From Nitrosopumilaceae archaeon (GTDB taxonomy: Archaea; Thermoproteota; Nitrososphaeria; Nitrososphaerales; Nitrosopumilaceae): a stretch of 64,000 bases of DNA. Positions 1 through 64,000 of the stretch are shown piece by piece. The DNA is taken from contig CBDBMG010000003.1 in assembly GCA_965207375.1 (NCBI GenBank), positions 32,001 through 96,000 on the forward strand. The letters are read 5' to 3'. How positions within the stretch are numbered: position 1 is the stretch's first letter; each line of letters begins with the position of its first letter. The position numbers were made by a program, and so were the translations under genes. Below the pieces are notes generated by a model. The model had not been told where the DNA came from. It did no database searches and was given only the letters and a program-made list of their open reading frames with translations.

Positions 1-1448
1 ATAAGCTATACTGCTAAGCAAATATGTAAGCTGTAGCTATTACCCTAGTATCTATAGCTACGTAGATAGCTAATAATTTTAACAACTATATACGTGTATA
101 TATATAATTATGTAGCTAGCTAGCTAGTTATGTATATATGTATGTATAATAGCTATAAAATTGTTGTAGCTATACATGAATTACATGATGGCTGTGAATA
201 CACTAAATGTTTGAGGTACACATTGATTTATTCAATAAACCGTGAAAGTTTATGAGTGAACCCAATAAATTGCAAAAAGTTTGTTGTCGTTTATGATATC
301 TATTAATAGTAATAATGAAACAGTAGATTGCACGTGCATTTGAACATTGCGTGATCCATTGTAATCTACGCAATGTAAGATAATGGTGTATTTTAACCAT
401 GTTACTAGATGATATGGTTTGATTTACATAAAACTACCTTGCGAGCCTGCTAGAAAGGCAATGTGTCCGGAAGATTGGATTACGTGGCAGATCACGCGAT
501 ACACAAATGTTCAAACGCAAATGCAATCGATGGTACATAGCTAGCTATTAGCTAAATGGAAAATGGTAGTGTAGCTACGACCGACATGCACTCATCATGT
601 GTAACCACGTATATAGTCACCGGTTCCCGCACGGTTGGTGCTTATATAGCTATGTATATCGCAGTGAATTTACGTACTATTGGTGTTTACCATATGGCTT
701 CAGAAGATTTAAAGCTACGTAGCTAGCTTAACGAAATATATTCACCCTCAAAATACTTTCTAATTATATCCAATATAGCTATAGCGTCACGAGAACAACT
801 GGCATTTTCTATACTGAGACTATTGGTAGCTAGCTATATAGCTACTGATTAGCTATAACGTCACCTATATGTACGTATATCCCGACCTACACTGAAATAT
901 ATACAGATTACGGTTAATATACACTCAAACACTGAGCTCAGCTAGTTTGACCGGCTGTGACTATAACTATAGCTTAGATTAATATTTTGTGGGGAAACAC
1001 GGTTCTGACTCAGCTTATTCGGTGTAGTAGCTACATACATGTTGATTGTATATCATCGCTCATCACATGCATGGTGACGATATATGATGTATATGTAGCA
1101 TGGTCGGTATCCGAGGTAGCTATCAGCATCGGAGTTACGACCTCTTCTCCTATATGCGTATATCAAAGACATGCCAAGACAAAGCTGTCATAGCGAGTGC
1201 CACTGATATAGTTATTTTTTAACATTTTTGCTAACTTACAATAGCAAAATAAGACTGCTGTGATTATGTTTTGACTAGCTATGATTGAGAATCGTTGAAT
1301 TGAGGTTACACTATAGCTAGCTAGTTCGTCCTATTGCTAATCACTTACAATATGGCTAGACCAAATAAGGTAGCTAGCTAGCTAGCTAAATTTGCATTGC
1401 ATGGTCTTTGTATAAACATCATAGACTATCATTAAGTACGGTAGTACT

Positions 1449-2625
1449 CAGTGGCGTAGCTACAGTGGGGCCCAGTGGGGCACTCGCCCCACCATCAGCC
1501 TCTGTGGCCCCACCATCAGCAAATCAATTTAGCACGTGACCCAATTCCACTCCAAACTGTTTTATGCATAGATACTTTAAATTGTAACTAAATAGCTACC
1601 TTATATTTGTATCCATATGTCAATTGAATAACTTAGTTCATCACCGATACCAGTCGCAGCAAGCGCCAACAAAAATATTTTGATAATTAATATTACCTGG
1701 TGTCTAGTGTTTATAGCATGGACAAGCGCCCCAAACAGCTAGCCCTCTTTCGAGTGCATTCAGCAAGGTAACAAATGACTGAGAATTGGCTCAGTGTGTT
1801 ATCTTGAGAATATCATCGTTTGTGACACTGCATGACCGCGTCAGCGGCATCACCTGACTGAAGTCAGTGCTCGAGTCAGTGAACCTAGCGAACCGCCCCC
1901 TGGCTGGTGAAGTAACCAATTCTAGCTGCAGCAACACCACCAACGGTTTAATAACTTTGGAAAATGACCATCTAGAATCATTACAGACAATTAAAGCTCA
2001 GAAAAGTAATGTACACGATAGAAATGATAGATGACAATGACGATCAAGGTGATATTGGTAGTGAGAGCTGAGAATGATTTAAGTACTGAATTAAATGTAT
2101 CTTGGGCTGGCAGTAGCAGTAGTAGTTGCTGTAGTAGTGCTACTTCGGTATCACTCACCCTGTATGAACCAGCTGGTAACACTACTGCAACTGGCATGGC
2201 TCAAACTTCCTGCATTTCCTCCTGCACTAGCTAGCTAAGCAAAGCTATTTCAGTATATATGTTATAGCTAGCTAAGCAAAGTTGCATGCATTATATGCAT
2301 GAACAGTAGCTAGCTATGGTTAATACTCGATTAGCTATGTATAATATACTAAGCTATACATCAGGTAAAAAAGATGATGATTGAGGTGAAAAATCACTCT
2401 AAATACCATTTTAGAGCATACAATTTTCAAAATTTTCCTGGGGGGGCATGCCCCCAGACCCCCCTAGATTAAGCTGCTACGCAGCTGAGTTGCCTTTGGC
2501 AACTGTTGTATACTTCTGTCACTCTCAACCTGGTGCAGCCAGGGCCAAGTCTTCCAAAACTTCCTTGGTACCTCTATAATCTGGCCCCACCATCAACTTG
2601 GGTCTAGCTACGCCATACGCCACTG
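1449..2625. mobile_element. Non-autonomous hAT (Tip100-like) element
   Basis: Termini CAGTGGCGTAGC ... TACGCCACTG; perfect 8-bp target duplication GTAGTACT at 1441-1448 and 2626-2633; subterminal GCCCCACCATCA motifs at both ends. Confidence 0.8.
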
Positions 2626-2689
2626 GTAGTACTTAATAGTAGAGATTGATAAGGAATGTATGGAATGCGGAATTTTCGCACATCTAGAA

Positions 2690-3890
2690 ACCCACCTTAC
2701 AATACGCTTTAGCCCAAAAAACAACTTAAACGCACTGGCACAGCTATAATAATGCTTTACATTTGTTTAACTAAGCGAAATGTCGATTATTTCGATCTAT
2801 AGTGAATTTTAAAAAATTTGAAAATTACCTGTATTTCATCTGCCAGCCTGCCAGGCATGCAGCCTACCGTAAGACCGGGTTTCGCTAGGTGTACGGCTTC
2901 AAAAATTCAGCACAGCAAAGGTTATCCCTTCCCATTTACGAAGCTGTTGTTCCGAAGACGATTTATCCACTGTGCCATGGTGATTCTTTTATACGTACTT
3001 CCTTTCTTTACTTTCTTCTCTATCGATTGGAATGCGTAAACAATTTCAGCTTGACCACAACATTCCATACAAGGTGTTAACAGGTACAATAATGCGCGCC
3101 TGCCGTTTTATAGTTACAAATCGCTTCATGCATGGAATGTTGCATGTGTCCTCGATGTTGTCAGAGGGAATACGGCTTAGTAACAATACTTAAGTATTAC
3201 GCATGCGCATACACACACGTGGTTGTTACACCTCGCATTACACAAATAAGCCATCAACTTACACCACATCCACTGTTGCATTACTTGATTTAAACAACTA
3301 TACTCCATACGACTATACTCCACACGACTCCATATAACTAAACTAATTCAACTGAAAGTGAAACGCAGACCAGTCTTAGTCTAGCGCTCCAGACCAATTT
3401 ACGGCGCAGCCGCTTATCGACTTATCGATGTTCTGATTTACGCGCCTGAACATCGACAAGCTGCTGGACAAATATATTCGCTGTTTTTAAAGAACGTTAT
3501 TTGCTTGCACAGCTGCTTTACCACACAAGCAGGTTGTTAACAAGCGCCTGTAAAGAAGCCATAATTATGTAAGCACCTGTATACCTGCTATATAGGCACC
3601 TGAATGATTATTATATTGCCCTATAAAAAGCTAACAAACTAGAATAATAAAAAATTTAAAATTTAAATGGTGAGTAGGGATCGAAGGGATCCACTAGTAT
3701 AGTGCTACAAAAAGTAAGGAAACAAGGAATAAGATTCTGGCACAAGTGAACACTAAAGATTCTGGCAAGAGATAATTTATATAAGTTTAATCCCTACTTT
3801 TGGCTCATATTAGTCATTATAGTACATATGCCAAAAGTAGGGATTAAACTTTTATAAATTATCTCTTGCCAGAATCTTTAGTGTTCACTT
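2690..3890 (+). mobile_element. Dispersed repeat (Helentron/HINE-like?) ending in a partly palindromic module
   Basis: Similar to 39050-39935 (TTGAAA.TTACCTGTATTTC.TCTGCC.GCCTGCC...CCGTAAGACCGGGT); ends in the AACTAGAAT..AGTAGGGAT..CCCTACTTTTGGC module also at 39604 and 63289. Superfamily is inference. Confidence 0.55.
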
Positions 3891-4649
3891 AACACTGCTT
3901 GAAGCCATCAAACCATGCATTGGAAAACTTGAACTGAGACTCCACAAGTGTTACTTGAAGCAGCTGCTTTGCCCTTGCTTTAAATCACCAGCCGTTAGCT
4001 TTTATCCCTCGTTGCTAAAGGCTGCGGTATTCTTTATACAAAGTGTCTTCCATGGCAAATGTTCGCTCAGATTTAACATGTTTACGGCCCTTCCTGCTGT
4101 TTTTTTTATCTTCTTTCATCCTTAATCTACCATAACACTGTTTTGGAGTTCAGCTCGAACTTTTTGCAAGTTTGGTATAAATTTTGACCATTATTCCAAT
4201 ACCACTGAGTGACTTTCAGCTTCTCTGTGTAACATTGCCTCGTTCCTGGTCACATGTGCTTATCAACCTTACAGTGCTTGAAATAGTGGTCGGACATCGG
4301 ACATTTTCCGACCAAAATTGACATTTTTCTGAACAATTTTGGTTTTGGTCGGACAAAATGTCCAAGCAGAAACCACTCTGACTGTCAGAATCACCAGTCC
4401 TCAACACTGTTCAATACATGGACATGTTAATACTAACTGGTTTAAATTTTAAGAGATCCGGCAGTATGTTACTGTCTTAACAAATTACATAAATGTCTGA
4501 TCAAAATCTCTTTTGATCAGACAATCTGTCTTAGCATATTTTACTGCTTATTTCTAGCACTGGCCTTAGTTAACAACAAGTAATATGCATGCACCTAACA
4601 ACCACTATGTGCACTTAATAACCTGACTCTACAGTACTGTAAAGAATGA

Positions 4650-5480
4650 ACAGTTTTGGCCGATAAGAAATAGCATTGAATCACCAAATTTGCCAATTTT
4701 AGTTCCATCAAGCTTTCATCGTTTATGGTATTCCTAGGAATTAATTAACCAGTTGGTACTTTTTAGTCTTTTAACAAATTCAATAACCTATATACCCAGC
4801 TCTTTTACGTGTATCCTCACAAATAACATTTAATTGTGGGTTTGAATATAGTTATGTATGGCTGAAGATAATCACGAAATAGACATTAGCAATCCATATT
4901 CTAAATTGTTGTTTAAATCAGAAGCTCTATCTATAATGTTGTTTTAGCTTTTAGAAAAGTTTTATAGTATTTATTGATAGTATAGCAATGAACAATGATA
5001 GTAGCTACATTTAAATTAAACCCACTATCAAACATTTTGTGTGAGATTTCCTGTATGTACAAGTGTAATGAAATTCAGTGAAATGGTCTATCACCTGTGC
5101 TATGATAAAATGATGTTTTGTGTTTGTAATATTGAAACCCACAATTAAATGTTATGAGTGAGGGTATAAAAGAGCCAGGTAAATGTTAATAAAATGTGAT
5201 GAATTATTTGGAGTGTTGTGCATACTTTATTGAATTTTTGCAAGGCCTGTTTAGGGCCCACATTACACTAAAACGAGAACTTTTATATCAGCTTTTAACA
5301 AGAAGCCTTCAAACCAGTACATGCCAGGTTTACTGCTTCTTAATTTAATATGTTTACCCTGTGTGTGCATGTGCTTGTGTATGTAAGAGTGTGCGCTTGT
5401 GAGCGTGCACAGGTACGAGCGTGCACACACAAACACACACACACACACAAAGCCGCCAATGCCTACCAGCCTGCCAACTG
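4650..5480 (+). repeat. Local direct duplication, copy 1 (copy 2 at about 7385-8165)
   Basis: About 800 bp colinear similarity, e.g. CCAGTTGGTACTTTTTAGTCTTTTAACAAATTCAATAAC at about 4750 and 7430, and CAGTACATGCCAGGTTTACTGCTTCTTAATT at about 5314 and 7988. Confidence 0.85.
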
Positions 5481-7384
5481 CCATTCATAGTACGTACCTG
5501 TGGTAATTCAGTGTGAATAACTAAATTGGTTTATCTTTGTAGGAAGTAGTTTGACGGAAAATGCACCTGAGAGTTATAGGTACTAAAATAAGTCCGCGCC
5601 TTCAATCTGAGTATTATAGACACTCGAAATGCTTGTCATGTTCCCTTGACACGAATACTCGAACACTCAAAAATGGAGTAAAATGTGAGTACTGGAAAAC
5701 TCCAATCAAGTCCATTTGGAAGCACTCTAGTGTGCGAGGCTTATGACTCGTGTGCGAGTGTTAACTTATGTACGTACCTTAAGTTTGTATCGTATAACAA
5801 TCAGACAAATTTCTATCTCTTATTTAAATACTTACTATAATGTTGTACGTAGATAGTACAAAGTTGTTTTATGCTTTTTCACATATGTATGTACATGCGT
5901 ACCTTGTTGCTGTTACAGTAATCTTTATCACAATTTGTTATACCAAAAACATACCATATGTATGTGACTGGATTTAAGAAAACCAATCGTATTGTCACAT
6001 TTTGTATTTTAAATTTGAAATATTCAAGACACTGTAGTTGACTGAAGCTTGATTGTAGCCACTCCAGATTTGCACCAAAAGAACACCAGTCTTATACATA
6101 GCTAGCATTGCATGAACAAAGTTGGCAGCTAGTTGAAATATGTACGTAGCTGGTTTTTGAAACTTTCTGTAACATCACGAGTGTCTTGTGTAACTGGGTG
6201 GGTGGTAGGGAGGGTGATGGTGGTGGTGGTGAGAGAGCGGATGGTCCAGGGAACTGGAGACCCGGGCACCCAAGCTGTTTATTCAGTAAGTGACAGAAAC
6301 AACCACAATGGGCCCAGACCATGGCATGGTTAGAGGTGGACGTTGGAAGCAGCCTGGCACCCCATAATGCCTCTCAGGTGCCCCAAATGCTGCCGGTTTT
6401 TTTGAACACCTCACATTTAACCGTGCAGCAGGAATCATCATGCATTTATTGCTACCTCAGTGAGCAATTGCTTTTCTAATTTGCTAGAACTAACAATGTT
6501 TACAGGTTGTTTACAGCTCCATGCACATATACGTAGGTGTAGACATGGGTAGGGAATCACCTCCTGACAGGTACGTATGCTGTCTGTGTGGGTTGTGATC
6601 GAAGGAACACTGCTTTAGTATGATCAAGAGGGTAAATAGCATACTGTGGAAATATAGCACACCCGTGCACATTATGGAATATTAAAGTACTGTATAAATA
6701 GTGTATAGACACCATTGATAGCCCATCAAACGAACAAAGTAAAGTGATGGCTAATCTGCAATGGCTTCCGCTCGACACAAAAACCCGCCACCACTTTCTG
6801 TTATAACAGCCAAGGTTGTGATAGTTTTAAGGGTTTAGCCTTAATAAGAGATATATTGTTGAAGGCCTGTGGAAGAGTTTTTAGGCATACAACTATAGTG
6901 ATGGATTTTATAAACGATAAAAGTTTCAATATGGTAGTGCAAAAGCATCAGCAGGGAGACAATTATTGTTTTAACTACCGATTAAAGCAGCTTAGAGCTA
7001 AAATCTCTTCCACAGGCCCTCAAAAACATATATCTTATTAAGGCTAGCGCCTTAAAATTGTCCTTACGTACCTTGGTCATTGTTACAAGAAATGGCGGCG
7101 AGTTCAAAAACCATTTCCGTCACTTTTCTTTGCTTAGTTGATGGCCTATCAACAGTCTCTATAGATTCTTTATACAGTATTTTAAAGATGGTGACAAGAG
7201 CACTTCAAACAAAACACAAGAAGGCTGCTTTTAAAGGAGATAAACAATAGAGCCAATAAAATAATTTACTGAATATACCGTAACCTTAACAACAGAAGTA
7301 CTCATGAACTGACCTAGTTTCTCTATCTGTGGTCCTACTGCTGCTTCCTTACAAATTCTTTGATGAAAATTTCGAAACTGTAAA

Positions 7385-8165
<781 letters not shown>

Positions 8166-9526
8166 CAAACACATTCAGTAAGTTCCACTGCAGCAATATA
8201 AGGGAAGCCAATGATAGTCTACAGTACAGATTTAATGTAAGTTGACACTCGCAAGTGTTGAATTCGAATGTGCAAGCATTCACACTCACGAGTGTTTTAT
8301 ATTCTTACTGCGTGTACTCGTATAAAATCACTCATCACGAGTAGCCTATCTTTTAGTGTAATGAATTTACTACTGTCGAGCTTCTCTTCACGGTTGTTTT
8401 TGAGTATTACATCAATCCTTTTGTAAGGGCATTACTTACGTGTATATCGCCTAGTAGCTGCTTGCATTTCAAATAGTGTTAAGCTCTTCAACTTTAACAC
8501 TATTTGAAATGCAAGCAGCTACTGGGCAATATACATATTACAAGTACATATACAAATGATGTTATATAGGTTGAAGTAATCTGTATGTTAGCCAGTAGCT
8601 AGAGTAGTCTCGCCGAGTAGCCTTGCTTTGTCTCAGTACAGTTCTGCTGTGTCACATCACTGCCACTGCGTTATACTGATGCAGCTTTGCTGCATCACAG
8701 TTGGTGCCGTCATGTTAAAAATAATGCAGTTCTGCTGTGTCATATAGTTGCCGCTGCTACCATATAATGATGCAACTTTGCTGCATCACAGATGCTTATT
8801 TCACAGTTGCCTAAATACTCCATTCCCAGTAGAGAGGAATATGGTAGTACAGCCACCACAACCACTTGGTTGATGGTAACTTTATAGTGTTGCTGTTGCA
8901 AGGAAACAGGATACAGTGATGTGTTACTAGAAAGGGTAAGCAACAAGTTTTGACCATTATTTAAAATTTATATAATTAGGGGATCGTTAAAACCCGGACC
9001 GGAACGGAACGGACCGGACTAAAGATGTCCAATGTATGCTCTACCTGTCATACTACTTTCAGCCTGAAGTAAACACTTGAATGTATTTGAGAAAGGCTAT
9101 TACACTGCAGGTTGAAAGTTGCCATAACTTGGACCCCCTTGAAATGATTTGCATAAACTTTCAGATACACAATCTCTATTGATGTACCACTCTGTAGTAA
9201 AAGTTAAAAAAATATTGTAGGCGTGAGTTTATCAAAATTAAGCTTCAAAGTTAAATCTACAGTACTGATTGTGTGAAGCATTGTAAATAGGTATGTGTGA
9301 ATCAGCTGAGGGACTGAAAGCTTTATCTTTCTAACTATTTGAATGACATATGCCATTTTCTGAATGATATATGGTGAAAGTCAATTGGCAAGTAGCAGCA
9401 GCAGCAACAGCATAAGGATGAAGCGAAGCTGAGTACTATCATGTTGTAGTAAGAATCCTAATTTTTAACAACTTCTCCAACAACTTCTTCATAATATTTT
9501 CTTAGAATCTCTAACAAAAAGAAGTG

Positions 9527-9948
9527 ATATGCTAAACAAAAACACCTTGGGTGTAAAAAAAGTGCGAAGCCAATCAGAAGCTACAATGGTTATATAAGCG
9601 ACCAAAAACTCTGATATCAAGTAAGGCCAAGAAGTTGAACAGATTATTAAACTTGAATGACATACAATAGTTTACAGGGTACTTTCACAACTATGATTGG
9701 CTTTGTCACATGGCCACTTTTTTGTACTAGCTATCATCTTTTATAAGGTGGCCAAGTGACAAAGCCAATCATAGTTGTGAAAGTGCCCTGTAAACTATTG
9801 TATGTCATTCAAGTGAAAGAATTCTTAATAAACTGTTTAACTTCTTGGCCTTACTTGATATCAGAGTTTTTGGTCGCTTATATAACCATTGTAGCTTCTG
9901 ATTGGCTTCGCACTTTTTTTACACCCAAGGTGTTTTTGTTTAGCATAT
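9527..9948. repeat. Foldback palindrome with about 190-bp arms
   Basis: ATATGCTAAACAAAAACACCTTGGGTG...TTGGCTTTGTCACATGGCCAC is mirrored by GTGGCCAAGTGACAAAGCCAA...CACCCAAGGTGTTTTTGTTTAGCATAT, with a spacer of about 25 bp. Confidence 0.9.
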
Positions 9949-12040
9949 TACTAACATGCTTCACACATAAGATCTTCAGGGAGCTAAAACCATACATATG
10001 TATGTTAAGTGTATGTATGTATGTATGTGACAAAACATTAGGCACACTATGACATCAGGTGTATGTATGTATATAACAAAACATGTGATGGAGTCTGAGA
10101 AAACCAGTCTTATCTACATACATAAAATACACCTTTTCATATTATGGTACATATGTATGTAAAAAAGCATAAAACAACTACGTAAGTACGTACGTACGTA
10201 TAGTATGTATATACAACATTATAGTAAGTATTTAAATAAGAGATAGAAATTGGTCAGCAATTTACTAAAAGTAGGAATATTGTTACATGGTACAGATTTA
10301 AGGTATGTACGTAAGTTTACACTCGCATACAAGTCATAAGCCTCGAAACCTAGAGTGCTTCCAAATGGACTCGATTTCAGTTTTCAAGTACTCACATTTT
10401 ACTCCATTTCTGAGTGTTTGAGTACTTGTGTCAAGGGAAATACGACACAAGCACCTCGAGTGTCTATAGTACTCAGAGTGAAGATTGAAGTTGTGGGCTT
10501 ATTTTGGTGCCTATAAATCTCCAGTGCATTTTCCGTCTGTTTAATACAAATCAGTTCCTATAAAGAATAAAGACAAGCCAATTTAGTTATTCACGCTCAA
10601 GTATGTACTATTAAACTATTATTACCACTTGCCAGCATTTAATACATTAATATACGTGCGCCTATGCATCTATATAACACAGCAGCGGCAACTGTGACAT
10701 AGGAAAATTGCATCATTCTAACATGTTTGTGGCAACTATGGCTGCATTAGTCTGATATGCCAGTGCATGGCAGTATAATACTGCTGCAGTGTCATCTAAA
10801 GTGCCTGCATACTCTTTCAACTAACCAACATCCACTGTATTTGAGATGACAGCCTGAATGAACTTGCTATACTATATAAGTTATCCAGACTTGAATATAC
10901 GTAGTGTGAGCCCTTATACTATAAGGTGCTGTGTCAGTTTAGGTCTGACCACGCAAGACCACTTCTTTATGCACTGTGGCTTTGCTGAATCTACAAAATC
11001 TGATTGTGCATGTTGTGTTGAAATATCATCTTCGCTATAGATGATTACCCTGGGATTCCAAGGAAGATCTACAGTGGAACCTACAACTGCATAATCCACA
11101 CACTTGTTTAAGATCCCATGCAAAGTAGCCCTTTATAGTACTTTAATTGACCTGAAAACTTGATACACTTTTGGCTGGTCCAAAGTTGTATACAACTTCC
11201 ACCGTAATTGCTTTTCTTATCACACTATGGCTTTATTCATGATCATTACTAAATAAATTTAATTATCATTGTTTTGATATACACCATGATGATGATGTCA
11301 CATGAGTTGCGTCTATTTACTTCTGGCATTTATAGTCTCACGACTCTGTCTCACTCCGAGTGACCAGTCATTTTTGTTGTGGCCGGGGTTCGTGAAATAA
11401 CACCCTTACACAAAAATGAATCTGGCTCGCCTGTGTACTGAGACTGTAAATGTGTTAACTACAGTTATGAAAGTGATCTTGCATAGAGGGTGTGTAAGTA
11501 CATGCATCTATGTGGTAAACGCATGCAGGCGGGTCGAATTGAGGGTATACCTCTGGGTATACAAAGTATGACTTGCTTGTTAAGCCATTCCATTCCTTAC
11601 TAAGGCACATATAAGTTAATGGCACAGAGTTTATTCCAGAACTCAACTCACAACTTTACAAGCAATCCCATTTTACAATGCCCGACGTGATGTGCTTTAA
11701 TTAGAATACCAAATAAGCATATTTAAATGTTTAAGTAGAGGACTTTATTTTTTCGAGTTGACAGAAACGGTGGTAAAAATGTAGGAGACGGCACTGAATC
11801 AGGTGAAGAACTGGATGGGCCAGTATTGAAAACAATTTTGCTTTCTGGGTGCACCGATTTAAAGGTATAGCTATAATTGCTAACCATAGATAATTTACAG
11901 TAAACACCAATTTGCAACTTCACCAAACATAATTATAACAGCAAATTACATAATACGTAATATATAGCTAGAGTAGCTATAACTTGTTAATGTTTTATAA
12001 TTTGTCAATGAGCACTAGCTGGCAGCTGCACAAAAGTTTG

Positions 12041-12656
12041 TGACCGGGTCTGGGAAAATCAGCCATGTAGCTATGCACATGGTATTATTTCGAGAAATAC
12101 GTACATATACCATTTTAAAAACAAGTTAATTAATTGGCCGAGTTTTATTAGCAGTAACAAACTTAGTAATCTATTAACTTTCATATAGCTAACCTTACAA
12201 GTGGCTGATGGGTAGATTTCAGGGCTTTTGAGACGACTTCTTTTAGGTGGGCACTAATTTTAGGCCAGCATAGCAAGGGGGTAGGTGAGTGGGATGGAGG
12301 GGTGCGAGGTAGCTCAAAAAACTGTAAGGAATTGTTTAGAGTAGGAAGAGCCACCAAAAGTACAAGGCAACTATATTATACCACTCTGCGAGACCAAGGA
12401 GGCATCTACACAACCAGCAATGGGAGCAGTTCCAAGTCCCAGTTATCTGATTGGTGCCAACTATATTTGCCATTCTCACATTCTTGACTTTACAGAATCA
12501 GCAAAATGCCATCCAGGAAAGCAGACCCACTGGCCACGCAGTAGAGATGCTATACATGGATAGTTCTTAAGTGTAGCTACGTACGTATAAGCTTGTACAA
12601 TAAAGTGGAATACAGTTTTACGCTTCACATGGTTAATTTTTGCAGAACTGGTCACA
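12041..12656. mobile_element. GTGACC...GGTCAC non-autonomous DNA transposon (Sola-like?)
   Basis: TIRs GTGACCGGGTCTGGGAAAATC / ATTTTTGCAGAACTGGTCAC; same family at 15841, 51802, 62888 and a partial copy at about 5964. Confidence 0.6.
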
Positions 12657-13285
12657 TTTTATCTACGTACGTATGTATATTATGTATCTGTACATATACC
12701 ATACCATAAGATTCTCCTCGAAGGTGAATATAACCCAATGTAATAAAGAAGTTCATGGATTGTAATTATTGCAAAATCAAACACCACAAAAATTTCACGC
12801 ATTGTAGTGTATGCGTGTGTTGCATTATGTAGACTTGTTACCACCTCTACTACATGGCTTAGTAGTATTAAAAATTGGCATGTTATTAATTAACAGGAGA
12901 TTCAAGTAGACACACAGAAATAATTATTGTAATGGAGAAGTTGTTTGCAGCACTCAAAACTGGATCAGTCGAGGAGGTGAGAAAAGTTTTTGAAGAGACA
13001 ACTGTTTCCCCAACGGCTTGCAATGAGGTGAGGTTTATAATTATATGGATAAGAATTAAAGTAGTATGGAGCATATAAATCAGTTCGTTGTGTGTAGCAT
13101 AGCTACTCTGTCATTTTTTAGAGACAAAATTTTGCGGTTTAAAGACCATCAAAATTTTTAATTTAAAACTCATAGCTATTAAGGAAACAAAGAAAAGAAG
13201 GTTATTTGGGGAACAACGATCACTGAAAATCCGTACCCTTGAAAACTGTTACTCTGAGATACTCAAAGTAAACCAGCCTTATGAT

Positions 13286-15179
13286 TAGAGGTGTACCGAT
13301 TATCGGGTCAGCAAAATATTGGCTGCCGATATGCTTATTTTTACCACATCGGTAATCGGCAGGGGCGGATCCAGGATTTTTCAAAGGGGGGTCACAAGGC
13401 AATGGTTATATGTATAAATTATATTATATACATATTGCAATTATTCACATTATTATTTTAAACGAAGTGCATTGTAACCTACTATAGATGCATGAATCTA
13501 CTCGCTGCTGTTCCTGCAGCTCACCAATTGTATAGCTAGCTATAAGCTACGTGTGCATGGTTAGTTATTTATACTAAAACCCTGTGCACTACATGATTCT
13601 TCTTTTCTGTTATCAAAAATCTTCTGCAGACGATTCATCACGTGAGCACTCGCGTGAGCAAAAATTCAAATCACTGAGACTGAGTAGTGTATTATCTTGT
13701 TAATACTCACAATTTATTATTTCATCCACCATAGTACCTTTAGTTTGAACTCGAGTTTGAGTTATTCTGCCCTATCATCAGTTCAAAAAGGGCCACTGGC
13801 AAGCCGCACGTTCAAATTCCTGGGAGAAAAGACGCGCAACCTCCTCATGAGATCCCTCTTCAGTATATCATTTACCGCATCGAATCAAATGCACGTTGAT
13901 TAATCTCCTTATCCGCCATATTACGGTAGCCAGTGCTTGCAAGGAAATAATATCGAAAATATTTTAGCGGCGCTTGTATCGGGTATTCATCACAGTAGCT
14001 AGCTGATTCCAGGTCAGCAATTTAACTAATCTTTTAGTTATAAAGAATGCTCTATGAGCTAGTGCATAATTTTTATGTGAATCCCCAGACATAATCTAGC
14101 CGGTTCTTGCGCTTTATAGTACAACAAATTAATAATTATTTTAGCGCCTATTAGAATAATTATTTGAAGCGCTTGTTTTAGAATAAGCATAGATTGGAAG
14201 GGGGGTCATCTGACCCCTATGACCCCCCTGGATCCGCCCCTGAATCGGTATAACAAACCCAGAGAACTGAGATTCTAACACATGCAAAATTAATTTTTAT
14301 TTGAAATGCAACTAAAAGTGTGCTGCTGTTGAGTAGGTTACTAACACTTCTTAATTGTGTTTTTGCCTTGTATCCTGATGATGGCTACGCTTATGTAATT
14401 ACTTTGATAGAAACTGTCATCTTCGTGCCCTCCAATCTCTGTCAATTAAAGCAATTCATCACCAAGATTTAGTCTGGAATTGGTTGTCAGTGGATATGTT
14501 TATTCAAAGAAATGGCAAGTATCTTTATTTCTTGTCAATGTGGATTTGCAATTTGTTGTATTCTATTTATTTAGCTAAATTCTAATTAATTTTAATGGCA
14601 TTGTATTCACTTAGTAAGAGCTATTATAATGACTGTGTTACTGCAAATAGCAAATTAGCATGCAAAATTGGCTTCCTTTCAGCTAGTAAATACCTGTTTG
14701 TACCCCTGTCTCAAAAGTTAGTGCACCCATACGTATGTACATGTAATGTATAAATTGTAGTAAGGCCGCACAAAGGTAAATATCTGTTTCTGATCCAGGC
14801 ATCCCTTAAAATTGATCAGGTGACCAGGCTTTTTATTTTAAATTTTATTTCAAATTTTGTCAAGATTTAAAACTAGAACTGGTTATTTTTATTCATTATA
14901 CACAATATTTCTTTCATCCATTATAAAGTTAGCTTAATTTTCATTTTTTATGTAAAGCTATCCACAAAATTATTTGTATGGTAAATAAAAAATGTTTTAC
15001 TGCTTGGCAAAAATGACCAGGCAGGAGGACCAGAAACATATTTTTAACTTTGTTTGGCCTAATGCATAACACTGGTGTACGTATGTATATCGGGTTGGCT
15101 ATCAGTATCAGCAGAATTTGATATAAATACATATTATCAGGTATCAGTAGAAGCCAAATTTTCTATAATGGTACCTCTA
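13286..15179. mobile_element. hAT-type MITE (TAGAGG termini) hosting a second element
   Basis: TAGAGGTGTACCGATTATCGG ... ATGGTACCTCTA; ATCGG subterminal repeats; degenerate flanks CTTATGAT/CTTAGATA. Confidence 0.5.
13360..14242. mobile_element. Non-autonomous TIR element with CAGGGGCGGATCCAG termini (hAT/Tip100-like)
   Basis: 15-bp perfect TIR CAGGGGCGGATCCAG / CTGGATCCGCCCCTG; flanks share AATCGG. Confidence 0.75.
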
Positions 15180-15840
15180 CTTAGATACGTATTAGGGATG
15201 GGTGAAATTGGCATTTTGGCATGCGATTATCGTAAAGGTCACGATTATCATGATTATTAATTTAACTGTATTTGTATTGAAAAATGTCTAGAAATGTGTC
15301 ACACTGTCCACAAATGTGTCTAAACACACCAAAATTGATTATGATAAGTGCTGATTATCATGATTTTACATGATTATTGCTTCTCACGATTATTTTTATT
15401 AGTAAAACTGCACGATATCGATTGATAACAAAGGAAATGTCATGATTAATACGCCAAACTGGTTAATTGTCCATCCCCAATACATATTATGATATGCTAC
15501 AGTTTAGAATTTCAGTCAGTCATGATTTATTTGTTGACAGCTTATGGACTGAAATTTTGACCACACAAAACAGCAGTTGTTTACGTATATCACCTCGGGC
15601 ATATATGAATGTAACTAATGCACTTTTTGAGAGTTTATGATATGTAGGTATGTAGCTATAAAATGAGTTAAACATCTGTACAAAACATAGGAATCAGTAC
15701 AAGCAAGAGTATACGTATGTAGCTTTTACTGTACAATACGTATTTTATATCAATACGTACGTACATACGTATGTATGACTGTGTGTGTAGGATGGTAAGC
15801 AGCCAATACATATTGCTGTTCGTGAAGGACTACTGCATAT

Positions 15841-16067
15841 GTGACCGAGTCTACGAAAACAGGTCTTATCTGCACAATATCTATCTCTTTTTCTGTATGG
15901 GTTATACAATATCTGTAAGTTTTATTGAATTCCTTAGGAAATTTTGTGTATATGATGAAATTTCTGATAAAGTACTATGTTAGGAAAAAGAGTTATTAAA
16001 TTTGAAAGGCTCAAAATTAAGCCAAATTTTATGTGCAGATAAGACTGGTTTTCGCAGACTCGGTCAC
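15841..16067. mobile_element. MITE inserted in ankyrin exon
   Basis: TIR GTGACCGAGTCT.CGAAAAC / GTTTTCGCAGACTCGGTCAC; ATAT duplicated on both sides; removing it restores CAT ATT GTG (H-I-V). Close relative at 62888-63094. Confidence 0.9.
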
Positions 16068-19000
16068 ATATTGTGAAATACGTATTTGATTGATGAATTA
16101 AAAGTCAACCCTAGAACTCCAATGGAGGTACGTATATACACACACATATGTCCATGTATGTTAATATAACAGAAATTTTAACATTCTATATACGTACTTA
16201 CGTATACGTACGTATATACATTTGTGTACATGCAGGGTGTAGGAGAACTACTTCATGTAGCATCAGCTAAAGGCCATTTGAACATAGTGAAGTATTTAAT
16301 AGAAGATTGCCATGTTGATCCAACTTGTGTTGGACAAGTACGTAAATGTGTGCTTGAAGCTTCGTAAACAATTCACTGTCCCTTTAATATATATACACAC
16401 CATCGCTATGGTTTTATTTGTTAAGGCTTCCAGTGGTAAATCACGTGGAGATGCTAGTGTTTTTATAGAATTTTATATTGTTTATAAAAAGGCTGTGCTA
16501 TGTTTACAAGAATGACCTTACATTGAAGGATGTTACCTTGCATGTTCATGCATGTTACAGCTGTATAATAAACAAAATAATAAAAAACAAGTTTAAAAAT
16601 ATCCAAATGTGTTCTCATCATTGTTGACTCAGCCTATGTCTTGTCCTCCGATCCTCTGTTCCAATAGTGGTAGCATACACATAAGGGATATATTTGTGAA
16701 TCTTACTATTGTTATTCAAATGCAAGAATGCAGGGTTTAACAATAACGGCACTAACCTGACACAATTTTAATGCCTCAGCAAGTGTTGAATTATGCATGT
16801 GGGAGGCCACAGGATACACCATACTAGTAATTGTAATGTACATACACACCAGTAAGATGAATTTGCTGGAACTAATCTACCACTGAAAACCACTCTCGAA
16901 CTCGCTCGAACGTATGCTACATCATAAGGTGAGGGCGCTTGTATGAGTATAGCTTTGATTATAGATTATGGAGCCAGTAAAATATGAAGTGTCAAATGGG
17001 ATTTGAATGGTGGTTAATTTACTGCAAGGGTGTTGCACCATATACACCATAGACCATAGAGTAAGTCACCACAGTGATGATTCACTCTATATGCAACACA
17101 GCCAAAGCTAATTGCCATGCCATGTCATGTTATCTATTATAATGTACATGACATGGCTATATTACAATCATCAAGTTTGGGACAGCATACATTGTTTCAG
17201 AAACATTGAAATGGATATGTCAGCTAAAAAGAATAAAGGAAGGCCAACCAAAAAAGAAAGATATGGACTGAGGAATCCATGGCCATAGGAATCCATGCCA
17301 ATTAATTGACTAGTTGTCATGCATATAGCGATAGGAATTTGCATTTAATATAGCTATCTAGCTATAGCTATCAATAGTATCTCTATTTCATTGTACATTC
17401 ATTGTTTATTATAAAGCTAAGGCTGTTATATTATTATAGAGACAGTTTTATTGTAGCTAAAGGCATCAAATATGTATTGTACAAAAAGCACCCTTGGCAA
17501 AATGTTTTTTAAAATCATTATATTTTGTGAAACGTTAAACAAAAAAAACAAAGGGAAACGTTAATAACAACTTAAACAAAGGTTTGATAGATGTTCTAAT
17601 GTAGCTACGTGGCTTCAATGCATGCATTCTCAACACTTTTCTTGTCAAAACAATATAATACTTATACTGGATGGCTGAATAATCCCTTTGGAACAAACAC
17701 AGTAGTCAGTCAACTTTATAACACTTCATTGGACTGGTTGCATGCATTATAAATTCATGTTGTGGTTTACAGTAATAGCGGTATATACATCAAACTGTGG
17801 TCACATTTTATTGTTCTACTAGAAGCCACACTTCAAAGGAATTGCTAGCACATAGCACGTATTTATACACTGTAAAAGAACAAAAAATTATTCACCTTGG
17901 CCTATCATGAAATTTAGGAACTCTTTTGCCTCTGATAGGGCCCAGCATTCCTTAAAGGTGGCGGTGGATAGCTGTGGATACCCACAACATACAATCTAGA
18001 TATGATGTTAACACACGTGCCGCAAATTGCACAGCCAACTTATCATTATAGTGACCACCACCTTTAAGGAATGATAGGAAAAATAGACACTGTTAAAATG
18101 CTTTACTCTTTATGGAGATTTCTCTGTGTGCTTTTACGTGTTATGGTATATGTTCTGTGTGTTGATGTAGTATTATACATTACGTGTGGCTACGTGTATA
18201 GCTACATAATCATAGGAGGCACAGAATGTGTCTTGAAGTGCATAAAACATTGCTAATTCAAAGATGGCTGACTTTCCATTTGGGCAAGTGAACAAAACAT
18301 GCTTTGGATACTCAAATAGTGTTATTTTACTGCCTATATTAGTTATGCCCTGACCCAGTGCTGATTCATCCTACTTTTGAAGCTTGGCACACTGGTCAAT
18401 CATGAGGTACCATTCAAGTGATAAATGCTACACTTATTAGTGGCCAATAACCACCACATTAATTTTAAAGTGGCCATATAAATTCCAGTATACTACATAT
18501 GCCTACTAGCTAAACAAACTGTGGTCATGTTTGTTTATTTGCTGTACATTTTTATTATGGAATGTACCATACTTCAAAGGAATTTGCTAGAATCAACACT
18601 ATTCAGGCAAAAAGCAGTAGTCAAGCCACATAGCTAACTACCTTACATGTATCTTTCATAGCTTAATTATTATTTGTACAATATTTATGAGTAGCTATTT
18701 GTTATTACAGAGTCTACCAGAGGAAGAGCATTAATAACAAAGATGTAGCTAGTTACCTGGGTTATATATAGCTAACACCAGATATTAAATTTAAAGCCGT
18801 ATCTCATGACTTACACATTATGTGAGATCCAAATATAATATTTAGGTTACTAGGGGCAATGGCTATGTTTGTTCATTACAGATATATATAGCCATGCACA
18901 AGTTTTTGGCTTGCCATAACTTGCATGCCAATGTTTAAATGTCCAAAACGCTTAGAGTGAATGTCTGTTGGGAACACCAATTATGCAAGGATACAACTTG

Positions 19001-21007
19001 AAATGTGTAAGTATTTGATTCTGCTAGTTCTCTTTTGTAGTATTTTGTACTCTGCTGCCTGGGGCTATTTAAAAGTAAATATGTTTTAATATCCCAATTG
19101 GGATATAGAATTGTTCTTTATGAAGTAGAGTATGGCTTAAAACTCTTTGAACATGGTGTTAAGCACTTGAAAACAGTACCACAAAATGTTTAGTAACTGT
19201 AGGTGAGGAGTGCACACAGGAATAAAATATGTGACTCTTCCTACTGAACAATTTGAAGATATCACAAAAATCTGCTTCAAATAGAAATTTTCTTGGATAA
19301 ATTTTTGAGTTAGTAATAATGGTTACTAGAGAGCAAAACATTTCTAGGATAAATATTTTTGAAATTCTGGAAACATCCACAAAATCCTCGCCCTACGGTA
19401 TACTATACACATCATACCATACATATGTGTATGCATGTATGTTAATGAACACATGCATATACATATATATCCTGCTCATGTAACTGTACATACATTGCCC
19501 ATGTAAATATGCATATGTGTATATACGTGTATGTGGTGAGCTAACAAATTAAAATGGCTCTCGTACTAAGGAAAAGCTGTGGTTTGATCATTGGTGTAGC
19601 TTACATTAATTGCTGCAAATTTAAGTTGCATGTACACACACATACATGTGTGCGCTATATATGTGCATATAATTATATTATATAGATACACCCACATGTA
19701 TAATATATCTCATGCATGATCATGATCTAGAACTGTTGTTACTTTAACAAAAAAATGTAACACACATAATACCGTAGGGCAAGTATATAATTTTCATGGA
19801 TAAATTTTTTGAGGATCAAACTGATAAGTGTTATATAACTAGTAGAGAGCAAAGTTTTAGAGTATAAATATTTTTAGGGTCCTATAAAATATCCACGAAA
19901 TCTTCAAAAAATTTTATCCTTGAAAATAAGTTGCCCTATGATACAGTAGTACAGTACAGCGCTATATATGTTGTATAACACATATACGAGAATACCGTTA
20001 TTATCCCACTGTGTATACTATACACTGAAATACTTTAATTAAACATATCTTTGTCTAACAAAAATACATGCATGCATACACATAATTATACATACATACG
20101 ATGATTATTATAAAAAAGTCAACTGTCACTTTGATCTATATGTCATGATACAATATATCATCTCATTCTCTTGTACTGATCATCAATGGTCTACATACAT
20201 AATACAGTAAACTCAGAGACAACATATAGGTTATATGTTACCTTGCTTCAGTGCAAATCATTGATATCCTGCCAACTCTTCCACTGGCTATATCACTGCT
20301 ACCTACAACAAATATTATTATGGTTATTGATGATAACACCATCTATCATGATTATTAAACAACAACTGCCATAACAACAACTGCATGGCAACAGTTGTCA
20401 TGACAACAATTACATGGCAACAGTTGTCATAACAGCTGCAGCAATTGTTATGACAACAAACACAAATGTCCAGGGCTAGTTTTACAGATCAATATGACTG
20501 ACCCAATCTGGAATAACAGTGACTATACATGGGCAGAATAAAGTTTTGTGATTGTCCATTAGTTCACATTCAAGTATAAAAATGCACAAGTAGAATGACT
20601 TTACTGAAGTTTACCCCACCAACATTATGTACGTGCTAAATTTTCATATTTGTACATAATAATTCGTAAATACTAGTTACTTGCATAGTACTCGAGCTCC
20701 CTAAGATGCATATGCATGCAATAATGCTGAAATGGCATTGTCATAGCCTATAAACTCATATTATGGATAGTATTTCAAGGATAGAAAGATGCATGGATAC
20801 AAGGAAAATTTTGTGCTGATAAGGCACATCCCCACAAAATACACAAAAGCATTTCTCAGTATAAAATTATGACCAACTATGATGACTACATATATGTATA
20901 CACAGATCCACACTGGCATATTTACACATACAAATAAACATAACAAACACACACAGCACACACATACGTATATACAAATGCATATGTGCCTGTGCGTGCA
21001 TGTGTGC

Positions 21008-21100
<93 letters not shown>

Positions 21101-21487
21101 TTTGCATCTATCTGTCTGTATTTGGAACTTTTGGGGTTGACCGTTACAATTCCAATTTACAAATACTGCAATTGAGTTAACCGTGATTCATGAATCCACA
21201 AAAATCTTCACCCTCAAAAAATTTAGACTACTGCGAAACTTTTCAGGTAAACCTTTCGAAGGAATGAAGAGCATATCACTGATATGCATCGGGTAATGTA
21301 CCCTATTGTTTCAGTACCGACTGGAGTAGTCTTGACAACAGCTACAGCGCAACAGTCCTGAGGATTATCATACATTTAATTTTTGCCAACTAATGGTGAT
21401 CAATTATATCCTTATAAATGTGAAAATCTCGGATGCAACTTTCCATCTCAAAAGTTCTCCATGCATCTACATATAAACGTGTGATTA

Positions 21488-21692
21488 CCGTACAGTGTAA
21501 AATTCTGGCGGGGGAAAATTTTGACGAATTGCCTCTCTTTGAAATATTGACGAGGAAAATATTGACGAATGCCCCAGTACAATGATATTCTAATTAATAA
21601 TTACTTGAAATTTGACGAGGAAAAGTTTGACAAATTAGCAAAATTCGTCAAATTCATCAAAATTTTCCCCGCATAAATTTTACGCTGTACGG
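21488..21692. mobile_element. Tc1/mariner-type MITE
   Basis: TA-CCGTACAG.GTAAAATT ... AATTTTACGCTGTACGG-TA; internal TTTGACGA motifs; degenerate relatives near 19150-19400, 19770-19940 and 37205-37695. Confidence 0.7.
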
Positions 21693-21938
21693 TAACACAT
21701 TAAACATTTCTATTTAATGCCTACCAGCAATGTGTACACGCATTTGCACACACACAAACACACACACAGGCATACGTACGTGCATCTATACACAAATGTA
21801 CGTGGATCAAAATGTGCAGATGCATACACCCAAGGACACACAGTATCACCAATGTGATCAATTATATGCATATACTATGTATCCACTGATACGTAAAGGT
21901 ATATTTGAATTCAACAAAACATTGCCTTATATGTAGGA

Positions 21939-22052
<114 letters not shown>

Positions 22053-23620
22053 CTTACCATTACTATTTAATAAGGGTCCAAGTAGTTGTGTGTATGTGCG
22101 TGTGTGCGTGTGCGTGTATGCATGTGTGTATATGTATGTGTGCATACATGTGTGTGTTTGTGTGTGCGCGCACGTGTGTATGTGTGTGGATGCATGTGTG
22201 CGTGTGTGTGAAGTTAAGTACATGCACACACTAGGGATAGAACAATACTCGATATATTAGTTTCAGAAACATTTACACTGCATAATTCACGATTATTGTG
22301 TAAAATTAAGACAGTTATCACAGTATTAAGAAACACTATCATTGAATAAAATGCTTTTTTATGATCAATATTGTCATACTACAACTATTATAATTATGAT
22401 TAAGTGTAATAATCGATGATTTTGTAAATTTAGAGCAATAAACTTTATGATAATCACAATATTCACGATAAGATTGTAGCCTTTTGTGGATGATATAAAA
22501 AATCCACAGTATACTATATATAGGCAAAGACAGATGAATACTACCTACTAAAAATATAAACCATGTGTACTGCCAATAAGCATGACTATCTTTCTACTCA
22601 AACAGTAATCAATATATTGCTTGCCTCTGACTAAATATCATTATAATAGTAATGGCAATAGGCAGGAAATAAAAGGTATACTAAATTTATTTTTAGCTGC
22701 ATTTTTAGCTGCATACAAACATATATTACCAAAGATGTTTTATAAATCTGTCCATTGTGGATAAGCACTTGAGGTATAAATTTACCTGCCTTAGATGTGG
22801 GGAAATAGCATTTTGCGTAATAGTTAAGGTTGTCAAATCTAGTCTCACATAGCCTGACTGTTTTTGTATGTATGGTGGCAGAAAAAAGGGTCTAGATCAG
22901 TTTACAGGCGTTTCTTGTTTTGACACCCCAAACAAGATTGTTGGGGGTGTTACATGATCAAAATCTTGGTTAATAGTTAAAATGTTATGTTACAGATTGT
23001 GCTGTTAGTCGCGCATCATGGATGTTTCAACTGTTGTAGGAAAGAATGGGCTGTAGAACACTTGTTGAAAAGCTCTGTTACTAGTGTTAGAAACAAATGA
23101 CATTGAATTCGATAATTCAGCAGAGCAGGTGGTAACTTTCACAAAACCTTTATCTGGACCATCATACTCTAGACATTCACCTTCGGACTTTGATTCACGC
23201 AAGCATTCATTCACGTACTGTCGATTTTAGATTGGTTGTCCACATTATGTAAATTATCATGTGCTGATTTAACATGTGTACATTTTAACCAATTTGATTT
23301 GCTATATTTCTCATGTGAGTATTTGTATTATATTAATCCAACTCGAAATTGACTGTATGAATGTTGGCACACCCACATTAATTTTCCGTGATACTGTTTG
23401 AGATAATATCCTGCAGATAGCCAAGGAAGCTCTGCCTACTCAATGAATTTAACATTCACATATATCTAAAATTATGTACCCTTGTAGGCATAGATCATAT
23501 ATAATTATGTCTATTCGCTTTTAAATACACCTGGGCACGTGCACTGGTGGCCATTTTATTCTTTAACTTTTAATATTTTAAAATAAGTTATGAAATACAC
23601 ATCACATAATATGTTTGTAC

Positions 23621-25450
23621 CTTGGTTTGTACGTATAACCCGAAATGCGAACCAGGTGGAAGTGAACGCTGGCCAGATCCTTTCATGATCCTGATTATGT
23701 ACACCAAGCAGCCAAAGCATAAGACGAACCTTGTTCCTTGTTGATCATCAGAGAAATCTCTTGATCCACAATGTGTGACACAAATCTGTAAAAATTAATA
23801 CATCATGCAAATAATTATGTACCAACATTCTGTGGTTCTCAGGTTCTCATACATATACTATTAATTATTTTAGCAAATGAAAATCCATACATAGCAACAG
23901 AAAGCAGATAATACTCAACCACATGACACATAGAGCCATCACTGATGTATGCATACCATAAACAGCAAAACTTTGAGTGGGGCAACAATCTGTAAGGCAG
24001 GAGCAAGTTTCTGAACGGTAACCAAGTGTTATAGCCAGTTGCCCTAATAATACTATTACTAAATAGTTGCGACATATTACATATACAAATCCCACGATTA
24101 TGATATGACATAAGTCTTAAGTGATTCACCCCAGACTTTTGTGCAAGGGAGTTCGCACTAATAAAGGATTTTAGATGCTTGGGGGGCAGGTAAGTCCAGA
24201 GGTTCAGTCCTCACTAGTGACATTGGGTTTTCCGGAAGTCTGGGCTTCCCTTGAGTCGGGAGAAAAAATACCTTAGAACAGGCTTTGCCTTCTGTACAGT
24301 CCTTTGGGGTCTCAGCTGCTTTTTATGGGGGCAAATGTCTCCCTAAGCGGCGTAGCTGGAGGGGGTTTCCGGCCTTGGACAACAAACATAAAATATAGTT
24401 TTTGAAATAAAAAAACATCTAGATATGTGTCTTCTATACATATAGGAAGTTACTCACTTTCACAGCCAATACTGTAGCGACATTTAATAGTTGTGCTTTA
24501 ATTAGATTATTATCACAATCGATTGTGGTATTTGATTACTTGCGAGGAAACAGCGGAAAGGCCTTCAAGCAACTATAGAGGTGCTTTTTCATAAATGGTC
24601 ATGTAAATTTGTTGTAAATATGGCCATCAGTCGCGAGTTTTCTCCGCACAGTCCACAGATTGCCGGCATATTGTCCCCACTTTTGAGCAAGCACTTATAA
24701 AGTCTCTGTTTAATACTGGTTTTATTTATTTAGCTGTTTATCATGCAGCAAATCACCATAACCAATTGCCATCAGATGCGTGATGCTGATACATTAGTCA
24801 CAGTCAAAAACTTACTGTATCAATATTAGATCTATCATGAACATGTAGTTGTAATTGTACTTAATTAGCTTTATGCCCAGGCGGGCTCTGCTAATCAATC
24901 TTACCTAACTATTATAGCTGTTCGTCTTATTTTCTTCACAATGAATCTGAGACATCAGCTGCCATGCAGCTACCAGATGTAGAACTGGATATTCAATTCA
25001 ACTCGAGGGGTCTGAGACTATCAACAAGATTTCAATTTTGGTGATTTGTGATTTGAATTCGTAATATATTTTGTATTTAAATGTATTTACTTTGTATTTC
25101 GAAATATGTTTTGATAGTGTAAATCGTTTGAAACCAAGACAAACCATTGACAAGATTTGAAATTGTGTACCCCTCTGTTCAACTTGTCTTTGCCTTCTTG
25201 CTGCTTGTACCCCCTGTAAATATAACCCTGGAATCCACTGCGTATAATTCAATAACCATATTGCATGTGCATTTTATTAGAGTATTTGATGATGAATGTT
25301 ATAATAGGACATATTCTAAAAGTATTTGGATGAGTCATTTTTTGTATATTTTTAATAGCACACACAAATGTGCAATACTGAAGTGATGTTTGAACAGGCA
25401 CAACCAATTCATCATAAGAAGAATGCCCAAGCACCTTGTAGATGGATACC
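23621..25450 (-). pseudogene. Decayed multi-exon coding remnant of unknown family, possibly EnSpm-associated
   Basis: AG/GT-bounded blocks at about 25090-25449, 24457-24830 and 23621-23786 give protein-like translations with in-frame stops (e.g. VLAQKWGQYAGNLWTVRRKLATDGHIYNKFT*PFMKKHLYSCLKAFPLFP). Confidence 0.4.
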
Positions 25451-25649
25451 TATTTTGTGAAAATTGCTGCTAAATGTGGCAGATATACCCATTGCTTTAT
25501 TTGTGCAGTACTGTGCTGGGTGCAAAAAATATCATACATAAGTTGCAGTCATATATAAATGTACACGGATGCATGCATGCACATACTGCAAGTGTTGTTA
25601 TAGGTGTTGGTTTATGGTATACATCTAATACAACGGTCACCTCAAAACA

Positions 25650-26500
25650 TTTCATTTCTAATACAGCAGTCACCCTAAAATTCTTTGAATAAATCGAGTT
25701 AGCAATATTGCATAATCGTTTACACTTTACACAAGCACCATAATAGGATGCATGCATAGTATCAGTACATATATAGCATGCATATACATACCATATAACT
25801 GGTATGTAATACATACCATTTTCTAATAGAGCAGTCACTTACGTAAATTGCATGTACTTAATGTTTACAATATTGCATAATCATCTATACATGCACCATA
25901 ATAGGATACATGCATAATATCAGTACATATTATAGGATGCATACATACCACATACTGGTATGTAATACATACCATTTTCTAATAGAGCAGTCACCTGAAA
26001 ATTCTTTAGATAAATTGCATGTACTTAATGTTAGCAATACTGCATAATCATCTATACATGCACCATAATAGGATACATGCATAATATCAGTACATATTAT
26101 AGGATGCATACATACCACATACTGGTATGTAATACATACCATTTTCTAATAGAGCAGTCACCTGAAAATTCTTTAGATAAATTGCATGTACTTAATGTTA
26201 GCAATACTGCATAATCATCTATACATGCACCATAATAGGATGCATGGATAATATCAGTACATATATAGCATGCATGGCATACCACATACTGGTATGTAAT
26301 ACATACCATTTTCTAATAGAGCAGTCATCTTAAGATTCTTTAAGTAAATTGCATGTACTTAAAGTTTGCAATACTGCATAACCATCTATATATGCACCAT
26401 AATAGGATGCATGCTTAATATCAGTACGTGTGTGGCAAGCATGGCATACCGTTTACTGGTATGAAATACATACCATATTACAGTCATCTCAAAATACTTG
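25650..26500. repeat. 167-bp tandem repeat, about 5 copies
   Basis: Unit containing GGTATGTAATACATACCATTTTCTAATAGAGCAGTCA recurs every 167 bp or so; ORFs 25930-26142 and 26097-26309 are near-identical. Confidence 0.9.
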
Positions 26501-26639
26501 AGTAAACTATATAAATTTTAAATTTAGAAATACTGTCTGATCATCTGCACATGCACTTTGTGCAGTATGATAGTTTTGCAAGGATATAAGTACACATTGC
26601 ATATATTAATATCAGTACATACCATATAATGGTATGCAT

Positions 26640-26747
26640 AACATTCCATTAGTGGTATGTTTACACAACATACCATTGGTATGAACCATCTGCGGTATGT
26701 ATTTCACTCCTTTTGGTATGATTTCCATACTTCATTTTTAACAGTGT
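26640..26747 (-). mobile_element. EnSpm/CACTA-like terminus
   Basis: Minus strand reads CACTGTTAAAAATGAAGTATGGAAATCATACC with repeated CATACC/GGTATG subterminal motifs; partner end not found. Confidence 0.45.
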
Positions 26748-28569
26748 ATTATTCGTTACGTAATATAGTTTCTATTTCGTTACATATTAGACTACTCGTT
26801 ACTTTGCTCGCTACATAATTTCATTACTTTGTTCGTTACTAGTAACGAACTAGGTATTTCCAAAAGTAACTTGAGTTATATTACTCAACTATAAAAAGTA
26901 ACGCGTTATATTACTCACTTTCCCAAATTGTAATAATTATTACGTAACGCGTTACATTAGGTAACGCGTTACCCCATCTCTGCTGGAGAAGGACACTCAC
27001 ATTGTATGTGAAAACACATGCATGCATCATCATGCCAACACTAGGGGGTCTGGGTGCCCTCCAGGAAATTTTGAAAACTTGCACTCTCAGATTAAATCTG
27101 AGAGCATTTTAGTGTTTAATTCACTTCCAAGCAGGCCTACGTACATATTAGTGCCCCAATTTTCATTGGCATTATATAGATTGCAAGCTAGCACTATGTA
27201 ACTACTAGCTAGTAGTTTTTCGTCACCGGATCACCTCTCTAGTACACCTGTAGACATGCAGTCACCACTGCTGATAGCACAGGTGAGAAAGCAGGCTTTG
27301 CAGCTGGTATTATCAATTGTAGTTAAGCCTGTACCATAACTCACTAGGTTGATTAAGCTCTTCTCCCAAGACAGGTAAATGATTTAAGTCGACCCAAGAG
27401 TCGATCGAGACATACCTAAATAACACATTATACTTGCGCAAAAATAAAGATCACGTGATACAGTTCGTTTACATGAAGATTCTGCTTGGTTCCTGGTTGG
27501 CATTGCAAGGAATTTCACAAAGGTGTATGATAGGTTCCTACAACAAACTTCTAGTCTCTAGAAACTCCAACCTCCGTGCGCAAACCATTAGACTACAATT
27601 GCATCGTAACACAACTATTTCCCTTCACATCTACAATCACTCTTGACAACCTGTTTTACTGTTTATCATTATTTACTCTTGATGGCCAAACGTCAATTAC
27701 CAAGAGGTGTCACGTGAGTGCAGGCACTTATACTAGCCCTGAGCTACAAAGCTAAATCCAGTAAATTATTGTAGAGTACAGAGGGCTGGAGCTATCAGTC
27801 AGGCCAGTCAGGAAAGTACCTGACCACTTCAGAAGCTATGCCACAATCAAAAAATTTACAAATGATTAATATTTCAATTGTATCATCACGGTTATTAATC
27901 TTTGTATTTATCTTTTGTATTTTACACACACTATCAGATCGCCATTGTGCAGGGCCTTATGAGCTCCAGTGCTTACTGTCACGCTTCACTTTCCCTTTGA
28001 ATAAACTCACCAGCTCAGTAAAGGATATAAGAAACATTCCTGTGAATGTTTTAGGTAAAGTTTACAACGCAGCACAAGCAACAGTACAATTAAGTTTCAA
28101 ACCCACAATTGACGAAATGGAAATTTTTATATACACGTACATACATCAAACGGGATTTTAGAATAGCGCTGCACCTGCTGTATGATTATTTGCCAATCGC
28201 TAATATGCTCAGCAAAGACACAGGTAATATCCACCAAATGAAAATTATAGTCACAATAACCACTGTTACTATGGATACATATTGGATGATTTCAAGCACA
28301 GACTAGAGTTGCATTATAACATTGTAACTGGTATCTGATTATAGCCTAGACAGCTGATATTTTGAGCCAATACTAATTATTACAAAGAATTTAACTTTAG
28401 ATAAGTAATATCAACAAGTTGACGTATTACCATCTAAAAACCAGGCCCTTTGTGTAAGTTAATCTACTGTTATTCAATGTATTATAATAGTTCTTCATGA
28501 CGTCACCAGTAAGTCACGTGAGCAGAGACTCATCACTAAGGAACACATAGCAACGCATGCGAATTTAAT

Positions 28570-29720
<1,151 letters not shown>

Positions 29721-29844
29721 CAGTAACCTTTATTTGTTCTGATAACAAGCACAATAACCAGTCAATGTAAACCTACTCTTACTGATTAATGTAATTATCA
29801 TCACAAAACTGCTGTTACTGATTATTGATAATTGATATAACTCA

Positions 29845-30039
<195 letters not shown>

Positions 30040-30545
30040 TCACCATAGTAACCAAGTGAACACTAACCAAGCACAACTCTTTCTGAAGATATTCCATGTT
30101 GTATTTCTTCATCAATAATTGAATGTACTACATTGACAAATAAGGTATGTAATACTACCAGGAATTATTAACTGCTGATACTACTATGCATACATACGTA
30201 TCAGTGTGACTATTGTATGACTACATATATATAACAACTGTACTATACTATAGTTAATAGTTATTAATGTACTATAGTTATTGACAAATAGCATATGTAT
30301 ACATACTAGTGTAATATACAACTATAAAGAGCAAATAAATATTGTAAATTAAATTTTGTTAATCTTAATAACTGTTCCTTTAATGCTACCAACAGACTAT
30401 GGTATGCATGATACGCTGCAATGTTGTAGCACTAGATACTGTCATTGAACTGTTTGACTACTCAGCTGTGATTCACATCGATTTTTCATTGGCTGAAACT
30501 CAGGGTGACAATTTAATTCAGCCAGCTGGCCATCCTATTGCCAAA

Positions 30546-31410
30546 GATAATCCAACCCTGTACAATGGATAATCCTGTACAATGGATAATCCCTGTACAA
30601 TGGATAATCCTGTACAATGGATAATCCCTGTACAATGGATAATCCTGTACAATGGATAATCCCTGTACAATGGATAATCCTGTACAATGGATAATCCTGT
30701 ACAATGGATAATCCTGTACAATGGATAATCCTGTACAATGGATAATCTCTGTACAATGGATAATCCTGTACAATGGATAATCCCTGTACAATGGATAATC
30801 CTGTACAATGGATAATCCTGTACAATGGATAATCCTGTACAATGGATAATCCTGTACAATGGATAATCCCTGTACAATGGATAATCCTGTACAATGGATA
30901 ATCCTGTACAATGGATAATCCCTGTACAATGGATAATCCTGTACAATGGATAATCCTGTACAATGGATAATCCTGTACAATGGATAATCCCTGTACAATG
31001 GATAATCCTGTACAATGGATAATCCTGTACAATGGATAATCTCTGTACAATGGATAATCCTGTACAATGGATAATCCCTGTACAATGGATAATCCTGTAC
31101 AATGGATAATCCTGTACAATGGATAATCCCTGTACAATGGATAATCCTGTACAATGGATAATCCTGTACAATGGATAATCCTGTACAATGGATAATCCCT
31201 GTACAATGGATAATCCTGTACAATGGATAATCTCTGTACAATGGATAATCCCTGTACAATGGATAATCCTGTACAATGGATAATCCCTGTACAATGGATA
31301 ATCCTGTACAATGGATAATCCCTGTACAATGGATAATCCCTGTACAATGGATAATCCCTGTACAATGGATAATCCTGTACTGTAACAATGGATAATCCTG
31401 TATAATGGAT
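30546..31410. repeat. 17/18-bp minisatellite CTGTACAATGGATAATC(C), roughly 48 copies, in LYPLA intron 5
   Basis: Directly visible near-perfect tandem array. Confidence 0.97.
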
Positions 31411-31583
31411 ATAATCGAGACATAGTCTGAATTGGTTATTGTTCAAATTGCTGAGTTTTGCATTGTTTCAGAAACCTTTGAAATGTTACATAATCACTGA
31501 GGGCGTAGTAGCCTGAGATGCAACGTAGAACCGTGGATTGCAATACATCGAACAGTTGTAATTTATTGCAATCATAAATGAAC

Positions 31584-31789
31584 TAGTCTCGTCCCCAGCT
31601 GGGCTCGCGCTAATAGCGCAAACATAGATGGCAATAAATCTACCATATCTGACGATATTCTAATATTTTAAGTGGATTATGTAACTCCTCGCATCTGATT
31701 GGGCAGCCAAAACCTTGGCTTCCGGAATCAAGAAAATTGACTAATGTTACCAGATGGTGTTAGCATGAGCCCAGCTGGGGACGAGACTA
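31584..31789. mobile_element. MITE with TAGTCTCGTCCCCAG termini (Academ-like?)
   Basis: 23-bp perfect TIR TAGTCTCGTCCCCAGCTGGGCTC / GAGCCCAGCTGGGGACGAGACTA. Confidence 0.75.
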
Positions 31790-34700
31790 AAAAGGAACAA
31801 TGTCCTCTGTGTGGGCATTAAAACGAGAATGTTCATGTTAAAATTACTCATGCCCTAATATAGCAAGTTTAGTTTTATAGGTGCATTCTTCCTTTAATAT
31901 TTTTATACCTTTTCCAGCCATAGTAACATAAAGTTTAATTGGTTACCCATAACCTTAAGTTAACACTTTCTATTCAAAAACACGATTTTCAAATGTTGCA
32001 ACGATATAAATTTTGCTCTTGTTGTCACGAAGAGATGAGTAGATAATATAAAGACACTTACATATGTACTCATGATGTCACTAAGTTTAGCTACTCTATG
32101 CTAACCTCCTTTAGCAGCAGCTTTGATGCCATCTTCATCTTCTTTAGTATCAGACCTCAGGGCATAGAGGTCAAACCTTTACAACAATAACGTATGTATG
32201 ATCAAACAAGAGATAATTACCAAGAAGGAATCTGATATCCTTGATTAAGTGTTACCAGCATCACCGCCCTAGAGTGGTATACGACTATGGTTACCATGAC
32301 AATCATCATGACCTACTAATAGATATATACTATACTCATACAAATTTTCAAGGGAAGTAATTTCATGAACAGGATTAATGATTTTGTTTTTGGCTTGTAA
32401 CAGTTTATTAGAAGTACAAAGGTAATGTCCAGAACATTATCGGTCATGTGCTATTGTCCAGAACATTATCGGTCATGTGCTGCTGCAGCTATACAGTAAG
32501 TTTTGAGTCTCAGATAGAAAGCTTGAAAGGATTTATTAATTTTATTTTGCGATAACTTAGTAAGCTTACAGCGACAAAATTCATGACCTTCACACTGTGT
32601 ACGGTACAAACCATGCTGCTGTATCTCATGGTCTGCCCACACTGCTCAGCAGTCGTACATAATGACTAGAAAATTTTATAGTTGTGACCAATGCTTATAC
32701 AGTGAGTCTATTAGCAATGTTAACAGCCAGGATTTTCTAGGAGGGATTTCTATTGGTAAAGTGAAGCAGCTGGAGGTGTGGGGCTCACCCAGATGCACAT
32801 GATAATTGCTAGCTATATACAGTCAATATTTACTAGAGGCCTTAACATCATTAAACCAGTTACGAAGACAATGAAAAGTTACAGATTGGTTAATCTCTAA
32901 TGCTAACAACAATTAAATGATAACTTACGCAGTTGGACAAATATATTTAATGTGTTCATTGGCAATTAACTTCGTAGCTTGTGCCCAGCCATGTCACAAT
33001 CATAACAACCAAGCTCACGTGCACTCTACAAGCTTACTGACCCAGTATCACCAAGTCCATGTAAAAATATGATCTTGCATTACATTATTCTAAATATAGC
33101 ACACCAAATCTTTAGGATTAACTTACAGTTGCCGTATGCTTGGCAGTAGCTGGAATTGTTACCGCTCCTTTTAGAACTGAACTACTCATTATATCAGCAG
33201 TGCAAATGCGCCCGTCGACCTGACAAAATTAGCCATGTGAGTCGTGAGACTAGGGATCTCCCCTGAAATAAAGCATTGGTCTCGTGGCGCCCCACCCAAA
33301 AACCCACATTGCGTAGAAATACAACACAAGTTACAGATCAATACAAATTGTAATCAATGCAAAATGTTAACAAAACAAATCTATATTGCAGTGAATCATG
33401 TTCACGCACAAGTACTGTTACTGGTTGATCCTGTAAATAACAACATTTCATGAGCTTCATTAAGCCAATCAGACTGCAGAGCCCCACTCCACTACCCGTC
33501 CCTTGTGAGAATACATAGCCAGCATTAGTAACATACCCAATTATCAGTCTAGATGATTGCAATGACTCCAGCTGTAATGCAGCAGTGATGTCTTAGATTG
33601 ATCGCCATGGTGACTGAAATCTTTTGCAACTTGTGATTTAGGAACTTCCCCAATCTTTAACTCCTTCTTAGCCATTTTAAACTCCTTGTTTGTCAGTAAA
33701 GTAGTACCAATAAGAAGCTTGTCATTATGCTGAATGCATATACCTTTCGTATTCAACTCCTCCACTGGCCCATAATAACTTTCATCATTTGATAATTTTA
33801 CTAAATCTTCTGTTGATGGTATGCATATCATTGACCTGACAGTGGGCTTGCCATGGTGACACATAACAAAAGAAACAGCAACTAGTGATTTAGGGTGCTC
33901 AACAATTAGAGTAGATAACTACATATCATTAATAAGTGATAACCAATTCTCCTCAGAACTGACGGCTGGTTTTACTGCCATTAAACTATCTAGTAATTTT
34001 GATAATGACACGAGATGCTTCATTGAGCACAGTACGTAATATGAAATCTCTCCATCTCTCACTAAACCATGATCTGTTGACAGTTTTGCTCTCTTAAAAA
34101 CCGGACCGTTGTCTTGTTCCTTATCTCCTTGCTCAGTATACTGTCTGATCACTGAACTCCACAATGGCTGAAATGGTGACAAAGAATTCAGCTTCCCAAA
34201 GTTTGGTCTCTTGTCTGGTGGATATTTACAATACTTTGATTGTAACATCTTCAAATTGTTTAACTCCAATTGTTGCCCAGCATTGGTATCAGGATAGTCA
34301 GTGGGATAATGAAGTATTGACCTCTCCAGATGATAACACCTCATCTCTTCATATCCTATAACTCTAGCCCCATGGTATACTAGGCTTAACCAGAGGGGTT
34401 TCCCCCATTTTGCTGGCGCTATAATATCCCATCCCGCTCCGACCCCATCAACAGTTTGGTGAAGAAGTAATAATGGCAGGTAATCTTCCAGCTTTTTCAA
34501 CTGTTCAGAAACATTGTGTAATCTTTCTGACCGAATCTTGTTAATTTGATATTCTGGGACAATTGTTTGCTCGCAATCTCTTACCGCCTTGTTCCAAATA
34601 TAGCACTGCGATAATTGAGGTGATATTATTTCACTAATGCTGGTGGCAGCTGGTTGAGCAATATTCAATTTTTTGTCAGGCATTGACAAACAAAAGTCCT

Positions 34701-35689
34701 TAACAGTCAAACCCACAATAGCTCTGTTAGGTATTTCAGCAGGAGACTCAGTTTGGGATAAACACTCAAAGAATTTCTTTTTGTCTGCCAATCTGTCATT
34801 ATCTGTAGGTTGCCTAGTTACCCACCATTTTCCCTTGTCACCTTTATCATCAATTGGTTCACACACTGGGTCAATTGTTTGAATGATAACATTGTTACAC
34901 TGCCCACCTATCAGCTTATAGTGCATCATTTTATCCTGTAGATTATTAACAACAACATCACTACTGCTAGCACTAAGCAGTGTCTTTATATTGTTACTAA
35001 TCTCCTTCATCAATATATCAGTGATAGCAGGATGTATGAGTAGCCATAGTTGCCTCTGAGCTGTGGTCTGCTCAGGTCTCCATAGAAACTGAGCAGGGTC
35101 AATAGCATTAGTGGGATAACACAGTGACTGATAGAGTATCACATCACCACTCCTACAACCACTAAGATAATCTTTTGCTTCTATAGTAACACCTATATAT
35201 AGTACAACAATACCTATATATAGTAACACACAACTATATATAGTAACACTTATATACAGAAACAGGTGGTTATCAACTATGAGCTCCATTCTTATGCTCT
35301 AATACTTGTGCCAAATACAGAATGATGTACCACAGAAATCATAAGCTATAATATTATAGGATTGACCATTCTCAAACAAATACACATGAAGTATGAATGC
35401 CCAGCAATCATTATCCCAAGGCAGTGGGGGGTGGTCATGTCCATGTTATGGTGCATATAGGTCACAAGAGCCCATAGATCACATGAGCCAATAGGTTAAA
35501 ATACAATGAATGGGGCAGATTAAATATTTGGATTGTGGACCTCAGAAGGCCACAGTCCCTCCTCAGTTTGGTATATTAGCCCCACCCCAATTGTAGATAG
35601 TAGCTTTAAGATGATATAATCACATCTCCCTCATTTTAAGATATTAATCACATGTACTGCTGATTAGCATGTCCTACCCAAACAACAGT

Positions 35690-35815
35690 CAACATCACGA
35701 CTGACTGGATATCACCATAGTAACATCATGATTGACTGGATATCACCATAGTAACATCACGACTGACTGGATATCACCATAGTAACATCACGACTGACTG
35801 GATATCACCATAGTG
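35690..35815. repeat. 31-bp tandem repeat, 4 copies
   Basis: AACATCACGACTGACTGGATATCACCATAGT repeated in POP1 intron 3. Confidence 0.9.
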
Positions 35816-36164
35816 TGACGGTAAGGTTTATTAGTAGTGATTAAAAAGTAACCACCCGATCTCCCCTAATCCCAGGCCAATAAGTAATCATATACTTACC
35901 GACTTGTTTACTCATCATTGGCTGAAGTACAGTAATAATATCACCTTGACTATCCAGTAACTCTACATACCCATGATATGATGAATCCTAAATTGTAATA
36001 AAGAATGATATATAATAAATAATGGTGTTTAATGACTCAAAACTAAACCTTAAAAACTGCTTCATACATTACAATTTAGTTATTAAAGGTTGATCATCCT
36101 TATAACTATTTATTGGTGACAACAAACAACTAATTATCTACTACACTGGGTTACGGGGTCCCAT

Positions 36165-37177
36165 GGCCTTGTGGCCTTAGAGAATTTGCCTCTGCTTTTG
36201 ATACACAGTGCAGAATTATCACACTCGTCTGCTACCACGCAAGCTGCTTATCGACCTTTCTAGTTACTACGTATCTACAAACTTGTTATGCTACACTGAC
36301 CACTCCACACGTTACTAACTGTAACATGACTGTTACTGACCACTCCGTGACTGTAGGAAGGTGTTAACGTTTGGCTCAAAGAGGTGACAGAATCACTGCA
36401 GTTGAACACTGTAATCCACATTAAGGTCCGGCCTATTAACTATGTTGTGCAGTGCTCATCAAGCCTTGGTGATCATTAATAGGATTGTGTGATATGATAT
36501 AATTACTACTGTTATAGCTGGCACAAAATCTTTATTACAAAGTTAGGTAGAAATATTAGAGTAAAATGACTGTTCTATTAGAGTAGATATGCTGACATAT
36601 GCTTTGGTGCTTATATTTACCTACTATGGCAGATGCCTAGACTGTAACTACTAAGCCGTCTAGTAATAAACTCATATTACACTCAATATCGGATGCCAGT
36701 TTTATGTAGCTAATATTTGAAACAAACATTAACATCTTCCTTCTAACAGTCACGGTAGATGCATGGAGTGGTCAGTGTAGCATAGATACATTAACATCTT
36801 CCTTCTAACAGTCACGGTAGATGCATGGAGTGGTCAATGTAGCATAGATACATTAACATCTTCCTTCTAACAGTCACGGTAGATGCATGGAGTGGTCAGT
36901 GTAGCATAGATACATTAACATCTTCCTTCTAACAGTCATGGTAGATGCATGGAGTGGTCAGTGTAGCATAGATACATTAACATCTTCCTTCTAACAGTCA
37001 TGGTAGATGCATGGAGTGGTCAGTGTAGCATAGATAGTAGGTAGAAAGGTGCTAGTACCGGAGCAGACGCTTATAATATGTAACTGATAAGCAGCCTTGC
37101 GTGAAATTAGTGGCAGACCAGTGTGGCAATTCTGCATTGTAGTAAAGCAGAGGTAAAAAACCTTAGGGCACAAGGCC
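36165..37177. mobile_element. TIR element with GGCC termini carrying a 62-bp tandem repeat in 5 copies (36727-37036)
   Basis: GGCCTTGTGGCCTTAG..CCTCTGCTTT..TGCAGAATT mirrored by AATTCTGCA..AAAGCAGAGG..CTTAGGGCACAAGGCC; internal unit CATTAACATCTTCCTTCTAACAGTCACGGTAGATGCATGGAGTGGTCAGTGTAGCATAGATA. Confidence 0.7.
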
Positions 37178-39603
37178 ACTTTTGCAGTAACTCCTAGGAT
37201 TACCATATAGTACTTTGGTGGCGGAAACCTTTGACAAATGCAAAATGGCGAAATAAAACTTTGGCGGATGTACTTACAATTGTGTATTGGCGATTAAAAC
37301 TTTTGGTGAATCGAGTTGACGCAAACTATACTAAATTTTAACTGTAAATTAGTGGACGATCGTTACCACTTGCCTATTTCAAATCGCTATGCTGGGGTGA
37401 GAATCAAATAAGAGCGTCTACCACATGACTGCTCCTTCAATTTTAGTGTTGGCCAAATCACTGCCTTCGATGGTACCTTCTTGCTTAGTAAACCATTCGG
37501 CTCAGGCAAACTTGTGAAGATCAGGGGCACAAAGATCTCACAGGTTTACTTCAAAATGCCAGTAGCCATTTGGTGATCACACATATACGATAGTATTGCA
37601 ATTACGTGCATTATGACAAATTCCTTAAAAATTAATATTTTGGCAAATTCGCCAAATTCACCATTTTCCACTGCCAAAAGTTTTCCACTATACGGTACAC
37701 ATTTATGGTGAGCAATAATTAGACTTACAGTGTTACTATAGTAGTGATTAACCAATACTACTCCTATATTAGCCGATACTGATAGCTAATCAGTTATCAA
37801 CATAACTTCCAAACCTGCAAACAACGCGCACCACTGTACTATGAAATTATCATTAAACATATTTGAGCATCATCCCTAATTGTTCCATCTGCCTTTCAAC
37901 AAATAATAATGTCATCTCCTTTAATATTATTATCAATAAATCTGAAACATCTTCTACAGAAAAACCATCTTGATATATTAATTTTAAGACCGAAAAACTG
38001 ATTTCCGATAGTTAAACTAATCATTGATGCATCACTAACATAGTGCTTGAAATAAGAATTAGAAATTGATCGGCCATTTATTGAAAGTAGGAACATATGT
38101 ATCATTGAATTCCCCATTGGAAATGTACAGTAAATTTGTCCTAGCATATCAGTTTTGGTTGGCCAAATCCTGAAATTGGTCGGAAAGTGGCTGACTGCTA
38201 TTTCAAGCTCTGCTAACAGTATATTTTACTACACTAGATTACACATTATGGTGGGCAGTAATTAGACTTACAGTGTAATTATAGTAACAATATAATTATT
38301 ACATTAGATTACACATTATGGTGAGGAATAATTAGACTTACAGTGTAACTATAGTAACAATATATTACATTAGATTACACATTATGGTGGGCAATAATTA
38401 GACTTACATATAATAAACATCCAGTATGTAAGTATCGATATGAAGCACATGCTCCTTTATCACAACACTGTTCTGCTATCTTGTAGCCATGGTATTCCAT
38501 CATTCTAAACCTCTTGGCGTGCCATATGTGACTCTGCAACCATCGAGACTTCTCTAATCGACTACCATACTCTTCTACTAATTTGCTAGATTTGTGACGT
38601 GTCTTCCTTGACAACTTCTTTGCTGTACACTCTACCACCTTAATAAAACAATATGATCAGTATGGTAACACAGTATATACTGTTATTTGTCCTAGACTAA
38701 AAAAAGCTGTTCAGATAAATCAGTAAAGATCCAGCACATGATAGAAAGGAACAAGTCCGGCTTTTTGCTTTTATTTTAAGGCTAAATGCTAATGAATAGA
38801 AAATTAATAAAGACCGAACAGTTGAATATTTTAAATGTACACTTAACACATATAAAATTAAAAACAGTGTTTCTCACTTTTAGTGAGTTTAAATTTTCAA
38901 TAAATTGATAATAAGTTGATATTAAATGTAAAGGAAACTAATGATATAATTATTGTAAAACACTATCATTAAGTACGGCAGTACTTAATAGTAGGGATTG
39001 GTAAGAAATTGTATGGCTTTGGGAAAATTTTGTGCTTAAATTCAACCTTGCAATAGGCTTTACCCGAAAAAACTGGCTGGAATGCATTGGTAAGGCTGTA
39101 ATGATGCTGTACCTTGGTTAACGAAACAAGTCGAATATTTTGACCTACAGCCAACTTTGAAAATTTTGAAATTCACCTGTATTTCGTCTGCCTGCCTGCC
39201 TGCCGTAAGACCGGGTTGCGCTAGGTGTAGGGCTCCAGAAATTTCACACAATAAAAGTAATGGCGGCGGATTTATGAAAATCTTATTCTAAAGACGATTT
39301 ACCCACTGCGCCATGGCGATTCCCTTTATCCTTCATTCCTTTAATTGTTCTTTATGTATTCCTTAGCAAGGTGCGAATCTCACCAAAGGTGACGATAGCC
39401 TGTAACGGCTTCTGCTTATTGCGTCACACAAAAATCTGGCTTGCACGTGATATAATTAGTTGATGTTTTCGCGTGTACTCGTGCGTACTTTATTACATCG
39501 TGAACTTCGAGATTATAGCCTTGGACAATTACGTAAGCGCCTGTAACATTTTGTGCGCCTGCTAAAAGATTATTGAATGCTTAGCATGTATAAAAAGTAA
39601 ACA

Positions 39604-39935
39604 AACTAGAATGATAAAAAATTAAAAATTTAAAAAGTAAGTAGGGATTGAACTTTGGATTCAGTAGTGCTACAAAAGGTAAGGAAACAAGGAATAAGAT
39701 TTTGGGACGAGAGAACATTCTGGCAAGAGATAATTTGTAAAAGTTTAATCCCTACTTTTGGCTCACTTCATAGGTTTGCCAAAAGTAGGGAATAAACTTT
39801 TATAAATTATCTCATGTGAGAATGTTCTCTCGTCCCAAAATCTTATTCCTTGTTTCCTTACTTTTTGTAGCACTATTGAATCCAAAGTTCAATCCCTACT
39901 TACTTTTTAAATTTATAATTTTTTATCATTCTAGT
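39604..39935. repeat. About 330-bp near-perfect palindrome (family copy 2)
   Basis: ACTAGAATGATAAAAAATT...CCCTACTTTTGGC [short loop] GCCAAAAGTAGGG...AATTTTTTATCATTCTAGT. Confidence 0.92.
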
Positions 39936-42732
39936 ATAAATGATGTCACTGACACATTATGTATTTAGTATATAGAATCTGATATTTAGTAATGGATATT
40001 ATGATTTATAACAAATAGTGAAATATTAATAGTTTGTTTTAGTGTTATCAGTATGTATTTCCCCAACAGCCATAATTGTGTAAGGCTGTCAAGAATCAGT
40101 GGAGTGGAATGGTGGAACGGAAGACTGGAATGGAATAATGAATGAATAACTTGATGCTAAAAAGCCTTTTAAGCCGTTACTGTACAGCAGTACATGAATG
40201 CTATACACTCACATCATGTAGTAATGCAATGGGAACTTGAGGCTTCAATCAATATGATACAGTTAAATCCCGGTACAAGGGTGATATCATTTATATTACC
40301 TGAAGCCTCGGTGGAGTGGATGGGATTTAATTGGCTTCTATCCCAGTGTACAATATGTAATCAACTTCCTGTAAGCGGTTTCCGCAACTATACAATATTT
40401 GATTGGCTATTTTCCAGAAAACATTTAAATTGTTTGCTCAGAATGACTCTTTAGGGGGTGACAAGTTAGCTTGCTTTTTGCTTGGGATGGTATATTTGGC
40501 AGTCGGTCAGCAGCAAAGGCAATTAACTAGGCGAAAACATACGTGCATGCACGCCCAGCAGAGAGTCGAAAAGTACGTTCTTCAAGTGATAGCAAAATGC
40601 CATTGTCTCCAACACGTCAGCCACCGTTTCAGTAATAAAACACATAAGAAAAATTGTCTATAAAGGAGCCATTCCCAGAGGGGACAATAGAAATAGCAGA
40701 GGGGACAATCAACATAACGCGCTTTGCTTTCACCTGAGGGACGTAACTATCCTTTGGTCGCTTTTTTCAGCTCTTGTATGGAGCTTTGCATTTCAATTAA
40801 TGTTATTCTTGTCTATACTGTAGCTCACGCTCGGCAGCTTACGCTCGGCTTAAAATATAAAAACCTTTGATGCATGCTAATTGTCCGACACCAAAACCAC
40901 TGGGTATTATTTTTTATAACACCCAGTAGTTTTCTTTGATCCACCTACGCACTGAGGTAGAAAATAATATAATATAAGTTAGTTTGATGATCAACAGCCA
41001 AGATAAAATGTCATTGTGGTTGATAATGCAACTAGTGTGTGACATAGATGATTTGAAAGAGTTCAAGGGTACAAGCTTTCCTGGCGAAGAATCAATTCAC
41101 TAATCTTGAAGAACAGTTACACATTACAATATATGCAAGGGGTGGAAGCGCCCATATGCTGTGTGTCACGACTCAAGTCAAAACACAAGTCACGACTCAA
41201 GTCAAAACACGTCATGACTCAAGAAGAAATTCTCCTTTCAAAGCCATGATAGTCAGCCAAAATTAATAACTGATACCCACAATCATTTGCGCAATGCTCA
41301 CGAGTCAAGGGTTAAGCGGGAAGTATACTACAAATCAAGGGACAAGGGTGATTAACAGCAGTCATGAAATTTGATCACGCAAGTACACAGCATATTGGGT
41401 GCTTCACCCCCTTGTGTATGTGAAAATATATCTTTATGGAGCCTAAATTCTTTTAAAATACATAACAGTGAATTATGAGGTACTTTGAATGATTATAGAA
41501 ATGATCTACAGCCACAATGATTTCATGACGATAGTTGTTTTACTGCAGTGTTTTTAGCAATGCATTAGCTGATATTTGCTGTTATGATACGTATGTAGTG
41601 TGCACTGATGAAAGGTACAAATCTAAAGTTACACTATTAGACATGTGTGTAAGGGGTCATTCACAATTTTCGGTTTTTATGTGAGTGTACAAAGAGTACT
41701 CTTTTTGTTAACCCTCTCCTCCCTACCACAAAGCATACTCTGAAAATATTCATGTCACATGATGATCACCATGTTTTCCTATTTTTAAAGTCTCCCCCTA
41801 ATACAAACTCTTTGTACACTTGCAAAAGTTGAATGACCCCATAAGCAGAGTATACTGGTCGCTATATACACAAGTTTAGCCTATTAATAAATATAAAATT
41901 TAATCCCTAGCTGTGTTATCAGAACCTCCACTGGTGCAACATGTTAGTCATTTTCTAGAAAAGTCTAATTTGCTATTGGGAAAGCCAATGGTAGTCTATA
42001 ATAATTTCCTCAATGCATGGGCAATCAATTTCTAATCCTTATTTTCAAGATATGTATTTATGTATGTATAACATATGTAGCTACAGTCTATCATATTCAA
42101 CCAAATAATCATCAAGCTGTACAAAAAGGAAAAAAAATTCAGTCCAGTAGTCCAGTGAAGTGAATGGAGACACCCTTATCAGAGCAGTGCTCAGGAATGG
42201 TGGCACTGGTTATTGATTTAAGAATGAGAATAATCAAGCAATAGCTTATATGGCAGCTTAGCTACAGCATTTGAGTGGTGCTATGTAAAAAGAACTAATA
42301 ATTGGTCACATATTTCTTCTTAGCTTCGTGACTCACTATCCTTCATAAATACCAAATAAATAATCAGTTAATGGTCCAGTCCAACTAGCACGTATCCTAC
42401 ACTATACTAGGCCTAAAGGCATAAACCATTCGGTTATAAAGCCATGCTGAGTTGAAATAGCAGTTCCTCACATGGGCAGTAAATTATCACCTTTATGCTG
42501 CCTTAATGAAGTATCATGCTGAGAGCATGTGAGCACTGAAGTACCATGCTGAGAGCATGTGAGCAATAAAGAGCATGTGAGCATTGAAGAGCATGTGAGC
42601 ACTGATGAGAAATTATTATTCTACTTTGCATGGCCCGTTAGCACAAGATCAACAGGTATTATTATTTGCTATGACACTTGTCAGGATAAGCACAAGAGTA
42701 AAGTATAGATCATGATTTATGCTACCAGTAAC

Positions 42733-43229
42733 TAGGGCTGGGCAATAGTGAAATTTGAACACTATCATGATAGTAGGGAAACATGTCACGATAGCAATAG
42801 TATCACGATAGTACTGAATCATTAAAAGTAGTGTAAGTAGTGCCGAGTGACAGTAAAAATTTTACTATCACGATAGTTGCAGAGCAACTATTCCGATAGT
42901 GAATACTATCCCGATAGTTAATGAAGGGGTACATTTTACTTGCCATTTGTACCAAAGTATTATAACAGTGCCATCATATAGTAATGTATATGTTATTATA
43001 CCAAAAAGCCTTGAAAGTAAACAAGTCAGCTGACACGAGGAGATGGAATTTATTTGGACAGCTTAAAGTGTAAGAATCTGTATAAAGTTTAACTTTACTG
43101 TTTGGATATGTTACCATCCATAAAACCACCAAAAATTTAATCAAGATAGTTATTTAGTAAAATATCCCGATATCAATAGTAACTTACTATCGTGATATAT
43201 CGCGCTATTGATACTATCGCTCAGTCCTA
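42733..43229. mobile_element. hAT MITE with TAGGGCTG termini
   Basis: TAGGGCTGGGCAATAGT ... ACTATCGCTCAGTCCTA; many TATC.CGATA subterminal motifs; same terminal 8-mer as the hAT at 44553. Confidence 0.65.
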
Positions 43230-43745
43230 AGTGTAAGTAGGTAACTGTTAACAAATATATGTAAAATCTACTACATAAAGCTGAAAAGCCATCCGTCTGT
43301 CTGTCCGTCTACATTCTTTCCTCGTAAGGCTGCTAACTCTGCTGTCTCTGTGTCGATTTGACTTCAGACTTGCTTGATGCAATAGCTATATCTTCTGGCA
43401 TCACAGAGTTTGTTTTTATAAGTTTCTAAGAGCTGCATTTTTCGGCACAAGTGCGTAATAGACACCTGTGTTGATAGAAACGGCCATTAACCACAGCAAT
43501 CCAGTACATAGATGGTAACGCACTTGACTATAACACCTTAGTTCAGTGGTCGAGGATTTAGTCACTGCATATTTTTTAACTTTCAGTGTAGCTGCCGTCA
43601 GTGCTCAGTGTTCTCTCTATTTTACAGTTTTTAAATGTCGCAAAGAAGTGAACACAGTGTAGGAAATAATTAGAATATAGATGTCATGTACACTGTACAA
43701 TCACGTGACATCATTAATCATGAGCACTTTCCCGCCTATCTTACA

Positions 43746-43760
43746 TGGCGCTGCGAGCAG
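43746..43760 (+). promoter_or_regulatory. Primer binding site, tRNA-Ser-like
   Basis: TGGCGCTGCGAGCAG immediately after the 5' LTR; complementary to ..CTGCTCGCAGCG-CCA, resembling the metazoan tRNA-Ser 3' end (from recall). Confidence 0.75.
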
Positions 43761-44552
43761 TTAACCAGTATCTGCACGTAAACCGAAGTCATATCAGTCG
43801 TTTAACCCGAAACATGATTCCCTGGTGCCGGTTCGAGGCACCAAGTAAGGTGATAAACCAGAGTTTACTGACAATCATTCTCCTGCCATTTTCTTTTGTC
43901 TAGATACGACGATGCTGTTTACATTCCGGCAAGGAGATCTTCCCAAGTTAGATTTACAGGTGGACCGCAGATCTGATTTTACCGCCTGTAAAGCACAATA
44001 GGATTCCTACGCCAGCTTGTCCGGACTCAATGGCGAAGACGAAGCCAAGCAAGTTCAAGCGCTAACCTTATGTTTCTCCCGCGAAATTTTAAGAATCTCG
44101 GCCTATCTGAAGACGAAAGAAAAAGTGTTAGCGCCATAATAGTCGCCATCAAACGATATATTGAAGGGCACATCAATGAATTGGTAGAAAGAAGGAACTT
44201 CCGAAAAAGAACACAACAGCCTGGTGAGACATTTGATGATTTCCTAATTTCCTTATGAGAGTTGGTGAAAACATGCAACTTTTGCTCGGAGACTTGTATC
44301 CAGAAGAACCTCAGAGATCAAGTTATAGAAGGACTACTAGAGATAGACACTGTTGAAACTCTTCTACAGGAACCTAATCTTACTCTGGCCACAACAGTCA
44401 ACAAGTGCCAGGCCCAAGAAGCGGCCAAGAAGCAGAGAGCAAATATAGCTAACCAGCAGCCAGAAACAATAGCTGCACTACAGAGGCATAGGAACCAGAA
44501 TAGTCCAGTACCTACAAGAACACCATGTCCAGGATGTGGGGCGGCTACTCAC

Positions 44553-46988
44553 TAGGGCTGAAACGAAGTATTCGAATATTCCGAAGCTTCGAAGCTGAAA
44601 CGACCTTCGAAGTTTTTGCAAGGATTCGAAGGTTCGCAAATGTAGTTATACGCATGCGCAAATAGTTTAATTAATAGTGCTGTTAAATGGCGTCGCAAAG
44701 TGAATCGAGCGGTGGTAGTAACAGAAAAGTATCGGATGTGTGGAGTTACTTTACTAAAGTAGCAGATATGAAGAAGGCTATGTGTACTATTTGTCGTAAA
44801 GAATTAGCCTATTTAGGCAGGACGACGAATCTTCGCGACCATCTTACCTCGCAGCACGCGCTTTGTTATAATGCTGATAAGAAGAATGAAAGCAAGAAGA
44901 AGACGCTCGATAGATTTATTATAAGACCTGCTAAGTGTAGTGACGCTCGTATGAAGAATATAACAGACAGGGTAACTCAGATGATAGTTCGAGACTTGCG
45001 TCCCATCCGAGTTGTTGAATGCGAGGGTTTTCGTAATCTAATCAATTACTTGGAGCCTGGATATATCGTGCCAAGCAGAAAGCAATTCACTGCTGATATT
45101 AACCTGAAGCATGCAAAATGCAAGGAAGTGCTGAAACAACGCCTGAAGAATGAAGCGCAGTTTATAGCATTAACAACAGATATATGGACAAGCTTGGCAA
45201 CAGAAAGCTATCTCTCGGTAACTGCGCATTATATTGATAGTAACTGGGAGTTGCAGGCATTTGTACTAGAAACCTTATCCTTCCCAGAGAGGCATACAGG
45301 AGTCAATATTGCTGATAAGCTAAAAGGGTTAGCAGAAAGGTGGGAAATTATGGATAGTGTTATGGTGGTCAGCCATGATCAGGCCTCTAACATGAAAGCA
45401 GCCATGGATATTTTACTTGAAGAGTGTAACTGGAAAAGCCTCAACTGTGCTGCCCATTGCCTTCAGCTGTGTATATTGGCAGGCTTCAGTATCAGTACAA
45501 TTGACAGATTATTATCAGCTGCCAAAAAGATTGTAACACACTTTCATCACAGCACAGTGGTATCAGAAGCCCTAAAACAAAAACAAGCACAGATGGGCAT
45601 GTCTTGTAAAAAATTGATCACAAGTTGTGCCACTCGATGGAATTCCACTTATGAAATGTTGGATCGGTTGTTGAAACTCCGATGGCCCATAACTGCCGTA
45701 TTGTCAGATAGTGAAGTCACAAAAGTAAGTGATAGATATTTGGATTTAAAACCAGAGCAATGGAAATTAGTCGAGGACTTGGTAACTATCCTGGAACTTT
45801 TCAGTGTTGCAACAACATTTTTTAGTTACGAAGAGAATGTTTCTATGTCAGCTGTGTTCCCAATTTTCTATGGAATACTCGACTACAGAGCTCTCAGAAT
45901 CAATAATAATCAAACAATTTAAAGAAACTGTCCCATCAAACATCATAGAAAGATTTGAACTGAGAACATTACATAATGCATATCCAATGTTGCTGACGGC
46001 TATTCTTGACCCTCGTTTTAAAAATCTTACCTTATCAAGGTACACAGACAGTGAACAACGAGAACTGAAACTATCTATTGTTGAACTGATGGAAATGTAT
46101 AGAGAATTTGAAGAAAATGAGTCAGATGTGCGAATTGTGGATACTTCTACTGAATCTGTTGTTAAACGTTCAAGAAAACTCAGTGCACTAGATAAACTTC
46201 TTGGTGAGGAGGTGATGATATCAGAACCATCCCTAACTGAATTAGATAAATATCTGGCAGAACCCCCTTCACTTCGACGAGAGGACCCACTGAAACGGTG
46301 GAAAGAAAATGCTGCTCGCTTCAAAGTAGTATCATATGTAGCTAGACGACTGCTTTGCATGCCAGCTACAACAACTCCCTCTGAGAGGGTTTTCTCCACT
46401 GCTGGGCTGACAGTTACTAAGTTAAGAAGCTGTCTGAAGCCCAATGATGCACTAATATTTTTGAACAAAAATATGGGTAAACTAAACTTAGCTAGCTAGC
46501 TACTAATGTACAATAAATTTGTACTTTTGTATTAAATTCTTACCACACTATAGCTAGATATTACAAATAGTAAGAATTACAATATGATATTGTTCTCTTA
46601 TTGCAGCAGCTTGTACTTCTTTCTTCATCCTGCACGATCGACGGTGATGTGCCACGCCCACTTTTAAACTGACTTGATACCATAGTAAAAGTCTCAAAAC
46701 GCCACAGTTAATGCATGGAAAACACCAATTTAGGCTTTAGTTAGCATTCTCAGCTATGCATGATTGCTGTATGGACAGTTGGACATGCCCATTTTTCGAT
46801 CGATCGAGCGCATAACCTCTGAACTGTCACCAAACACTTATAAATTTATCAAATAGAAAGATGAAAAACTTGAGCAGCACATGCATAGCTAAAATACAAA
46901 AAAACCTTTAAATCCGAAGCTTCGAACCTTCAGACCATTTCCTTAACGAAGGTTCGAAGGTCAAATTTCAACCTTCGTTCCAGCCCTA
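44553..46988 (+). mobile_element. hAT (Ac/ZBED-type) DNA transposon, near full length
   Basis: TIR TAGGGCTGAAACGAAG / CTTCGTTCCAGCCCTA (15/16); perfect 8-bp TSD CTACTCAC (44545-44552, 46989-46996); TTCGAA subterminal repeats. Confidence 0.97.
44687..46499 (+). pseudogene. hAT transposase (BED finger, DDE, dimerisation domain), frameshifted near 45880
   Basis: VWSYF..CTIC..TTNLRDHL..H, LTTDIWTS, HDQASNM, CAAHCLQL, TRWNSTYEML, LDPRFK, PATTTPSERVFSTAG; split across ORFs 44687-45922 and 45804-46499. Confidence 0.93.
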
Positions 46989-49900
46989 CTACTCACCCAG
47001 GTGGTCGATCTCAGTGCCCCGCATATAGCCAAACATGCTTCCATTGTCAGAAGGTTGGCCACTTTGCGAAAGTCTGCCGTAGCAAACCTAGTAGTCACAA
47101 CCCTCACCCCACGTCATCTCAGGTACCAGCCAGCACGGCTACTATTAGACAATAGACACCTGACTATTTCCAACATTAGGAATGTCACAGCCAATGAGCC
47201 AGCACCCTTGGTCAAGGTACTTGTCACCTCGGCCAATGGTTCTTGCAAACTACAAGCCCTCCCAAACTCAGGGGCTGACATATCTGCAGCTGGGAAAGAA
47301 ACCTTACAAACCCTTAACGAACATGTGAACAGCCTCATACCCTCCAGGGTCATTCCTAAAACCGCAAATGGGATGAAAAATATACCCGCTTGGGAAGATA
47401 CCTGTGAAGATTCAGTTAGGTTGCTATGAGCACAGTGAGGAACTGCACATTTATCCCAACATTTCTGGAACCCTACTTTCATGGAAAGCTTGTAAGAGTT
47501 TAGGAATCCTGCCTGACTGTTACCCCAATCCCATCACACCTAAACAACAGAGTATTAATCAGATTACCGAAACCTTGTCAATCCTGGAACCACCCACACT
47601 TGACAACATCATGAAGGAGTTTCCCAGCGTCTTTGATGGGCAGATTAGAACCATGACGGGTGAAGAATTCCATATTTCACTTACAGATAATGCTAAACCT
47701 TTTTGTGTGAACACGCCTCGTTCTATACCATTCATGTACCGCGACAAACTTAAAGCAGAGCTAGAGTTGTTACAGGGACAAAACATTATCACACCGATTA
47801 CTGAGGCCACAGAGTGGTGTGCCCCTATAGTCGTAACACCTAAGAAAAATTCAGACAACATCCGCATGTGTGTAGACCTATCACATTTGAATCGTTGCGT
47901 ACGTTGAGAGCGATACCATTCGCCCACCCCTGCAGAAGCCATTGCTGACATTGCAGCAACTAATGCCAAATACTTCACTGTGCTTGATGCCATGAAGGGT
48001 TACCACCAATGCCCTCTTGATGTTGACAGTCAACTCCTAACCACCTTTATTACTCCCTTCGGGAGATACAAATATCTACGTGCTCCATACAGCATCTCCT
48101 CCATATCGGAACACTATAACCGCCGTATGGCAGAAGCCCTGGCAGGCCTATCTGGATTCTGCAGGATAGTAGATGATATTGTCATATATGACAGCACTAT
48201 TGAAGACCATGTGAGTCATGTGAGACAGTTCTTACAATGCTTCACTGAGAAGCAGATTGCCCTTAACCCGCAAAAGTGCAAGTTTTGTGTAACCAAGGTG
48301 ACGTTTGCTGGATTTCATCTATCCTCTGAAGGGTATCAAGTTGACCAGTCCATAACAGGTGCAATATCACAGTTCCCCAAACCAACCAACCGCACAGATT
48401 TACGCTCCTTCTTTGGACTTGTCAACCAGTTGTCCTCCAGTATTAACACAGTAGCCACATTGTTAACACCACTCAGACCTCTCCTGAGCACTAAGAATGA
48501 TTTTCTGTGGAGTGATAATCATGAGAAAGCGTTTGCAGCAGCAAAGGATGCACTCACTGCAGTACCAGTATTGTCCTTTTTTGATCCCAACAGACCTACT
48601 CGCTTGTGTACTGATGCAAGCCGACAAGGGCTTGGTTTTGTCCTACAGCAGCAAAGCAATGATATCACATGGAATCTCATCCAAGCTGGCTCTCGCGTTA
48701 TGCGGTAATCGAATTAGAGATCCTGGCAATATGCTGGGCTATACAGAAATGCAAGCTCTTCTTGACAGGGTTGCAGCACTTTTCTGTCATTACCGATCAT
48801 AACCCACTTGTTCCAATCATCAACAACCATCGCCTTGATGAGATAGAAAACCCCCGGCTACAACGGCTAAAACCAGGTTGATGTCGTACAACTTCACCGC
48901 TAAATGGCTAAAAGGTAGCAAAAATGAGGCCCCTGATGCTCTGTCACGCAACCCAGTATCGGATCCAGAGCCCACTGACACACTTGCAGAGTTGGATGTA
49001 AACGATCAAGCAGAAATGTCAATTGCACAAATCAGAGCTCTACATGGAGAGACCCATGTAAATCGCCACCTCCAAGACCTTCGGCAACAAGCAGAACAAG
49101 ATGAGGAATACCAACAGCTACGTACCGTCATTCTACAGGGATTCCCCGCCCACCGCCATCAATTAACAGAATCATGCAGACGATACTGGAATATTCGTGA
49201 GCACCTTTCCTTAGATGACGACTTAATTGTATATGGTTGCAGACTCCTAATACCAGCCAAAATGCGTCGGCAAGTTCTTGCACAACTCCATGAATCTCAC
49301 CAAGGCACAGTGAGAACAAAACAGCGAGCACGTTTATCTGTATACTGGCCAGGTATAGATAATGACATTGATATAATGTCATTCTCGCTTGCCAAACATG
49401 TCAGGACAGTCTCCCCTCCAATGTTAAAGAGCCACTCATTCAAAAACCAAGACCTGACCGACAATTTCAGGAAATTGCCATTGATTTCTGCTCTTATGTC
49501 AGCAGAGATTATCTCATCATAGTGGATTGCTTCACAGACTGGCCAGTAATAATTTCAATGGACCACGGCACCACCACCTCACAGCTGATCACAGTCCTAC
49601 GTCAGTCCTTCTGTCGTACTGGCATACCAGAGATTATATGGTCAGATGGAGGACCCCAGTTTACCTCCAATATGTTTCAGGAGTTTGCAAAACAGTGGGG
49701 ATTCTCACACAAAGTTTCAACACCACACTATCCACAAAGTAATGGAAAAGTGGAAGCCACTGTGAAATCCATGAAAAGAATCATCCGCATATCATGGAAT
49801 CGACAATCACTCAACGAGGACAAGTCCTGTCGAGCACTGCTGCAGTACAGGAACACACCCTCTTGCAAAGATAGCTTATCTCCAGCACAAAAACTGTATG

Positions 49901-50829
49901 GACGCCCGCCCCATCCAGGACATCATACCAGCTCACCACCGATCCTTTTCAGCAGAATGGCAACACAAAGCAGAAGCAGCAGAACATCAGGCACAACAGA
50001 CATTAAAATCCTCCAAAGAATACTACAACCAACACGCCCACGCTCTTCAGGAAATTCAAATTGGCTCCAACGTCGCCATTCACAACAACAGAACAAAACT
50101 TTGGGATATATATGGCATTGTGACTTACATCAGCCCACACAGACGCTATCATGTTAAAATACTAAGTGGCAGAGTCCTGGTAAGAAACCGTCGCTTCCTG
50201 CACTGTCGTGTCCCAGCCTCAATTCCAGTAAGTACCCAACAACAGCTAACCTCCCACATCACACCTACACCAGAGCCACCATCAACACGCCGGTCAACAA
50301 GATGTACACGCCCACATAGCAGACCCATAGAGGACCCTAACTGGAACTGATCACAGCTACCGCACAAACTTCAGCATATATATATTTAGCATTTGTGATT
50401 AGCTCCACCCCAAATGCTCGAAGAGGGGAGATGTAGGAATATAGATAATGTCATGTACACTGTACAATCACGTGATATCATTAATCATGAGCACTTTCCC
50501 ACCTATCTTACACACAGTATAGTCAGAATATCTATGCACTAGCTGTAAGTTGAGGACTCGATAAGTAGGGGTGTCCTTCAAAATTGAATTGATGCTAAAG
50601 CTACTTATAGCTGTGAAAGAAAACCCAGCATGCAACAGGTAGACATGCAACTACTGCAGCACTAGCATTTCAATTGGCTAATCAATAGATTAAGCTGTTA
50701 CAAGGTGACAAGTTGGTACAGCCTACTACAAGATGTTAAGTAAATAGTGTAAATAGACAAGGTGTTATAAGTAAACATTGGTACTCATGGCAACTACATA
50801 GCCATAGGCACCATGGTATGTTAACCCTG

Positions 50830-51090
50830 ATCAGCTAGGTAGCTATAAGTAGGCATAGGAGACTAGGTAGACATAGGAGACTAGGTAGGCATAAGAGACT
50901 AGGTAGACATATAGGACTAGGTAGGCATAGGAGACTAGGTAAGCATATAGGAGTAGGTAGACATATAGGACTAGGTAGGCATAGGAGACTAGGTAGGCAT
51001 AGGAGACTAGGTAGGTAATAGGAGACTAGAAGACTAAGGCATATAGGAGACTATAGGTTGGCATAGGAGACAGGTGGGCATATAGGAGAT
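50830..51090. repeat. About 18-20-bp degenerate tandem repeat inside the Helitron
   Basis: GGCATAGGAGACTAGGTA variants, more than 10 copies. Confidence 0.85.
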
Positions 51091-51504
51091 CATAATAGAT
51101 AGGGCATTAGTAGTTAAGCTTATAGGGGACCACAATACAGTCATAGATAGTGTAGCTATCATGCATGCAAATGAGACTACACGGCCTACACCCTGCACTA
51201 CAGGGCAGGTAGGGCTGTGCAATATATTGATAATTATATATAGTATTAACAAAGCTACTATATTTGGGACCTACAAACAGAAACTGTGATACCGAAATAT
51301 CAATAATTGCCGAGCACCTTAGCATGAGGCACATAATCGTGACACTATTCTCGGTTTGCGTACATATATATATGTGCATCACGCTTAGGAATGCTCCCCG
51401 TGACCCTGAAAACCACTAGGTAACCATACAAAGTAGAGTCGACGAATATTTAAGCGCATAACGAATCAGCGCCCAAAGAAACTGTATACTGACAGTCGGT
51501 AGCG

Positions 51505-51717
51505 ATGTCAGATAATGCGCTTGAAGTTCAACAGCGGAAGAAAACCCTTGCACGCAATAGAAAGAGAAAACAAAGGCTTACTGCAAGCGCTCAAGATAGA
51601 TCGACTGAATTGAGCCAGCAAAGGAAACGCATGCGATTGCTAAGAGATAGGGAAACACCTGCTAGACAGTCTGCTAGATTAGAGGCTATGCGTCAACGTA
51701 CTAATACATCATCATAA
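51505..51717 (+). CDS. Truncated Helitron RepHel N-terminus (STPR-like repeat), 70 aa
   Basis: MSDN..ARNRKRKQR..RKRMRLLRDRETPARQSARLEAMRQR; basic helical repeat lying within the Helitron termini. Confidence 0.55.
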   Translation: MSDNALEVQQRKKTLARNRKRKQRLTASAQDRSTELSQQRKRMRLLRDRETPARQSARLEAMRQRTNTSS

Positions 51718-51801
51718 TTAAATCAAATCATCTAATTAATACATCATCACAATTAAATAAATTATGTAACAATATTCACTTTCCTGCTTGACATAACATA
51801 T

Positions 51802-52365
51802 GTGACCGGCTCTGCGAAAATGTGCATAGTTCGCACCTGGTAATAATTAGAGAAACACCTGTTTAAAGATTTTAAATTAACATTGCTAGCTTTTGCTCAT
51901 ACTAGGCCGCTTTTGTTTAGCAGAACTGGATTTAATAATGTATTGAATAGAATACAGTTTACCTTTGAAGTTGTTTCTTGGTTGATTTCAGGCCTTTTCA
52001 GACGATTTTTTCGAAGGTGTGCATCAATTTTAGCCCAGTGTTACGAGGGGGTGGGCGGGTGGGAGGAGGGGAGGGGAGGGTGGGGAGCAGATGGTTCTGA
52101 CCATACAACCAGGCCGAAGGGACATCATTCCGGTCAAGGGTAGAATTCCAGACCAATAACGCCCAATTGGTGCGCTCCACAGGTGCCAATGTGTCAGTCA
52201 TGGTACTACAAGGCCCCAAATACTCACCTCAGAAAAGCAGACCACTTGAGTCTGGCCATAGGAGACACGGTGTGTGCATAGCTATTGAGTGTAGCTATAA
52301 GCTGGATCAAAACAATGAATTTAAATTTTTGTGTGAACTATACACATTTTTGCAAATCCGGTCAC
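51802..52365. mobile_element. GTGACC...GGTCAC element nested in the Helitron
   Basis: ATAT-GTGACCGGCTCTGCGAAAATGTG ... CACATTTTTGCAAATCCGGTCAC-ATAT. Confidence 0.75.
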
Positions 52366-52662
52366 ATATACGTATACACATATCTGCAAATACATTTCAA
52401 TATAGCTACATACATATTTCAATTACATGCACTATCGCACGAGGCGTTCTGCACAATGTGTATTCCTAGTACTGAATATATAGTGAAGGAATAGAGTTTG
52501 AAAATTTAGCTACAAAGTAATGTTGTGGATAGGGGTTGGAATCTAGCTAGCTATGTGTAACTTTTCCCACTCTTATCTGCTTACCAAAATTTTTATTATG
52601 CAGTATTCACCATTTAACAGACACTGCTTTATATTCAGTAAAAATATCTATATTTAGTAATA

Positions 52663-53436
52663 CCAAGAGTTCATAATATATAGAGAGAGGAGAGTATCCA
52701 ACGCTCATATTGCCTGTTCAAAACACAATGCGTTAAGTTGTTGCATCATCTCCCAGATATTTTAGTATAATTTCAGTAAACTTTGATAACTGGCTTCACC
52801 GCAAAAGATTCGTTGATAGGTGTTGATTTATCAAAGAGAACACCACAAATTATTTCTTCTATTTAAACCCACTTTATACTCCAGTACTTAGTGATAAAAT
52901 TTGAGCCAAAATTGCGCTACTTTCGTGGCGATACTGCAGTCAAGATGGCGGCTTCTAGTGTAGACGGGAGAGGAAATTTCGACCAAGATTCAGACGAACG
53001 AGAGTGTAATGGTGCTCATAAGCGGCTTAGGTTAATCAAATGAAGCCAGTTACCAAATGGATGGAGTACTGCACGCAAGCAGCGTTACAGTTAGTTTTCC
53101 CGCCATTAATGCGGACGAGCCTTTCGAGTCTTTGGAGGTGACGTAGCTATTTAACTCGTCCAGAGATGGCGTAACAGTGCCAGGTACATGTGCACGTAGC
53201 AAGGCTATACCTGCCATAGATCCTGTATGGTTAAGGATCTATGGCTATACAAATTATTCCGTGGTATTTAAGCGCACGTTATATTGCAATAGCAGGCAGG
53301 TTGCGTGCTTATAGGATTTCAAGCAAGTTAACACCATTTGGTGATGATGGGTATTACATAATAACTTAACGCAGTGTTTTAAACGGGCAATAGAGCGTTG
53401 GATACTCTCCTCTCTCTATATATTATGAATTCTTGG
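52663..53436. mobile_element. Non-autonomous element with about 45-bp TIRs and a 5-bp flanking duplication
   Basis: CCAAGAGTTCATAATATATAGAGAGAGGAGAGTATCCAACGCTC / GAGCGTTGGATACTCTCCTCTCTCTATATATTATGAATTCTTGG; TAATA on both sides. Confidence 0.85.
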
Positions 53437-54219
53437 TAATACCAAGGTATCAACTCATAAAAATACCGAATAACTGTTTTTGGCAATACCACAATAAGTA
53501 CACCTTGTTATATCAAAAAAGTAAAGTTAGTTATCATCTCACAAGTTAAACTTTCATCAGCCGCTTTGGTTACTAGTACATGTTTACACCCTCAGTGCAA
53601 ATAAGTCGGTACTATAGAATTAAAATTAAAATGTTAGCCTTGCTGCATGCATAAGATAGGGCTACCTGGCCAGCTTTAAACCACCAAAATTATCAGTTAG
53701 TACTTCACGATATGACTATCAAGATACGTAGTAAATTGCACTATCATGATAGTTGACCACTTTGACGATATTGAACTATCATACTGTCACCCAGCCCTAC
53801 ATTTGTCATAGTAACAGTTCATATTACAAATGTGTTTTGGTCACAGTGTATTTACCTCATTCTTGGCCTGTTCTCTGAGTCGATGTGGTAGTCACTTAAT
53901 ATTGTGACTCATGGATCTTCTCCTCATGTGTCGAGGAAGTGTTTGGAAAGTTCTTCTTGTACTGCCATGTTGTGAAATAGCAGCTGTCATATATGTAGTT
54001 CCATTGCTCTAGCTTGAACAAAATCACTTACACAAATACCCCTAGGACCTGCAGTATCCCGTACATCACTACCGGTTACGTTCTTTGGCTGTGCCTTAAG
54101 CCTCTTTTCTCGTCTCTTTTTCCTTCCAGTAACACGCTCTTCTTCATTTTCACCTTTGCTTTTCTTTTCTTCATCCTTTTCTGATTAGGTAACGCAGTAT
54201 TTATAGGCGTTTCTTCCAT

Positions 54220-54276
54220 CTACAACGTGCATTTTACTATTCTATCTAATGCACACCAAGTACACGTGCGGGAGTG
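54220..54276. promoter_or_regulatory. Putative bidirectional promoter/5' UTR spacer between POP1 and RIDA
   Basis: 57 bp between divergent ATGs; contains CACGTG (E-box-like) and CAACGTG. Function inferred from geometry only. Confidence 0.5.
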
Positions 54277-57200
54277 ATGGCTGTGAGAGAGGCAGTTCGT
54301 TCCGTTGTCAAGAAAATCATTAACACTAGTACTCCGCTTGCTCCTAAGCCAATTGGACCTTACAAGTGAAAAAGCTAATAATACGATACTGTTGTATCAT
54401 AGGGTAGCCTATATATATCAGTACTAATATCATGCTGTCCATTGTAGCCAAGCCATTGCTGTGAGAGAAACATTGTGCCTATCTGATCAAATTGGATTAG
54501 ATCCTAATGTAAGGACACGGGGCTAGTCATATCTACTCAGTAACTGTATAACAGGCAAACTGGTCTTGATTAGCGGAGTCATTGTTTATTTCTCTGCCCG
54601 GCGCTACATCAGCACTCAAACACTAGCTACTGCCTCAACTTTAATTTTAAATAAGAAAAATAATCCCACATCAAAATTGCAAAAATTACTGATGATAAAC
54701 TGACTGACAAGTACTGACATAGTCATTTGGTCACTGATGTCATCGGTTTAGTCTGCTGCTTGATCAGAGTCAGGATCACTTAGCCACTAAAATTGAACCT
54801 TCCGTGAATTGTGTATTCATGACCTAATATGTGTTGTCAGTGTTCTTGCTGGCTGCTGGGCAGATTATGCACTTTTGAACCGCAGGTGCATGTCATGGTA
54901 CCTTTGTCTGTGAAGTTGGTAGCTATATGCATGCTTGCATGGTTGCTTTGTTTGTGTGCGTGTATCTTCCAATGGATTATTTTGTATGCCGTATACGGTA
55001 CAGCAAAATGTTATTATCACAATTGTCTGAAAGATTGTGCATAGGTAGGTGATGCCGGCTTTAATTTGCAGTGTAGCCTAGCTGTAGCTATAACAATTGC
55101 ATCGGCATGCTACTGGATTGCCACCTTATAGCTATGATGTTCTTTAATTCCTTCAGCCATGTAATAGTAGCTGGAGCAGCTGGACAGTGGTACTACAATA
55201 CATTAGTTGACTGCATTCCTCTGAATGTTTAATTCATCAGTAGCTGCTAATATGACAAAGCTGTTAGATTATAGTGTGATCCAAATTTTGAATGCTTCAG
55301 ACTTACCAATCAGATTGCTAAATGTTGTGATGTACGTACAAGCTACAATGATGTTGTGTCCAAATACATGTCATGTGCAATGTAGCCATAGTAACCACAC
55401 AGCTACTTGGATTTGTGTGGTTGACTCATTCTTATTTTGGATGATATATATACCTGCTAGTATATCCATACATGTAGCTAGCTATATAGCTAATGTAACT
55501 ATATTCTTAATACGTATATAACTTTATAGCTAGCTATAATGTTCTCAACATATAGACCATGGAATTGATCAGTGGAGATGTTTGTGATCAGACCAAACAG
55601 GTATATATATATAGCTACTACCTTATTTGGCTGTTTCTTTAAATTGTAGCTAATTTTGGATTATACAACATAGAGACAAATAGCTAGCTAGCTATAGTGT
55701 TTTATTGCATGGGCTTAGCTACTAGCGTATATAGCTATCTAACATGTTAGCTTAACTGTATCAGTCTATGATAATGTGCACATTAGCTATAGGATGATGT
55801 CATTTAACCATTAATTTACAGTCTTTATTATGCACTCTTATAGGCTCTTAATAATATGAAGAATGTATTGGAAGTTGCTAATTCATCTATGGACAATGGT
55901 TAGCAGCCATTACAGTAGAAATATAATAGCTACTACACGTGTAGAGGGAAACTTCGGTGGGAGTAAGATTTGGCGAATTTATCTACTTTTCTGAGCAAAA
56001 GATTTTACCATGAAAATTTATGTTATCAATAGCTATAATGACTTGTGCAAGAGGGGGACTAGCTCCGTAGCTGGTCATGCAAGGTTGTTGCTAGGCTGTG
56101 CCATACCAAATGCCAAGTTAAGGTGCCAAAGTCAACACTCATCAGATCCCACAAAAGGTGTAGACAGCAGGACGGTATAGTCATGGCAGAGCTCAAAATA
56201 ATGGTCTGTTACAGGTCATTTTCCAGCCCACTTTAGTGTATCAGATCCAATTTGGTAGGACAAATTTACTGGGGAAGCCAATGATAGTCTATAATCATGT
56301 TCCTATTTTGAATGAATGACTGACCAATATTATTAGCAATATCAGCAATGCTACTTGCAGGACCAATATTATTAGCAGTATTACTTGTAGCAACAGCAAT
56401 GCTATGGGTGTTTGAATGGTAATCATAAACTATAGCCAATTCAAAATAGCTCTATAGCATAACCATAATGCTACGTATAACTGCATACTGTAGCTATAGA
56501 GGGAAACGTTGATGAATATGGTGAATGTTGCTAATAATATTAGTCCTGCAAGTAGCATCGTTGTTGCTACAAGTAACACTGCTAATAATATTGCTATATA
56601 TATAGAAGATATTCATAAGGCATGGCATCATGCAACTACATTGAAAATTGAGCAGATATAATAATGTACAAGTGTAATGTAAAGTTCTGCCAAACTATAT
56701 AGTTTTACTATAACCAACTGATGATACCTTAGTATGAATAATACTGTAAGAGCAATTCCTTTATAGTCCCACTGTATGCATATGCCTTCCATTAGTTAAG
56801 CTGCTGCAGCAGAAGAATTAATGATCTGACATCAGTGGAAAAGAGACGGTGGGGATTTCCGCCTGACACCCTATCTTTCCAATATGATTATTAATTCAAA
56901 TCCTCTCTATACTGTAGCTATAGCGGGGTATTTTGACGAGCTAATTTGACATGATGAACAGCTATAGCATGCAGTTGGGGTTTAAAGGTCAAAGCTGTAG
57001 CTAATTCAATAACTGTGAAGGGGGCGGGGCACTGGGCACTTGCCCCCACAAAATTTGCTCTGTCCCCACAACTTTGAGTAAGTTCAGCCGGCCCTGCATC
57101 AATGTGGCTACTAAATGATTCCTTTAAAATAGCAATTGGTCAATCAGTTTTTATCTTGTTCTTGTTTGTTTCCTACAGTTGTGAAGGTGACAATATTTTT

Positions 57201-59021
57201 AGCTGATATTAATGACTACCCTGCAGTCAATGAAGTATATAGTCAGTGTAAGTAGTTGGATCATGTGATCAATTATAGTAGCTCATGTGAAATCTATACT
57301 GTGTGTAGCAATATGATGAAGTGATAACCATGTAGTTAATATGTTATGCATGCACATGTACATGATGCTGTACATGTTACTTGACAACCTTTACCAGCAC
57401 TTGTATACATTCATGTCATTTGATAATCTAGCTATGCTCCTGTACATATATAAAACTTTGTTCAAATAGCTGAACAACATGTACGCACTACATGTTATCC
57501 TCAATGTGTTGTGCAATGATGTTGTATTTCCGATTGTGTAGATTTTACTAAAGACTATCCTAGCAGAAGTGCGGTTGCAGTTAGTGCTTTACCAAAGGTA
57601 ATCATAAATAGCTGTAGCTATAGCAACCGGGTTCATGCCACATAGCTAAATAGTACCCTCTATTGATATCATTGTCTGTCATGTTTTTGCAGGGTATAGG
57701 GAAATGTACACGTATATTAACAGATCATAGTTGATTTGTCACTGGTAGTGGCTGTTGTGAAACAGTATGTTTGTGGTATGAGAAGAAAGGTAACTTAGGG
57801 TACCCTTTAAAGTTTGACTCTGGTGAGACTTACACAACCTCTAAAGCAAGGCAAGTGACTCTGGGCAGGATTTCATGCACCTTGGCTCCTCATTTCCTCC
57901 ATGCTGAGTGATAGGCCCTGTATATTATGCTATAGTATATAAAGCAATAAATAAACAAATACGTAGCTCAGTATGAGACTAGCATGCAAAACCCCCATAG
58001 CTATGGATAGCTACTGCCAAGCCTCACAGCTATGCAGGCAGGGTCAGTTGTGCAGGCTAGGTCACACTTACTATCATGCAGTATAGCAATTAGTTATATA
58101 CATCATATCACATGTTGCTAGGTCACACTTACTATCATGCAGTATAGCAATTAGTTATATACATCATATCACATGTTGCTAGGTCACACTTACTATCATG
58201 CAGTATAGCAATTAGTTATATACATCATATCACATGTTGCTAGGTCACACTTACTATCATGCAGTATAGCAATTAGTTATATACATCATATCACATGTTG
58301 AAAGCAAGTAAATTTTATTTGTTGCTGCATCACTATGTCAACTCTCGATATCATGTGTACTCTAGTGGCGGCTAAATCATAAATTTACTTGATAGCAGGG
58401 TTAAAAGTGTCACATGACCCGGTCATTTGGGTCACTTTTTGTCCAGGTCTTGTGGGTCAACATTTTCAATGCAAAGTATCCAGGCAAAGTGACCCAGATT
58501 TTATTGAAATTTAGAAAATGGCGTCTGAAAGTTCAGACTGGCTTACATAGAAGTAACTAAAGCTGCCAGAACAAATGCCACCACAGGAAGTGTCGTCTCA
58601 AGTATGTGTGTTCTAAAGGTAGCTGTGCTCAGGAACAATTCTGTGATACTACTCTTAGTAAAGAGGTGTTTGGAATCACCTGTTGTTCTATTTGTAAAGT
58701 GTGTAGTTACTTTGTACAAAACAAGAGTAAATGGAGAAAAGAAATTCCTGGCACTAAAAATCCACTTAATCATTTATAGTGCTGTTCACACCAAGTGCAG
58801 GACTATGTGGGTTAATTAATTAATTAATTAAATATTTACAGTTTATAAGTGATTTTGATCTTAAAATCTGGGTCACATCAACACTTTCAACCCTGGAAAC
58901 CAATCAATTTGTCTGATCTATAGCCATATCTGTGTATATACTCATTTCTTGTACACTGCAGGCAGCCAAGGTGAAATTGGAAGCAATTGCTATTGTACAG
59001 AACAATGCTAGGATAAATTAA
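54277..59021 (+). CDS. RIDA: RidA/YjgF/UK114 family 2-iminobutanoate/2-iminopropanoate deaminase, 144 aa, 7 exons
   Basis: Exons 54277-54365, 54448-54508, 55556-55600, 55844-55898, 57179-57247, 57542-57597, 58962-59021, all GT-AG and in phase: ..APKPIGPYNQAI..LSDQIGLDP..QTKQALNNMKNVLE..VVKVTIFLADINDYPAVNEVYSQYF..PSRSAVAVSALPK..VKLEAIA. Confidence 0.92.
56105..56186 (+). pseudogene. Degenerate 28S rRNA fragment
   Basis: GTTAAGGTGCC...CTCATCAGATCCCACAAAAGGTG-TAGACAGCAGGACGGT..CATGG matches the recalled conserved LSU core (CTCATCAGACCCCAGAAAAGGTGTTGGTTGATATAGACAGCAGGACGGTGGCCATGG) with a deletion of about 11 nt. Confidence 0.75.
58057..58300. repeat. 61-bp tandem repeat, 4 copies, in RIDA intron 6
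   Basis: GCTAGGTCACACTTACTATCATGCAGTATAGCAATTAGTTATATACATCATATCACATGTT, essentially identical copies. Confidence 0.95.
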
Positions 59022-59059
59022 TGTACAACTACGTAATGATACTGTTATGTTATTATTTA

Positions 59060-59927
59060 CTATTCCTGCTGATATACGCTACTACGTAAAGGTTTTGTTT
59101 TTGACACAAAGATCTGATAATTCACTGGAGGCTCTTCGGACAACGCCCTGTCTTTTGGAGGCTGGCTGCTGCGTCTTCTCGCTTCCTCTGCCTGTAGCAA
59201 CATTATTTAGTATATAAACTAGTCACAAGGAGCCATTAGTACGTACATGAACTAGTCACAAGGAGCCATACATTACGTACATGAACTAGTCACAAGGAGC
59301 CATACATTAGTACATGAACTAGTCACAAGGAGCCATACATTAGTATATGAACTAGTCACAAGGAGTTATACATTAGTACATGAACTAGTCACAAGGAGTC
59401 ATACATTAGTATATGAACTAGTCACAAGGAGTTATACATTACGTACATGAACTAGTCACAAGGAGTTATACATTAGTACATGAACTAGTCACAAGGAGTC
59501 ATACATTAGTATATGAACTAGTCACAAGGAGTTATACATTACGTACATGAACTAGTCACAAGGAGTTATACATTAGTACATGAACTAGTCACAAGGAGTT
59601 ACACATTAGTACATGAACTAGTCACAAGGAGCCATACATTAGTATATGAACTAGTCACAAGGAGTTACACATTAGTACATGAACTAGTCACAAGGAGTTA
59701 CACATTAGTACATGAACTAGTCACAAGGAGTTGCACATTAGTACATGAACTAGTCACAAGGAGTTACACATTAGTACATGAACTAGTCACAAGGAGCCAT
59801 ACATTAGTACATGAACTAGTCACAAGGAGCTATACATTAGCGTCGTTCATTGAAGTAGCGTCTGATAATATAGTAACTTCAGTAGCCATTCGTCAGGCAC
59901 GGATTCCGTTGAAGATGTACAACCCAT
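59060..59927 (-). CDS. Candidate small two-exon protein gene (61 aa open; about 74 aa with MGCTSS N-terminus if a 1-nt deletion is restored)
   Basis: Exon 59836-59889 MATEVTILSDATSMNDAN joins in phase 0 (GTATAG..CTACAG) to 59060-59191 AEEARRRSSQPPKDRALSEEPPVNYQIFVSKTKPLRSSVYQQE*; upstream ATG at 59927 gives MGCTSSTESVPD one base out of frame. Confidence 0.45.
59215..59840. repeat. 33-bp minisatellite, about 19 copies
   Basis: ATGAACTAGTCACAAGGAGCCATACATTAGTAC with variants; fills nearly the whole predicted intron. Confidence 0.96.
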
Positions 59928-60082
59928 TGAGACAATGGCTGCTCTTACACCAAGTGAATATTCTCATAATCCTTGATGCTGTCTATTTATTAGCTGAGAT
60001 CTTAAAGAATAGTGAAAAGGAGCACAATTTTCTCACGTGATGTAAAACTGTTCGATTGTGGGATTGGAGCTTTTTGCCGAAG

Positions 60083-62624
60083 ATGTTACTAGATAACGAC
60101 TCGGTAAATGTTAACACGCTGTTTGTTTCAGTTTTCATTAAATACTAGTTTCTCACTGAACTCGGAAAATTATTCTCTAAAACTAGACACGTGGGCTCCC
60201 TTACCTTGACCATGAAAAAATGTAAGTTGTATAAAAATTATTCTGTATTTACACATTGTGTGCATCAAATAATCGATTTGCTTAACCTGTGGTGATAGAG
60301 CAATGATACACTAATGTAGATTCATGTTTAGTGAAAACATTCAGCTTCCATCACATATCATATAACAATATTGTGTTTATTGTTTCGACTCCAGTGCTCA
60401 GTTCTTCAGCACTGGAGCAGCTGTGTATTGCCTGTTTACATTCTATTGTGATAATTACTAAGGGTACTAAATGTATAGTTTTATGCAGGGGGCATATCAA
60501 GTTTCGATTACCATCGATAATTCTTGGATAATCATCAGTGTTGGTCATTTTGAGTGTATAATTACTGATACCCACAATACTTATTTTTCTAAAATTTAAA
60601 TATGAGTGTCACAAATACTAGCTGGTTAAAATAATTTTTATGCAACTTAACAATACAAAGACAGAAGTTGTAAGTTGTTTATTGCATAACGGTTGATACT
60701 TATACACTCATAATACAAGAATAATCAATAGGGACACACACCCTGCATAACAAGACTTAGCATGAAATAGACTTTGTACGAGGGGAGAGGTCTGCTACTA
60801 CACAATGTGATGTATGTAGAAGTCTTTTGTGTTCACCAAATAAGGGCATGCGGCATGCATATTCATGTGATTTATTATGAAACAGTTTTATGACAATAAT
60901 ACAGAGGTTATAACCTGATTCCAGAATCATACCAGTTGTGATTTGAAATCATATGATATCCCTTGACTTTGCTAATACTGTTCTCTACTGTCTATTGTAA
61001 GTCTATTGTACTTGTCAGACAATGGACGTAGTAAGCCATGTCCAAGGACAAAGTCACGCAATCAATATCTTCGTGAACCAGAGGAGAACCTTTGCCTATT
61101 AAGAGCTAGTAATGGGAAAAAGAAGATATCAACTGTGGTAAGATGATGAATGTTATTGTGAAGAAAATTGTAAAATTATTTGTAGATAAGCCATCGAGAG
61201 GTGACAAGATTTCAAATGGTTAGTAAATAATGTAATTATATTATAATTAGCTAGCATATTATGGTAATTATAAATTGAAATACTAATTACTGCAATGAAT
61301 AGTGAATCCAATATTGAAATACCTGTACTAACAGATCACTATAGTTTGAAATAGTGATGCACTGATACACATAAATTGAATACCGATGCCAATACTGATA
61401 TACAAAATATAAGAATTAACATGGCCGATATCAGTACTTCAGTAATTAATGTCTACTTTTGGCATTCAGTGTTTTCAGGGAATAAGAGATCAGCCATACA
61501 AGGGGGTGTCACTCCCGTACCTTCTGTACTAACATCTGTGACCGCGGTCAAAATTGAAGTCAAGAGTCAAGCATAAAAAGCCAGTAAGTCAAAGGATAAG
61601 CAGTGTTGGTGAAGGTTCTTTAGGTCAACAGTCAACGTGCTATGCAAATAGTCAAATACCACAATCAATACTAACGTAGTGGATGAAGTTTCACGGTTTA
61701 GTTTATGGGAACACGTGCGAAATATATTAGTCGCAAAGAATTGTATTACAGTCAAAGTTCAGACGAAAAATGTAGCAGTCAAAGGTCAAGCGTCATTTTC
61801 AGTGAAAGTCAAAGGTCAAGAGCCATATTCCATTTTGACCAAGTTTGACCGCAGTCACAGATGTTAGTACAGAAGGTACGGGAGTGACATCCCCTTGAGC
61901 CATACTTGCAATAGAAGACAATTAAGATTGCTTTCATGACCTATGTATTATGCTGAAAAGTTAGACTGCTTCATTGGAGTATATCAATTAAGTAATGTGC
62001 ACGGTGACTGTTCTATTAGAGTATAACGATCTTTTGCTGTTTGATGCCAACACTCCCATCATTACGCTAATGCTTTTAGCTACCTATTATGCTAGTCTTA
62101 TGTGGCCAAACCTTTTGCACAGGCAGTATTGATTTTAGAGGTGATAAGCGCCCTTGTGAAATGGGTCTGGAACAGTTCACAGACCTTACTGGATTTTTAG
62201 TTTATAGGTGTCAACTGATTCAAAGGTATGGTTAAACTTTACTACTTAATGCTGAATCAACAGCTAATGAGTTCATAATTCACGTGTTTTGACACACTTG
62301 CCATTGATATCTGGACATCTGGTACAACACAGCAAAATTCCGTCACTATAAATATCTACGTATGGAAGAATGGGAACTTCCTTCTAGCGACATGCACTAA
62401 AAGGTGGGCACACAACTGTAATGAGGATAGCCGATGACGTATGTACATGTTGTTAAGCATGTAACTTATCTGTATTAAGTGTGTATTATCTATGCTTTAA
62501 TGGTTCTTTATTACTTTAATGATTCTATCTTTAGGCCTACGCTAATCTATTAAAGGTCAATATGGATGCACTGAAGAAACATGACAAACGGACTAAAACA
62601 CAAAAGACTAAAGCAACTCATTAG
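60083..62624 (+). CDS. SRP14: Signal recognition particle 14 kDa protein, 111 aa, 5 exons
   Basis: Exons 60083-60103, 60149-60221, 61019-61137, 61186-61218, 62535-62624: MLLDNDSFLTELGKLFSKTRHVGSLTLTMKKYNGRSKP..NLCLLRASNGKKKISTVISHREVTRFQMAYANLLKVNMDALKKHDKRTK..; canonical splice sites, open frame. Confidence 0.95.
61499..61897. mobile_element. P-element-like MITE in SRP14 intron 4
   Basis: About 53-bp TIR CAAGGGG.TGTCACTCCCGTACCTTCTGTACTAACATCTGTGAC.GCGGTCAAA; 7-bp TSD AGCCATA; internal GTCAA repeats. Confidence 0.85.
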
Positions 62625-62887
62625 CCATTCTAAAATGATCAGTGTAGTAACTACCATATTTAGCCATGTATGTATGTGTATATGCTGCTTAAGTTACTGT
62701 GTGTATGCACAGGCAGAAATTTGAGGCATAAATTATGAGTACAACAGTTAATAACGCAAATGTTGAAGTCTGTTTACCCATATGTGATCCCAAAGTACAT
62801 GCACTACACACGGCAGTCTTACGTACATTAAATATACTAGCAATATAGTTGTAAATAGTTAGCTATTTAGAATAAATACATATATGT

Positions 62888-63094
62888 GATCAGGCCTGAG
62901 AAAACAGAGGTCTTACCTACACATAAAATTCAGTCTACTTGATTGAAAACTCTTTCCTAACGGTATCTTAACACAAATTTTATCATATATGCAGAAATTC
63001 CTAAGGAATTTAATAACTTAAGATTTTAAATAGTGCACACAGAAAGAGATAGATACCATAGTGTGATAGGACTGGTTTTCTCAGGCCCGGTCAC
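62888..63094. mobile_element. GTGA..GGTCAC MITE, same subfamily as 15841-16067, inverted
   Basis: TIR GTGATCAGGCCTGAGAAAAC / GTTTTCTCAGGCCCGGTCAC; shares GAATTCCT.AGGAA and AAGAGATAGATA with the 15841 copy. Confidence 0.75.
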
Positions 63095-63212
63095 ATAATA
63101 AATTATACTCAAATATACAATTGATGGTACGTAGCAATATAGTTGTACATAGTTATTTACAATATATACATATATACAGTCATATATAATATTGATGGTA
63201 GCAATATAGTTA

Positions 63213-63610
63213 TTACGTAAGCGCCTGTAACATTTTGTGCACCTGCTAAAAGATTATTAAATGCTTAGCATGTATAAAAGTGAACAAGCTAGAATGATAA
63301 AAAATTAAAAATTTAAAAAAATAAGTAGGGATTGAATTTTGGATTCAATAGTGCTACAAAAAGTAAGGAAACAAGGAATAAGATTTTGGGACGAGAGAAC
63401 ATTCTGGCATGAGATAATTTATAAAAGTTTAATCCCTACTTTTGGCTCACTTTATAGGTTTGCCAAAAGTAGGGATTAAATTATCTCATGCCAGAATGTT
63501 CTCTCCTCCCAAAATCTTACTCCTTGTTTCCTTACTTTTTATAGCACTATTGAATCCAAAATTCAATCCCTACTTACTTTTTAAATTTTTAATTTTTTAT
63601 CATTCTAGTT
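63213..63610. repeat. Palindrome family copy 3, with shared 5' flank
   Basis: Highly similar to 39529-39935, including about 75 bp of non-palindromic flank TTACGTAAGCGCCTGTAACATTTTGTGC. Confidence 0.92.
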
Positions 63611-64000
63611 AATAACAAGGATATCATACGAGTGAATGGGGAATAACTTGTTTATCTCTCACAAAGTTTGTTTGCTTGTACTAGATAGTTTGTCACAAAA
63701 GGTGTTTGTGTGTACAAACTTTGTTGTTAGCTGTAAATAGGTGTTAAAACTACAACATTAAAGGTTTCTGGGTAGGGAGATACTATAGTTATCACACTAT
63801 GGTAACTATAATATCTCCCTGGCGGCTTCTTTGATCTGCCCACGCACTGGGAGATAATGAACTATAAATTGATGCAATAGCTAGCTATCTGATGAAATGT
63901 AAAATTACTCTGCAGAGCTACCTACGCATTTCATGATGATCTGCACTTTCTAAGGGTACAGTTTTTACAATTGGGCTAACATGTTTAAATAAAATATTCG

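Follow-up and report, generated by a model that had tools for sequence, protein, structure and literature searches.

The window analysed here is a 64,000-nucleotide stretch of DNA that carries a POP1 copy and a RidA gene in divergent orientation. The POP1 ATG (54219-54217, minus strand) and the RidA ATG (54277-54279, plus strand) point away from each other across a gap of 57 nt, and the RidA ATG is the first past a stop at 54247-54249. The initial annotation had placed POP1 and RidA head-to-head, 57 bp apart, and the coordinates, the strands and both gene families are borne out by the sequence and by Pfam. It had delimited the pair at 53856 and 54508, and both are true boundaries, the first ending POP1 exon 1 and the second ending RidA exon 2 (AAT/gtaagg).

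Four exons separated by GT-AG introns carry the POP1 domains in the order POP1_N, POPLD and POP1_C (Table 1). Exon 1 is read in three frames, with the ATG in frame A and the N-terminal domain spread over frames B and C. In frame C there is a Pfam match to POP1_N (PF06978; E 2.6e-09, profile positions 19-45). Exon 1 also matches residues 118-149 of human POP1 (E 4.6e-07) and was aligned by 78/111 full-length POP1 representatives. POP1_N continues in exon 2 (E 4.8e-11, profile positions 124-194), and the regions of both N-terminal motifs, FQxLPRHMRRRxxSHN and WLxTHIWHAKRF, are present. Exon 4 matches POPLD (PF08170; E 7.3e-29) and then POP1_C (PF22770; E 6.1e-09). Among solved chains it matches human POP1 (E 3.2e-41), and no other solved chain was found at E 0.001.

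Table 1. Features of the divergent POP1-RidA locus. Positions are those of the window.
Feature	Position	Strand	Remarks
POP1 pseudogene exon 1	53856..54219	-	364 nt (3n+1); donor GAG/gtaaat
Frameshift 1	within 54076..54184	-	must lie where frames A and B overlap
Frameshift 2	53991..53992	-	AT between CAT and ATG; one codon in homologues (ELH-x-MTAAIS)
In-frame TGA	53892..53894	-	in the POP1_N motif SHNIK(stop)LPHRLR
POP1 intron 1	38639..53855	-	15,217 nt
POP1 exon 2	38408..38638	-	231 nt, open; latter half of POP1_N including WLQSHIWHAKRF
POP1 exon 3	35900..35987	-	88 nt, open; DSSYHGYVELLDSQGDIITVLQPMMSKQV
POP1 exon 4	33354..35192	-	POPLD and POP1_C; former stop TGA 33356-33354
In-frame TAG	33919..33921	-	Gln in P0152, P0002, P0153, P0154 and P0155 (NDM-Q-LSTL)
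Frameshift 3	33593..33594	-	AA left over from an Asn codon; DQSNDITAAL in P0152
Frameshift 4	33374..33376	-	Ala codon of RF-A-FVNILH short by one base, giving a wrong, longer tail
Gypsy-type retroelement in POP1 intron 1	gag pieces 43992-44555; gag/pol 46889-50350	+	several frameshifts
hAT transposon interrupting the gypsy-type retroelement	44687-46499	+	
TATA-like octamer	54198..54205		TATTTATA on plus, TATAAATA on minus
Inter-ATG spacer	54220..54276		57 nt; CACGTG 54263-54268; second ACGTG 54225-54229
7-nt inverted repeat inside the spacer	54227-54233 / 54248-54254		
RidA exon 1	54277..54365	+	MAVREAVRSVVKKIINTSTPLAPKPIGPY, then split codon
RidA exon 2	54448..54508	+	QAIAVRETLCLSDQIGLDPN; SDQ where solved RidAs carry SGQ
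RidA exon 3	55556..55600	+	TMELISGDVCDQTKQ; assigned solely from frame, splice sites and collinearity
RidA exon 4	55844..55898	+	ALNNMKNVLEVANSSMDN
RidA exon 5	57179..57247	+	VVKVTIFLADINDYPAVNEVYSQ
RidA exon 6	57542..57597	+	FTKDYPSRSAVAVSALPK; bears the key Arg of the family
RidA last exon, two candidate models	57693..57798	+	
RidA last exon, model a	57693-57734	+	strong acceptor; GIGKCTRILTDHS, stop; unlike the family
RidA last exon, model b	57724-57798	+	weaker acceptor; IIVDLSLVVAVVKQYVCGMRRKVT, stop; resembles the IEIE final strand

Over its four exons the POP1 copy carries six disabling lesions, two in-frame stops and four one-base frameshifts, which leave no uninterrupted full-length reading frame. 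A frameshift had been noted earlier. It is present, but exon 1 contains two of them together with the TGA, and exon 4 adds the TAG and two more. Frame A meets a stop at 54076-54078, and frame B is open from 54184 without an ATG; frameshift 1 probably lies in an A-rich run right after codon 12. Similarly, there is an ATG at 54219, the start proposed for POP1, but it reaches the POP1 reading frame only via frameshift 1 and is therefore likely the former start of a dead gene. The residue opposite the TGA is R in 75/78 aligned homologues and M, K or L in the rest; human POP1 has NVK followed by R at this site. Both stops are base substitutions (CGA-type to TGA, CAG to TAG), and all four frameshifts are single-base deletions. 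An alternative genetic code was ruled out as the source of the stops. The TGA stands opposite Arg and the TAG opposite Gln, and a 411-aa hAT ORF and the RidA exons in the window use standard stops. We know of no nuclear code that reads TGA as Arg.

Single-base deletions are the pattern of long-read consensus errors, and frameshifts 1 and 2 fall in A-rich or AT-repeat sequence. The lesions might then be assembly or base-calling errors in a working POP1 gene that shares a live bidirectional promoter with RidA. The splice sites and exon order, which are perfectly kept, are consistent with such errors, as is the borderline rate excess over the closest relative given below. Nevertheless, we consider errors a very improbable explanation. 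Frameshifts 3 and 4 lie outside homopolymers, and two of the lesions are stop-creating base substitutions found alongside 16 private amino-acid changes. To our knowledge, polished assemblies do not contain errors at this density. The accuracy of the assembly is supported by the tandem arrays found elsewhere in the window, which are 98-100% perfect overall (61 nt x 4 and (AC)55 both at 100%). Furthermore, RidA exons 1-6 and the hAT ORF are free of such damage.

Intact relatives of the POP1 copy were found. The closest, P0152, is 96% identical over the 1.8-kb exon 4. In 18/18 relatives (P0152 and 17 more distant ones) exon 4 is a single ORF of 407-640 aa with POPLD and POP1_C, and identities are graded from 96% to 38%. 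These came from similar-length and representative searches; a search for longer relatives of exon 4 found none. With P0002 as outgroup, 16 amino-acid changes are private to the window and 6 to P0152 (4 ambiguous, 589 identical), and the picture is unchanged with outgroups P0153 and P0154. The excess is borderline (two-sided binomial p ~0.05, hand calculation), and an older relative-rate comparison with P0002 was non-significant (26 vs 19, 19 vs 12). At columns invariant in 13 relatives the window has R to C, R to H, N to K and K to T, while P0152 has no substitution at these four; the fifth invariant column altered in the window is the site of frameshift 4. Window and P0152 do not differ in the translation of the last 24 intron codons before the exon 4 acceptor. 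This points to a small neutral divergence, and a protein divergence of 4% then implies little constraint on POP1.

Together, the six lesions, the intact P0152, the 17 other open relatives and the 16 vs 6 private changes indicate that, judged from its sequence, this POP1 copy is an unprocessed pseudogene. Calling a POP1 gene here would be an annotation error, and an intact POP1 is expected elsewhere in the species. The proposal of a live bidirectional promoter for joint expression of RidA and an RNase P/MRP subunit is not supported at this locus. Since the POP1 copy has two nonsense codons and four frameshifts and an intact, 96%-identical counterpart exists elsewhere, a working bidirectional promoter cannot be deduced here.

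The gypsy-type retroelement in intron 1 was searched for an LTR pair of at least 80 nt and none was found. The window as a whole is rich in transposons and satellites. An Rfam scan of the window returned nothing.

The RidA model has seven exons and six GT-AG introns, encodes 138-149 aa and contains no stop or frameshift. Exons were scored singly. Exon 5 matches Pfam PF01042 (Ribonuc_L-PSP; E 1.8e-06, 28.4 bits vs a 27.3 cut-off) and TIGR00004 (E 6.3e-05), and exon 6 matches TIGR00004 (E 0.03); both TIGR00004 scores are far under the 106-bit whole-protein cut-off, as expected for fragments. Exons 1, 2 and 6 are collinear with solved animal and bacterial RidA chains (E 0.046, 1.3 and 0.16), E-values that are weak because these exons are just 18-29 aa long. 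These several weak matches agree with one another and are consistent with membership of the RidA family. The S/A-G-Q motif after the second strand is generally regarded as near-invariant in RidA; the window has LSDQIG and the solved chains 1oni and 9n80 have ISGQIG. Model b of the last exon gives VDLS instead of the final-strand motif IEIE, and it had no match in PDB or NCBIfam. Arg105 in bacteria or Arg107 in eukaryotes is described as predicting imine-deaminase activity, and Tyr21 and Glu122 as binding substrate (PMC7311433). The Arg (YPSRSAV) and the Tyr (IGPY) are kept. The Glu position is occupied by Asp under model b only, with a loop one residue shorter, and is absent under model a. Goat UK114 and human RidA both align with the N-terminus of the window protein. 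The Rid proteins of eukaryotes are stated to belong exclusively to the RidA family and to be mostly encoded by a single copy (PMC7311433). The likeness to goat UK114 and this statement favour the reading that the window gene is the animal RIDA orthologue.

Another reading is that the whole block is a decaying duplicate or degenerate haplotype. RidA would then also be non-functional or losing function, and the pair would be a relic, copied from the real locus. We regard this as possible but considerably less probable than an open RidA beside a dead POP1. Asp replaces the Gly of S-G-Q, which is conserved in the two solved animal RidAs that matched, and besides the VDLS strand of model b, splicing the last exon from its best acceptor yields an unrelated tail. 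The single RidA relative found by exon 5, a 76-aa fragment (P0001), is identical at 23/25 positions in exon 5, while exon 4 has diverged from it (11/18, ~61%, counted by eye). The abundance of transposons and satellites would also suit a decaying block. Lesions in POP1 occur at a density of about 1 per 420 nt, at which a RidA coding sequence of 420-450 nt would by our estimate escape damage about 1/3 of the time. Conversely, all seven RidA exons lack stops and frameshifts and all six introns are GT-AG. The Tyr and the Arg (PSRS) are kept and Asp holds the Glu position, residues whose roles are those described in PMC7311433.

A TATA-like octamer precedes the RidA ATG by 72-79 nt, within POP1 codons 5-8, and is a candidate promoter element; it occurs 7 times in 64 kb vs 10.75 expected. 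CACGTG is frequent across the window (23 copies). Both motifs were picked post hoc. CpG near the spacer is enriched only mildly (14 CpG per 400 nt, rank ~101/1272 windows) and was therefore left out as evidence of promoter activity.

The same gene pair had been reported for human, where we take it to be specifically head-to-head. In agreement, ridA has pop1 among its conserved neighbours in vertebrates ranging from shark to human, with order and orientation kept (PMC7311433). Supplementary pair lists aside, this was the one paper found that treats POP1 as a divergent or syntenic partner of RIDA/HRSP12; the main texts of Dávila López 2010 (PMC2871058) and PMC12672016 name neither gene. Two named genes would be adjacent in the same orientation by chance with a probability of ~1 in 10,000 (estimate, ~20,000-gene genome), and the pairing was therefore probably inherited. 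Of the divergent pairs in human, 66 are reported to survive in fly, 50 in worm and 18 in yeast (PMC12672016). A retained pair is therefore far likelier a priori than a chance one.

An alternative is that POP1 (or its duplicate) and RidA were joined independently in this lineage and that the likeness to vertebrates is coincidental. Only two data points, the window and the vertebrates, are compared. Moreover, the vertebrate neighbours matn2, nipal2, erich5 and stk3 were absent among the ORFs scanned (231 of at least 48 aa outside both genes, which is 234 minus three 17-nt satellite frames, plus 108 shorter), a scan that small exons may escape. SRP14, Abhydrolase_2 and ankyrin (Ank) exons were found instead, along with a weak zf-TFIIIC match. 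Weighed against the low chance of adjacency and the documented retention of divergent pairs over such distances (PMC12672016; PMC3514665), independent joining is quite unlikely, though a shade less so than sequencing error.

We therefore favour, with reasonable confidence, an open RidA paired with an unprocessed POP1 pseudogene in a head-to-head layout that descends from an ancestral POP1-RidA pair. This ancestral pair would be of the kind that vertebrates still keep, and the 57-nt region was probably once a compact bidirectional promoter. The POP1 copy may have been unconstrained for roughly the whole period since it and P0152 parted. During this time it would have acquired two C-to-T nonsense codons and four one-base deletions, along with replacements at otherwise invariant Arg, Asn and Lys. 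POP1 is normally single-copy and essential. As the copy here is dead, POP1 function must come from elsewhere, presumably from the other haplotype, from a paralogous copy or from a different locus. For RidA the short upstream region is probably still in use, in which case its core promoter would overlap the 5' end of the dead POP1. Because POP1 has decayed, the locus would testify to an arrangement of genes passed down by descent, rather than to a shared promoter that still works.

The accepted, universally conserved role of RidA is metabolic, the deamination of enamines and imines. In human cells RIDA has also been described as the adaptor that links YTHDF2 to RNase P/MRP, and POP1 is found to co-precipitate with both RIDA and YTHDF2 (PMC11391272; PMC8509007 citing Park et al. 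2019). The evidence for this connection is a handful of studies, such as these, in human cell lines. One could suppose that POP1 and RidA have been divergent and co-regulated since before this invertebrate lineage and vertebrates split, and that selection holds the pair together. The adaptor role of RidA, bringing RNase P/MRP to YTHDF2-bound m6A RNA, would then be ancient and not a mammalian peculiarity, and its architecture would be preserved even in a dead copy. We consider this scenario unlikely. If the divergent pair were retained across animal phyla, it would give independent evolutionary evidence that co-expression has a reason, and the question could be tested in simple animals. The window alone cannot carry that weight, being one non-vertebrate instance in which the POP1 partner is a pseudogene.

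Four known systems can be compared with the locus. Like other unprocessed (duplicated or unitary) pseudogenes, the POP1 copy keeps its introns and exon order, has several frameshifts and nonsense codons and a raised substitution rate at conserved residues, and has an intact, near-identical counterpart; it is unusual in still standing opposite RidA. The YTHDF2-RIDA(HRSP12)-RNase P/MRP pathway of m6A RNA cleavage has two proteins in common with the window pair. Nothing in the window bears on interaction of the proteins; adjacency of two genes does not show that their products bind, and the window POP1 cannot make protein. Conserved divergently paired genes, as described in PMC12672016 and PMC3514665, resemble the locus in joining two unrelated housekeeping genes across a very short shared upstream region and in a pairing that appears to last over long evolutionary distance. 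Unlike those pairs, one partner in the window is dead, and any selective reason for pairing therefore no longer acts at this locus. The vertebrate RIDA (HRSP12/UK114)-POP1 neighbourhood (human 8q22, elephant shark to mammals) differs in that POP1 in the window is a pseudogene, that the other vertebrate neighbours were not found among the ORFs scanned in the window, and that the window RidA has seven exons in our model vs six in salmon (PMC7311433). The window also has a spacer of just 57 nt from ATG to ATG. There as here, the two gene families are adjacent.

The window DNA is eukaryotic, with GT-AG introns, microsatellites, satellites and transposons (GC ~37%; whole-window CpG observed/expected 0.51). 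Both start codons of the POP1/RidA pair, and the spacer of exactly 57 nt between them, were read in the sequence, so the head-to-head geometry of the initial annotation is correct, as are its gene identities. The feature annotated there is bounded by exon ends, those of POP1 exon 1 at 53856 (GAG/gtaaat) and RidA exon 2 at 54508 (AAT/gtaagg).

Features of the POP1/RidA locus and its surroundings (window positions)
Feature	Position	Strand	Remark
POP1 ATG	54219-54217	minus	
POP1 exon 1	54219-53856	minus	
POP1 exon 2	38638-38408	minus	
POP1 exon 3	35987-35900	minus	
POP1 exon 4	35192-33354	minus	
Frameshift 1	within 54184-54076	minus	exon 1
Frameshift 2	53992-53991	minus	two bases vs one codon in homologues
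In-frame TGA	53894-53892	minus	exon 1, frame C
TAG for Gln	33921-33919	minus	exon 4, vs P0152
Base lost from Asn codon	33594-33593	minus	exon 4, vs P0152
Frameshift 4, base lost from Ala codon	about 33376-33374	minus	eight residues before stop
Spacer	54220-54276		
RidA ATG	54277-54279	plus	first in frame past stop 54247-54249
RidA exon 1	54277-54365	plus	
RidA exon 2	54448-54508	plus	
RidA exon 3	55556-55600	plus	
RidA exon 4	55844-55898	plus	
RidA exon 5	57179-57247	plus	
RidA exon 6	57542-57597	plus	
RidA exon 7 (last)	acceptor 57692 or 57723	plus	ambiguous
Nested transposon	43992-50350	plus	POP1 intron 1
hAT element	44687-46499	plus	one frameshift
SRP14 exons	60149-60292, 60976-61143	plus	Pfam positions 6-33, 49-84
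Abhydrolase_2 exon	29845-30039	minus	E 7.5e-11
Ankyrin-repeat exon	16182-16364	plus	PF00023, E 1.1e-04
TFIIIC zinc-finger match	32469-32645	minus	PF12660, E 0.0034, below cut-off
17-nt satellite (CCTGTACAATGGATAAT)	30557-31411		~49 copies, 94% match
33 nt x 19 array	59207-59840		
167 nt x 3.8 array	25844-26476		
62 nt x 5 array	36726-37036		POP1 intron 2
61 nt x 4 array	58056-58300		100% perfect
Long (TG)n/(AC)n runs	21011-21101, 21941-22050		
Richest CpG windows	44450-45100, 43700-44200, 3050-3550, 39100-39600, 51250-51750, 52800-53300, 28500-29100		

The minus-strand gene is identified as POP1 from its domains. Pfam matched POP1_N to exons 1 and 2 (E 2.6e-09 and 4.8e-11), and POPLD (E 7.3e-29) and POP1_C (E 6.1e-09) to the large last exon. 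Residues 118-149 of human POP1 are the counterpart of exon 1, and the 423 codons of exon 4 before the TAG, the greater part of that exon, matched human POP1 at E 3.2e-41, with no other solved chain at E 0.001 or better for that stretch. The gene is clearly nearer human than yeast POP1. Its four coding exons, separated by GT-AG introns throughout, were placed with representative relatives as probes and by reading of the junctions. Intron 1 (15.2 kb) contains a gypsy-type retroelement whose gag region is split by a hAT transposon. The retroelement retains gag zinc-knuckle pieces, RVT_1, RNase H and integrase with several frameshifts, and the hAT element a BED finger and hAT dimerisation domains; no LTR pair of at least 80 nt was found for the former.

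The initial annotation had placed the POP1 start across a frameshift. That frameshift exists, but the damage was understated, as POP1 carries two nonsense codons and four frameshifts. Exon 1 (364 nt, 3n+1) uses three frames: frame A, with the ATG, stops at 54076, and the sequence continues in frame B (…GPRGICVSDFVQARAMEL) and then frame C (MTAAISQHGSTRRTFQTLPRHMRRRSMSHNIK). The TGA is covered in the alignment by 78 of the 111 full-length representatives; 75 of them have Arg opposite it and three have M, K or L. A protein search with exon 4 returned 18 relatives of graded identity, 96% down to 38%, each of them crossing this exon in one open frame of 407-640 aa that contains POPLD and POP1_C. 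Exon-4 lesions were called against the closest, P0152 (640 aa, 96%). The Ala-codon deletion swaps out the conserved tail …RFAFVNILH.

Amino-acid replacements were compared between the window copy and P0152. With the relative P0002 as outgroup (589 identical, 4 ambiguous), 16 changes are private to the window and 6 to P0152 (two-sided p ~0.05, binomial by hand); the counts are 16 vs 6 and 15 vs 5 with relatives P0153 and P0154. In an earlier comparison with P0002 itself (82% identical) the rate excess was not significant (26 vs 19; 19 vs 12). Four window changes strike columns invariant in 13/13 aligned relatives (R->C in YYVLRS, R->H and N->K in CHRGNP, K->T in LNKKG), whereas P0152 has none; a fifth invariant column is affected at the frameshift-4 site. 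Each of the two stops is a C-to-T change, Arg gives way to Cys or His in several replacements, and exon 4 has a CpG observed/expected of 0.23. The C-to-T stops and Arg losses suit a methylated, CpG-depleted gene body. Just before the exon-4 acceptor, 24 intron codons give the same translation in the window as in P0152, which points to a small neutral divergence; on this rough estimate, which is not a computed dN/dS, 4% protein divergence and six lesions would be about as expected of unconstrained drift.

As a caveat, each of the four frameshifts is the loss of a single base, an error typical of long-read consensus. Against a sequencing artefact, the other two lesions are substitutions, two of the frameshifts are not in simple repeats, and tandem arrays in the rest of the window are 98-100% perfect. 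The POP1 copy is very probably a true pseudogene, and it is an unprocessed one. The window may belong to a sister-species locus, to a degenerate haplotype or to a paralogue.

The plus-strand gene can safely be assigned to the RidA family because its exon matches are collinear. The scores are weak because each exon was scored singly and not as a spliced protein. Exon 5 exceeds the PF01042 cut-off (28.4 vs 27.3 bits) and also matches TIGR00004. Exon 1 aligns weakly with a solved RidA (E 0.046) and goat UK114 (E 0.73), exon 2 with human RidA residues 24-43 (E 1.3), and exon 6, at best at E 0.16, with the F-x-x-Y-P-A-R-S-A-V-x-V-x-x-L-P-K of several RidAs. The strong last-exon acceptor (57692) yields a 13-residue tail without family likeness; the weaker one (57723) yields IIVDLSLVVAV…, similar to the family …IEIEAVA strand, Asp standing in place of the binding Glu. 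S-D-Q replaces the S-G-Q motif. PMC7311433 describes a Tyr and an Arg as substrate-binding, the Arg being predictive of activity; both are kept here (IGPY, PSRS). The seven-exon model has GT-AG introns throughout and no stop or frameshift. A coding sequence so short would often escape visible damage at the POP1 lesion density, so the intact frame need not mean a functional gene. In P0001, a 76-aa RidA fragment from a related organism (ENA/JGI/Logan contigs), sequences corresponding to exons 4 and 5 lie in one open frame only ~15 residues apart; the intron between them is therefore short, whereas that of the window has 1280 nt. The exon-4 part of P0001 is presumably closer to human RidA than window exon 4 is.

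Besides a CACGTG 9-14 nt ahead of the RidA ATG, the spacer holds another ACGTG and an inverted repeat of 7 nt. Within POP1 codons 5-8, 72-79 nt before that ATG, is a TATA-like octamer that has 7 copies in the 64 kb of the window. Judged from these motifs, the RidA core promoter and the 5' end of the dead POP1 probably overlap, provided that RidA is transcribed. Enrichment of CpG near the spacer is modest and is exceeded in all of the richest 400-nt windows (20-27 CpG vs a mean of 7.1; observed/expected 1.0-1.7). Some of those windows lie within transposons (hAT 5' end), and others might mark recent insertions or unmethylated promoters. Despite overall CpG depletion, the window has 23 copies of the palindrome CACGTG vs 7.8 expected from dinucleotide-preserving shuffles (23 reached in 0/100), an unexplained excess. 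A working bidirectional promoter had been proposed; with a pseudogene as the POP1 partner, the locus does not show one. PMC11391272 describes, and PMC8509007 cites, RIDA/HRSP12 as an adaptor from YTHDF2 to RNase P/MRP that co-precipitates with POP1. A functional link of this pair to m6A decay is speculation.

Beyond the pair, SRP14 exons lie downstream of RidA. An Abhydrolase_2 exon (phospholipase/carboxylesterase, acyl-protein-thioesterase-like) follows the POP1 3' end in the same orientation, with no further exons of that gene in ORFs of at least 24 aa at 26500-33300. A weak TFIIIC match just downstream of POP1 may be chance, and a single ankyrin-repeat exon lies beyond POP1. The 17-nt satellite has three open frames on the minus strand.

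Human POP1 and RIDA are arranged specifically head-to-head. Within the 1 Mb around vertebrate ridA, where matn2, pop1 and nipal2 lie, gene order and orientation are strikingly conserved according to PMC7311433, and PMC12672016 reports some human divergent pairs retained in fly (66), worm (50) and yeast (18). By chance, POP1 and RidA would be paired in a given orientation about 1 time in 10,000. Taken together, these make inheritance from a common ancestor much the likelier reading of the adjacency, a reading based on the window and the vertebrates. Apart from the vertebrate synteny figure, searches of the literature, supplementary gene-pair tables aside, yielded no paper describing the POP1-RIDA pair as conserved or bidirectional. 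No vertebrate RidA neighbour other than POP1 was detected in the window, which instead has SRP14 (not a neighbour of vertebrate RIDA), Abhydrolase_2 and ankyrin exons. The initial interpretation of the pair is partly supported: its arrangement parallels that of the vertebrate locus and was probably inherited, but a working shared promoter is not shown here. The locus is probably a conserved divergent gene pair, here as a fossil.
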